Assembly (NCBI RefSeq): GCF_963921235.1
Contig: NC_086097.1
Coordinates: 44,642,001-44,706,000, forward strand
DNA: 64,000 nucleotides
Source of the DNA: Mobula hypostoma
Lineage: Eukaryota
Reading direction: 5' to 3'
A program made the position numbers and the translations under genes. Below, piece after piece: positions 1-64,000 of the stretch. Below the pieces are notes generated by a model, which did not search any database, was not told the DNA's origin, and saw nothing but the letters and a program-made list of their open reading frames with translations. How positions within the stretch are numbered: position 1 is the stretch's first letter; each line of letters begins with the position of its first letter.

Positions 1-185
1 TGTGGGGTTCCTTCAGGTGCTCCGGTTTCCTCCCACGGTCCAAAGATGTACCATTTGGGAGGTTAATTGGTCATTGTAAATTGTACCATGATTAGGCTAG
101 GATTAAAGTGGGGGATTGCTGGGCAGTGTGGCTCAAAGGGCCAGAATAGCCTATTCTGTACTCTAACTCAATAAATAACTAAATA
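1..185 (+). mobile_element. tRNA-derived SINE, 3' part (V-SINE/HE1-like)
   Basis: ggtgctccggtttcctcccac core, ggttaattggtcattgtaaattg, (AATA)-type tail; similar to the copy at 56780-57081. Confidence 0.75.
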
Positions 186-407
186 AAGATTACTTCTCTA
201 CTGCCTTTAGTGTATGCCTTTCTTCCGATTTTCATTCATGAGCATCATTTAACAGCCATTTCCTTTGCAGGATTGTTAACAAATTTCCCTCCATATTTAT
301 AATGGTCAATATTCCACAAACTATAGCAAATCAGATTGCACACTTCCCTACTTCGCTTCATTCTCTCATAAAACATCAAACAGCTTACTTCTTTTCTTAG
401 AACTGGT

Positions 408-1784
408 TTTAATTTGGCCTTTGTCACTGATCAACAAAAAAAGACTTGTGTCAAAGTGATCTAAATTAATTACATATATAAAACACCAAATAATTGCCTA
501 AGTATTCACCTCTTCAAGTCAGTATTTAGTTGCACTGTGGCAACAATTTTCCCCATTCTTTGCAAAACTGCACAAGCTGTCAGATTGCATGGGGATTCGT
601 GAGTGAACAGCCCTCTTCAAGCCCAGCCGCAAATTCTCAATTGGATTGAGAACTGGACTCTGACTTGGCCACACCAGGACATTAAATTTGTTGCTTTTAA
701 GCCATCTGTGTAGCTTTGGCTTTATGCCCAGGATCATTGTCTTGCTGGAAGACAAATCTTCCAAGTCACAGTTCTCTTGCAGACTGCGTCAGATTTCCCT
801 GTACTTTGCTGCATTCATTTTACCCTCTACCTTCATAAGCGATCCAGGGCCTGCTGCAGTGAAGCATCCCCACAGCATGATGCAGCCCCAGCATGCTTCA
901 CAGTACGGATGGTGTGTTTTTGATGATGTGTGGGTTTTAGCTTATGCTGAACATAGTCTTTAGTCTGATGGCCAAAAAGCTCAATTTTGGTTTTATCAGA
1001 CCATAGAAGCTTCTTCCAGCTGGGTTCAGTCTCCCAAATACCTTCTGGCACACTTTGGCTGCAATTTCTCAACAGTGGCTTTCTCTTTGCCACTCTCCTT
1101 AAAGCTGCGACTGGTGAAGCACCTGAGCAACAGTTGTTATCAGCAGTCTCTCCCGTCTCAGCCACTGAAGCTTTTAACTCCTCCAGTTGTCATAGGTCTC
1201 TTAGTGGCCTTCCTCACTAGTCCCCTTCTTGCACTCACTCAGTTTTGAGGACGGCCTGCTCTAGGCACATTTACAGCTGTGCCACATTCTTTCCATTTCT
1301 TGATGATTAACTTAACTGTATTCCAAGGGATATTCAGTGACTTGGATATTTTCTTGTAATCATCTCCTGACTTGTGCTTTTCAATAACCTTCTTGCGGAG
1401 TTGCTTGGAGTGTTCTTGTGTCTTCGTGGTGTAGTTTTTGGCCAGGATACTGACCCACCAGTAGTTGGACCTTCCAGATACAGATGTATTCTTTTACAAA
1501 AATTGAAACACCTTGACTGCACACAGGCCTCCAAAAACAACTCAATTTAATTATGTGACTTCCAAAACCAACTGGCTGCACCAGTGATGATTTGGTGTAT
1601 CATACTAAATTTTGTGTCTTACATTTGTAATTAATTTAGATCACTGTGTAGATTTGTTTTCACTTTGATAGGAGTCTTTTTCTGTTGATCAGTGTCAAAA
1701 ATAGTCAAATTAAATTCACTGTGATTCAATGTTGTAAAATGTTAAATCATGTGCAGGGGAGATGAATACTTTTTATAGGCACTA
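408..1784 (-). mobile_element. Decayed Tc1 transposon
   Basis: Minus-strand fragments WPSQSPVLNPIENL, LWSDKTKIELFG, RTVKH; terminus tgaatactttttataggcacta-TA; residual inverted repeat at about 410-490. Confidence 0.85.
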
Positions 1785-2734
1785 TAAATAGGCCAACTAC
1801 ACTAATTACAAATTTGAGTCAATTCTATGCATGCAAACATCAGAAGTTCACAAAGTCAAAGAATATTTCACACAGAACAAAGATACAAACAGAAAAGGAA
1901 ATAATTGTTTTCAGAAGTATGATTTATCTATGTTCCATGAAAATTATTTTAAAATACAAGCTCTTGGAGAAGTCTTACGAAAATTACTATTAAAAATGGG
2001 CCAGCCATTAAGTGGCGTCCACTGTCAACAGACATCTGTGTTCCGAACTTACCCATTTCAAGACCTACCCAGTTGAGGATTTCTTGGAACCAAATGGCAA
2101 GACTAGGGTTCGGACCGGGACATTAACTGCGCTAATCAGTCAACAAGGGAAAGCAAGAATAAACTTTGTCCATGAAATTATGCAGAAAATCTTTTAACAA
2201 AAGGCAAGATCTAGTGAGTAAGTATTAAAAGCTCTTGACAATTTTTTTTTTGATGCTTCTGAATGTCCCGAGGTTCAGAAACAATGTTTCATCATTGGCT
2301 TCAAACCCGAAGCAAGATCAGATTTCCCACCAGTGTTTAGGAATTTCAGTAAGACTTGCTGCATTTGCAGAAGAATCACAAACCTAGTGGCTTAAGTGGC
2401 ACGTTTCCATATGAAACTTCTAGCAAAACACAATCCACAAGGTAAAATCATAAAATATTAAGTGATTACATTAAAAATTTAGAACATTTTGAATGCAACA
2501 TGCAAGAAGTGTCAATCTAAAGTTGAAGGGGATTCTTTCTGTGACAAGAGTCCAAATTACAGGGAGAGCTTTTGTTTTTGTTCTTGCTGCCTCTTCCCTT
2601 GCTCTGCTATTTAAATTTGTTTCCAACTTTTCCCAGCTCTAATTAAATGACATCAACCTCAAACTGCTTTGGCATATTGTGACGCAGACCATGCTGCTAA
2701 GTATTATCAGCATTCTTACTTCAGATTTCTAGAA

Positions 2735-3607
2735 AATGTCGAAGGCTGAAAAAAAAAGGTGGTGACACATCAGCATACAGGAGGGATATTGAAACCTGAC
2801 TGAATGGTGCCATAACCCCCTCTTATTCACTGTCAGGAAGACCAAGGAGCTGATTATTGACTTCAGGAAGAGGAAAGCATTGGTCTATGAGCCTCAAAGG
2901 ATCAGAGATGGGTCAGCAACTATAAATTCACTGTTACCATTTTAGAGAACCTGTCTTGGGCCCAGCGTGCAAGTGCAATTACAAAGCACAGCAGCACGTC
3001 TTACTTCCTCAGGAATTTGCCAAGATTCCACTTGACATCCAAAACTTTTGACAAACTTCTATAGATGTGTAGTAGAGAATATTGACCAGCTACATCACAG
3101 CCTGATATGGAAACATCAATGCCCTTGAACAGAAAACCCTACAGAAAGTAGTGGATACGGCCTAGACCACCACAGGTAAAACACTCCCCACCATCGAGCA
3201 CATCTACATGAAGCAGTCACAGGAAAGCAGTTTCCATCATCAGGGACCCCCACCACCCAGGACATGCCCTCTTCTCGCTGTTGTCATCAGGAAGTTGGTA
3301 AAGGAGCCTCAGGGTTCACACCACCAGATTCAAGAAATTATTACCCCTCAACCATCAGGCTCTTGAACCGAAGAGGGTAACTTCACTTGCCCCATCAGTG
3401 AAATACTCCCACAACCTATGGGCTCACTTTGAAGGACTCCATCTCATGTTCTTGTTCATTGTATTTTTTTTTGTATTTGCAGATTGTTGCCTCTCGCACA
3501 CTGACTGGAAGTTCAAGCTCATTGAGTATGCCTGCAATAAAATGAGTATCAGGGTCGTATATAGTGATATGTATATACTTTGATAATACATTTACTTTGA
3601 ACTTTGA
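2735..3607 (+). mobile_element. Rex1/Babar-like LINE 3' fragment
   Basis: Degenerate RT C-terminus (KTKELIIDFRK-like), ttacccctcaaccatcaggctcttgaac motif, (ACTTTGA)2 tail. Confidence 0.7.
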
Positions 3608-4879
3608 AATTACATTACTAACCAGCAACTGGGAGGTCTGCAGTAAGATTTGATGACCAGTTTGAATTCCACCGTGACAGCTGTGAAAATCAAATTCAGT
3701 TAGTTTAATAATCTGAAGCAAAAGGTCAGAATGAAGAAATGTATGTACAACTAGTTAACTATGTTTTTTTTAAATTGAAGTTATATTCAGCCCTTAACCT
3801 TGCTAAGATCTCCTACTGAGTATCTGTGAATGTGAGAACTGTCCCTCAGATAAGCAACAGACCCAGAATCACAACTTTCTACCAACATATACAGACTGCA
3901 TCATTTACATTACACTTATCTGCAAGATAAGCCACACAAAAAGGGAATGAAGTCAAACAGGACAATTTCCAGTGACCTCAATATTGACCAAAAAATACCA
4001 TGAAATCTTAGGGCATCAATTCAAAATACAAGTGGATCTATTTTCAATCAGTTGATAAACTAATACTCAATGTTGTAGGCTTCAAAGTAGTACTGAGAAT
4101 CAAGGACACAATATTTACTTTGCATGCGGAGCTTTCACATCCTTCACTTAGTCATTTAGTAGAACAGCCACATGGACCTATGGTAAAGGGTGAGGGAAGA
4201 GAGCTGGGGGTGAAATAACACTTCCCACCAACTTACCTTACAGAATGCATTCATCCCAGAACTTCAGCTTCAACTTCATTACTATATCCAACACCTTAGC
4301 TCACTAAACAGTTGCTGTGGAAGCATGTTACTGAAGGTCAGAATCCTAAAGGTCTCAACCAGACAGAACGACGGGTGTGCCTACACCTCAAGGGTCATTA
4401 TAAATCAACAGATTGCCACCGTTTCTTGGGAACATTTAGGAATGGCCAAATACTGGGCTCATGAACAAAGTCCACATCACATGAATGAACTAAAATCTCA
4501 AATTACTAACAGACTGATTTGTGCAATTTGGCAAGGAAATTGCACGTTTAACAATAACCAAAATACTCACTTTATTATCCCCTATGTTTTCACAAACTAC
4601 CCTCCAAATTATTTCAACACCAATGTGCAACAGTTCCTGTTTGAAACGTCTCCAAATTTTTCAAATAATCATCTACAAACGGAAGCAATTTACAGTAGGT
4701 GCCTACAGTTGCTTAAAAACAATGTAGATTTATATGGCATGTTAAAAAAAAATTCAGGCTGCCCCTCTGTCAGTTATCCTGCATCACCTTTATGTAGTGC
4801 CTATGACATAATTAAGACATTATACATTCAGCAGAAAAAAAAATGCATTAAATATCTAATACAAAACTCCTCTGAAAAG

Positions 4880-6143
4880 TTAAAAACAGAAAAAAGATTT
4901 ATTTCCAAAGTCAGCCTACAGTACTTACAATTTAAACTAAACAGAGACTAATACTCCATTGCATCAAGGGTCACACATCCTTATCATTCTGAATATAGTT
5001 ACTTGTGTTTGGGAATTTGAAAAGACCACCAAATTACCATTTACAGCAACATAGGAAAGCTCAGAAAGATTATAATGGAGTTGCACAGGAATTGATCATC
5101 TCTTTTAGTGTTCTTTTATATAAATCTTATTATAGGTTCACTCTGTTTTTGTCTTACTCAATGCTCATGCTGGATTTAAAGCAGTTAGGAGAATCATAAT
5201 GCTCTGCAAATCACTTTCTAACAAGTGCTTGCTTCAGGACCACACTTTATTGTTGGCCTTTATCTAATTAGTACATGGGACGTACATTGTAACAGGTGTT
5301 AATAAAAGGTCAGTGCCTGCACAATACATTCTACTAATGGAACCGAGCATTGCTTTTTTGCATAACACAACTGAAATAGGCTCTAATAGAAATTACATTA
5401 GACTTTAGCATCCGGCAGTACATACCAAAAAAAAACTGACTAAAACAGGTTTTAAATTGATTAACACCATTGAATCACTGTACTATAATTTTGATACTAC
5501 ATGATTTCATTACAGTTATACGATACAATTATACAAAATGTGTTAACATCAAAGAATATAACCAAATTAAGATAGCAAACCAAAAACTCTCAAAACTTTA
5601 TACAGGAAATAACTCTGAAATATGCATGTAGTACAGTTACTGCCAATTCTATGTTTTTTTAAAAAGGAACTATTACAAGCAAAAAAAAATTAAATTCAAA
5701 AAAAAAATCACATAGCATCTGCATTACTAGCATATCCAAATGAGTGTACAATATGCACACCTGGAAAATACAAAATTAAAAATGTGAATTGCTCCAAGCA
5801 CTGGGAAAGTGTCATATTTATATGAATGCTGAAAGTCCAATTTCTAGCATTGTCAGGTAAAGAACTGACTTTTGATAAATGCAAGTTCATCAGGGCTTTT
5901 ATGGCCCCAGAGTAATGTGTTCATTAGAAAACACCAAGGCATTATTGAAACAGGAATACAGGACAAAAACAGAAGAGCATCCTAGCATCATCTCCAACCT
6001 TGTGACTACTTTATCAAAACAAGTCTTTGTTTTTGTTATTTAAAATTCTTCTCTAGAAATATACAAAGGGAAGGTCAACATTATGCCCAAATGTGGTCAT
6101 ATAATGCCCTGCTAAGGACTAGGTGCTTCCCTCCTGGAGAAAT
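4880..6143 (-). other. YY1: Probable YY1 3' UTR with candidate poly(A) signals
   Basis: AT-rich stretch without recognisable transposons downstream of the stop; AATAAA on the minus strand at 5246-5251 and 4898-4903; true end not determinable. Confidence 0.55.
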
Positions 6144-6353
<210 letters not shown>

Positions 6354-6994
6354 TTATCAGAGTAGCCATAGTTCACATAACACAAAACAAACAAAATATT
6401 ACTTCTACCCTCTAAGCTTTATGCAAAATAAATTAAGTCTTGAGCCTTTCATGGATTGAATGCAAAGAAAGTTTTTAGCAATCTATATCTGAAAATTATT
6501 TTAATCTGATGTGATTTAAGTATTTCTCACCCTAGGATCTTACTGCTTGAAGAGCAAGGGTAATGAATTAAGTGAAATTCTGTTTTAACACTGTATATTC
6601 ATACTTAACAGATCACAGAACTGCCTGTACCAATTGCTTTTGAGATGCTTAGAAAGATGGAATTTTTGCCTATTATTCCATTGGGTCCAAACACAAGCCT
6701 CTTAAGATTAAAGAAAATACTGCAGCATCCAGCATCAGTTCCATCAATTTACCTGTATGTAATCAGTTACTTTACATAATCAATTCACTGATACTGTCAT
6801 CAGATTTACTACCTCAAGGCAAACGCCAACACTTCTAGAAGGAAAACTGCAATGAAGGTTCACCCAGAAAATAACAGAGAAAAAGTAGAACTCGCTTTAC
6901 CAGATTACCAACTAGATTTTTACAACTGTATTCTGTTACACAAGGGAAAATTTCTGGGAGCTTTCCGATAAATGAACAGAATCTCTGTTTGAAG

Positions 6995-7355
6995 TCACAA
7001 ACAAGAGAAAATCTGCAGGTGTTGGAAATCCGAGCAACACACACAAAATGCTGAAGGAACTTAGCAGGCCAGGCAGTATCTATGGAAAATAGTACAGCTG
7101 ATATTTCAGACCTGCCCAAAACATTGACTGTAGGTAAGACTGTAGAGGAAAGTTTTTCCACACAGAGTGGTGGGTGCGTGGAATGCACTGCCGGCAAAGG
7201 TGGTAGAGGCAGACATAATAGGATCTTTTAAGAGATTCTTAGATAGGTTCATGGAGCTTAGAAAAATATAGGGCTAGGCAGTAGGGAAATTCTAGGCAGT
7301 TTCTAGAATAGGTTACATGGTTGGCACAACATTGTGCTGTAGATTACTATGTTTC
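6995..7355 (+). mobile_element. Penelope-derived terminal fragment plus CR1 3' fragment in YY1 intron 4
   Basis: acaaacaagagaaaatctgcag...caacacacacaaaatgctg matches 42849 onward; followed by the cagagtggtgggtgcgtggaatgcactgcc CR1 end. Confidence 0.6.
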
Positions 7356-7378
7356 TATATATTTAAATTTGAGGACTA

Positions 7379-7573
<195 letters not shown>

Positions 7574-10093
7574 CTAGGAAAATATTAAAATATTATGCTC
7601 ATCTTACTTTACAACAAATAAAAGCATGAATAACTATGGAATCTATTCAAACTTCCATACTTAGACTAATGGAAAATAGGCATAGATGAAAGATTAAAAA
7701 AAGCAGTCATTCTCTAATACACTAAATATCCATTGCCCAACAGGTAACTTAATTGACTACTAAGCTATATTTAAAATACCATAATGATCAAGTTTACATT
7801 GCTCTTTTAATTTTTAAGCAAAAAGGATACAAACTAAAAGATCTTTCAATTACTAAAAGATGTACAAATGTTTAAAGGGAAAAAATTTTTGAACTAATGT
7901 CAAACATTTATTTATGTTAATTATGAAAAAGGCTTTGAATGGATCAGTAAATAATTGCATTTTTTAAAATGATTCAAAAGGAATTTCTTAAATGCCTGAT
8001 ATGGGCACACTGCTTAAAGAGGCCAAGTATGAAGAACAGCTCCAACTGGATTTCACTACATTTCACCTCATTCACATTAATGGTGAGCTAGAGAGCAATG
8101 TAGAATGAATAAACCACTCAACATAGCTAATCAGTTTCATTAAAAATATCTCAAAAATATCAAATCATTATCAAATCACACTTCACAAAAGATTCTCAAC
8201 GTGGATTTCCAGATTCATTTTGATATTATTTTGTTGCCAGTTTCCTTTATAAATTCTAAAGACACTCTCCATGCAAGTGGGATTACAGAAATGCAAAGAT
8301 AGAAAATGATGGACTCTCAGGAGGTCAAGTGGCATCAGTGCAGAGACAACCAGAATCAATGCTCCAGGTCAAGGATCTTTGATCAAAATTAGAATGAGTA
8401 TGCAAATGTTTTCTCATGGCAGAGTTATTTCTATAAAGAGGGGATATGTAAGGTGGGGGGGGGGGCACTGTTAAAATGCCCGTGACAGACTGCAAACTAA
8501 AACTATCAAGTATACAACAGTGCAATTTGGAAATAACATGCTCATTACATCATGATTTTGGATTGATCATACCATATCCCCCATGGTGAATATTAGGCAG
8601 AAATAAAGTTTAAGCTGCTAATTCAGCTATTTAAATAATGCATGTTGAATTTGTCCCCAGAATCCATGTTTTTTCAAAAAGAAAAATAGCAGGTTATTGA
8701 AGTGAAAGAAAATTAAAATAGAGCTGTGCCACTGGAGGACAGGACTGACTGGCTACCTAAAATTGTTAACAGATTTGTTCCTGGGGCTTCAGAATACTTA
8801 GATGAAAGTGCAATTTCTCAAGTTTACTTTGATCATCATTCGAAGCCAAGAGAAAGGAAGAAGGCGGAATGAGAGGGTGTGGAAAACTGAAGTATTCGGA
8901 AGCAGACTGAACAGACATGTTCTACAATATGGTCAGCCAGACTGCATTTGGATTTTTTAAGATCCATAGGAGACTGAGTACTGCATGCCATACACCACAT
9001 TGGAAAAGTTGCAAGTGAACTGTTGTTTCACCTGGAAGGACTGTTTGTGTCCTTGGCAGAAATGAGTTAAAAAGCAGGTTCACAGGAAAATGCCTTGAAG
9101 AGGATATAGAATAGACCATGTAATTCTGAAAATAAACTTTCATTCAGAATGGAATACACATCAAGTAATGGAAATCCCTCTGAAAATGGTGGAAATTAGG
9201 GAGGATAATCTGTGGAATGTGAAAACTTGAGAGGTAGAAAATGATGAAAGGATCTTTTCCATATTCTGTCAGAGGGAGAGGAGTGGAAATAGAAGAGTGG
9301 GAAAGTTAGGACAGAGCCAAGAGCCCTGTGTCAAGTAAGATTGATAGAAAGCCATTTAAGGAAAAATGGAAGACATTTTTTAAAGACAATGATGCGGAAA
9401 GCCTCATCTTCAAAAGAGAAACTAACAGAAAAGAACAAGGACCTTACTGTCAAGATAGCCGTGGGACAATCATCACACAACATTCAATGATTATTTTCCC
9501 CAACAGTTAAACAATAGAAATCCACAAAAACTAGAAGGGCAGAACTTAGTAATGTAACTTATACAATTGTACTCTTATCCTAAACAAAAAAAATCTCAAA
9601 ATCCAATCAGTTTGATGTGACTCACAGGAGATTACAGAGGGTCATTACAGAAAGTTTATGAAATAGATTTCTCAGTGAAATTGCTTAACTGAAAGATTAT
9701 GTATTAAATGTATTAAAGCCCAATTGGGAACCATGACTGACAAGAGATTATTAGGTGCATAATCATGCATTATTTTGCCAATTGATCCTAATATTTAAAT
9801 ACTGACCATGGATCTGGCCAGAAATTCCTCAATCTTTTTTTCAGTAGCTAACTCAACGCTCTGGAATTCAGTACACCAATAGCCACCTATCAAACTGAGA
9901 AATTCCAATTGCCAACAAGATTGATCTAATAAATTAGTATACAACAATTAGATATCAATTCCTATTTACTCCACAGCGAACTGTTCAAAATCTTTAAACA
10001 GGAACTGGTTCAAATGAAATCAGTCAATTGAATAATCGTTTTGTAAAACAGGAACAGATTTTTATGCCAAGATCATTTTCAATTCAGTTATTA

Positions 10094-10276
<183 letters not shown>

Positions 10277-11301
10277 TCAGTTTCCATCAAAATATTGACT
10301 TTTCTGTATTTATAATTCATCTTTCTTTGCAACTAGAGCAGCAACATTTATGTAAAAGCCAATATAAAAAATTGTATGCTACCTGGGACGGTAGGCATTT
10401 AGCAATCTGCAACTAGGAGGTATCCCTCCACTTTAACAGAGCCCTTTATCAAAGCACCTCAATTAAAGCCTTGGGGGAAAACTTATAAAAGCACCCCAAG
10501 GTGCAACTATTCACCCTTATTTTATGCTCAGTTGTATTAATCACCATCCTTCTCATGAAAACACAGACCTATTACGTGATAAGAGGAATATTGTTTAAGT
10601 GAAGGGCAAAAATAAGATGTCTAAAATTGTGTCATTTATTGTACTTCTACAAGATTACAGCAGATAATTGTATTTATTTTGAATGCCCCATATTAGGAAG
10701 AAAAAGGAGTGCAGATTAAATAAACATTACCCAGGCTAACTGATTATCAGTAAGTTCAAAGCAAGTTTAAGATTATCTGGATAAATTACAATCAAACAGA
10801 TGTTTTCAGTTTAAAAAGTGTTAATGTAATTAAGTTATGAATAAATAGTGATAGACTATCTCCACTAATCACTGGAATGTTCAGAACACAGAAAAGTGAG
10901 GAATTAATGAAGTTTGCAAAGTAAATGTATGAAATGGCATGGATTAAGGATGTCTGGCTTGGTATTTTATTTCTAGGATCTACAGAATTTTGTCACTAAT
11001 TACTATTAAATTCAATGCTATACTTCTTTCTGTTCCACTCTCCAAAAGGATTTCTGTCCATCTCTGTAACTGTGTTAGCCTTTGAGAGCTTCTCATTCCC
11101 TTGTCTACAGAAGTTTCCGGCTTTAACTGAGTCCGTATGGATTTCAACAGAGATCCCTCCCTTCATAGTTCATATCTACCCACGATTACAGACATGTCAA
11201 AATTATCCAGTTGTCCTAATCACTGCTCTTGCTGCAACCCAAAATTCTTGTTCAATGTCACACATTTTGCTATCTCTACAACAGCACTGACTACTTCAAA
11301 G

Positions 11302-11398
11302 ATGACACTCACAACACGCTGGAGGAACTCAGCAGGTCGGGCCGCATCCGTGGAAATGATCAGTCAACGTTTCGGGCTGGAACCCTTCGTCAGGACTG
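11302..11398 (-). mobile_element. Short Penelope-derived insertion with 9-bp TSD
   Basis: Flanked by ACTTCAAAG at 11293-11301 and 11399-11407; CpGs retained; similar to the ends of the GIY-YIG element at 42849-43671. Confidence 0.8.
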
Positions 11399-11399
11399 A
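11360..11399 (-). ncRNA. Minimal type I hammerhead ribozyme motif (Penelope type)
   Basis: Minus strand reads TCAGTC-CTGACGA-A-GGGTTCCAGCCC-GAAA-C-GTT-GACTGA: 6-bp stem I, CUGANGA and GAAA core, stem II, loopless palindromic stem III, GUU cleavage triplet. Confidence 0.75.
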
Positions 11400-11810
11400 C
11401 TTCAAAGGTCCATAGTTCAAGCTTATTTTTCACTGCAGGTTTTCAGATTAACAAACCTAAACTTTTCTTTCAGACATTAAAGACTCCAAATTTCATCAGC
11501 TCTTGAATTCCAAAAACCTCTTCTTATCCTTCACTCGTCTCTGACCCCATTTCTCCCCACAGTCCTACCCCTAGCACCCATTCATCCATCTACACCAGCC
11601 TCATGGCACTTCTCCAAGCAACAGGAAATGTTCATATTTTGTGGCTGACAATTCTTTTCACCACCATTTGCACAGAAACAAATGTAAGCATTGGTAAAAC
11701 ATTACCATGTTATTAATAGTTACTTTCCATTCTTGAGGTGAATGTGATAATAATCTTCATTATATTATCAAACCAGTCCTTGTAGCAACAATCCTTACAC
11801 CCATTGCTCA

Positions 11811-11984
<174 letters not shown>

Positions 11985-13096
11985 TCAAAAATGACACAAG
12001 ATTTTAAAGATCATTTCACATTCTGACCAAGCAAAAAAAATGTTCATGGGGAAAAGTAGCTAACTACCTAATGCCAAAATTCCTCACCCGAAGTCAGATA
12101 ATGAAATTCAAGGACAACACCTACTAATAAATTCCCTGGATGGAAAATTGATACAGCATTAAATACACCAATAACCCCACAAATCACATTTGTTTGCAGG
12201 TTTTATTAATGATGGGATCAAATACTCTGTACACCAATGATTTGGTCCAACAAAAAACAGTAAAAAGCCTCAGCTGTTATGTACAATGGCAGAAACTTAG
12301 TCAGTGGGATTCTCCGCATTTATCAGGGCAGATCACTACCTTGTAAAGCAGCTAACATAATCAAAACCACTCCAATCACTGCCATTCTCTCTTCTCCCCC
12401 TCTCATCAGGTGGAAGATCTAAAACCCAGAGAATATAACACCCCTGTTAATGACAACCTCCACCCTGCAGTTGTAAGACCACTGGACAAGGTTTAAAGTT
12501 AAAAGTACATTATCGAAGTATACAGTATACAATCTTGAGATTCATCTTCCTGCAGACAGCCACAAAACAAAAACACCATAGAACCCAAAGTAAAACCCAA
12601 CACAAGACCAAATGCGAAAAAGGACACACATTGTGCAAACAACAGGAAGTGAACATATGGAACATTAAACATCAAACTGATCACTAAAGTGAGTCCATAG
12701 CCACGAGCCACCAGGGTGATTGAACCTTGCTTTGGTTACTGGCACCATCTTGCCGGAACAATCCTCTTGTATGATAAGATGGATTCAACCTTGTAATCTA
12801 CTCAGTCATGGCCTCAAAAATTGTCTGCCTGACCTGCACTTTCTCCGCAACTGCAACACTAGATACTACATTGATACCACTTTTCCCTTACACTGCCTTG
12901 AGGTACTTATGGGGTGAAATGATCTGAATGGATGGCATGCAGAGTCATGCAGCATGGAAACAGACCTTTAGTTCAATACTTCCATACTGACTGTGTTGCC
13001 AATGAGATAGCTCCATCTGCCCACATTTGGCCCAGTGCCTGCTACACCATTCCTAGCAATGGTTTTACTTACACAAAGCTTCTAAATGTTGAAGTG

Positions 13097-13262
13097 AAAG
13101 TTTGTACATTCTTTCCGTGTGTATATGGGGTTTCTCTGGTGCTCCAGTTTCCTCCCAATGTCCAAAAGTTTCAGTTAGTAGATAATTTTAAATTGTCCTG
13201 CAATTAGGCTGGCGTTAAATTGGTGGGTTGCTGGGCAGTGCAGCTTGGTGGGCCAGAAGGGC
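13097..13262 (+). mobile_element. SINE fragment (V-SINE-like)
   Basis: ggtttctctggtgctccagtttcctcccaatgtccaaa core. Confidence 0.6.
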
Positions 13263-13269
13263 AGATGGC

Positions 13270-14300
13270 TGCATTGATGAAGCTCCTAGCACCAATCTAC
13301 AGCACACCACTAAGCACAAGCCTCCAATCTGAGAAACAAATCTTCTCCATCTCCTGATTACTTCCAACTGAGCCAGTTATGAATCCAATCCACTGTTTTC
13401 CCATGCATGCCATGCAACCTAACCTTCCAGATCAGCTCACCATGAGACCTTGTCAAAGGCCTTGCTAAATTCCACATAGACAATGTCCACCACTCAATTC
13501 TCATCAACTCTCTTGACAAACTTCTCAAAGAACTTCAAGAGATCATTCTGATACTACTTCCCCCTACACAAAGCCATGGTGTGCACCAAATTAGAACCCT
13601 CTTCAAATGTATGTAGATCTTCCCCCCCCCCCCCCCGCCCCAATCTCCTTCAACAATTTACCAACCAATTCCTGGCTTATTTTTGCTGCCCTTTTTGAAC
13701 AATGGTATCACTCCTGAACCTAACTGTATCAGAGATGAAGTAAAAATCTCTGCAATTTATTCTAAAGCTTCTCATAAGGACCAAGAATGTACCAGGTCAG
13801 GCCCGTTGGACTGATCCACCTCAATTCATTTTAAAGCCACCAATACCTCCTTCCTGCCCGTTGCCCCCATTCATTAACTTCCATTATTTTTGCAACAATT
13901 AAGTCTGAAGAAATATTAAAAAGCATACCTCTAGCATCTCTTGGGATTTTGCTTCACCGTGCCTGACAAATTCTTCTCATATCAGCTTTTTGCCTAACGT
14001 CCGTTAAATGCACACCTATATTTTTGTAGTCATTAAGTTTACTAGTTCCCAACTGTTTATGCACAGTGTATGCTTCCCTCGTTCTTAATTAGATCCTTAA
14101 TCTCTTACCAGCCAGAGTTCTCAAGACCTGACAGCTGTGGCCTTCACCAGTCCAGTAACATGCACATCATGAAATCTTGATAATACACTTTTAAAGCTTC
14201 CCACTTGGGCAGATGCTTCTTTCCCTGCAAATAATTTTGCCCAATCAACCTCTGCAAATTCTCACCTAATGGCACCAAAATTGTTGCTCTGCCTCAGTTC
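13270..14300 (-). mobile_element. Decayed CR1 LINE RT region
   Basis: accttgtcaaaggccttgctaaattccacatagac (reverse VYVEFSKAFDKV) and caaagccatg motifs. Confidence 0.65.
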
Positions 14301-15382
14301 AGGACCTTTGCAATGCAAAATTTTTCACAGTACCTCAGTTCAAGTAAGCATAATAAACCAATTACCATTAATGCACAAAAATAAGTACCAAACTAAATTA
14401 CACTAAATTATTCTAAAGTCAATTAGACAGGGAATTCAAAAGCTGCAAGCTAAAAGAAAGGCCACACCCCTTACATTTTCAATGCAAATAGTATCACCAA
14501 CTCTCCATTATTAACTGTCAACATCTTACGGCCACAACTGACTAGAAATCCAATAAACTAGCAGGACAGGATGGATGCTTTCTGTTTTACCAAAAAAATT
14601 AACTTTCTGAAGGCATAGCTATTCGGGTAGATATATCGGCAGCAGTTCAATATCAAGTCTGTAACATTAAGTCTTGAAGCTTTGCTTTGTTTTAAATGTC
14701 ACAGATACTAAGTTTAAGTGTCAAACAAAAGTGTTCACAAATGATTAGTAGCAGTCACTAGTTAACCTGAAGTTTGCTCACAATGATGTTATGGACTTTT
14801 TTCCCCCCTACACTGCCTGACTGAATTATTTCCATCATTTTCTTTCAGGTTTCCAAAATCTACAATTTTTTTTTGTTTTTCATTTCCCTATATCTGAATT
14901 TGGTTGCAAACAAATGCCAGTTCTAGGAAGAATGTCTGGTATTTAATAACAGATGTCATCAAATATGCAGGGTAATCAATCACATGAAAAAGTTCAGACT
15001 CCAAATCAGGAATTAAAATGCACAATTTTTTTTATTTCAAACATTTTTAAGTGCAAAATTATCTGTACACTGGTTGGAGGTACAATAGGAAATAATATTC
15101 TTAAATTTATCACTAAAAGGAAACTAGGCCAAAATATAAAGCATTTCCTTTTGGCCAACCAAGCTGGTGAGAATGCCAAACTTGCAGACTCAAATGCACC
15201 AATCTTTCATTTACAAGGTATTTAGTGAAGCGTTAGGTTGTCGTTAACTCACTCGTTTTGGAGAACATGATGCTACAGAAGGTTGCAAAAGCACCATTTT
15301 GGATTTTTTCAACTCTAAGCACTTCAAATTATTGTAATTCTGGCATTGTAATTAAAGTGAGAAAACCATTCTAGCAATTGCT

Positions 15383-15598
15383 AACATGAGGAAATCTGCA
15401 AATGCTGGAATTTCAAGCAACACACATAAAAATTGCTGGTGAACGCAGCAGGCCAGGCAGCATCTATAGGAAGAGGTACAGTCGCTGTTTCGAGCCGAGA
15501 TCCTTCGTCAGGTCTCGACATAGGGTCTCAGCCCGAAACGTCGACTGTACTTCTTCCTATAGATGCTGCCTTCACCAGCAATTTTTATGTGTGTTGCT
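15383..15598. mobile_element. Palindromic Penelope-derived element with 12-bp flanking direct repeat
   Basis: Arms gcaacacacataaaaattgctggtgaa / ttcaccagcaatttttatgtgtgttgc; CTAGCAATTGCT at 15371-15382 and 15597-15608. Confidence 0.8.
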
Positions 15599-15949
15599 AG
15601 CAATTGCTGTAGCTACAAATCAACACCACTCATCAAAATTGAAGCTTCAGCAAATTTAATAAAACAGACTATCCTTACAGGATCTCCAAGCCCTACAATC
15701 TACACCACTATGGGAGATCTAAGTGACTTTCCATAACATGAAGCCATGTCAAGTTGAAAAAAAATGTTTTGCCGTCAAATTCCATTAAGAGCAAATTCCA
15801 TTGCCTGAACAGCCATAAGCCTGTACCTTCCTGTAGCAACAAAATTAAATGCACACCTCTCTCACATTCTGAACTAAAACAATACCTATGTAAACAAGTA
15901 TTCAGTTCATTGCATCAGTATTGCCAGCTAAATGTTTCACCTTTATAAC

Positions 15950-16285
15950 TCATCATTATGTGCAGTGTCATATGAGGTAGGCGATCACAGTCTTTTGACT
16001 AGATTGTTCTTGCGAAATTTTTCTCCAGAAGTGGTTTGCTATTGCTTTCTTCTGGGCAGTGTCTTTACAAGATGGGTGACTCCAGCCATTATCAATACCT
16101 TTCAGAGATTGCATGGCGTCAGTGGTCACTTAACTAGGACCTTGTGATTATGCACCAGCTGCTCCCTCTTCGCTGTGCATTTTATCACCAATTCTGGTAC
16201 ACCTTGTCCAAGAGTGACCTGCAGGCTAGCTAGCAGAGGGAAGGAGTTCCTTACATCTCCTTTAGTAAAGACACATCTCCACCCT
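15950..16285 (-). mobile_element. SINE-like element with RTE-type tail
   Basis: Reverse strand has agaagaaagcaatagcaaaccacttct (RTE/BovA-like motif) and ends in an ATGATGA tail. Confidence 0.5.
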
Positions 16286-17126
16286 TGCAGCTAGCTACCA
16301 CAGAATACCGTGCAATCATGTTATGGTAGAACTGAGTTTCTTGAAAACAGTTTGCGTCACAACTTTTCATAATACAACTACTCCCTGCCACCACTGATTC
16401 CATGCTGTAAGTGAAGGTGCACTGATAGGATGTTTTTCATTCAACAGTAATGTCCTCATGGTTAGCACTCACAAGTACACAGGCAAGGGAATTATAATTG
16501 TTTTAATAACAAGAAACAGATGTCACATTGTAGAAATATCAATAAAAGAGATTGCCTTGTCAGTTTCCAAAGTCTTCCACTTTGAACTAGCAGTCTGCAA
16601 CTGTTATCCTTGGTGAACGAGTTCAGTATTCTTTTTGAAATAATGTATTTTTTGAAAATTTTCAGGAGTGAATTTTTATTTCCCATCTCAATTTTTTTTG
16701 TTAGTGATCTGAACTCCTACATCTTAATGCAGAAGCACATTGTATTAACAATTATTTATTCAACATAACTGCACTGAATATGGAAATTTACACAAATGGT
16801 TTAGGTTGCAAATCTGCAATTAATAGCAAGAATTTTTTTTTATATAACTGCATACTTTTGGGGCAGAATCAGAACCAGTCAACTTGACTTTGGCAAGTAA
16901 ACACTAGAAAAATACAAAACGGAGTGATACTACCGTGCAGAAATTACAGTTCTAAAAATACTTTTGGATCAACGATTAAACTGTACCAATGGACATTATA
17001 AGTCAGAGCACTATCGCACAGAAACACGTCATTCAGCTCATCCAGCTTACACCAACCAAATCATCTAACTAGTCCCATCTTCCTCCAAACCCATCCTATC
17101 TCTGAACTTCTCTTAAAAATCCTCCC

Positions 17127-17799
17127 GGGAGGGGGGAGAAGATGGCGGCACAATGACAGTGCGCACGGCCACTTCGGTGATGAATATCTGTTACTGTCAA
17201 GTAGGGGATCGTGCACAATCCTGATTTGATGGAGACAGAGGTGAAAGCACAGCGGAACATCTGGAAAACTTCTGAAATGTCTGCTTTGCTACCGCTGCTA
17301 CTGTGTCATAACCGGAATCTCCGGAACTGAAGGCCCCGAAATCCTCGGCTTTGCATGTTTCAGCGGCCCAGGAGAGGTCGAAGGCGCTCGGCAGAGGATG
17401 GCACTCAGGAGGCTGTATCGGAGAGGCTGCTCAGAGTTTTCAGACAGATGGGCTCAGGGTCAGTTGCTTCCACGGTATCGGCAAGTTGACGGTGCCTGGA
17501 GGTTTATGGCAGGGAGTTTCTCCCCTTTGCCGCCTGCTATCGGGGACTTGGGAGTTGATCGACTCAGGACTTTGAGACTTTTTTTACTGTGCCTATGGTC
17601 TGTTCTTTATCAAATTACGGTATTGCTTTGCACTGCTGTAACTATATGTTATAATTATGTGGTTCTGTCAGTGTTAGTCTTTGGTCTGTCTTGTTTTCTG
17701 TGATATCACTCCAAAGAAACATTGTATCATTTCTTAATGCGTGTATGCATTTCTAAATGACAATAAAAGAGGACTGAGTGTTCTCATAATCTAATCTAA
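17127..17799 (+). mobile_element. About 670-bp non-coding retroposon-like element nested in a reverse CR1 fragment
   Basis: CpG-rich 5' part starting GGGAGGGGGGAGAAGATGGCGGC; (TAATC)n tail; its 3' end recurs at 50871-50950. Confidence 0.65.
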
Positions 17800-18299
17800 A
17801 AGAAATTACGATTGAACTTGCACTGGCACTTCCATTGGCAGCTCGCTGCACACTTATGACGTTGTGTGAAGTTCCCCTTCAATATTTCACCTTAAACCTA
17901 TAAGCTCACAACACGAGGGGAAAAGCCTGAATGCATTCACCTTATCTATAATCTTCATAATTGCATATACACCTCTAGAAGATTTCCCCTCACTATACTG
18001 CACTCCAGGAAATAAAGTCAAAACCTATTCAATCTTACTTTAAACTCAGTCCTGGTAACATCCTTGTATATGTTCCCTGCACTCTCTCAAGCTTATTGAC
18101 ATCTTTCCTGTAGGTAGGTGATCTGAATTACACACAATACTCTAAATCTGGCCTCCCAAATTTATTATACCACTTTAATATTATATCACAATGTCTTGAT
18201 GTGCAATGTGTCCAATGCTCTCCTTCAACCCTACCTGTGATGCCACTTTCAAGGAATTATGAACCTGTATTCCCAGATCCTTTTATTCCACTGCACACC

Positions 18300-19225
18300 T
18301 CACAGGCCCATCTTCGGCTGCTTCATCAATGACCTTCCTTCTGTCATAAGGTCAGAAGTGGGGATCACTGCACAATGTTCTGCACTATTCACAACTCCTC
18401 AGATAGTGAAGCAGTTCATACCCAAATACAGCAGGACTTGGAGAATATCCAGGCTTGGGCTGACAAGTATAACATACAAGCCACGCAATGACCATCTCCA
18501 ACAGGAGAGGCTTTAACCGTTGTCTCTTGACATTCAGTGGCATCACCATCACACAATCCCCTACTATCAACATCCTGGGAGTTACCATTGACAGGAAACT
18601 GAACTGGTCTAGCCATATAAACACCATGGCTACCAGAGCAGGTCAAAGGCTAGGAATCCTGTGGCATGTAACTCACCTCCTGACTCCCCAAAGCCCGTCC
18701 ACTATCTACAAGGCTCAGATCAGGAGTGTAATAGAATACTTGCCACTCACCTGGATGAGTGCACCTCCATCAACACTCAAGCAGCTTGACACTGTCTAGT
18801 ACAAGGCAGCCCACTTGATTGGTACCCCTTCCACAAGCACTCAATCCCTTCACCATTGATGAACAGTGGCAGTGGTGTGTACTATCTACAAGATGCACTG
18901 CAACAACACACCGAAGTTCCCAAGGCAACACCTTCTACGACCACTACCACCTAGAAGGACAAGAACAGCAGATACCTGGGAACACCACCTCCTGGAAATT
19001 CCCCTGCAAATCACTCACTGTCCTGTCTTGGAAACTTATCACCGTTCCATTGTTGCTGGGTCAAAATCATGGAATTCCCTCCCTAACACCACTGTGGGTA
19101 TACCTGCACCGCAGGGACTGCAGCAGTTCAAGCAAGCAGCTTATTACCACCTTCAAGGGCAACTAGGGAGGGGCAATAAATGCTGGCTTAGCTGGTGGTG
19201 CCCACATCCCATAAATGAATTAAAA
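18300..19225 (+). mobile_element. CR1/L2-group LINE 3' fragment
   Basis: INDLPS, ILGVTIDRKLNWSSHI, IYKAQIRSVIEY, WNSLP; similar pieces at 40150-40690 (+), 47610-48000 (-) and 49830-50250 (-). Confidence 0.75.
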
Positions 19226-19479
19226 AATACTGTGTACATCTTCCCCTCATTTACTCCCCCCCCAACAAATGCAACACCTCACACTTGTCTGCATTAAATT
19301 CCATCTACACTTTTTAAGCAGTTTTTCTGGGTGGTGAAGATCACACTACAAGCTTCAATAGCCTTTCCAACTGTCCACCAATGCCCCCAAACTCAGATCC
19401 CTAGAGTACACTACTAATCAAACATCTCTAGTCAGAGAGACAACCCTCTACCTCACCATCTGGCTTCTCCTACAAATCA

Positions 19480-21090
19480 ACTCCTGCCCAAGAAGTGATT
19501 TGGACTCACTCTAATTTGCCTACTGGAGCAAAAGGTCCACAGCAGATATATTTCATTTGCCCTTCACTCAACCCTGGAACATCTGGATGGCCAAGGTGCA
19601 TATATCAGAATGCCCTTATCAACTACAGTTCGACATTCAATACCATCATCTCAAAACTAATCATTAAGCTTCAAGACCTTGGCCTCAAAACATCCTTATA
19701 CAATCGGACACACATCAAAGTTGCTGGTGAACGCAGCAGGCCAGGCAGCATCTATAGGAAGAGGCGCAGTCGACGTTTCAGGCCGAGACCCTTCACCAGC
19801 AACTTTGATGTGTGTTGCTTGAATTTTCAGCATCTGCAGAATTCCTGTTGTTATACAATCGGATCCTCAATTTCCTCTCTCTTGCAAACCCCAGTCAGTT
19901 CGGATTGGCAACATCTCCTCCACGGTGTCCATCAGCACAGGCGCACCATAAGGTAGTGTGTTTACTCCCCTGCTCTACTCACTTTACACTTCTGACTGTG
20001 GTTAAACACAGCTCCAATGCCACATTCAAGCTTGCTGATGACACCACTGTCGAAGCCCAAATCAAAGATGGTGATAAATCAGCACACAGGAGGGAGACTG
20101 AAAATCTGGCTAAGTGGTGTGATCACAAGAACCACTTAATGTCAGCAAGACAAAGAAGCTGACATTATCTGATTTCAGGAGGAGGATCCAGAGGTCCATG
20201 AGCCAGTCCTCATTGGAGGATCAGATGTTGAGCAGGTCAGCAACTTTAAATTCCCCAGTATTATTATTTCGGAGGAAGCCCAGCACACAAATGCAATTAT
20301 GAAGAAAGCATGGCACATCTTTATTTCCTTTGGAGTCTTAGATTCAGCATGACACCTAGAACTTCCATAGATGTGCAGTGGTGAGGATATTGCAAGCTGC
20401 ATCACAGCCTAGCATGGAAACACCAGTGCCTGTGAACAGAACAATCCTACAAAAAAAAGTGGATATGGCCCAGTCCATCACAGGTAAAGCCCTCCCTACC
20501 ACTGAGCATATTTGCATGAGCATAATCATCAGCAACACCGAGCAATACCTGCACTGACATACTTAATTTATGTGATTTTTACATTTGCCATCAAGTCCAG
20601 TATGTCACCAATAGATGCTGAAGCAGCTTGGTTAAAGTCATTAACCCATGCTTTTTCAAGAAATCATTTTGTATTAATATACAAGAAACATCTTGAAGCT
20701 GCCCATCACGACTTATTTCAAGTTGATTAGATTCGTTCCTCATCACCAGTGTACTGAGTAACACTGAGGGTATGCTCGCTTCTTGCTGCGGCCATCAGGA
20801 AGGTAGTAGAGGAGCCTCGGGATTCCCACCACCAGGTTCAGGAACAGTTATTTACCCCTCAACCATCAGGCTCTTGAATCAAAGGGGATAACTTCACTCA
20901 CTCCATCACTGAAATGTTTCCACAACCTATGGACTAACTTTGACATTTTATCCCACGTTGTTGATATTTATTACTTACATTTTATTACTATTTCTTTCCT
21001 TTTGTATTCAGTCTGTTGACTTTTGCACACTAGTCAAATACCCAAGTTGACAGTCTTTCATTGATTTTATTATGGATATTATTCTATGAT
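19480..21090 (+). mobile_element. Rex1/Babar-like LINE fragment with two nested inserts
   Basis: INYSSTFNTII, KLADDTTV, (ACTTTGA) tail; interrupted at 19709-19850 and about 20520-20770. Confidence 0.75.
19709..19850. mobile_element. Penelope-derived partly palindromic insert with 13-bp TSD
   Basis: TTATACAATCGGA at 19696-19708 and 19851-19863; arms cacacatcaaagttgctggtgaa / ttcaccagcaactttgatgtgtg. Confidence 0.8.
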
Positions 21091-21873
21091 AGATTTAGAG
21101 TGTGCCTGCAAGAAAAAAGATCTCAGGGTGACTTATGTACTTTGAACTTTGTGTTCATAGATGTTCAGAAATCTGGAGGGGAAGGAGCTGTTTCCAAAAC
21201 ATTGAGTGTGCATTCTCAGGCTCCTATAACCCCTCCCTGACTGCAGCAAGAGGACATAATGTTCAAGATGGTGAGGGTCCTAAATAATGGCACATTTTTA
21301 ATATGTTCTCAATGTTGGGGAAGCTAGTGCCCATGATGGAGCTGGTTGAGTCTACAACACTCTGCAGTTTTTTTTCTGATCCTGCCCATGTGGTGAATTG
21401 TGGTGAACTATCAGAAGAAAATTTACAATGACCTTCAAGTGAGGATGGTGCCAAATCAAAATACTTCAATGGTTTAGTTATTCAGAATTAAGAACGGGTG
21501 AACATAAAATAATACTACCTGCCGGTGAAACTACAATGTTTTGAGCACTGCTTGAAAATACAAGCAGTATTAAAAGACTGGAGGATCGCAAAACTACTTC
21601 ACTGATGATGAGGAACAAAAAGTCGTGATGGTCAGCGTCAAGATGTTTCTTATATATTAATACAAAATGATTTCTCGAAAAAGCATGGGTTTCAGCACCT
21701 AGTGGTGACATACTAGACTTGATGGCAAAAGTAAAAATCACGTAAGTATGTCAGTGCAGACCTTAAACTATCTAAGAGGAAGTCAGATGGATGTGGTGAG
21801 CTATCTGAGGGAAATCTACAGTAGTGTTCATTTGAAGTTGGCAAGACCAAAATACTTTCATCGCTTTAAATTA

Positions 21874-23469
21874 CAAACCCCATTTCCAGAAAAGTTGGGA
21901 TATTTTCCAAAATGCAATAAACAAAAATCTGTGATATGTTAATTCACGTGAACCTTTATTTAACTGACAAAAGTACAAAGAAAAGATTTTCAGTAGTTTT
22001 ACTGACCAACTTAATTGTATTTTGTAAACATACACAAATTTAGAATTTGATGGCTGCAACACACTCAACAAAAGTTGGGACAGAGTTAAAATAAGATTGA
22101 AAAGTGCACAAAATATTCAAGTAACACCAGTTTGGAAGACTCCACCTTAAGCAGGCTAATTGGTAGCAGGTGAAGTATCATGACTGGGTATAAAAGTAGC
22201 GTCCAAAGGCTCAGTCTTTGCAAGCAAGGATGGGTCGTGGCTCACCCCTTTGTGCCAAAATTTGAAAGAGAATTGTTAGTCAGTTCAAAAGGAACATTTC
22301 TCAACGCAAGATTGCAGAGAATTTAGGTCTTTCAACATCTACAGTACATAATATTGTGAAAAGATTCAGAGAATTCAGAGACATCTCAGTGTGTAAAGGG
22401 CAAGGTCGGAAACCACTGTTGAATGCGCATGATCTTCGAGCCCTCAGGCGGCACTGCCTAAGAAACTGTCATGCTACTGTGAGAATTGTAGCCACCTGGG
22501 CTCGGGAGTACTTCGAAAAACCATTGTCACTCAACACAGTCCATATCTGCACCCAGAAGTGCAACTTGAAACTGTATTACGCAAGGAGGAAGCCGGACAT
22601 CAACTCTATGCAGAAACGCCGGCCAGTTCTCTGGGCCTGAGCTCATCTCAGATGGACCAAAAGACTGTGGAACTATGTGCTGTGGTCAGGTGAGTCCACA
22701 TTTCAGCTAGTTTTCGGAAAAAACGGGCGTTGAGTTCTCCGTGCCAAAGATGAAAACGACCATCCAGATTGTTATCAGCAAAAGGTGCAAAAGCCAGCAT
22801 CTGTTTGGGTATGAAGGTGCATCAGTGCCCACAGCATGGGTGAGTTGCATGTATGTGAAGGTACCATTGACTCTGAGGCGTATATTGGGATTTTAGAGAG
22901 ACATATGTTGCCATCAAGGCGACATCTCTTCCCGGGACGTCCATGCTTATTTCAGGACAATGCCAGATCACATTCTGCACGGGCTACAACAGCGTGACTT
23001 TGTAGAGACAGAGTGCATGTGCTTGACTGGCCTGCTGCCAGTCCAGATCTACCTCCTATTGGAAATGTATGGCGCATCATGAAGAGGAGAATCAGACAAC
23101 AGAGACCACAGACTGTTGAGCAGCTGAAGTCTTATATTAAGCAAGAATGGACAAAGTTTCCAATTGCAAGTCTACTACAATTAGTATCCTCAGTTCCAAA
23201 ATGATTAAAAAGTGTTACTAAAAGGAAAGGTGATGTAACACAATGGTAAACATGCCTCTGTCCCAACTTTTGTTGAGTGTGTTGCAGCCATCAAATTCTA
23301 AATTTGTGTATGTTTACCAAATACAATTAAGTTGGTCAGTAAAACTATTGAAAATCTTTTCTTTGTAGTTTTGTCAGTTAAATAAAGGTTCACGTGAATT
23401 AACATATCACAGATTTTTGTTTTTATTGCATTTTGGAAAATACCCCAACTTTTCTGGAAATGGGGTTTG
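21874..23469 (+). mobile_element. Full-length Tc1 transposon (IR/DR type), inactive
   Basis: TA on both sides (21872-73, 23470-71); about 210-bp inverted repeats beginning CAAACCCCATTTCCAGAAAAGTTGGG with an internal direct repeat; 1596 bp. Confidence 0.95.
22230..23249 (+). pseudogene. Tc1 transposase pseudogene
   Basis: MGRGSPL...GRKPLL...FQDNARSH...WPAASPDLPPIGNVW...KGDVTQW-TAA; several in-frame TGA stops; first Asp and the Glu of the triad appear changed to Gly (WSGE, PIGN). Confidence 0.9.
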
Positions 23470-23789
23470 TAAGAATGCAGGATCATAAAGGATGGATCAT
23501 GTTAACTTTTGCTGCCACAGATGTAAAAACCTCTAAGCCTATTTTGCTATTCAACCCCTTATGGAGGACAGTGGCAGTGTTCAAATTAGTAACTTTCCAA
23601 CACAATGCTGCAGAAACTGTCGTTGAATCATGCATCATTACATTGTTCATTTTAGTGTGGGATAAAGATTTAACCACTTTCAAATCCATATTGATTCAGG
23701 ACTGTAGAATTCCATTCCAAATAGTTACAGGAAGTGGGGACAGGCTCAGCACCACCTGTCCCATCATCTGAAAGTGATCTGCCAGTTTT

Positions 23790-24620
23790 CACCAACTTCA
23801 TCAAGACCTGTGTGGATTGAGTGCATGCCTTTGAGAGCATAACCAAATCAAAAGCTGCGGATTAACCATGAGATTCACAGTCTGCTGACTGCTACATCTG
23901 TGGAATTCAAAACCAGAGACCCAGAATTTTAAAGTACTGTAATCCAGGTATGATCTGTACAGAAAGAGTGAGAAAGCAATCCCAAGTGAAGTTAGAGAGG
24001 GAATCGGATGCACAGCAGCTCTGGCAGGGTTTGCAAGCCATTACCTCCTATGAGGCAAAACCCAACATCATCAATGGCCATGATGCTTTACTCCTAGGTG
24101 AGCTCATTGCCTTTTGTACATGCGTTGAAAAGGAGAATAAAAACAAAACCAATGCAATTCCCTGCAGCATCTGGCAATTATCATATCTGCCTCAGAGACT
24201 GGTGCCAGGACCTGATGATATACCTGATAGGGCACTGAAAACCTATGCCAACAAACTGGCATGTTCAAGGACATCTTCAAATTTTCTACTGCAGTCAGGT
24301 TCCACCTGCTTCAAAAGAGCATTAATTACACTAGTGTTACAAAACAGCCATAATCATTGCCCATTTGCACTTGCATCTACTGTGATAAAATGCTTTTGAG
24401 AGGTGGGTCATAGCTAGAATCAGTTCTTGCCTAGACAACTTGCAATCACACCAGCTCGCCTCTTGGCCTTGGAACAACTTGAAAACAGCAATACCTACAT
24501 CAGGCTGCTGTTAATTGATTACAGCACAGCACTCAACACCATGATCCCCTCAGTAAGTTTCAAAATCTGGGCCTCTGTACCTTCCTCATCAGAAAACCAG
24601 GCAGGACAGATCAAAAATAA
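23790..24620 (+). mobile_element. Rex1/Babar-like LINE fragment
   Basis: QLWQGLQAITSY, PGPDDIPDRALK, ALASTVIKCF, RLLLIDYSTALNTMIP. Confidence 0.75.
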
Positions 24621-27600
24621 CACTAGAGTTATGCAATGAGAAAGTAAAGCTATACTAATCCTTTATAAAACTGGTAGTGCACAATATTCTGGGCAAGGAG
24701 AATTAGAATATGTTTGGAAATTATTTAAAGTGGCACTAGATATTTGTTACTTGTGAAGGTTCCACAAAACTGGTTTTTACTTATTCTGTGCAAAGTAATA
24801 AGGCACAACTAAATAAACATTACCCAAGCATGTCCAATGAAGACCCAATAGACGTAATAGTTTCAAAAGAATAACATACACGTTTAGATTAATTTTCAGA
24901 ATCAGTTGTATGATTGGATGTTTGAGAAATAATGCTGAGCAAGTGGATAAGGGAATAATCAGGAAACCTCCAGTGATACAGTAGCAAAAAAAATTTCACA
25001 CTGGCTTGGATCAATCACTACACCAATCAAATGCCTCAACAAACCCCAAAATAGATATTTTATTCTCAGTGTGACTAATGTTGTACAATTTTTCCCTTAA
25101 TGTAACTATAATCTGACTTCCAATTATTGAAAATCTACTTGGTCCATAAACTAGCTCATTCAGGAGCCCTGGCAACTGGAAGCCTGTAGGTTTAAAGCCA
25201 GAGTCGAAAGAACTTATACATTTCCCATCCCCTCTAAACTCAGGATCCATCGGAAAATTATGTATACTGCTGTATTATGTGTAAAGAAAGTTAAATGAAG
25301 TGTGGTAGGGTATTAATAGGAACAGCCAATAGTTGGAAAATCTGCTAGTTTAGCACAAAGTCCCAAGGGTGCTAGATTATCCAAGTTTCACATCTGTTAT
25401 TTTCTTCTGTCCAAAAATAGAATGAGGTGTGCAGTTTTTTTTAAGTTTGAGCGAACACTTCCAACTTTAAAAACACTCAGATCCCACAGAGCACTGATTC
25501 ATTATAACATGGTTATTTTTTATTGAATTTTTTAAAAAGACAAAAAATTGTCAATAGAATTTCTCAAGAGCAGCTGCCATTACAATAAACAATTAGCCAA
25601 TGAGAGCATTTTCCATACATTCTGAGCCACTCACAACCAATCATGTAATAGTTCACTCTCTCCCCCCCCCCCCCCAATGTGTGTAAAGAAGCCAAAGTTA
25701 GAGGAGGACCCACAGCCTGGTCCCTACTCTAAGATGTAACTTGTGTGAAAAAGCTAACCCTCAGGTCACTTATTAATCCCCCCCCCATTCCAAACCTATG
25801 CCCTGTGGTTTTAAGCTCCCCTGTCCTGGGAAAATGACTGCAACAAATCTATTTGTCCTCATTTTATAGAATATCTGTAAGGTCTCTCTTCAGCTTCCTT
25901 TGCTGTAAGGAAAATAGTCCCAGCCTATCCAATCTCTCTTTATAACTCAAGCCACAGTACCATAAACATTCTTGTTAATCGTGCCTAGATTCTCTCCAGC
26001 TTAATCATGTACCTTTCCCACTGCATGTGAGTAGAAGTGTAGGTACTAGAAGCAGTACCATAGCATCCCAACTGATGTACTGAATGCCCCCAAAAGGATT
26101 GGGGGCACTCATATGGCATCTTTGCCACCCTATTTGTGCTGACACCTTCAGGAAATTGAACCTTCTTGGTGCCTCTGTTCTACAGTTCACTTCAAATTAC
26201 TGCTGACATGAATGAGAGGGCTTCAGGGTCAGAGCCTCTAGATCTATCACCCATGGCCCACCCTGCTTTGAAGGATAGCAGTAGCTCCCATGCTTGTTGA
26301 TACATGGCCCTACAAAAGGCAAGTATGGTTGCAGAGTGTGGGCCAGACAGAGCACAATTCAAGCCAATCACATGATGCAGGATAGATATGCAGCAGGAAA
26401 TGGATAAACTGGCATCCATTTGATTCTTTTAATCTCACTGTAACTAGCTACAGATTAACAGCAAATTGAAAACCACAGGGATGGGGAAAAATTATGTACA
26501 GAGAGTGGTGGGTGCATGGCACTCTTTGCCTCGGGTGGTGGCAGACACAGTTTAGGGATATTTAGGAAACTCTTTAAGATAGGCACATGAATGATCAAAC
26601 AATGAAGGGCAATCCAAACGAGAAGGATTAGCTTGATTTTAAGTATGTTAAACATCGTAGGCCAAGGGCCTGCATTGTGCAGTGATGTTCTATGCTCTTA
26701 AAATGCAAATTTACTTATAGCTCCAATTGGGAAGAAAATCAAATAAATGTAATTAAAACATATGCAGAGACCACTTTTGATAGGATCCTTAAATTTGGAT
26801 GCAAAAGAAACTACTTTTTCCACAGTAACCAATTTCATAAAAATAAAATCAGTATATTAAAAATATCACAATGCCTTATACCTTCAAAATTTTCCCTACA
26901 TTAACATTTTGCTTATTTAGATTACATACTAAAAGAACAGTTGCCTACTAATTATCATATGCTGGTAGTAATCAGTTATTATAAAACCAGAGAACAAGAG
27001 CAAGTATCTGTTCATATTCTCCATTCCACAAAGAAATATCAAATTGAGCTCACTTACTTGCTGCTCGCACATAATCCCACCTTGGCTCCTCCCACCTCTA
27101 CTCAAAATGCATTTTTTAAAGTCACTATTGCATTTATATATAAGCTTTTCTAAATAGTGCAAATCAGATCCTCACGATTAACTATATAACATAGAACTCA
27201 AATTCCCGAGTTTTCCTACCGGTATCTTTGAATTTATGTGCTATTATTAGGATTTGTGCTGATCAATTCCACTCAAACCATTAATGATATTGATAACATA
27301 GAAAACAGTATCAGCAGGCAATGCCAGTTTGAACATCTAATTTCAAATGTGCCAGGAGATTGAACATCAGATTTGAATGTCAAATAAAAAAGCATTAACA
27401 TCTTTATTTTCCCGAGGTACAAAGAACTCCCATCATCTGAAACTTGTCACATTGGAACAAAATTATTCAAGCATAAACACACAACGATCTGTGGATATTT
27501 AGTAACCAACATTTTCACTTAAAATTGACAAGCAAAAGCCAAATTTATCCATCAATTCAATGCACACGAAGATTTGGCTGGATTGCTGTATTTCTTCTGG

Positions 27601-28651
27601 CATGATTCTAACAATTTATATTCGTTACTTTAACCAAAAGGTTCTTCCTCCCTTCCCAACAACTATCAGTACCTAAGAGGATGAAGACAGCAAGGGCATG
27701 AGAAATGAAAAAAAAACTATTTTTACTGCCACTGTTTACTTTGCAGAGGATAAAAAATGGTTCTCTGGAAATATTCTAACGTTCATCTTTACACTCCAAA
27801 ATGGCCTTTGCGCACACAAATATTAACTTTTTTTTTACAAATGTCCGAACTATTAACTCTTGTCTTACACCATTATCGGTACTTATTTGAACAAAACACA
27901 CTACAGTGAAGCTTCAACTAAGGACTCCGCAAACTTAAGATTTAGCTTGTCACAATTCCCTTACTATTCGGACCTCATGGGAGTAATGACCTCAATTCTA
28001 ACCCTGAATAATACAATCCGATCCACAGGCAGCAAAATGTTGGGAGGGGGGAGAAAAAAAAACACGGAGATTCAAGACCTCGTGAACATCGTCTTGTTTT
28101 CCTTTTAATTTCGATGAAAGAAAAAGGTTTTTAAATTAAAACCTAACCACCACCACCAATGGGGGGGAAAAAGCATCACCCGACTTCCGCTACGCCCAGA
28201 CCTCACAATGAACCTTTTTAAAATCACACACACAAAAATGACGAACTTGATTTTCCACAATCTATCGCAGAGGCGGAGAGACGGGAGCAGAAATGACCAA
28301 CAGTGAGCCGATGAAGACGGAGCTCTGCAGCAGCTGCCGACCTCCCAGGATCAACGCCCCTCGGCACCCGCTCCACCAAACTTGATGTCGAGCTCCCGCC
28401 CCCTCCGCCAGCTGATTGGCTGGTTCAGGAGCAGCTTTCGCCCGGCGCCAAGGCCACCGACAACGGTGAAGGGCTATCAATCTCCAAGCCCCGCCTCCGT
28501 CCGCTCCCATTCGCTAACGTGTCCACTCAGCAGGCTAGGTTGCACGGCTGCCGAAAGTAGAGCTGCGCCACGGGGCCTAGCAGGAGCGAGAGCCTACCGG
28601 TCAGAGGCGCCCAAGGCCTGAGGAGGAGCAGCGCGCTCGCTGCCGCTCCGC

Positions 28652-28746
28652 CCGCCATCTTCAGCCGCCATCTTCCCCGACCGGGAAGCCATGTTTTCGG
28701 GCGGCCATACTGACATGGCGGCGCCCATAACCTGGGGAAACATGGC
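28652..28746. promoter_or_regulatory. Cluster of YY1-binding motifs in YY1 intron 1
   Basis: CCGCCATCTT (28652), GCCGCCATCTT (28664), GCCATGTTT (28688), GGCCATAC (28703), ACATGGCGGC (28713), AAACATGGC (28738). Confidence 0.85.
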
Positions 28747-28954
28747 TTCCCTTCAAAACAAAAACATTGTCGAACCGCTCGAGCTCCCGTCGAGCCGCAA
28801 AAAACACCGAAATAATCGTCTTTTAGCCGCTCCGCTTTCCCCTCCCCCTCCCCACGACGGCGGGACACGCCCTAGAGCCGAAGGGAAAGCTCGCTCCTGC
28901 CCTTCTCTGGCCACTGATCATCACCCCCCCCCCCATACCCGTCTTACACACTCA

Positions 28955-29482
<528 letters not shown>

Positions 29483-30041
29483 TTATTTCGTCGCCTCTAT
29501 TTCCTCCCGCCGGGCACCTTTCTCTGCCCTCCGGCTTATTTTTTTCTCAGCAACAATTCACCAGAGAAGATCAGCACCCAAAAAAAACTGGCAAGACACA
29601 AAAAAAAACGGCAGCCACCATCCGCTCGGGCGCTGCGAGCAACTACCGCGAGACTTCATTCCACTTCCTGTCCTTCATGATTTGCCCTTGTTGCCATGTG
29701 CCAACACATTTCACTCATTATAATAAATTCCTTCCTCTGCGGACCCGAGGCAAGCCGGGCTTTGGGCCGGCACAGTCCCTCTCCAGCACACGTCCCTTAC
29801 TCTTGATTTTGTTTTATTTTTGGGAGTCTCGCAGCCGGTCGTGGGCTGCAGCTTTGCACCAACTTCTCTTTGTTACTCACCTGCTTGGACCTGTGCCAAT
29901 GGATCCTCTTCCAGCCGCACGCCCCCTGGTCGCGGGCGCGGGAGTTGCGGCGGCCGATTTACACCGAGTGAATGAACTGACAGCGCGCAAAGAGGGTACA
30001 GGTGCGCTGGCAGCAGGGTGGTGCAGCCGGCATCCGACAGC

Positions 30042-30123
30042 ATGGGGGTGAAAGCCAAGCGAGTTGATTTTGAATGGGTGTACACCGACCAGCCTCATAC
30101 GCAGAGGAGGAAAGAGATGTTAG
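30042..30123 (+). CDS. DEGS2: DEGS2 coding exon 1 (sphingolipid delta(4)-desaturase/C4-hydroxylase)
   Basis: MGVKAKRVDFEWVYTDQPHTQRRKEML then G|GTATG donor; 82 bp; HTQRRKE is DEGS2-type; adjacency to YY1 matches known vertebrate synteny. Confidence 0.93.
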
Positions 30124-32229
30124 GTATGTATAGCGATCCTCTTTCAGTTAAAAAAAATATAAATAAAAGTTGTCTTAGGATAGTTTTTGATGGAGTAGTC
30201 TATTTGTCATTTGCAAAATATCCCCACGAATCTTACTGGTTCCGAAAGAGTTTGCATTATTTGTAAGACCGGTTTTAACGAAGTTGCAAATTCTCTTTAT
30301 GGGTGTAAAATATGTTAAGGTGAAATTTTTGGTAAGGCTAAGTCCACGTACAAAAATGGGACCAGAATTTTCTTTGAACACTTGTAATGCATAGTAGACT
30401 ATGTATATAATATGCTAGCGACAACTGATTCGGAAGGCGATTGACTTCTACCTTTTTACCCGACAGGTAGGTACTTGTAAGCTATTAATCGCTTCATGCG
30501 GTTCCCTTTACAATTCGCCAAATATAACCATTTATTATCCCGGGTATTCAACATTTGAAATACTTTGTATCAAGTTAAGAGCTAAATAAGGGATTGTTCG
30601 AAGATTGAAACTTAGAGGTTCGAAGGTTTGTAGTTCAGGCCAACCTATCCCGCGATATATTAAAAAAAAACAAGTTTTTTCCGTAGCAAAATTTAGCCTT
30701 TTGGAAGATCTGCGCTCGCTTTTCATTCCAACATTATAAGGAATCTAAACATGACTACACCATATTCGGAATATATTTGGAAAGATAAATGTATAAAATC
30801 GTGAAGATTGTTTCTTTTTGGTCAGTCGGGTGGGGCTGGACAAGGATCATTTAGGTGCGGCAGTAAACTTTGTTTTCACTGGTGAATGAATTTCCATGAC
30901 ACCTGTCGCAAATCTAAGTGCGTGCAAAAAGTGGAATTATTGTATTCCACATTGAAAATGAAGAAGCATTATGAAAATGTTAACTCTTTCAGGTTGCACC
31001 CAAGAGTTTCTGCAACAACATACATTTAGCACTTCGATATGCTTCTCATATTAATACATAACATTATTACATTAATGCGTAAATGTAATAGAATAAGATC
31101 TTAAAAGGATCACATTTTAAGTCAACTCCCTGCGTCGACGTTTGAAAAGTTTAATTATTTTTAAATTTGTATTTCTTAAAGATTGGTTCGATTTTGTTCA
31201 ACCTTCTCTCCACTGCTCTGATTTAACTTATCAAGTATTCTTTTTGACCGATGATACCTACGCGGCCCATGAGTCCTTTTAATTCGCTTTGCTCGCAGTC
31301 TGCTGTACACTCGAGCATCGAAGTTTTAATCGCTCCGGTATTAACGGCTATGTTTTTAGTTAGAGAAAAAAAAAACAGGAAGTACTTGACAGGTCAGTCA
31401 GCATCGGTGGAAAAGAGAAGCAAAATTAACATTTCAGATCAACAGCCCTTTGTCAGGACTGGGAACGATTCAGACAAAGTTGGGAAGAGCATATGCCACA
31501 CAGGAGCAGAAATAGGCTATCCAGGCTGCTCTGCCATACGATCATGGTTGATTTGTTAAACCATTCTTCTGCCTTCTCCCTTTGAGTCCTTTAGAGAAGG
31601 ATGGAGAAAACAAGGGAACTGATCTATCTTCAGGATAAGTAACACCAGGATTCCTGGGGAGATGAGGTGTAAATGCCTTTGGGTCAATGGTGGCAGTTAA
31701 AAGTTGGTAATGCAAACAAAGCTGCCGTAATTTGTTGGGAATGGCAGGACTGTAGCATGTAGTCTGCAGATCAAACCATTTTACTGGGGGTAAGAACCTG
31801 AGCCAATATTACAGATCCAGTATGTGATTTAGAGCAGACATGTCCACTTCTGATAAACAGAGAAATTTAAATTTAAAATTGAATGTGGAGGTCCAAGAAG
31901 AAGATGGGTTTGCATGGAGCCCTGTACCAGGTGAAGCTTGGGGTTGCTCTGTAGACTCAGTGCAAGTGCTCAACAAAACAGGAGGAGACCACTTGATTAC
32001 AGTTCATGAAACTGAACGGAGGACACGTGAATCTGCTTCACTTGAATTGTCTGGGTCCCTGCGAGGTGGGGATGGGTGGAAGAGCAAGCATGACATCAGC
32101 TGCTTGCATTGGAAACATTGTAGGGAGTGCTTGTTGATGGAAAAGAGGACCAGGGAATCTCAAGAGGAAAGCGTGACTTAAAAATGTTGAAAGAGAAGGC
32201 TGTCGGTCATTTAAATTGCTAAACATAAA

Positions 32230-33800
32230 AGTGAAAAATGTGTCTTGCGTACCATTCATACAAATCCATTCATTACAACAGTACGTTGAGGTAGTTCAAG
32301 GTAAAGCAATAACAGAGTGCAGAATAGGATGTTACAGTTCCAGAGAAAATAAAGTGCGGGTAACGTAAGTTAGATTGTGAGGTCAAAAGTCCATTTTATT
32401 GTACTAGGGAATTGTTCAATAGCGTAGCAGCAGGCTTAAAGCTGTCCATGAGCCCAGTGGCCCATGCTTTCATGCTTTTTTAATCTTCTATCTGATGGGA
32501 AGGGAAGAAGAGAGAATGTCTGTCTGGGGAGGGTGGGGTCTTTGATTATGCTGGCTGCTTTACTGGGGCATAGACAGAATCCATGATGAGAATTCTCTTT
32601 TCCAGAGCTGTGTCTACCACTCTCTGTAGTCCATGTTCAACAGTTGCCACACCAGGCTATGATTCATCCGGATAGGATGCTTTCTATGGTGCATTGATAA
32701 ATATTGGTGAGAGTCAATATTTATTTTCCCAGTTTTGAGGTAGGAGGTGTGGCAAGTTATCTTAACCTCCTGAAGAAGCAGAAGTCCTGGTGAGCTTGTG
32801 TTTGAACTAGGACAGGGTATTGGTGTTGTTCACTCCAGGGAACTTGAAGCTCTCAACTTCTTGACCATTGATGTAAACAGGTGCAAGGGCACTGCATCTC
32901 TTCCTGAAGTCAATAACTAGCTCATTTGTTTGGCTAATGTTGAGGGTAAGGCTATCATGACATCATATCACTGGGCTATCTCTTACTCGTGTAACACACA
33001 AAATGCTGGAGGAGCACAGCAGGTCAGGCTGCATTTCTGGAAATGAATAAACAGTCGCTGTTTGGACAGTGACCCTTCTTCAGGGCTGAGAAGAAAGGGG
33101 GAAGATGACAGAATAAAACGTTATGGGGAGGGGATGGAAACTAGCTAGAAGGTGATAGGTAAAGCCAGGTGGGTAGGCAAGGTCAAGGACTGGAGAATAA
33201 GGAATCCGATAGGAGAGGAGAGTGGACCATTGGAGGGGAAGGAGGAGGGAACACAAGGGGAAGTGATAGGTAGGTAAGAAGAGTGGGGAATAGAGAAAGG
33301 GAAAGGGGTTACCTGTCCTGTGATTCATCATTATTTGAAATGATGTCCACTTCTGTGGTATCAGCTGCCAACTTGAAGATGGGGTTAGTGCAGAATTTGG
33401 CCTTGCTGCTGTGAGAGTACACAGAGTAGAGTATGGCTCTGAGGATACAGTCTTATGTGGCACCAGTGTTGAAGGTAATCATGGCATAGGTGTTACTTCC
33501 TATCCTGAGTGTTTCCAGCCTATAGGGCAGGAAGTCAAGAGTCCAGTTTCAGAGGAAGCTGTTGACTCCCAGTTTCTAGGAGTTTGAATACGAGTTTGCT
33601 TGGAGATACAGTATTGAAGGCAGAACTGTAATCAATAATCAATGTTCTGACAGGTGTCTTTACTGTCCAGATACCTCAGGAAGATGGCATGTGTCGTAGA
33701 CCTGCTTCAGCAGTGAGTCAGTTGCAGTGCATCAAGGTTGTCTGGGAGGTTGGAGTTAACCAGCCTCTTGAGACACTTCATGATGGTAGATGTCAGACAA
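32230..33800 (-). mobile_element. Rex1/Babar-like LINE fragment interrupted by a Penelope-derived piece (about 32993-33310)
   Basis: Reverse matches to the 2735-3607 element; insert begins aacacacaaaatgctggaggagcacagcagg followed by a purine-rich tract. Confidence 0.6.
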
Positions 33801-36565
33801 AAGATGGTTGTAGAAGAGGAGTCTTTTAGGAGCTGACAGACATGGTAACTGATGATCCATTGAACAGGGAAGTCAGTGGAATGGGACTTTTGCAGGAAAC
33901 AGTTGAGGTCTGGTCAGGGGCTCTGACTATTAGAGTAGAAGGGAAGCCACAGTTGGGATGTGAGTTTAGATACCCGTGTACAACGTCTCTTTGTTAGAGC
34001 AAATACAACAAAGGCAATCAAAACTAGGAGAGTGGAACAATGCCTTTATAGGGAGCATGGTGGGAAACAGTATAGTCAGTATAGCTGCGGTCATCTATAG
34101 GCTAATCTATTTTGATTAGGCTATCTCTTATGGAGAAAGGGAAGGCAAGGGTTAGAGGTGGGTTGTGTGAAAATGAGAGCAGGGTGAAAACCTTCAGCAA
34201 ATTGATTACATTTTTGAGCTGTGTTTATGTGCAGGAAGCAACACCAATACAGCTGTTGATGTGATAGGAAAAAAAGAGTTGAGGAAGGGACCTGATTAGG
34301 ACTGGAAAACAGTGTTTGATGACAGCTGTAGATTTAGCCCATGCCAGTTCCCATAGTTTCCTTTTAACCTGGAGAAAGAGAGCAGAGCTGAAGTAGAACT
34401 TGCTCAATATGACAATGAGTGCAGCCTAGTGACGGTGTTTGTGGAGGGGAATTTGTTGTGTCTTATTGAGAAAGAACAGGAGAGTCCTAAATCTATCCTA
34501 ATGTGGAGCAGAGTTGTAAAGCAATTGGATGTCCATGGTAAGGATAAGCCAGATGACACAGTGGATTGGAAACTGTTCGAATGTCAGAGGCAGGATGGAG
34601 TCAAGGTAGGAAGAAATCAGTTCAGTGGAGCAAGAGCTAATTTAAACAATTCTGCCTGGTCAATCCTGCTTGTGAAACTTGCGAAGGAGGTAGGAGTGAG
34701 CGGTCTGGGGCTGGGATAATACCAGGTTGGAAGCTATGGAGGGAAGGTCTCCTGAGTAAAGAGGTCCATGACTACCTGGGAGTCTGCACTCTGATGATTG
34801 GTGTTGGGATCATGGTCCAAAGGGAGAAATGAAGATGTGTCAGGGCTGATCTTTGACTTCTGAGATAGAAGTCAGTTTGCCACGGCATACTAGCACTTCT
34901 GCTATTGGCAGATTTGATGACAATATCAGTGTTGGTGTGGACTGCTGCAAATTAAGAAGGGAGTGGTGTGGAAGTACCGGGGTAGCCAATGTCATATCAG
35001 AGTTAGCAGTGAGTAGATCAAGGGAATAGGTGAGAGATCAGAATGAGGGTCTAAGTGGATTGGGAACTCTGGAGATGGGAGAAAGAGTCTGAAACCTGGT
35101 TTGAACGATCTTGGGTAAAAGTAATGTTGGATACAATGGAAGAAAGATTCAATGTTTTGTCTGGCTTGGAATTTTATGAATGAAGATGTGGTGGTTCAGG
35201 CTTCTGCTAAGGATTGATCGTTTGGGATTGGGGAAGATTGGAAAAGATTATGGGAATATAGTGGGATGAAATGGGGGAATAGGAGCCTTTGCAGGTGAAG
35301 CAGTGATTCATATGTTTATTCCATTTTAATTAAATGCTCACCGCATTAGTGTCTCCTACATTGGATTACGTGTATGTTTTATGGAGCACCTGTGTTCTGT
35401 CTGTGGGGCTAATGATTTCCCAGTCAGTAGAGCTATATTCCAGGATTTTGACCCAGCTGTTACAAAGGATTGGGATAGTATGTACACATCTGAAAAGTGT
35501 GTGACTTAAAATGGATTATGTTCCCAAGATGCAGGCTAAATACTGCTGGGAAGGTAGAGGTGTTATAAGAAGTCAGCATTATTCTCATCTGCCTTCAGTA
35601 ATCATTAACTTGTTTGTTTTAAATTGGGGACTAAAATTATGTTTATCCATTTGATGTTGTGAATGATTTACAGACCTTAGATTCGTCGTTCAACTGTTAG
35701 GAAAAATGCACTTAAAAGTTTTCCTTCCAAAATACAAAATATTCAGTATTTGTGATATCCATGTGAAAAAAAGCAAATGATTGGGTGGTGGTTTCATAAT
35801 TTAAATTTCCAGTTGTTGTCATCTGACTGTACAACCAAATGAAATAATGTTCCTCTGGACCATGGTGCATCTGCAAACCGTACACAGCACATAAAACAAA
35901 ATCACAAATCCTGAGTTAATAAAATATGATTTAAAATGCATGTAGTGAGCAGTATGGGCAAATAGCAAACAGCTCACCCTCCTCGTGACGAGGCCTCAGT
36001 GGTGGCAGGATATTCCCTAGCCTGTTACCCAGTCTGGCAGTCCTAGTTCTGATGCTTCTGTCCCTCCTTCCTGATGGCAGTGGATCAAAGAGATTGTGGG
36101 ATGGGTGATAGGGATCCTCACAATGCTTCTGGTCCTCCTATGCAATACTCCTGGTAAATGTTAGAAATGAGGGTGGGGGTTGGTGGAAGGGAGACACTGG
36201 TGTAATGTTTCACTGTGTGGCCTTCTCATGAGACAGTCTGCAAAGACAATGACAATACTTAATACTAAATTATGACATTGTTTAAATTCAGTGTTATCAC
36301 ATCATTTGTTAAATTTTCATTGCAGATCTGTTGGAGAGCAAATTAATAATGTGCACACTTCTGATTTATAGATAAATACAAATGCCTTGAAAACTTATGT
36401 TTTGAAAAATTCAGTATTGGGTAGGAACTATGTAGGGTCTATTAGTTTGGTATTCAGTGAAATTTGACCTTTAGTTAAATTTGGAGCAGTTCTCTCATTT
36501 TTGATTATTCTCTGTTGTTTATTTTAATAGTTCAGTAATATTTGAGTAATATTGTAAATATACTA

Positions 36566-36719
36566 CAGGTCGACCTTCACTAATCCGACTACCTGTAATC
36601 CAGTTCCTTCGATAATCTGGCACTGATTATGCTTAATGTGATCCTTCTGTAATTTGGCATTTTCACTAATCCGGCACTCCTCAAGTCCCAATGGTGCCGG
36701 ATTAATGAAGGTCGACCTG
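36566..36719. mobile_element. MITE with TA duplication (pogo/Tigger-like)
   Basis: TA-CAGGTCGACCTTCACTAATCCG ... CGGATTAATGAAGGTCGACCTG-TA; 154 bp. Confidence 0.9.
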
Positions 36720-37349
36720 TATTTGATTAAGCATTCTGTTGTTTATAGAATTCATTATGTGTTATATGTACAAAGTATGTAAACGGCATACATCTTCATG
36801 TACCGTGTAATATGTAAGTACCTCACTTAAAGTAAAAACGAAACAAAGAAGGTACATGAATTTTCCCAGCCCTGTGTTTTGATTTCAATCTGTTTTATGT
36901 TTGGAGTTACAAAACATAACAGGGGTGACAAGGAAATTAAATAAACCTGAGATGACTACCTGCCTGTTCAAGCACAGCGAGACCTTTGAGTTAAAAGAAA
37001 ATCGCAGCACATGTTCTTCGGAAGGAAAGACACGGTCAGGTTTTTTTAAAAAAGGCTGAAAACGTACAAATTCACAGGTTTATAAACACCACTAAGCAAA
37101 CTGTAAGCCTTTATACCCAATGCACTCAGCAAAACTGGCACACGCTTCTCATTTGCCTTAAAATGCTGCTCAATTCGCTCAATATACAATATCCAGTTAT
37201 CTCTAGTGCAATCAAATGTGTCTATCTTTCTGGTGTAGCCAGCTATTTCTGCTCTTATTTTACTTATGGAATCTTACAAGAAAGCGTTCGAAAACAACTT
37301 CTAACTGAAGCATAATTCACATTTAAAAGCAGTTGAAATAGCTGTATTA

Positions 37350-37730
37350 ATAGTCATGGTCATAGTCATACTTTATTAATCCCGGGGGAAATTGGTTTTC
37401 GTTAGAGTTGCTCCATAAATAATAAATAGTAATAGAACCATAAATAGTTAAATAGTAATATGTAAATTATGCCAGTAAATTATGAAATCAGTCCAGGACC
37501 AGCCTGAGCCAGGATGTCTGACCCTCCAAGGGAGGAGTTGTAAAGTTTGATGGCCACAGGCAGGAATGACTTCCTATGACGCTCAGTGCTGCATCTCGGT
37601 GGAATGAGTCTCTGGCTGAATGTACTCCTGTGCCCACCCAGTGCATTATGTAGTGGATGGGAGACATTGACCAAGATGGCATGCAATTTAGACAGCATCC
37701 TCTTTTCAGACACCACCGTGAGAAAGTCCA
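37350..37730 (-). mobile_element. Rex1-like LINE 3' end inserted in the Gypsy gag
   Basis: KRMLSKLHAILVNVSHPLH...RSTFSQRLIPPRCSTERHRKSFLPVAIKLYNS; (ATGACT)n tail. Confidence 0.8.
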
Positions 37731-40691
37731 CCGTGATAGAAATAAGCGACAGAGACACAACCAAGTTGCAGTCAGGAATGGAAGTAAGTGTGAACAAAAT
37801 TGCAATGGCTAAACAGAAACTGGCCAGGCTGAACAGATTGTGTGCTTCCGTTGTGGCAGAGGCTCACATACACCAGCCCAATGTAGATTTAAAGGTGAAA
37901 TTTGTAGAAAACATAACAAGGAAAGGCCCACGCAGAGAGCATGTTGGGCAGACAAAAATGGACTGCAGAGGGAAGAGAAAAAGATCCCAAAAAAGTTTCA
38001 GTTTCAAAAAAACTTAGAGCAACAGCTTGCAGACGAATAATCTGATAATGATGAAAGTTACACAGGACTGGGTATCCTTGAGATTTAAAATGTGAAAACT
38101 AACAATAGACAAACAATTGGCTTACACCACAAGTGAACTGCAAAGTAATTAAAATGGAATTGGACACCAGCTCCGCTGTTTCAGTCATTCCACAAAATGA
38201 ATTTGAACAGCACTTCAAAGATACTGAACTGAAACCTGCAGATATCCAACTAAGAACTTATACTGGAGAACAGATCACTCCTGTGGGAATGGAATTGTAA
38301 CAGTAAAATACAACAACCAATGAGCCACAGTGGGTTTGTATCTGGTAAAAAGAACATTCTGTTGCTGTGATTGGCTGAGACAACTACAATTTGATTGGAG
38401 ATTCAACTACTATTTCCATGCCACATCCCCTGCCAAAGAGTGAATGAAAAATGAACTAAGAAAGGTACTGGATTATGCCACAGCAGTGTTCAGGGATAGC
38501 ACTAGAAAATTCACATATCAAGGCTAAAATAGTGTTAAATGGAAATTCCACACCAAAGTTTTACAAAGCCCATTTGGTTCCTTATACTATCTGTGATAAA
38601 GTAGCCAGTGAACTAGATTGCATGGAAACTGAGGGAATTCTTTTCAAGGTTGAAAGAAGCCCATGGACTATGCAATTATTCCCAGTAGCAAAGAAGTAAT
38701 TTTCTGTGGTGACCAGTACTGAAAGTAGATCAATACCTCTACCCAAGATAGAGGATATCTTTGCAAACCTTTCCGCAGGAAAACACTTCAGCAACCTGGA
38801 ATTAGCTGAAGCCTACCCATAGATGCAGATTGAAGAAGAGTCTGAAGTTTATCTCACCGCTCAACACTCAACAAAGTGTTTTATCGCTATAATAGACTTG
38901 TTTCTGGAGTAACATCTGCACCTGCACTCTGGCAGAAAGCCATGGATCAGGTCTACAAGGTTGTCCAGGCACTCAGTGTGACTTGGTTGACATCATTGTT
39001 ACCAATAAGGATGACGAAGAACATCTCCAAAATCTTAAGATGGCGTTAAAAAGATTAGAAGCTTATGGGCTCAGGGTACAATGGGACAAGTGAGAATTCT
39101 TCAAATCGAGCATCACTTGCCGTGGTAACAATATTGATACACAAGAATTACATAAGTGTGCTGAGAAAATTCAAGCAGTGGTTGGATGCCCCAAGGCCAA
39201 AGGATGTGTCAAAATTGTGGTTCTTTTTAAGATTTGTCAATTACTATAACAGGTTTCTGCTAGACCTGGCTACTGTGCTCCACTCCTTGAATGCATTACT
39301 AGAGACTGGGAAGGAATCGCAATAGAGAAAGCAGTGTGAGGTGGCTTTTTATGTTTGTGTGCTACTGTATTTCCCAAGTGTTAATGGCATCCACTGATAG
39401 TCAATAGGTGGCTGCCCTCCAGTGATTCCCTAAACAGTTCATGTAACTTGAGCAACCATTGAAAACTATTTCTGAGAATGCCTGCATGAACAAAATTAAT
39501 TTGGTCCAATGAATTATAAAAGACTTTAATAAAAAAACCTGTAACATGTGACTGGTGAGCAAATCCAGATCAATAAAAACGTTAATTTTTAAATTATTTA
39601 ATTTGTATATTATTAAAATGAAAGCAATACCGCTCTCATTTTAATTATATGTAAATTAATTTTTAAAAAGTAATAGTTGTAGCAAGTATTGAACAAATAA
39701 TCAACCCTTTAGTAATAATTTCAGTAATAGAGAGCAATTACTTAAACACAACAGTAAAATTGACATTACAAATATCACCAAACTTTATGGTCACTGTTGC
39801 TGTTAGCTCTGAATTAAGATGTATAATCTCATAAAGTTGGCTCGTTGTACCTCCAAGTGCATCAAGCAACTTTCTGCTTACAGGAGCTCAGAATGGATTC
39901 CACCAAAGTCACCTCATTACAATCTTAATCTAAACGAGGACGGAGGTGCCTAATGTCTGAGGCAAAGTGAGAGAAACTACCCTTTATATCAGGCAGTACT
40001 TGATTGAGTATGGCACCCAGGAGCCCTGGCTAACTTGAAGTCAATGGGAATTGTGAGGGTGAGACCCTCCACTGGTTGGAATTGTACTTGGTACAAATGC
40101 AAATGATTGCGGTACCAGAACATCAATCACCTCAGCTGCAGGACATGTCCACAGCAATTCCTCAGCAGTGTCCTAGGCCCAAGCTTCTGCAGTTGCTTCA
40201 GCAATAACCTTCTATCAGTTGTAGGTTTAGAACTGGGAATGTTTGGGCAATATCAAGGTCTGGGTTTATAGGTGGAAAGTAACATACATGCTACATGTGC
40301 CGGGCAATGACAATAACAAAAGAAAATTCAGCTATCGCCCCCTTGCATATATGTCATTTCTGTCACTGAATACCCGACTTTACAGTGTTGGGGGCTATAA
40401 TTGACCAGAAACTGAACTGAAGTAGCCATATACACAATGTGGCTCAAGAGCTGGTCAGAGCTTGGGAGGCTCCTAATTCCCAATTGCTGTTTGCTGTCTA
40501 CTAGGCTCGAGTCAGGAGTGTGATGGAAGACTCTTTGCTTGCCTAGACATGTGCACCTTCAACAACACTCAAGAAGCTTGGCACCATACAGGATATAGTA
40601 TCAAACTTCATAGGAACCCTATCCATAACTATTCAGTCATTCCAACACCAAAACACAGTAGCAGCAGCTTGTACAATCTACAGAATTGCAC

Positions 40692-41380
40692 AGGGAAACA
40701 GAGGTGGAAAGGGTAAGTAGCTTTAAATTCCTTGGCATTAATATACTAGAAGGTCTGTCCAAGGACCAGCACACTAGTGACATCACAAGGCAATGTCTCT
40801 CCCTTGGAAGTTTGTGTAGATTTAGCATGTGACCAAAATCTTTTGACAATTTCCATAGATGCAGTGGAGAGTATCCTAACTGGATGCATCATGGCCTGAT
40901 ATGGAAACAAACATGCCCAGGGCTGGTTAAGGCTACAGAAAGTGGTAGATATAGTCCAGTCATCAAAGGCAAAGTGCTCCCCACCATTGAATACATGTAT
41001 ATGGAGCACAGATACAGGAAAGCTGCATCCATCATCAAAGAACTCTATCCTGGTCATGCTCTATTCTTGCTGCTACCATTAGGCAGCAGGCACAGAATCC
41101 TTGGGTCCCACACCATCAGGTACAAGGTCCTGAACCAGCATGGATAGCTTCTTTCACCACTGTTCTGACACCTTCAAGGACTCTTTACAACTCATGGTCT
41201 CCGTAACATTTTTATATGCAGTTTGTCTTTTGCACAGTGGTTGCTTGTCGGTCTTTGTTTATGTATAGTTTTTTGTAAAATTCTGTTGTATTTTCCCTGT
41301 AAATATCTGCAAGAAAATGAATCTCAAGATAGAATATGGTAACATATATATACTTTGATAATAAATTTGCTTTGAACTCT
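40692..41380 (+). mobile_element. Rex1/Babar-like LINE 3' fragment
   Basis: Similar to 2735-3607, including the ctttgaactctga tail. Confidence 0.7.
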
Positions 41381-41529
41381 GAGGATGTGCTGCAGCAACT
41401 CGTCAGAACATACACAGTGCCCTGAATGGTTGTCTTCTGTGGTTTACACTATAATTGATTCTAATTTTTTGATGAATATTAACTGTTCAACTAAAGATTA
41501 GAGGACTAGAACATAAATGCAAGGATGGA

Positions 41530-42140
41530 AAAGAGGACTAGATTATAAAAGAAAGGATGTAATGTTGAGACTTTATAAAGCACTAATGAGGCCTCACTTG
41601 GACTACTGTGAGCAGTTTTAGGCCCCTTATCTTTGAAAGGATGTGCTGAAATTGGAGAGGGTTCAAAGGACATTCATGAAATTAATTCCAGGATTGAATG
41701 GGTTGTCATATGAAGAGTGTTTGATAGCTCTGGGCCTGTATTCACTGGAAATTCAGAAGAATGAGGGGTGCCCTCGTTGAAACCTATCAAATGGTGAAAG
41801 GCCTCAACAGAGTGGATGTTTCCGATAGTTGCAGAGACTAAGACAAGAGGACACAGCCTCAGAATAGAGGGCATCCTTTTAGAACAGAAATGAGGAGGAA
41901 TTTGTTTAGCCAGACAGTGGTGAATCTGTGGAAATTGTTGCCACAAGCAGCTGTGGAGGCCAAGTCTTTAAGTATATTTAAGGCAGAGGTTGATCGATCC
42001 TTGATTGGTCTGGGCATGAAGGGATACGGGGAGAAGGCAGGAGATTAGGGCACAGAGAAAAATTGGATCAGCCAGGATGAAATGGCAAGGCAGACTCAAT
42101 CGGCCTAATGGTCTAATTCTGCTCCTGTATCTTATGGTAT
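41530..42140 (+). mobile_element. CR1 LINE 3' end
   Basis: LYKALMRPHLDY, GHSLRIEG, VVNLW; ends gctcctgtatcttatggt; near copy of 48015-48600 in opposite orientation. Confidence 0.85.
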
Positions 42141-42848
42141 TACTAATGCTAATACTGTACAATACAGCTTGAGGATAGGAAAATGGGTAGCTTTGAATCT
42201 CACTCCAAGGCAACACAAAAATCAAGGGTTCAAAGATACTCGCTTTCAAGACAATTATTAAACTGAAGCCTTTGATTGCCTTCTCAAGTAGATATAAAGT
42301 ATGCTATTGGTACAAAAGTTACAATATAAATACAAGTCTTCATTTCAGTTGGAATTGAACTGGATAGAAATAGAGAACAGGAAAGACAACCTGCAACCTG
42401 TTCTAGTAGCGCATTAATCAACAATTTGGCTTTAGTCAGACACTAATCAATAATGCACACAATGCTTTACTGTACAGGGCGGGGGGGAATTACAGAACAG
42501 AGCAGAGGAAGTGCTGGTCTGTATGTTCTATTGTTTGACCAAATGTTCTGTATGGTATTTAGCACTGTAGGTCACGAGAATCATTTAAGCACTAGAGGTA
42601 GAGATGGGCTGCTTACAGGTTATAGTGGGAAAGATTGGCAGCAAAAGATTATTGCTCCAGTTTGACAGTGAGTAAAAGCAGAAATTGCGATGAGGGAACA
42701 GTGAAGCTGCAGTCCTCTCCATCAGGGAGTTTATGGTGATTTCAGTGCACCAACAACACAGTGGATCTCTTGTAAATGGGAATTAACAATATCCCTTGTT
42801 AAAGCAGAACCTGAAGCTGGGGCTAAAAGGTGATTTGAATAGCTACAT

Positions 42849-43671
42849 CACAAACAAGAGAAAATCTACAGATGCTGGAAATCCGAGCAACACACACAAA
42901 ATGCCAGAGGAACTCCCTCCTGATACTTATCCTTGCAAGCGGAACAAGTGCTACACCTGCCCCTACACCTCCTCCCTCACTACCATTCAGGACCATACAG
43001 GGCCCTAAACAGTCCTTCCAGGTGAGGCAACATTTCACCTGTGAGTCTGTTTGGGTCATATACTGTGTTCGGTGCTCCCAGTGTGGCCTCCTGTATATCG
43101 GTGAGACCCGACGTAGATTGGGAGACTGCTTTGAGCACCTACGGACTGTCTGCCAGAAAAAGTGGGATCTCCCAGTGGCCATCCATTTTAATTCCATTTC
43201 CCATTCCCATTCCAATATGTCCACTGTTGTGATGTGGCCACTCTTAGGTTGGAGGAACAATACCTTGTATTCTTTTTGTGTAGTCTCCAACCTGATGGCA
43301 TGAACAGCGATTTCTCAAACTTAAAGTGATGCCCCCCACTCCCCCCACCTCCTTCACCATTCCCCATCCCCTTTTGCCTCTCTCACCTTATCTCTTTGCC
43401 TGCCCATTGCCTCCCTCTGGTGCCCCTCCCCCTTTCTTCCATGGCCATCTGTCTCCTTCACCAATCAACTTCCCAGCTCTTTACTTTATCTTTCCCCTCC
43501 AGGTTTCACTTATCACCTTATGTTTATCTTTTCCCTCCTCCCACCTTTTAAATCTGCTCCCTAGTTTTTTTGCTCCAGTCATGTCAAAGGTTTTGACCCA
43601 AAACATCAAATGTACTCTTTTCCTAGATGCTGCTTGGCCTGCTGAGTTCCTCCTGCATTTTGTGTGTGTTG
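42849..43671 (+). mobile_element. Penelope-like element fragment (GIY-YIG endonuclease) with inverted termini
   Basis: FTCESVWVIYCVRCSQCGLLYIGETRRRLGD; caacacacacaaaatg at the left, cattttgtgtgtgttg at the right. Confidence 0.9.
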
Positions 43672-44599
43672 GTCAAATACATCTTGACTTTACTAGAACT
43701 AGTTACCCCAGAAGTTGGGCTAATTCAAGGTCTTTATGCTAATAGTTTGAGGGGAAAAAAACGAGCAATTGAGCTTCTCATTCACTACTGTGTTCTGAAA
43801 TCACGGAGTAGTGAATGGGAATGTGACATACAAGAACTAAGCTTGCAGGGCAAGTTGGCAATAGCAACAAAGAACATCTCATCTGTGATGTAAAGGGAAT
43901 ATTAGGAGCATGTTTAAGTGATGAATTAGCACCTCTGGCCATGGGGGTTTTTGTCAGCAAGGGTCAAGCACATGTCTCTTTCACTGTAAGTAACTAACTA
44001 AAACAAATACTGGAATTTGATGACAGCTAGATAGGAGGAAAGAAGATGTCTGTTCCTGAAAAAGTTACCTGTCACAGTATTAAAGGAAATAATTCAACTC
44101 CCTGGGTTCATGCTGACTCCCAGATAAGCAATCCATCAGTCCCACTCTCCCTGCAGTTCTGTAACTTTTCTCAGTTGGGCCTAACCAAGGAGTCATTTAT
44201 TGTAGTCCCTTAACCCACCGACATTGAGATGTGACAGAAAGCAAGAGCATCCAGCAGAAAGGCTGGGAAAATGTGCAAACTCTACACAGGCCTCATCCAG
44301 AGTTGGTATCAAGCACGAGTCAATAGCTGTAACTTACGGCATGGTGTCATCTGCAAAGTCAACCAGGAGGTTATGAAGTAAATTTATATAGTAACAAGTA
44401 GGTCAGAGATTTAGATCAGAATAATGCGTTTAAGAGTGAAGAACATTCAGTTGTGGGCATTCAAGTCCAGACGGTCATCTTAAGTGGCTTGGGTATTTTT
44501 GGATACCCAGCAAGACAGAGAAAATGTGCATAATCATAATCATAAACATAATGAGAATGTTGGTTGATGAAACTACAGATAACAACTGTATCATCACTC

Positions 44600-45130
44600 G
44601 AATCTGGGATGTTGGCTTTCATTAGCAGGGACAGAAATAGGAGTATGGAAGCTGCAGTGTAACTTTTGGTGAGGTTTTAGCTACAGTACTCTGTGCATTT
44701 CTCGTCACCACAATATAGGAAGGACACAATTGCACAGGAGAGGGAGCCGAGGAGGTTCACTAGGATGTTGCCAGGTATGGAGTGTTTCAGTTATGAGGAG
44801 AAAGGAGGAAGTCTGTGTTTGTTTAGCTTGGTGTGGAGGGGTCTGAATGGGGGACTACAAAATTGTGAGAGATGTGTATATGGTGGATTGTGAGAAACTT
44901 TCCCCATAACAGTTGTTTAAAACTAGAAGATGTTACAGTTAGGAGTTAGTGATTTGAGTAGTTTTGGGAGTGGGGAGGGGTGGAGTTTTCACCCAGTGGG
45001 TGATTGCAGTCTGAAAGGCACTACCCTTAAAGTTGATGAAGGCAGGTATCCATAACAACTTAAAAATATCTTAATAAGCACTTAGAGTGTCAGGGCACAG
45101 CCAGGCCTGAAGGGTCTGAATCAATGCTCT
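44600..45130 (+). mobile_element. Decayed CR1 3' fragment
   Basis: SPQYRKD...RRFTRMLPGMECFSYEE. Confidence 0.7.
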
Positions 45131-45700
45131 ATATCTGTAATACACAGATAAGTGGAAGGCAAGAGCTGATGCTGGCTGCCATGGCGAGGTGATTTCAATT
45201 GAGTGTTGTGCAGACGATGAGTTTGTGAGAGTTTACACGAAGAGCTCACTTTTTTTTTACACCTGCGCCCAGAAATAGGAAATGTCCAGGATAAACAAGA
45301 AGTCTCGTTTTAAGAGAGGATGCAATGGAAAACTGTTGAGAAACACCAAAGTAGAAATTGTGGTGATTGAGTTCATGGTGTTAACAGTGCTGTTACCCAA
45401 AATGTCTCTACAGTAGTAGTTATTAAATTTTGTTAACCTGTATTAAGTTTATTGTTAGCAGTTGATATTTAGAAAACTATGAATTAGTTTTAGTTATGGA
45501 AACAATTATGACAAGGTAACCATTGAGAGCAGTGTGTAGAAGGCATCTCTACAGTAGTGATCAGCTAGAACTGTCCAGACTTGGGTTGGATACTTGAGAT
45601 ATTAATTAATTATCACTGAGTTTTCTAGTTGAGAAGACTGATGTTCAGTAAGTTTAATTTGGCTAATATGCGTAGGTGATTGCAATGATTAAAGGGGACA

Positions 45701-46041
45701 ACTACTACTACTACGTCAACTCAGGCCTGGGGGGCCGGCGTCGGGCACGATGGCGGACCCTCCACTTCTCCCTCTCCCTCATCAGTGTGGTCAGTTCATC
45801 TACATTAGCCGTGCCGCTGTCTTCTAGGAGCGTGTTGACCATAGTCTTGGGAGGATGCCCAGGGTTCATCCTCCCGTGCTTGGGCTCCCATATGATGACT
45901 AGGCTGGCAGGTAGCTCAGGGTGGCGTAGACAGTTCCCCGCTAGTTGCAGTCTTCTCGTCTCGATTTTAGTGGTGAGCATCGGTAGGTTGTTATAGAGCT
46001 CGACGTTTGTCATGTGCTATTGCCAACTCACGTCAAGAGCC
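45701..46041 (-). mobile_element. Young RTE-clade LINE 3' end
   Basis: Open frame TNVELYNNLP...RRLQLAGNCLRH...GHPPKT...REKWR; (TAG)4 tail; flanking ATTAAAGGG repeats at 45688 and 46042. Confidence 0.8.
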
Positions 46042-46419
46042 ATTAAAGGGAAAACATTGTAATAAATCTGGGATGTACAGTATTTTGGGCCAGCTTCCAC
46101 TGTTAAGTGTTGGCCTCCTTCAGTAAAGGTATTTTACTGCCAGCTCTACATTTTTGTTAGTTGCCTTAAAAACAAGTCTTAAAAACTTGTGTTATTCTCT
46201 CCTGTGCATCTGAATATGACTAATGGATGTCTTAAACTGGCCATCTACAAACACGTTTGTATTTGCTGAGGTTCTTGTACCTTCAAGGTCAAAGGCCTTT
46301 CCCTTTTCTACATCAATTTGCTGTCCTTTGACAAATTCCACAAGATCAGCATCCCTATGTATGCTTTTGATTTGTGTGTCTACCTCTCATCACCATATAC
46401 CCAATTCCAAGCTGTAAAG

Positions 46420-46476
46420 CTGGGGTTCCCAACCTTTTTACTGAGGGGTTCCTGAACCCCAGGTTGGGATCCCCTG
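46420..46476. mobile_element. 57-bp hAT-type mini element
   Basis: CTGGGGTTCCCAACCT...AGGTTGGGATCCCCTG with perfect 8-bp TSD CTGTAAAG. Confidence 0.8.
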
Positions 46477-48014
46477 CTGTAAAGGAACATGTTATGGACA
46501 AGTTGTATTGTCAGTCAATTTACTACTGGGAAAATGGAAGACATCTTTTTCTCCTATCATCAGCATAACTCAATTACTCATTCCTCAGCCACACTAGGTA
46601 CAGCTGTTAGGTGTTTGGCTGTGCTTTGAACCTGCTACTGAGCTTGTTCCAGTTGCTTATTGGTTGACTTTGAGTCATCCATGATCCCAGATCCCAGAAC
46701 CACCTAAGCTCACCCAACTAATGAAGAGAAGCAATCATGACTGTCTCACTAAATGAGGGTGGAGAATCCTTTACCAAATCTCCTGCTTCAATGTCAGAGT
46801 AAACTCACTGACTGCTAATATTAATTGCTTATCTTTGTTTTAGCCAAGGAATTCATGCATGAGATTTATTTTGTGGCTTTCTTCTTTGCAGTTTGATATA
46901 GCATTGAGCCATGAAGACTTAAACGTCCAAAATGGGGCATGTATATTCTCATTCTATAGCTGGCCATGCCTGTACTTTCATTAAACAAACTATGACTGGA
47001 CAAATGTAAATGGACACAGATGGAATTTGCCCTGCCAATTGCTTTGCAAATTAACTGAGGTGAAGACAGGTTTATTTCCTCATTCAGAAATGTGATGGAT
47101 TGAAATTTCCAGGGTAACAAAATAAACAGTCCATAAGGCAATTTGAATTTTGAATTTTGAATTCATTAATCAGAATTTCCTACCACATATAGTAGGAGAA
47201 GTTGTTATTCTAATACACAAATAGAGTATTTAGCAGAAGGTTGACAGAATCTCCAGTGAAATAATAAAAGCTGTTTTAAATTAGATATCACTAAGTTGAA
47301 ATTATAATGATCATTGAAATTATAGCAGGAGGTTTGGAGAAACTAGGCATTCTCCACCGTAGGCTAGGTGTTGACATGATTTCTCCTGCCCACCAGGTGT
47401 GTAAGCCTCAGTTATTCTGGAATCCTGGAAGCATGTCAGTGCGTGAGATAGCTCAATGATAATAAATATGCATCTGGCTGAGAAATTGACTATTTTATTT
47501 TTAAAATAAAACAGCAGCATTGAGATTGGTAAGGCCACTTTAACGATGATACGGGCAGGTTCTTAGTTTTAGGGCCAAAATAATTTCTATTTGCTTTTGG
47601 GATGTGTGTATCAATGGCAAGTCCAAAACTTAATGCCCTTCTGTAAAGTGCTACTGCCTTGAACTACTGCAGTCCTTCTAGTGAAGGTACTGTTATTGGG
47701 GAAGGGGTTACAGGATAGACCCAGCATTGATGAAGGAATAGCAATATATGGCTGGGATGACATGCAACTCAAAGGATAGCCTGCTGGTTGGTGGTAATCC
47801 AATGTGCTGGAGCATTTATCCATCTTGGTAGAGGACATAGGTCTGAGAAATGCTATTGCAATAACCAAGGTGCCCTGTACAGATAGTACGACAGCGAGTA
47901 TATTCCAGTACAGAGATAAGGAACATCCAAGTTCCTGAGGAACTACCATTCAGGTGAGCTGTTATGTCCTGCTGTTAACTCTCTTGAGTAGTGTTGGCGT
48001 TGAACTCCGGGTAA

Positions 48015-49825
48015 GACCATAAGATATAGGAACAGAACTGGCCCATTTGGCCCGTCAGGTCTGCGCCGCCATTTCATCATGGCTGATCGAAGTTTCCTCT
48101 CAGCCCCAATCTTCTGCCTTCTCCCCGTATCCCTTCATACCCTGACTAATCAGGAATCTGACTTAATTATACATAAGGATTTGGCCTCTATAGCTGCCAC
48201 AGATTCACCACTCTCTGGATAAAGAAATTCCTCCTCGTCTCCATTCAAAAAGGACACCCCTCTATACTGAGGCTGTGTCCTCTAGTCTTAGACTCTCCCA
48301 CCATAGCAAACATCTGCTCCACATCCACTCTGTTGAGGCCTTTCATCATTTGATAGGTTTCAATGAGGTCACCCCTCAGTTGTCTGGATTCCAGTGAATA
48401 CAGGCCCAGAGCCATCAAACGCTCTTCATATGACAAGCCATTCAATCCTGGAATCATTTTTGTGAATCTCCTTTGAACCTTCTCCAGTTTCGGCACATCC
48501 TTTCTAAGATAAGGAGCCCAAAGCTGCTCACAATACTCCAAGTGAGGCCTCACCAGTGCTTTATAAAGTCTCAACATTCTTGCTTTTTTATTCTAGTCCT
48601 CTTGAAATGAATGCTAACATTGCATTTGCCTTCCTCACCACAGACTTGACCTGCAAATTAACCTTTAGGGAATCTTCTTCTGTATTTTTATTTCATTTAG
48701 AAAATAGTCAACCCTTTAATTTCTTCTACCAAAGTGCATGACCATACATTTCTCAACACTGTATTCCACCTGCCATTTCTTTGCCCATTCTTCTAATCTG
48801 TCTAAGTGTTTCTGTAGCCTCTCTATTTTCTCAAAACTTCCTGCCCCTCCACCCATCTTCATATCATCTGCAAACTTTGCAACATAGCCATCATTTCCAT
48901 CATTCAAATTATTGACATATAACGTAAAAAGAATCGGTCTCAACACAGACCCCAGTGGAATACCACTTGTCTCCAGCAGCCAGCCAGAAAAGGCTCCCTT
49001 TATTCCCACTCTTTGCCACCTGCCAATCAGCCACTGCTTTATCCATGCTAGAATCTTTCCTGTAATACCATGGGCTCATAGCTTGTCAAGCAGCCTCATG
49101 TGTGGCACCTTGTCAAAGGCCTTCTTGAAAATCCAAGTATATAATATCTGCCAATTTTCCTTTGTCTATGCTGCTTGTTATTTCTTCAAAGAATTCCAAC
49201 AGATTTGTCAGGCAAGATTTTCATTTGAGGAAGCCATGCTCTCTACAGCCTTTTTTATCATGTGCCTCCAAGTACCCTGAGACCTCATCCTTAATCGACT
49301 CCAACATCTTCCCAACCGCTGAGGTCCAACTAACTGGCCTATAGTTTCTTTTCTAATGCTTCTCTCCCTTCTTGAAGAGTGGAGTGGTACTTGCAATTTT
49401 CCAGTCTTCCAGAACCATTCCAGAATCTAGTGATTCCTGAAATTTCATTTCTAATCCACAAACTCTTCTCTCCTTTTTCAGATCTCTGGGGTGTATACCA
49501 TCCACCTTCAGACCTATCAGTTTCCCAAGAACCTTCCCTCTAGTTATGGTAACTTCACACACTTCATGCCCCTGACACCTGGAACTTCCACCATATTGCT
49601 AGTGTTCCCATTGTGAAGACTGATGCAAAATACTTTTTCACTTCATCGACTATGTTATTGTCCCCCATTACTACCTCTCCTGCATCATTTTCCAGTAGTC
49701 CGATATCCACTTTCATCTCTCTCTTACACTTTACATACCTGAAGAAACTTTTGGTATCCTCTGTAATATTATTGGCTAGCTTACTTTCATTTTCCATCTT
49801 TACCTTCTTAATGACTTTTTTAGTT
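48015..49825 (-). mobile_element. CR1 LINE ORF2 (RT) fragment
   Basis: SGIPLGSVLRPILF, KFADDMK, LYKALVRPHLEYCEQLWAPY; frameshifted. Confidence 0.92.
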
Positions 49826-50463
49826 TTTTGTACTCAAAAGTGTCTTGTAGTTTGTGGAAAGGACTTGGGATGAGTAACTTGCTGGATACCCTGCCTCTGA
49901 TCTGTTCCTGAGTGTTAATGTTAACTCCTGTTGAGTTTCTGGTCAATGGTATTTCTGTGACCACCCATCCAAGATGCAATTGGAGCTGATGCAGTGATGG
50001 TAATGGTATTGAATGTTAAGAGTAGGTTGTTACACATTCTTGTGTTGGAGATGGTCATTGACTGGCACTTATCAGCTCCTCTCTGAATGTTGTCTTGCTG
50101 AATGCAGCACGAATGGCTTCATTTGCTGAGGAGTTGTTAATTATTTGTGCGGCTTTCAATTTCATGACTGCCCTCTTTTCTAACCTTAATGAAGGACAGA
50201 AGGAAGGCCAATAATGAAGTAGCCAAAGATGGTTGGGCCAGTGACACTGCACTGAAGAAATCTTGTAATATTGTGTTGGTTGCTTGGATGTTTACTACAA
50301 GTTACTCAGCATTGCAAATGGAAAATACTGTATATAATCTTTCAAAGTCTTCTGATAAATATGCTGGAATTCCCCCCTCATCAGTGTTGCAGGAGTTTCC
50401 TTCATCAGCAGTACAAGACAATGGCTCACATTCAGCCACTCAAGAAGAGCCAGGGATAGCCTA

Positions 50464-51000
50464 CAATCAGTGGCCACTTTATTAAGTACACCTGTACCCC
50501 CTGCTCATTAATGCAAATATCTAATCAACCAATCATGTGGCAACAACTCAATGCATAAGAGTATGCTGACATGGTCAAGAGGTTCAGTTGATGTTCAGAC
50601 TGGGGAAGAAATGTGATCAAAGTGACTTTGACCGCAGAATGATTGTTGGTGCGAGCCAGGGTGGTTTGCGTATTTCAGAAACCTGTTGATATCTAGGGAT
50701 TTTCACGCACAACAGTCTCGAGAGTTTACAGAGAACAGTGCACAAAAAAAAATAGAGAGCATTCAGTGGGCAGTAGTTCTGTGTGCAGAAATGCACAGTT
50801 AATGAGAAAGGTCAGAGGAAAATGGTCAGATTGGTTCAAATTGACAGGAAGGCGATAGTAACTCAAATATTGTATAATTTCTTAATGCCTGCATTACTAA
50901 ATGACAATGAAAGAGGACTGTGTGTCTCCATAATCTAAAAATAATCTAAATAAAATGACTACATCTCTGAACACATGGCCCATCAAACCTTGAAGTGGGT
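50464..51000 (+). mobile_element. Truncated Tc1-family transposon 5' part
   Basis: TA-caatcagtggccactttattaagtacacc terminus; GKKCDQSDFDRRMIVGA...GFSRTTVSRVYRE helix-turn-helix fragment. Confidence 0.7.
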
Positions 51001-52307
51001 AGAGTACTTGTATAGTGATTAGCTGCATCAGTTTTGTCCTACATTTTGCAATCACGACATAACTAGGCAAAGTTTTTAACATGTTAAAGGTAGATGCAAT
51101 CTTTTTGTTTTTTTACTTACAGTTTGCTAGAGGCACAGTGGACTCCTGAGTTCAGGTCTTCAGGGTTTACAATTGGGATGTGGTCTAGTTTCATAGTTCC
51201 GCTGAATCCAATTTTTTCTTGGTGTCACATGGAATGAATGGATGTCCTGGGAGAAATTTTGTAAGACATCTCATCATTTTGCATTTGTTATTTTTTTTGG
51301 GGAGGGTACGGCTTTTCATTCCTATTACTGAGACTGGCCTTATCAAAGCCACAAATGATGTGTTTCTTTCTGCCTTGTGAAACTACCCATCCAGAACTTC
51401 CCCCTTTTCTATTCTATGGCCCTAGAGTAACCAACCTTCCTGACAGTCTTCTATCCCTGTATGCTTCCTACCGGAGTTGTGCAATGGTCTTAACTTGTTT
51501 GGTTAATACAAGCCTCGGTGACACATCAGAATGGTATCAAATTGCTTATGTACACTGAAAATGCCTTTTCCAAAATTAATCTTGCCTTCCTTTGCATCTG
51601 TGCTCTATATGTCCAAACAATATATTTTTAACCTTTCATGGAAAATGATCCTTGTTGGCAAGACAAATATTTATTCCCATTCCTAATTGCTTCTGAGGAG
51701 GTGGTGGTCAGTTGCCTTATTTTATAATTACCACTGTCTGTGTGTTAACGGAGCTCCCAAAATGCTGTTAGAAATGTTGAAGGGACGGGATGTGATGCCA
51801 CAATTTCTTCTGATTGAATACTATGAAGACAGAGGCATAGGCTTTGATTTTAAACAGGGATGAAGGTTCAGCAGGGTGGGGCTGGGGCAGGATAAATCAC
51901 AACTGTAGTGTTTGATCTGGGGAATTTCTTATGAGCAGGGAAGCTGTAATAGATATGTCGAGACTGCATTTTATCCTAAAGTCGATCTAGCTAATATAAT
52001 AAAATATCAGATGGTGCTTGATTCCCAGCATGGTGTTTAACATAAGATGTCGATACTGCTCTGAAATTATGCCATTCAGATGCAATCATTTTTTGACATT
52101 TGTTCATACACGGAAGGACGATGAAATTAAAATTTGTAACCATTTATGTGTGAGTGATGTGCATTGTAGTTTGTTGCTTGTATATTAATTATTACCCAAT
52201 GTGTACGAGTTTTGAAAAACTGAATTTGTAGAGTTCTTCATCATGGAAACAGGCCCACAATCCAACTTGTTCATGCCAACCAAGATTTCCATAAAGTCAC
52301 TCTAAAG

Positions 52308-52362
52308 CAGGGCTTCCCAACCTGGTTAATGGTAGCATTCCATGGCAGAATGGGCACCCCTG
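52308..52362. mobile_element. 55-bp hAT-type mini element
   Basis: CAGGGCTTCCCAA...TGGGCACCCCTG; TSD CTCTAAAG/CTCTAAAC. Confidence 0.65.
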
Positions 52363-53958
52363 CTCTAAACCTTTCCTATCTGAGTACCTGTCCGAATGTT
52401 TTGCCTTTCTCTTGCAGCTTTTTCCATATACATAACGGCCTCTGTGTGGAAACAGTTGTTTCTCAGGTCCTCATTTAAAATTTTTCCCTCTCACTTCAAA
52501 TCTACTGTATGTCCTCTGGCTGTTGATACCCTTTGCCGGGAGATGAAGACTGTGCATTCAACCTATCTATTTCCCTTGTGATTTACACAGCTCTAATAAT
52601 GTCTCCCCTCATCTGTGCTGGAAAGAGTAAGTCTGAACTTTATTCTCCTAAACTTTCATTGCACTTTTTCCAGCTTAATGACTTCCTTATAACCAGGTAG
52701 CCACAGTTGTACATAATATTCTAGATGCAGCCTCACCAATATTTTGTACAATATAAGATTCCATCTCCTATAGCAATACTGTCACTGCTACGTGCCAAAT
52801 GCTGCCTTCATCACTCTTTCTTCTTGTGACATCACCTTCAGTTAACTGTGCATTTGTACCCCTAGGTCTCACTGTTCCACAACATCCCCAGACACACTGT
52901 TCACTGTGAAAGTCGTCCCATGGTTATTAATTAGAAATATAAAAGTAAAATCACCTTATTCTAACAATGTAATGCAATAGAGGCTTCTAGTTTTTGTGTC
53001 ACATTTGTTGGATTTTCTGGGTAGCTTTGAAGGACTGTAACAGTTAAGTGTGTATGTGTGTGAGAGAGAGAGATTAGGCTCAAGCTCATGAGTTTTTTTT
53101 AGATAAATTACTAAGCAATAAAGCCATAAAAGCAATAAAATGGCATTGGTGGCAGATGTTGAGCAAACTTCTCAGTGCATTTCTACCAATTTGTGTTGCC
53201 CATGGAAAGTCGAATTTGCGGAGATGTTTTTGTTACATGTTCTTTTTTAGAATCTGGCTCTCAGCACTAACTAGCATCTTTGAGATGTGGGAGGAAACTG
53301 CCTCACGAGGGAGAGATGCACCAGTCACAGGGAGGATGTACAATTTGCACAAACACTTGGTGAATAGGTCTCCGGAGCTGTGAGTTAGCATCATCACCAA
53401 CCTGTCCCTAATCCCCAGTCCCCCCTGAGAAGGTGATGGTGGTGAGCTGTTATCTTGGACTGAGGAATTGCAATCCCCTGAAGGTCCTGTTTGTGATGAG
53501 TTTCGGATCCAGTGATGTTAAAGGACCATATATGATAATCCAGTTAGAATTGTGTGTGATCTGGATGAAATCTGCATGTAGTGATATTCTTATGTAGAAC
53601 ATTGAATCCTTGTGGGTTGAGTTAAGAAACTGCAAGGGTAAAAGGACATTGACGGCCCGTGGGAGCACCTGTGTTAAGGAAGATGGAGAGGGAGGAGCAT
53701 TTGTGCATCCTGACTATCTGAAGTCTATTGGTTAGGAAGGCTAATACCCAGTTGCACAGTGGTCTTAAGTCATTTGGGTAAATTTAGTCTCTTGTAGTAT
53801 AATCACCTAATGTAACTGAGTGTCAAGCTTTCTTTGCTAAATTTTCAGAGTGTAACTACAGTAAAGACAGGAACAGCTGTCATTATATGTGTAATTACAG
53901 TGTGAGTTCTATTTTACATGCTGAACTCACGAATATTCCTTTGTAATTTTGCCAACAG

Positions 53959-54701
53959 CAAAGTATCCTGAGATCAAGTCACTCATGGGACCAGACCCCA
54001 ATCTGAAATGGATTGTGTTTGGAATGGTTGTTACACAGACCATTGCCTGCTACTTTGTGAAAGATTTGCCTTGGAAATGGATCGTCTTCTGGGCTTATGC
54101 TTTTGGAGGTGCTGTCAATCACTCGCTAACCCTCGCCATCCATGATATTTCTCACAATGTTGCATTTGGCAATAAGCTCGCAAAATGGAACCGACTGTTT
54201 GCAATATTTGCTAATCTCCCTGTTGGAATGCCTTATTCTGCATCGTTCAAGAAATACCACATAGATCATCATCGATACCTGGGAGGCGATGGCTTAGACG
54301 TTGATATTCCAACTGATATTGAGGGATGGCTCTTTTGCACTCCATGTCGCAAAATCATTTGGCTTATTCTCCAACCACTTTTTTATGCACTTCGGCCTCT
54401 TTATGTTAACCCTAAACCCATTACAAGACTGGAAGTATTAAATGCTGTGGTGCAGTTTGCATATGATTTTCTCATCTACTACCTGTGGGGTTTGAAGCCT
54501 ATAGTATACCTGATAGCTGGCTCATTCCTGTGTATGGGTATACATCCAATTTCCGGACATTTTATTGCTGAGCATTACATGTTCCTTAAAGGTCACGAGA
54601 CCTATTCGTATTACGGGCCTTTGAACTGGATAACCTTCAATGTTGGATACCATGTTGAACACCATGACTTCCCCAGCATTCCAGGCAGCAAGCTACCACT
54701 G
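53959..54701 (+). CDS. DEGS2: DEGS2 coding exon 2 (three histidine boxes); final exon not in window
   Basis: caacag acceptor, (A)[13 protein letters not shown]...; His boxes HDISH, HIDHH, HVEHH; CTG|GTAAGT donor; 743 bp. Confidence 0.95.
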
Positions 54702-55650
54702 GTAAGTGCAAAAGTTAAAGAAATTAGTGACAGTGAGTAAATGTAGTGTATGAAACAGTAGAAAAGGAACTGAAGCGTTTGCCTCAATTGAGACATTTAT
54801 TGGGCTGCTGTGCTCGACCATGACATTTGAGAAAAATATAAGTACTTGCGTTTCTGCTGCTGTTTATGAGTGCACTGACCTTGGCTAAAAACTGAGGATG
54901 TGTCTTGCCAAGTTAGGAATGATCTCATAAAAAGCTATATAACCTGCTGGCATTCTCTGTCTGAACTTGCAGAACTGGAGACTTTCATAGGTTAGTGCAC
55001 CCCTTCTCTTTCAGGTGAACATTGGGAAAGAATATATTGATTGCTAAACTTCAAAAACCGAAGGTTTGGCCATTCCAATAAAACAACTAACGTCCCATTA
55101 ACAGTATATCTGCTAAATAGTTGCACATTAACTAAATAGAATAGCAAAATTTCAGTCAAGCCTAATACTGTCATAACCTGATATTTGTGTCATTTATAAT
55201 TGCCACATTAATGGAATAACATTATAAGACTACATGGGTAGATCTTACAAATGAGAAGAGGAGGGTCACTTGAGTGGAGTTTTATTATCAAAAAAAGAAT
55301 GGGAACTTGAAGATCAGGAGTGTAGAGAAATTGTTCACACTTGAGAATGGACAGGATGGGATTTGTGAAATGTGTCTAGGAAAGTTTCCTAAGTCATTAT
55401 ATAGAGGAGGGTGCAATACTGGACCTCCTCTTGGGGAACAAGGCAGAACAAATAAAAGAGATGGCAGTCAGGGAGACTTTGACTCTAGTGACCATAATTC
55501 TTTTAGTTTTAAGATGGTGCTGGAAAAGAATAGGTCAGGTTCAAAGGTTAGGGTCTAAACTGGACCAGACTATTTTGGGAGAATTAGACAGGATCTTGCG
55601 AAAGTCGATTGGGTGAGCCTGTTTGAAGGAAAAGGAATGAATGGCAAGTG

Positions 55651-55965
55651 CAAACACGAGGAAATCTGCAGATGCTGGAATTTCAAGCAACACACATAAA
55701 AGTTGCTGGTGAACGCAGCAGGCCAGGCAGCATCTATAGGAAGAGGTACAGTTGACGTTTCGGGCCGAGACCTTCGTCAGGACTATCTGAAAGAAGAGCC
55801 AGTAAAAGATTTGAAAGGGGGAGGGGGAGATCCAAAATGATAGGAGAAGACAGGAGGGGGAGGAATGGAGCCAAGAGCTGGACAGTTGATTGGCAAAAAG
55901 GATATGAGAGGATCATGGGACAGGAGGCCCAGGGAGAAAGAAAAGGGCGAGGGGGGGAAACCCAG
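55651..55965 (-). mobile_element. Penelope-derived insert with near-intact hammerhead motif (55749-55785)
   Basis: Near identical to 15383-15512; minus strand TAGTC-CTGACGA-AGGTCTCGGCCC-GAAAC-GTC-AACTG. Confidence 0.75.
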
Positions 55966-56587
55966 AGGTGGGAAGCTTTTAAGAGTGTGATGGCAAGTGT
56001 TATGTTCCTGTTAGTATGAAGGGTAAACCTGGGAAGTTTAGAGAACCTTGGCTGATAAGAGATATTGAGACTCTTCTCACTGAGACTCTTGTCAAGAAGG
56101 AGGAAGCATACAGTGGGTTTAGGAGGTTGGGAGCAAGCAAATCCCTTGATGACTATGAAGAGATAAAGAACATTTTTAAGAATGAAATCTGGAGAATAAA
56201 GGGAGGGTATGAGATTGAGCTGGCAAGTGAAGTTAAGCAAAATCCAGATGGGTTCGATAGCTAGATTAAATGTGTGGATTGGGAAAGAGCAGGTCCTCTT
56301 GGAGATCAGCAGGGTTACCTATGTTGGGAGCCACAGGATATGGGTGGGACTTAACAAATATTTCTTCTCAGTGTTTACTCAGGAGAAAGTTTTGTTCAAG
56401 AAATGAACGAAACTTTGGAGATATTTTGGAGGATGTTCATATTAACATGGGGAGGCATTTGCAATCTTACAGTGCATTAAGGTGGATGAATCTTTAGTTA
56501 GTTAGGTGGATTCAAAATTAGCTTGGAGGTACAAAGCTGAGAGTGGATGAAGGTTGTTTCTGAGAATGAAGACAGTAACTTATCTAA

Positions 56588-56656
56588 TCATTGAAAGTTC
56601 AGGGGTAGAATTCTCACCTGATGTGGGTGATCTGGGTTCAATTTTCGCTCGATGCA
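56588..56656 (+). pseudogene. tRNA-Gly-derived relic
   Basis: cattg..gttcaggggtagaattctcacctg..gggttcaatt..gatgca aligns end to end with vertebrate tRNA-Gly; anticodon loop is deleted or damaged. Confidence 0.65.
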
Positions 56657-56779
56657 GGAAGTTCAGAATGTGTATAAATACCAGCATTAACTTATAATTT
56701 AACGGTGGTTTAAAGTGTGTGCAGTGACAGGGTCACAGGCTAGTGGTTGATCGGATTAAATGCCTGTAGAAAGAAACTT

Positions 56780-57081
56780 GGGGACGGCACAGTGGCATCG
56801 TGGTCAATGCAACGCTTTACAGTCCCAGTGACCCGGGTTCAATTCCGCCACTGTCTGTAAGGAGTCTGTATATTCTCCCCGTGACAGCGTGGGTTTCCTC
56901 CGGGTGCTACAGTTTCCTCCCACAGTCCAAAGACTGGTTGGTAAGTTAACTGGTCGTTGTAAAATGTCCTGTGATTAAGGTAGGATTAAGTGGGGGGGGG
57001 GGTTAGTGGGCAGCGCAGCTGGAAGACCTGGAAGGGCCTTTTCCGCACTGAATCTCAATCAATCAATCAATAAATAAATAA
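56780..57081 (+). mobile_element. Full-length tRNA-derived SINE (V-SINE/HE1-like)
   Basis: A box TGGCATCGTGG, B box GGTTCAATTCC, conserved core, (AATC)n(AATA)n tail. Confidence 0.85.
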
Positions 57082-60000
57082 GCGAGTAGCGTGCCACAGG
57101 GGTTGGTGTTGGGACCCTTGGTATTTGTTATTTGTATAAATGATTTGGATGCAACTGCACAAGGTTTGATTGATAAATTTGCAGATGATACAAATTGGGA
57201 GGTGGTGTTGACGGTGAAAAAGGTTATTGTAGTTTACAAGAGATCTTGTTCAGTTAGGGAAGAGGGTCAAGGAGTGGCAAATAGATAAATATGAAATGAT
57301 GCATTTAGGAAAGTCAAACCAATGTAGGAATTGTACCATGAATGGTAGGTTGCTGGGGAGTGTAATGGAACAGAAGCACCGAGTGCATGGTTCATTAAAA
57401 GTATTTTGCAGGCAGACAGAGCAGTGGAAAAGCCATTTAGCGTGCTGGACCTCTATTAATCAGAGCATTGAGTAAAGGAGTTGGGACGTTATGTTGCAAT
57501 TGTAGGTAAGTTATTTACGAGTCTGCACTTGGAGTTCTGCGTACAGTTTTGGTCACCTTGTTTTCAGAAAGATGTGGGTAAACTGGAAAGAGTGCGGGGA
57601 AGATGAGATAGTTTGTCGGGACTAGTGTACCTGAATAATAGGGAGAGGTTGGCCAAGCTAGATCTTTATTCCTTGAAATGTAGGAGAATGAGGGAAAAAC
57701 CCAATAGAAATGTTTAAAATTAAGAAAGGCACAGTCAGGTGGAGGTCTTTTCCCCGGTGTAGGGGAGCCCAAAACAAGAGGGCAGAGAGTTAGAATGAGA
57801 GAGGAAAAATTTAAGAGGCCCGAGGAGCAAAGTTTTCATGCAGGTGATAGTGAGTATATGGAATGACCTGCCAGAGGAAGTGGTTGAGGTAGAAATAAAA
57901 GTATCACTTAAGTGTTTGGAGAGTTACATGGTGCCCACCAAGCTAGTCCCAATTCCTGCATTCCTCTAAGCAGCGGCAACTGCAGGAAATTGGGACTAAC
58001 TGAGTGGGCACCATGGTCAACATTGACTTGTTGGGCCAAAGGGCCTGTATCTGTGCTGTATAGTTCTATAACTCTACATATATTTATATCCAACTTGCTG
58101 AATCATTGTTGAATTTGAGCATGAGAGCAAATGAACCCTGAGGAAAAAAAAGAACATAACATTAATCTATTATTGTATAAATTTTATTTTTAATATCACT
58201 TCTACAACTATCAACGTCCTCCCATTACATTTACCTGTCACCTTATCTTCCTATATTCTTCTCCCTTTTCATGTCACTAGAAGAAAGACCCTATCAAAAT
58301 CTTAATAAATAAAAGCTTGCTAGAGATTTAGCAAAAGTCTTAACAAATCAGCTATTCTCTCTTGAAGCTACCCACTTGTAATTTTAAGGGGAGGGGAGAG
58401 ATCATCATTTCACCCACTCCCTACACCACCTGACTGCCATCTCTCCAGAGACCACCCTAACCCCCCCCCATCTTTGTACTACCTCTTTCCTCCTTCCCTC
58501 CACCCCTGGTAAGAATTATCACCCCAACTGACGTCATTTGGTTTATTCTCATTTAAAGAAAAAGCCACAATATTTCAGTTCCAAACAATTAACCTTGCCC
58601 CTTTTGGAAAAAACCACATGTCAAATTCTTAAGGATTATCAAAAGAATTTGGAAGGAATCATGCCGAAGAAATTATTAACATATTGTTTGCAGTTGCCAG
58701 TGGATACTTAGTAATCTTGAATTGCTGGACAACTTAATTAAGTATGGCATCCAACCAGAGGTGTCTACTATCAGGTGATAATCTGTTTCTAAAGTACTGC
58801 TATATAATCTTGAAATAGTCTAGAGGGCAAATCTGATAATTTAACAAATGCCGTTTGTGATATAATGAATAATTTGAGAAATTTGATCTCGTCCCCCTTT
58901 TTATACATAGACATCACATAAAATTAATTTAACTTGGGTTAGAAACTGTATTGACAGTGGCCTGCACAAGTGAGCACCGAGTGGAATTAGTTCCTCACAT
59001 TTCTGGTGACCAGGGCTCTATCCTGTCTTCCAGTACTGTCTGTAGCAACAGTACCTTTTTTTTTTTAAATTTTGCCATTTATCTGCTCTCCATCCCAATA
59101 ATTTCTCCCATTACTTTTTCACTAATGCTACCATTCATTCAGATCCATCGTTTATTATTTCCAACAAATATATATAGAATTTGTCTTTTTTCCCCTTGTA
59201 TCCCATTTAATTTGGGAGGTTGTTTTTGAAGTCTGAGTCCAGACTGAATGAGAACAGAGATGCCTGTCTGCTCATTGCAGCCACACATGGAGTAATTCAT
59301 GGAGATAAGCCCCCACCCTGCCTCGTAATATCTTTAATGACAAATGCTCTGTCGTGCTCAAAGCAAGTTTTGTTTCTTTGAAGACTTTAAACAGGCAAAT
59401 AAACATGCTAACATTTTGAAAACGTCCACCTATCTCTATTGTGTTATTGCTTTGGGAATGTGTAGGAACAAAAATATTTTCTCTCTACAGTGGATGATCA
59501 AGTTTTGAAACTTAGGGGAACTGAAATCATCCATTGCTCTTTAATAAATTATTTAGTGAAAATTTGATTCTTTACAACAGAAGTAAGTTATTAAGCTGGG
59601 CAATTCTTGAGTATTGATCACATATCTGTTAAAAAATATTCAAGGACCATATATAATGGATCTCTAGTAGCCACATAAGCAGAAAAGGCTGGAGGAACTT
59701 GGACTTTATAATCAGATAAGGAACTAAGATAGTTATATCAAGATATATGGGTTAGTTCTGTATGTGGAAGTTTATAAGCAATAATATTACTGTTACTAAA
59801 CTTCCGAAATAGGTTAAAGACTTCAGTTCAAATCAGTAACAGATAAATATTGGAAGATATCTGTGAGTTCGATTTCATATAGAAAGTTTGACTCTTGGCA
59901 AAAAAAACTGGAATTATTTAAATGAGAACACTGTGCTCATGAGGGGTGAGGTGAGTTCCCCTTTCTGGATGCTAAATTTAAGAAAAGCTGCCTCAATATA

Positions 60001-61521
60001 TTACATTCTGATTAAAGTAATTTTCTTCACTTTTATAGTATCAATGAATCTGTACTCTGTGCTGATAATAGTGTATTTGCTATACTCCTCTGTCCAGCAT
60101 TACACTGTATAATATGACGTACCTTGGTGCAAGGGAAAGGCAGCCAAAAACCTCAAACCTCAAACCTCAAACCAAAAGCATTAATTCTGGAAGCAGTATA
60201 CATTCTGTTCATTATTCAAGTTAAACTGGACCTCATCAAATATGTTTATAGTATCCATCTAGACTTTTTTTTAATGACAGCATACACAATCAAGAAAGTA
60301 TCCTGTTAATCTTGATATAACTTTGTTTTCACTAAAGAATTGGTGCACAGAGGATAAACCACACAGAAATAAACTCTGTTTAAAGCCCAGAATTAAATAA
60401 TGCTGAGGAAAGCAAACTTCTGTAAATAATTTTAAATTTGAACTGTTGACTGATTTCAGGCTTTGAGGACTTAATGTTCACTAATAATTAGGAAGGAGGA
60501 GGGAAACTGTGGCAGGTGCCAAAATTTGATCTTCCTAATATGTCTTGGCTCAAAACATCACCTCTTTATTCCTTTCCATAGATACTGCCTGAACTGCTGA
60601 ATTCCTCTTGCATCTTGTGTTTGTTACTCTGGATTTCAGCATCTGCAGAATCTCTTATGTTTCAATTGAGGGCATTTCTGATTATTGACTACCGTTTGTT
60701 AGAATGTCTGTGGGAGTTGTCCAGTAAAACCAGCTTCAACATTTTGCGACTGTTTTTGTAGAAGTAAAGGAGCCAACTTTGTTATGTTTACTTTTCCTGA
60801 GCTTGATGAAGCACTTTAGTAATGTATATGAATTTGAGTATATTCTCTAACTTCACTTCTGGTATAAGGGTATCTGCACTGGTTTGCTTAGGCACTCTGA
60901 TCTGGAGTTTAGTGTCACACCTCTCTACTTGTATTGTACTATGTTTTTCTGTTTGATGTGCGTAACAAAGTTTTAGAAAATATTGGCCATATTCCTAGAC
61001 TGGGATTGATTCCAGACATTCCAGAAGCAGCATACACAGTGAAAAATTAACCGGCATTAATCTGATGCAAACTATCAAGCCAGAGGAATTATTTCAAAAA
61101 TGCCGTCTGTTTACAAAAGCAAAATACCAAAGATGTTGGAAGACTGAAATGAAAACAAGCTGTGGATGTTCAGTAGGGCAGACAGCATTTATGGGGAGGC
61201 AATCAGAATTAATATTTTTATTTATATGACTCTGTGATGTAAAGGTAGTGAATGTTAACTGGTTATTTTTATAATAGTTTTGCAGCACAGTATTGGGCAT
61301 ATTTGTTTTGAATAATAGCTTGTTAAAAGAAGTTAATTTATTTACCAAGCTGTGAATTTATTATTAATAAAAATTTGGGGCTATATTTAAAACATTAGCA
61401 GTATTGGGTTGCATGCAATGGGAAAATATTAAATTTCTCAAAAGTAATGTGGGATCGAATTAGCAGAAAGCTACATTTTTCTGAGGATGCTGGCTAGTCA
61501 TTTGAATATATTGATGTTGCA

Positions 61522-61575
61522 AACCTCATTTAAACAATTAAAAATTAACCTCATTTAAACAATTAAAAATTAACC
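61522..61575. repeat. Perfect 25-bp tandem duplication
   Basis: AACCTCATTTAAACAATTAAAAATT twice, followed by AACC. Confidence 0.9.
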
Positions 61576-62334
61576 CTGGTTGGGTTTCTTGGATGCCTTG
61601 AGGGTGCTGACTGAAGGAAAAATGATGGATCCAGGATGTAAATGCTTTTCTAGTTAGTTCCTGTAACCTGTTTCCCTCCCACTCTCCATTGCCTCTGGGA
61701 ATGTCTCCACGCACTGCATCTGAGGCTTGCATGCAATTAAAATCAAAGCCTTTGTCTTGGCTTTTCTAATAGCTTTTCATATCTCATAAGAGGAGCAAAA
61801 AAACCAAACTGCTGATGTAACTCAGCAGCATCTGTGGTGGGTGGCCGGTGGGGAGAGGGGTGGAAGAGGAGAACAATCATTAACATTTCAGGCCAAAACC
61901 CTGCATCAGGATCGGGACTCATAAGAGGAACTGTGATTCCTAAGAGTGTTCATGAAACTATGCGGGCAACTATTTATACAAAGGTATTAACATATCCTGA
62001 CACATTTGGTCTGGTGGAGAGTTCCCTTCCTTTCCCTAACTTGGCTTTCTTTCAGGTTCTTCTACCGATGGGCTCGCCATTCATTTGCTCCATGTGGGTG
62101 GCTCCATTCTATTCCTCCATTCTATAAACACCTATGAATTATCTTGGCATCATAAGTGTAGAATAATTATTCATTAGCTTTTTGGTGATTGAAAACCAGC
62201 CCCATTGGCAAATGATATTTCAGTTAATGCCAAGCCTACCAATTCCATAGCAGTTTGAACAAATTGAATACCTTTTGGAAAAACAAATTAAAGCAAAGAC
62301 AAAAATATAGGAAAGCTAGTTACAATTTTTGTAA

Positions 62335-62550
62335 ACAGGTTAATGCAATACTACTACAGCAATAGCAACCTGAATTCAATTCATGTCACTGTCTGTAAGG
62401 AGTTTGTAGCTTCTCTCCTTGAGCATGTGTGATTCCTCTCACATCCCAAAAGCATACGGGTTAGTAGGTTAATTGGTCATGTGCGTGTAATAGGGCAACG
62501 CGAGTTTATTGGGCTAGAAGGGCTTGTTACTGTGTTATATCTCTAAATAG
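62335..62550 (+). mobile_element. Decayed SINE
   Basis: cactgtctgtaaggagtttg, ggttaattggtca; similar to 56780-57081. Confidence 0.65.
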
Positions 62551-63669
62551 GAAAAAAATATGAGATCATTAAGTCAGCAAAGGAAACTCAATTCAGATGT
62601 GACATGAAATACTGAAATAAACTTGAGGTAAAGAGATTTGGCAATTAATGAGATTCGGACTGATATGCAATCAAAAAGCTCATAAGATCAAGGAGGAATG
62701 CAGATGTATCAGTAAACTCGAAGCATTGGGGGTTCATTGGCTGTAAACCTATCTTTGAATGAATAGGATGACAGTAAAAAAAAACCCAATCTGACCATAA
62801 TATGTGTTATCTATTTGTGTCATAGAATTGTTTTCTCAACGGGTTTTGCTTGAGATGAGGGAGAGATTTCCTACATATATTTATTATACAATTCTTCAAT
62901 ACATTTTTAACCATATGCAGTGCGAATTCATCATATCATAAAGCATTTTTATCCAATCAATTATTGGAATATGGACCTTCAGATGAAATGAGATCAAAGT
63001 TTAGTGAATTGATTCATAGACTCAACATGAACTAGTTTTAAAATAGATTTGCACGAGAGGAATTTCAGTATAATTAATAGGTCAAGTATTATTTAAATTC
63101 TAATTAGCTTTCAGAAATACTTGTAAGAATGTGATCAATTCCATTTTTCCCTTTCTCTATCCTTGGGTTTATTCTGTTTAAATTTTCCTATTTCTCATTA
63201 ATTTCCCAATTTTTGTAAGTTCTTCAAAGTAATTGTGTGGTGTTCTGCTATTTTTAGTTGTATTTTTGATTTCCAGCATATTTATGTTTTATTCTACATA
63301 GGTTGGACAACTATTTATTTCCTAATTTTGCTTAAATAGATGCTGCTTTTCTATCACTAGTGTGCAAACTGATCTGTCAGAAAGTCGGTTTGATTTCATT
63401 AAATTTTAATGTTCTTTTGTCACTTTTTGTAATTGAGTCATTTCTACAGTCCACCTTGTAATTACATTTTATAGGTTCCGTGCAGAGGTTAATTTAATGC
63501 ATGGAACAATGTAGTCATTTATTCACTGAAACCTTTCCTCATTTGGAACTCTTAGTAGTTTTGTCGGTATAGCTCTTGTTCAGTCTTAATTGATACACTC
63601 TTGTCGCAGAAAACAAAGAGTATAGAGGCAATCATATGATTGTAGCGACTTCTAGGATGTTTTGCCCTT

Positions 63670-63910
63670 ATGCTATCACCCTTCAGCCATCCGGCTCCTG
63701 AACCAGTGTAAACCACTTGAATGGTTTACTCACCTCAACACCGAAGTCATTCCGCAGCCTATGGACTCACTTTCAAGGCCTCTACATCTTACGTTCTCTG
63801 GTTGTTTATTTATTAATTATTATTGGGTTTCTTTGTATTTGCATAGATTGTCTTCTTTTGCTCATTGGTTGCTTGTCAGTCTTTGTGTGTAGTTTTTCAT
63901 TGATTCTATT
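63670..63910 (+). mobile_element. Rex1/Babar-like LINE 3' UTR fragment
   Basis: ccttcagccatccggctcctgaacc, cctatggactcactttcaagg as in other copies. Confidence 0.6.
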
Positions 63911-64000
63911 GCAAACATCCCACACTGCAAAAACTCATTTCAGGGAGATAGCACCACCACCCTCGCCCCCCCACAACCCCATATCCATCCCCCACCCCGG

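What the first reader, a model, noticed from the sequence alone, without database searches (positions are those of the whole stretch)
11293..11407. Core-intact minimal hammerhead ribozyme in the sense strand of YY1 intron 2
Seen: on the YY1-transcribed strand the sequence is TCAGTC CTGACGA A GGGTTCCAGCCC GAAA C GTT GACTGA. It has a perfect 6-bp stem I, both core strands and stem II. It lies in a 97-bp insert bounded by an exact 9-bp duplication (ACTTCAAAG) and keeps its CpGs, suggesting it is young. Known: Penelope-like elements carry minimal type I hammerheads whose stem III is a short palindrome and which cleave mainly as dimers; an extra A after CUGANGA is a tolerated natural variant. Inference: the YY1 pre-mRNA carries a potential self-cleaving motif. 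Stem III has no loop (AC|GU), so it could only fold by pairing with a second copy, making any cleavage dependent on transcript concentration or on trans-pairing with other repeat RNAs. It may equally be neutral.
Basis: partly seen in the sequence, partly recalled or inferred. Interest (0 to 1): 0.75.

Follow-up and report, generated by a model that had tools for sequence, protein, structure and literature searches.

The report
Jumping-gene hammerhead stub in YY1 intron
A complete-looking small self-cutting-RNA motif does sit on the read strand of YY1 intron 2, but it is a 94-base stub of a Penelope-like jumping gene with hundreds of thousands of copies, is missing from the same site in three related species, and is likely an idle passenger, so the finding is ordinary.

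Summary
The motif is real: a minimal type I hammerhead (11399-11360, minus strand) in YY1 intron 2, with the predicted cut between 11366 and 11365. It is the 3' terminal repeat of a Neptune-like Penelope element (reverse transcriptase plus GIY-YIG). A 1.6-Mb sample holds 359 family hits and 36 core-intact motifs, about 78,000 genome-wide. In 11 genes they face both ways about equally (14 sense, 16 antisense). The insert is shared with one relative about 1% diverged and absent from three relatives 4-5% diverged. YY1 exon 2 still splices to exon 3 in carriers. The empty site corrects the anatomy: 94 bp of element, not 97, and the 9-bp repeat is not a flush duplication. The monomer is predicted to fold with its core trapped, and only 2 of 126 young copies begin at the cut site. 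Papers report no cleavage by such monomers and weak or protein-dependent cleavage otherwise. Cleavage was not tested here. The scan found the same kind of intronic copy many times before, here and in other genomes. Verdict: new member of a known kind, likely neutral.

The parts
11360..11399 (-). Minimal type I hammerhead motif (stem I, CUGACGA, extra A, stem II, GAAAC-GUU, stem I); predicted cut between 11366 and 11365
   Evidence: Sequence; structural scan; fold
11305..11398 (-). 94-bp stub of the terminal repeat (pLTR) of a Neptune-like Penelope element; starts at the foot of stem I and stops inside the 3' tail
   Evidence: 94-97% identity to 39 best genomic copies; 82-91% to the repeat just downstream of RT + GIY-YIG frames in L201, L203, L206, L209, L210; boundaries from empty-site alleles
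11293..11304 (.). Host target sequence, present in the empty allele (two letters differ in organisms C and E); likely the intact copy of a 12-bp target-site duplication
   Evidence: joint 11304 to 11407; loose ends of X17, X19; family duplications 11-13 bp
11399..11407 (.). Second, shortened copy of the target sequence; its first base closes the sixth pair of stem I
10218..11811 (-). YY1 intron 2 (1594 nt), GT-AG; spliced out in RNA-type runs of insert carriers
   Evidence: exon 2-exon 3 contigs in X9 and X10
11812..11979 (-). YY1 exon 2
42839..43670 (+). Another, decayed member of the same element group in the window: GIY-YIG-like frame followed by the same terminal repeat
   Evidence: no Pfam hit for this fragment alone

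Best explanation
This is a short, recent insertion of the terminal repeat of a very abundant Penelope-like retrotransposon that carries the family's standard minimal hammerhead, and it likely sits in YY1 intron 2 as a neutral passenger that seldom or never cuts. Shown: the stub matches the repeat 190-270 nt downstream of RT + GIY-YIG reading frames; the insert is limited to two closely related species; intact motifs are common and not strand-biased in genes; the intron is spliced in carriers. Inferred: the element's enzyme nicked the intron, began reverse transcription inside the 3' tail, copied through the uncut hammerhead and stopped at its 5' foot, where many young copies stop, leaving a 12-bp duplication that lost 8 bp. 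Predicted: as a lone copy the RNA folds into a hairpin that traps the catalytic core. Cutting would need a second copy to supply stems I and III in trans, probably with help from the element's protein, within the short life of a 1.6-kb intron.
For: Parent element: (RT E 2e-5 and GIY-YIG E 6.5e-4 in L201; Cys linker of the Neptune/Nematis type). Abundance: 359 hits in 1.6 Mb, 0 in a reversed decoy; 36 core-intact motifs, 0 in a shuffle. No strand bias in 140 genic stretches: 14 sense vs 16 antisense intact (p 0.86), 171 vs 153 all copies (p 0.34). Absent in organisms C, D, E and present in A, B. The insert includes sequence on both sides of the cut site, so its RNA template was uncut or rejoined; 2 of 126 young copies start within 2 nt of the cut site, 44 start around the motif's 5' edge. 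Monomer: G5-G8 pairs with C15.2-U17, unpaired probability 0.02-0.18. Literature: a single min-HHR showed no cleavage and dimers low cleavage (PMC4209133); the anole element's hammerhead cut only with the element's protein, was not needed for insertion, and left no read ends at the site (PMC11167929).
Against: With only 30 intact genic motifs, only a strong strand bias is excluded. This copy is better formed than most: only 6 of 36 intact motifs keep G10.1-C11.1, and about 0.03 such sense copies are expected in a YY1-sized gene (0.23 by the looser scan). Folding energies ignore core tertiary contacts and disfavour a C17 relative just as much, so they do not prove inactivity. The insert is shared by two species, so it is not private to one.
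Confidence: 0.87

Rival explanations
1. The motif cuts at a low rate in cells where the element is active, by pairing in trans with abundant element-derived RNA and with help from the element's protein, but this has no selected effect on YY1.
For: All core positions are present. A nested double-hammerhead can be drawn with its own kind or a C17 relative (-25.9 and -24.0 kcal/mol). Potential partners number in the tens of thousands. Protein-assisted cleavage is shown for the anole element (PMC11167929).
Against: The active dimer is predicted 6.5 kcal/mol less stable than two monomers and 11.6 less than the inactive dimer. No excess of copies begins at the cut site (2 of 126). No read ends at the site in anole RNA-seq. 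U17 is recalled as a slower cut site than C17; only lists GUU as cleavable.
Confidence: 0.09
2. The host has adopted the motif as a concentration-dependent brake on YY1 pre-mRNA, working like the CPEB3 intronic ribozyme.
For: Sense orientation, intact core and 6-7-bp stem I; junctions shared by two species. An intronic ribozyme can tune host mRNA output (PMC10919898, abstract).
Against: Absent from three relatives only 4-5% diverged. The divergence of 3 in 94 from the subfamily is what age alone predicts; 16 of the 29 closest copies are equally intact (these were picked for similarity). No strand bias in genes. No intact partner on the YY1 transcript.
Confidence: 0.03
3. The hammerhead look is coincidental, and the motif is only a hairpin at the end of a repeat.
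For: No Rfam hammerhead model matched. No covariation above shuffles among 19 distinct copies.
Against: It matches every sequence feature given for Penelope min-HHRs, including the extra base after A9 (an A in 35 of 36 intact motifs), G10.1-C11.1 and the 15.2-16.2 palindrome, and it lies in the pLTR where such motifs are described.
Confidence: 0.01

Closest known systems
Minimal hammerheads (min-HHR) in the pLTRs of metazoan Penelope-like elements (Cervera and De la Pena 2014, PMC4209133; parts 1-2 of 4 read)
   Same: Type I layout, no loop 3, palindromic 15.2-16.2, one extra base between 9 and 10.1, G10.1-C11.1, located in a pLTR, mostly scattered single copies from truncated elements.
   Different: Far more copies (about 78,000 core-intact by extrapolation, against about 4,000 in coelacanth and 9,000 in Xenopus); stem II is 4 bp; U17 is the majority state in this subfamily; cartilaginous fishes are not named in the parts read.
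Poseidon element PAc of Anolis carolinensis (Frangieh et al. 2024, PMC11167929; main text read)
   Same: Hammerhead in the pLTR, 3' ends inside a short tail, uncut RNA used as template.
   Different: The parent here has the Cys linker of the Neptune/Nematis clades; its protein has not been assayed.
EN+ Penelope-like elements, Neptune/Nematis type (Craig et al. 2021, 10.1101/2021.04.23.441226; passages read)
   Same: RT followed by a CX2-5CxxC linker and a GIY-YIG domain with two cysteines between the motifs; inverted upstream copies (L203, L209); optional 30-40-bp tail.
   Different: Clade not placed by a tree here.
Host intronic ribozymes: CPEB3 (PMC10919898, abstract) and the amniote intronic hammerheads (mentioned in PMC6765202, passage; names HH9/HH10 recalled)
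   Same: Self-cleaving motif on the sense strand of an intron.
   Different: Those are recalled as single-copy, conserved across whole vertebrate groups and able to cut alone; this one is a lineage-limited repeat copy that lacks stem III.
Animal non-LTR retrozymes (10.64898/2026.07.22.740005; section 12 and passages read)
   Same: Short non-coding hammerhead-bearing derivatives of Penelope elements; reported in one chondrichthyan genome.
   Different: Retrozymes are tandem repeat units; this is a single truncated stub of a protein-coding element.

Membership tests
PLE minimal hammerhead (min-HHR) | Conserved core CUGANGA and GAAA-N-N-U-H | tested here: met
   H17 = U
PLE minimal hammerhead (min-HHR) | Type I layout with helix I of 4-6 bp and a helix II hairpin | tested here: met
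   6 Watson-Crick pairs plus one G-U in helix I; 4-bp helix II
PLE minimal hammerhead (min-HHR) | [quoted passage not shown] | tested here: met
   A at 11386; G11385-C11374; features from PMC4209133
PLE minimal hammerhead (min-HHR) | No loop 3; palindromic 15.2-16.2 | tested here: met
   AC|GU
PLE minimal hammerhead (min-HHR) | Lies in the pLTR of an RT + GIY-YIG element | tested here: met
   All 10 long-frame loci carry the repeat; in 9 of 10 it lies on the frame's strand just downstream. Pfam RT and GIY-YIG hits are significant but under the curated cut-offs
PLE minimal hammerhead (min-HHR) | Compensatory changes among family members | tested here: inconclusive
   19 distinct copies from one genome: 83.6% of cells paired, but no measure above shuffles; changes are one-sided, mostly CpG decay
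PLE minimal hammerhead (min-HHR) | Self-cleavage as a dimer or with protein help | not testable with these tools
   Needs an in vitro assay
Rfam hammerhead families | Match to a covariance model | tested here: not met
   0 matches at gathering scores in the window; no hammerhead at E up to 5 in 10500-12200
Neptune/Nematis-type EN+ PLE (parent) | CX2-5CxxC linker between RT and GIY-YIG | tested here: met
   Seen by eye in translations of L202, L203, L204, L205, L207, L208, L210; definition
Neptune/Nematis-type EN+ PLE (parent) | RT phylogeny places it in the clade | not tested
   No reference set at hand
Neptune/Nematis-type EN+ PLE (parent) | Direct pLTRs on both sides of a full-length frame | tested here: inconclusive
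   The 10 loci fetched are 5'-truncated or have an inverted upstream copy; no full-length element was sought
Host-adopted intronic ribozyme | Conserved at the orthologous site across relatives | tested here: not met
   Absent in 3 of 4 other organisms laid
Host-adopted intronic ribozyme | Able to fold into the active form alone | tested here: not met
   No stem III; core predicted trapped; prediction only
Non-LTR retrozyme | Tandem repeat units each with a hammerhead | tested here: not met
   Single stub; nearest family hits are over 4 kb away

The most novel reading that the evidence does not exclude
Taken together, the roughly 10 intact sense-strand hammerheads per megabase of gene in this genome form a latent cutting network: when the Penelope element wakes (germ line, embryo, stress), its RNA pairs with these intronic halves and its protein folds the pair, cutting host pre-mRNAs such as YY1 in trans. 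Retroelement activity would then be wired directly to host transcript output.
Probability: 0.04. Interest if true: 0.7.

Novelty: new member of a known kind. Interest (0 to 1): 0.1.

Why it matters
As found, it matters little: it is one more copy of a described retroelement motif. Two by-products are useful. The empty-site alleles date the insertion and give an exact junction for a poorly understood class of element. The lack of strand bias in genes is indirect evidence that lone minimal hammerheads do not harm host transcripts. If trans-cleavage were shown, it would link retroelement activity to host mRNA levels on a genome-wide scale.

Tried and rejected
Rfam found no hammerhead at either threshold. 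Covariation among copies from this one genome was no better than shuffles. A peak of copy starts at the cut site, which would have been fossil evidence of cleavage, was not seen (2 of 126). Strand bias was not seen for intact motifs, all copies, or copies that keep the upstream pyrimidine tract (43 vs 43). The idea that U17 is this copy's own CpG decay is disfavoured: in the subfamily sample the site reads TG 7, CG 3, CA 0, other 2, so U17 likely came from the source element. A partner on the same transcript was looked for: the other minus-strand copies in YY1 (near 19790, 15510, 7080) each lack part of the core. No run is on record as RNA; the RNA-type runs are contigs and gave no cover of the motif itself, which is no evidence either way. 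The first dimer drawing was mis-specified and was redone. The Lunse et al. dimer paper is not held; it is cited only through PMC6765202. Searches for prior description: 'hammerhead ribozyme + YY1 + intron' gave 1 unrelated paper; 'hammerhead ribozyme, cartilaginous, retroelement' and 'Penelope, manta ray, genome, transposable elements' (the animal name was my guess from recall) listed no paper on this family among the 20 and 15 shown. A search for evidence on intron cleavage and splicing was seen as a listing only.

Full report
Observation. On the minus strand it has a 6-bp stem I (7 with a G-U pair), CUGACGA, an extra A, a 4-bp stem II, GAAAC-GUU and the closing strand, with the predicted cut between 11366 and 11365. 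The pattern never occurs in 100 shuffles of the window. YY1 runs on the minus strand with five exons; the zinc-finger exon matches YY1 structure 1ubd end to end. Intron 2 spans 11811-10218, so the motif is on the sense strand about 410 nt from the donor. Rfam has no matching model.

What it is. A genome search with the insert gave 516 candidates; 40 were scored, and apart from the insert itself they are 94-97% identical. The window holds 9 family hits, and each of the 29 other loci holds 1-4. A GIY-YIG-like frame just upstream of another copy in the window had 87,328 candidates genome-wide. I fetched 10 loci picked for long open frames. All 10 carry the repeat, and in 9 it lies on the frame's strand just past the frame's 3' part. 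L201 encodes reverse transcriptase (E 2e-5) and GIY-YIG (E 6.5e-4), both under Pfam's curated cut-offs. The Cys linker seen in the translations is the mark of the Neptune/Nematis clades (Craig et al., passages). The insert is therefore the terminal repeat (pLTR) of a Penelope-like element. That the host is a cartilaginous fish is my recall of this repeat, not a tool result.

How common. I fetched 160 stretches of 10 kb: 140 inside 11 multi-exon genes whose strand was taken from clustered CUB or spectrin exon hits and 20 at round-number positions. A profile found 359 hits (a few are split duplicates) and none in reversed sequence, or about 6-8 x 10^5 copies genome-wide. A structural scan found 36 core-intact minimal hammerheads and none in one block shuffle, about 78,000 genome-wide; one of the 36 is not of this family. 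Six of 36 keep G10.1-C11.1 as this copy does, about 13,000 (range 4,000-24,000). Fourteen hits belong to this copy's subfamily, about 30,000. In genes, intact motifs were 14 sense and 16 antisense (p 0.86), and all copies 171 and 153 (p 0.34, sense fraction 0.47-0.58). A gene the size of YY1 would hold an intact sense motif about 0.23 of the time by the loose scan and 0.03 by the strict one. Thirty motifs exclude only a strong bias.

Age and junction. Contigs of organism B (14 differences in 1459 bases) run into the insert from both sides. A 2062-base contig of organism D (69 in 1397) bridges the site without it, joining 11304 to 11407 with 4 other letters. Organisms C and E show the same empty junction as loose ends. 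So the insert is in 2 of 5 organisms, the two closest. The empty allele shows that 11302-11304 is host DNA and that the element part is 94 bp. Four of 48 non-inverted young copies have 11-13-bp flanking duplications, and all four start at the motif's 5' edge. The site therefore fits a 12-bp duplication that lost 8 bp from one copy before A and B split (inferred). The copy differs from its subfamily majority at 3 of 94 positions, two of them CpG losses outside the core. Sixteen of the 29 closest copies are equally intact (picked for similarity, so biased upward). U17 is the majority state of the subfamily (8 of 12; TG 7, CA 0) and likely came from the source element, whereas the older long copies have C17.

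Would it cut? The lone RNA is predicted to pair G5-G8 with C15.2-U17, 2.4 kcal/mol below the open form. The active double hammerhead scores -25.9 kcal/mol against -32.4 for two monomers and -37.5 for an inactive dimer; a C17 relative behaves the same, and the model omits tertiary contacts. The other minus-strand copies inside YY1 each lack part of the core. The insert spans the cut site, so its template was uncut or rejoined. Among 126 young, non-duplicate copies (of 359; filtered for score, edge and length), 2 start at +26 to +30 around the cut site, 44 start between -20 and +12 around the motif's 5' edge (26 of these with an inverted copy directly upstream), 46 run further upstream and 34 start elsewhere. 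In runs guessed to be RNA, contigs join exon 2 to exon 3 in A, B and E alike; they do not cover the motif and cannot show ends.

Literature. Cervera and De la Pena (PMC4209133, parts 1-2 of 4) define min-HHRs in Penelope pLTRs, report thousands per genome as scattered single copies, no cleavage by a monomer and low cleavage by dimers. Frangieh et al. (PMC11167929, main text) show for an anole element that the hammerhead cuts only with the element's protein, is dispensable for insertion, and leaves no read ends at the site. Weinberg et al. (PMC6765202, passages) agree on low rates even as dimers. A 2026 preprint (section 12 and passages) finds retrozymes in one chondrichthyan; its supplements were not seen and may list this family. 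CPEB3 (PMC10919898, abstract) is the precedent for a host role. The searches listed no paper on this locus or this family.

Earlier scan notes report the same kind of intronic copy in other genes of this genome and in other genomes, the pile-up of starts at the motif's foot, and 12-14-bp duplications. I read them after my own counts, except the duplication length, which I then tested.

Verdict. Real motif, known kind, lineage-limited, likely neutral. Interest 0.1. The boldest reading left open, trans-cleavage of host pre-mRNAs when the element is active, has about a 4% chance.

Noticed in passing
L201:4500-4530, L207, L208, L004, L019 (5' edge of the hammerhead in long copies): In all 12 reference copies a pyrimidine-rich run ending in CAG or TAG falls inside the 5' strand of stem I, like a splice acceptor. 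PMC4209133 says the Drosophila Penelope intron ends at helix I. Young copies often start 3-4 nt before the core (11 of 131 before removing duplicates), but their upstream flanks are unrelated, so a shared spliced exon was not seen.
   Followed up: partly
1.6-Mb sample, largest young subfamily (cluster 43): The largest young subfamily has G10.1-U11.1 as its majority (TG 31, CG 14, CA 1) and this copy's subfamily has U17; successful source elements seem to tolerate changes at positions usually kept in hammerheads.
   Followed up: partly
window 15441-15547: Head-to-head pair of family copies joined at the hammerhead inside YY1 intron 1; such inverted pairs make up 26 of 44 copies that start near the motif.
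   Followed up: partly
window 53925-54737 (+): Long exon of a fatty-acid-desaturase-like gene (recalled as DEGS2, a usual YY1 neighbour); not checked against a database.
   Followed up: no
window 22266-22637 (+): Tc1/mariner-like transposase fragment in YY1 intron 1 (by eye).
   Followed up: no
G000:C64:52,700,000-52,970,000: A long tandem array of near-identical CUB-domain exons, suggesting a highly repeated CUB protein gene.
   Followed up: no
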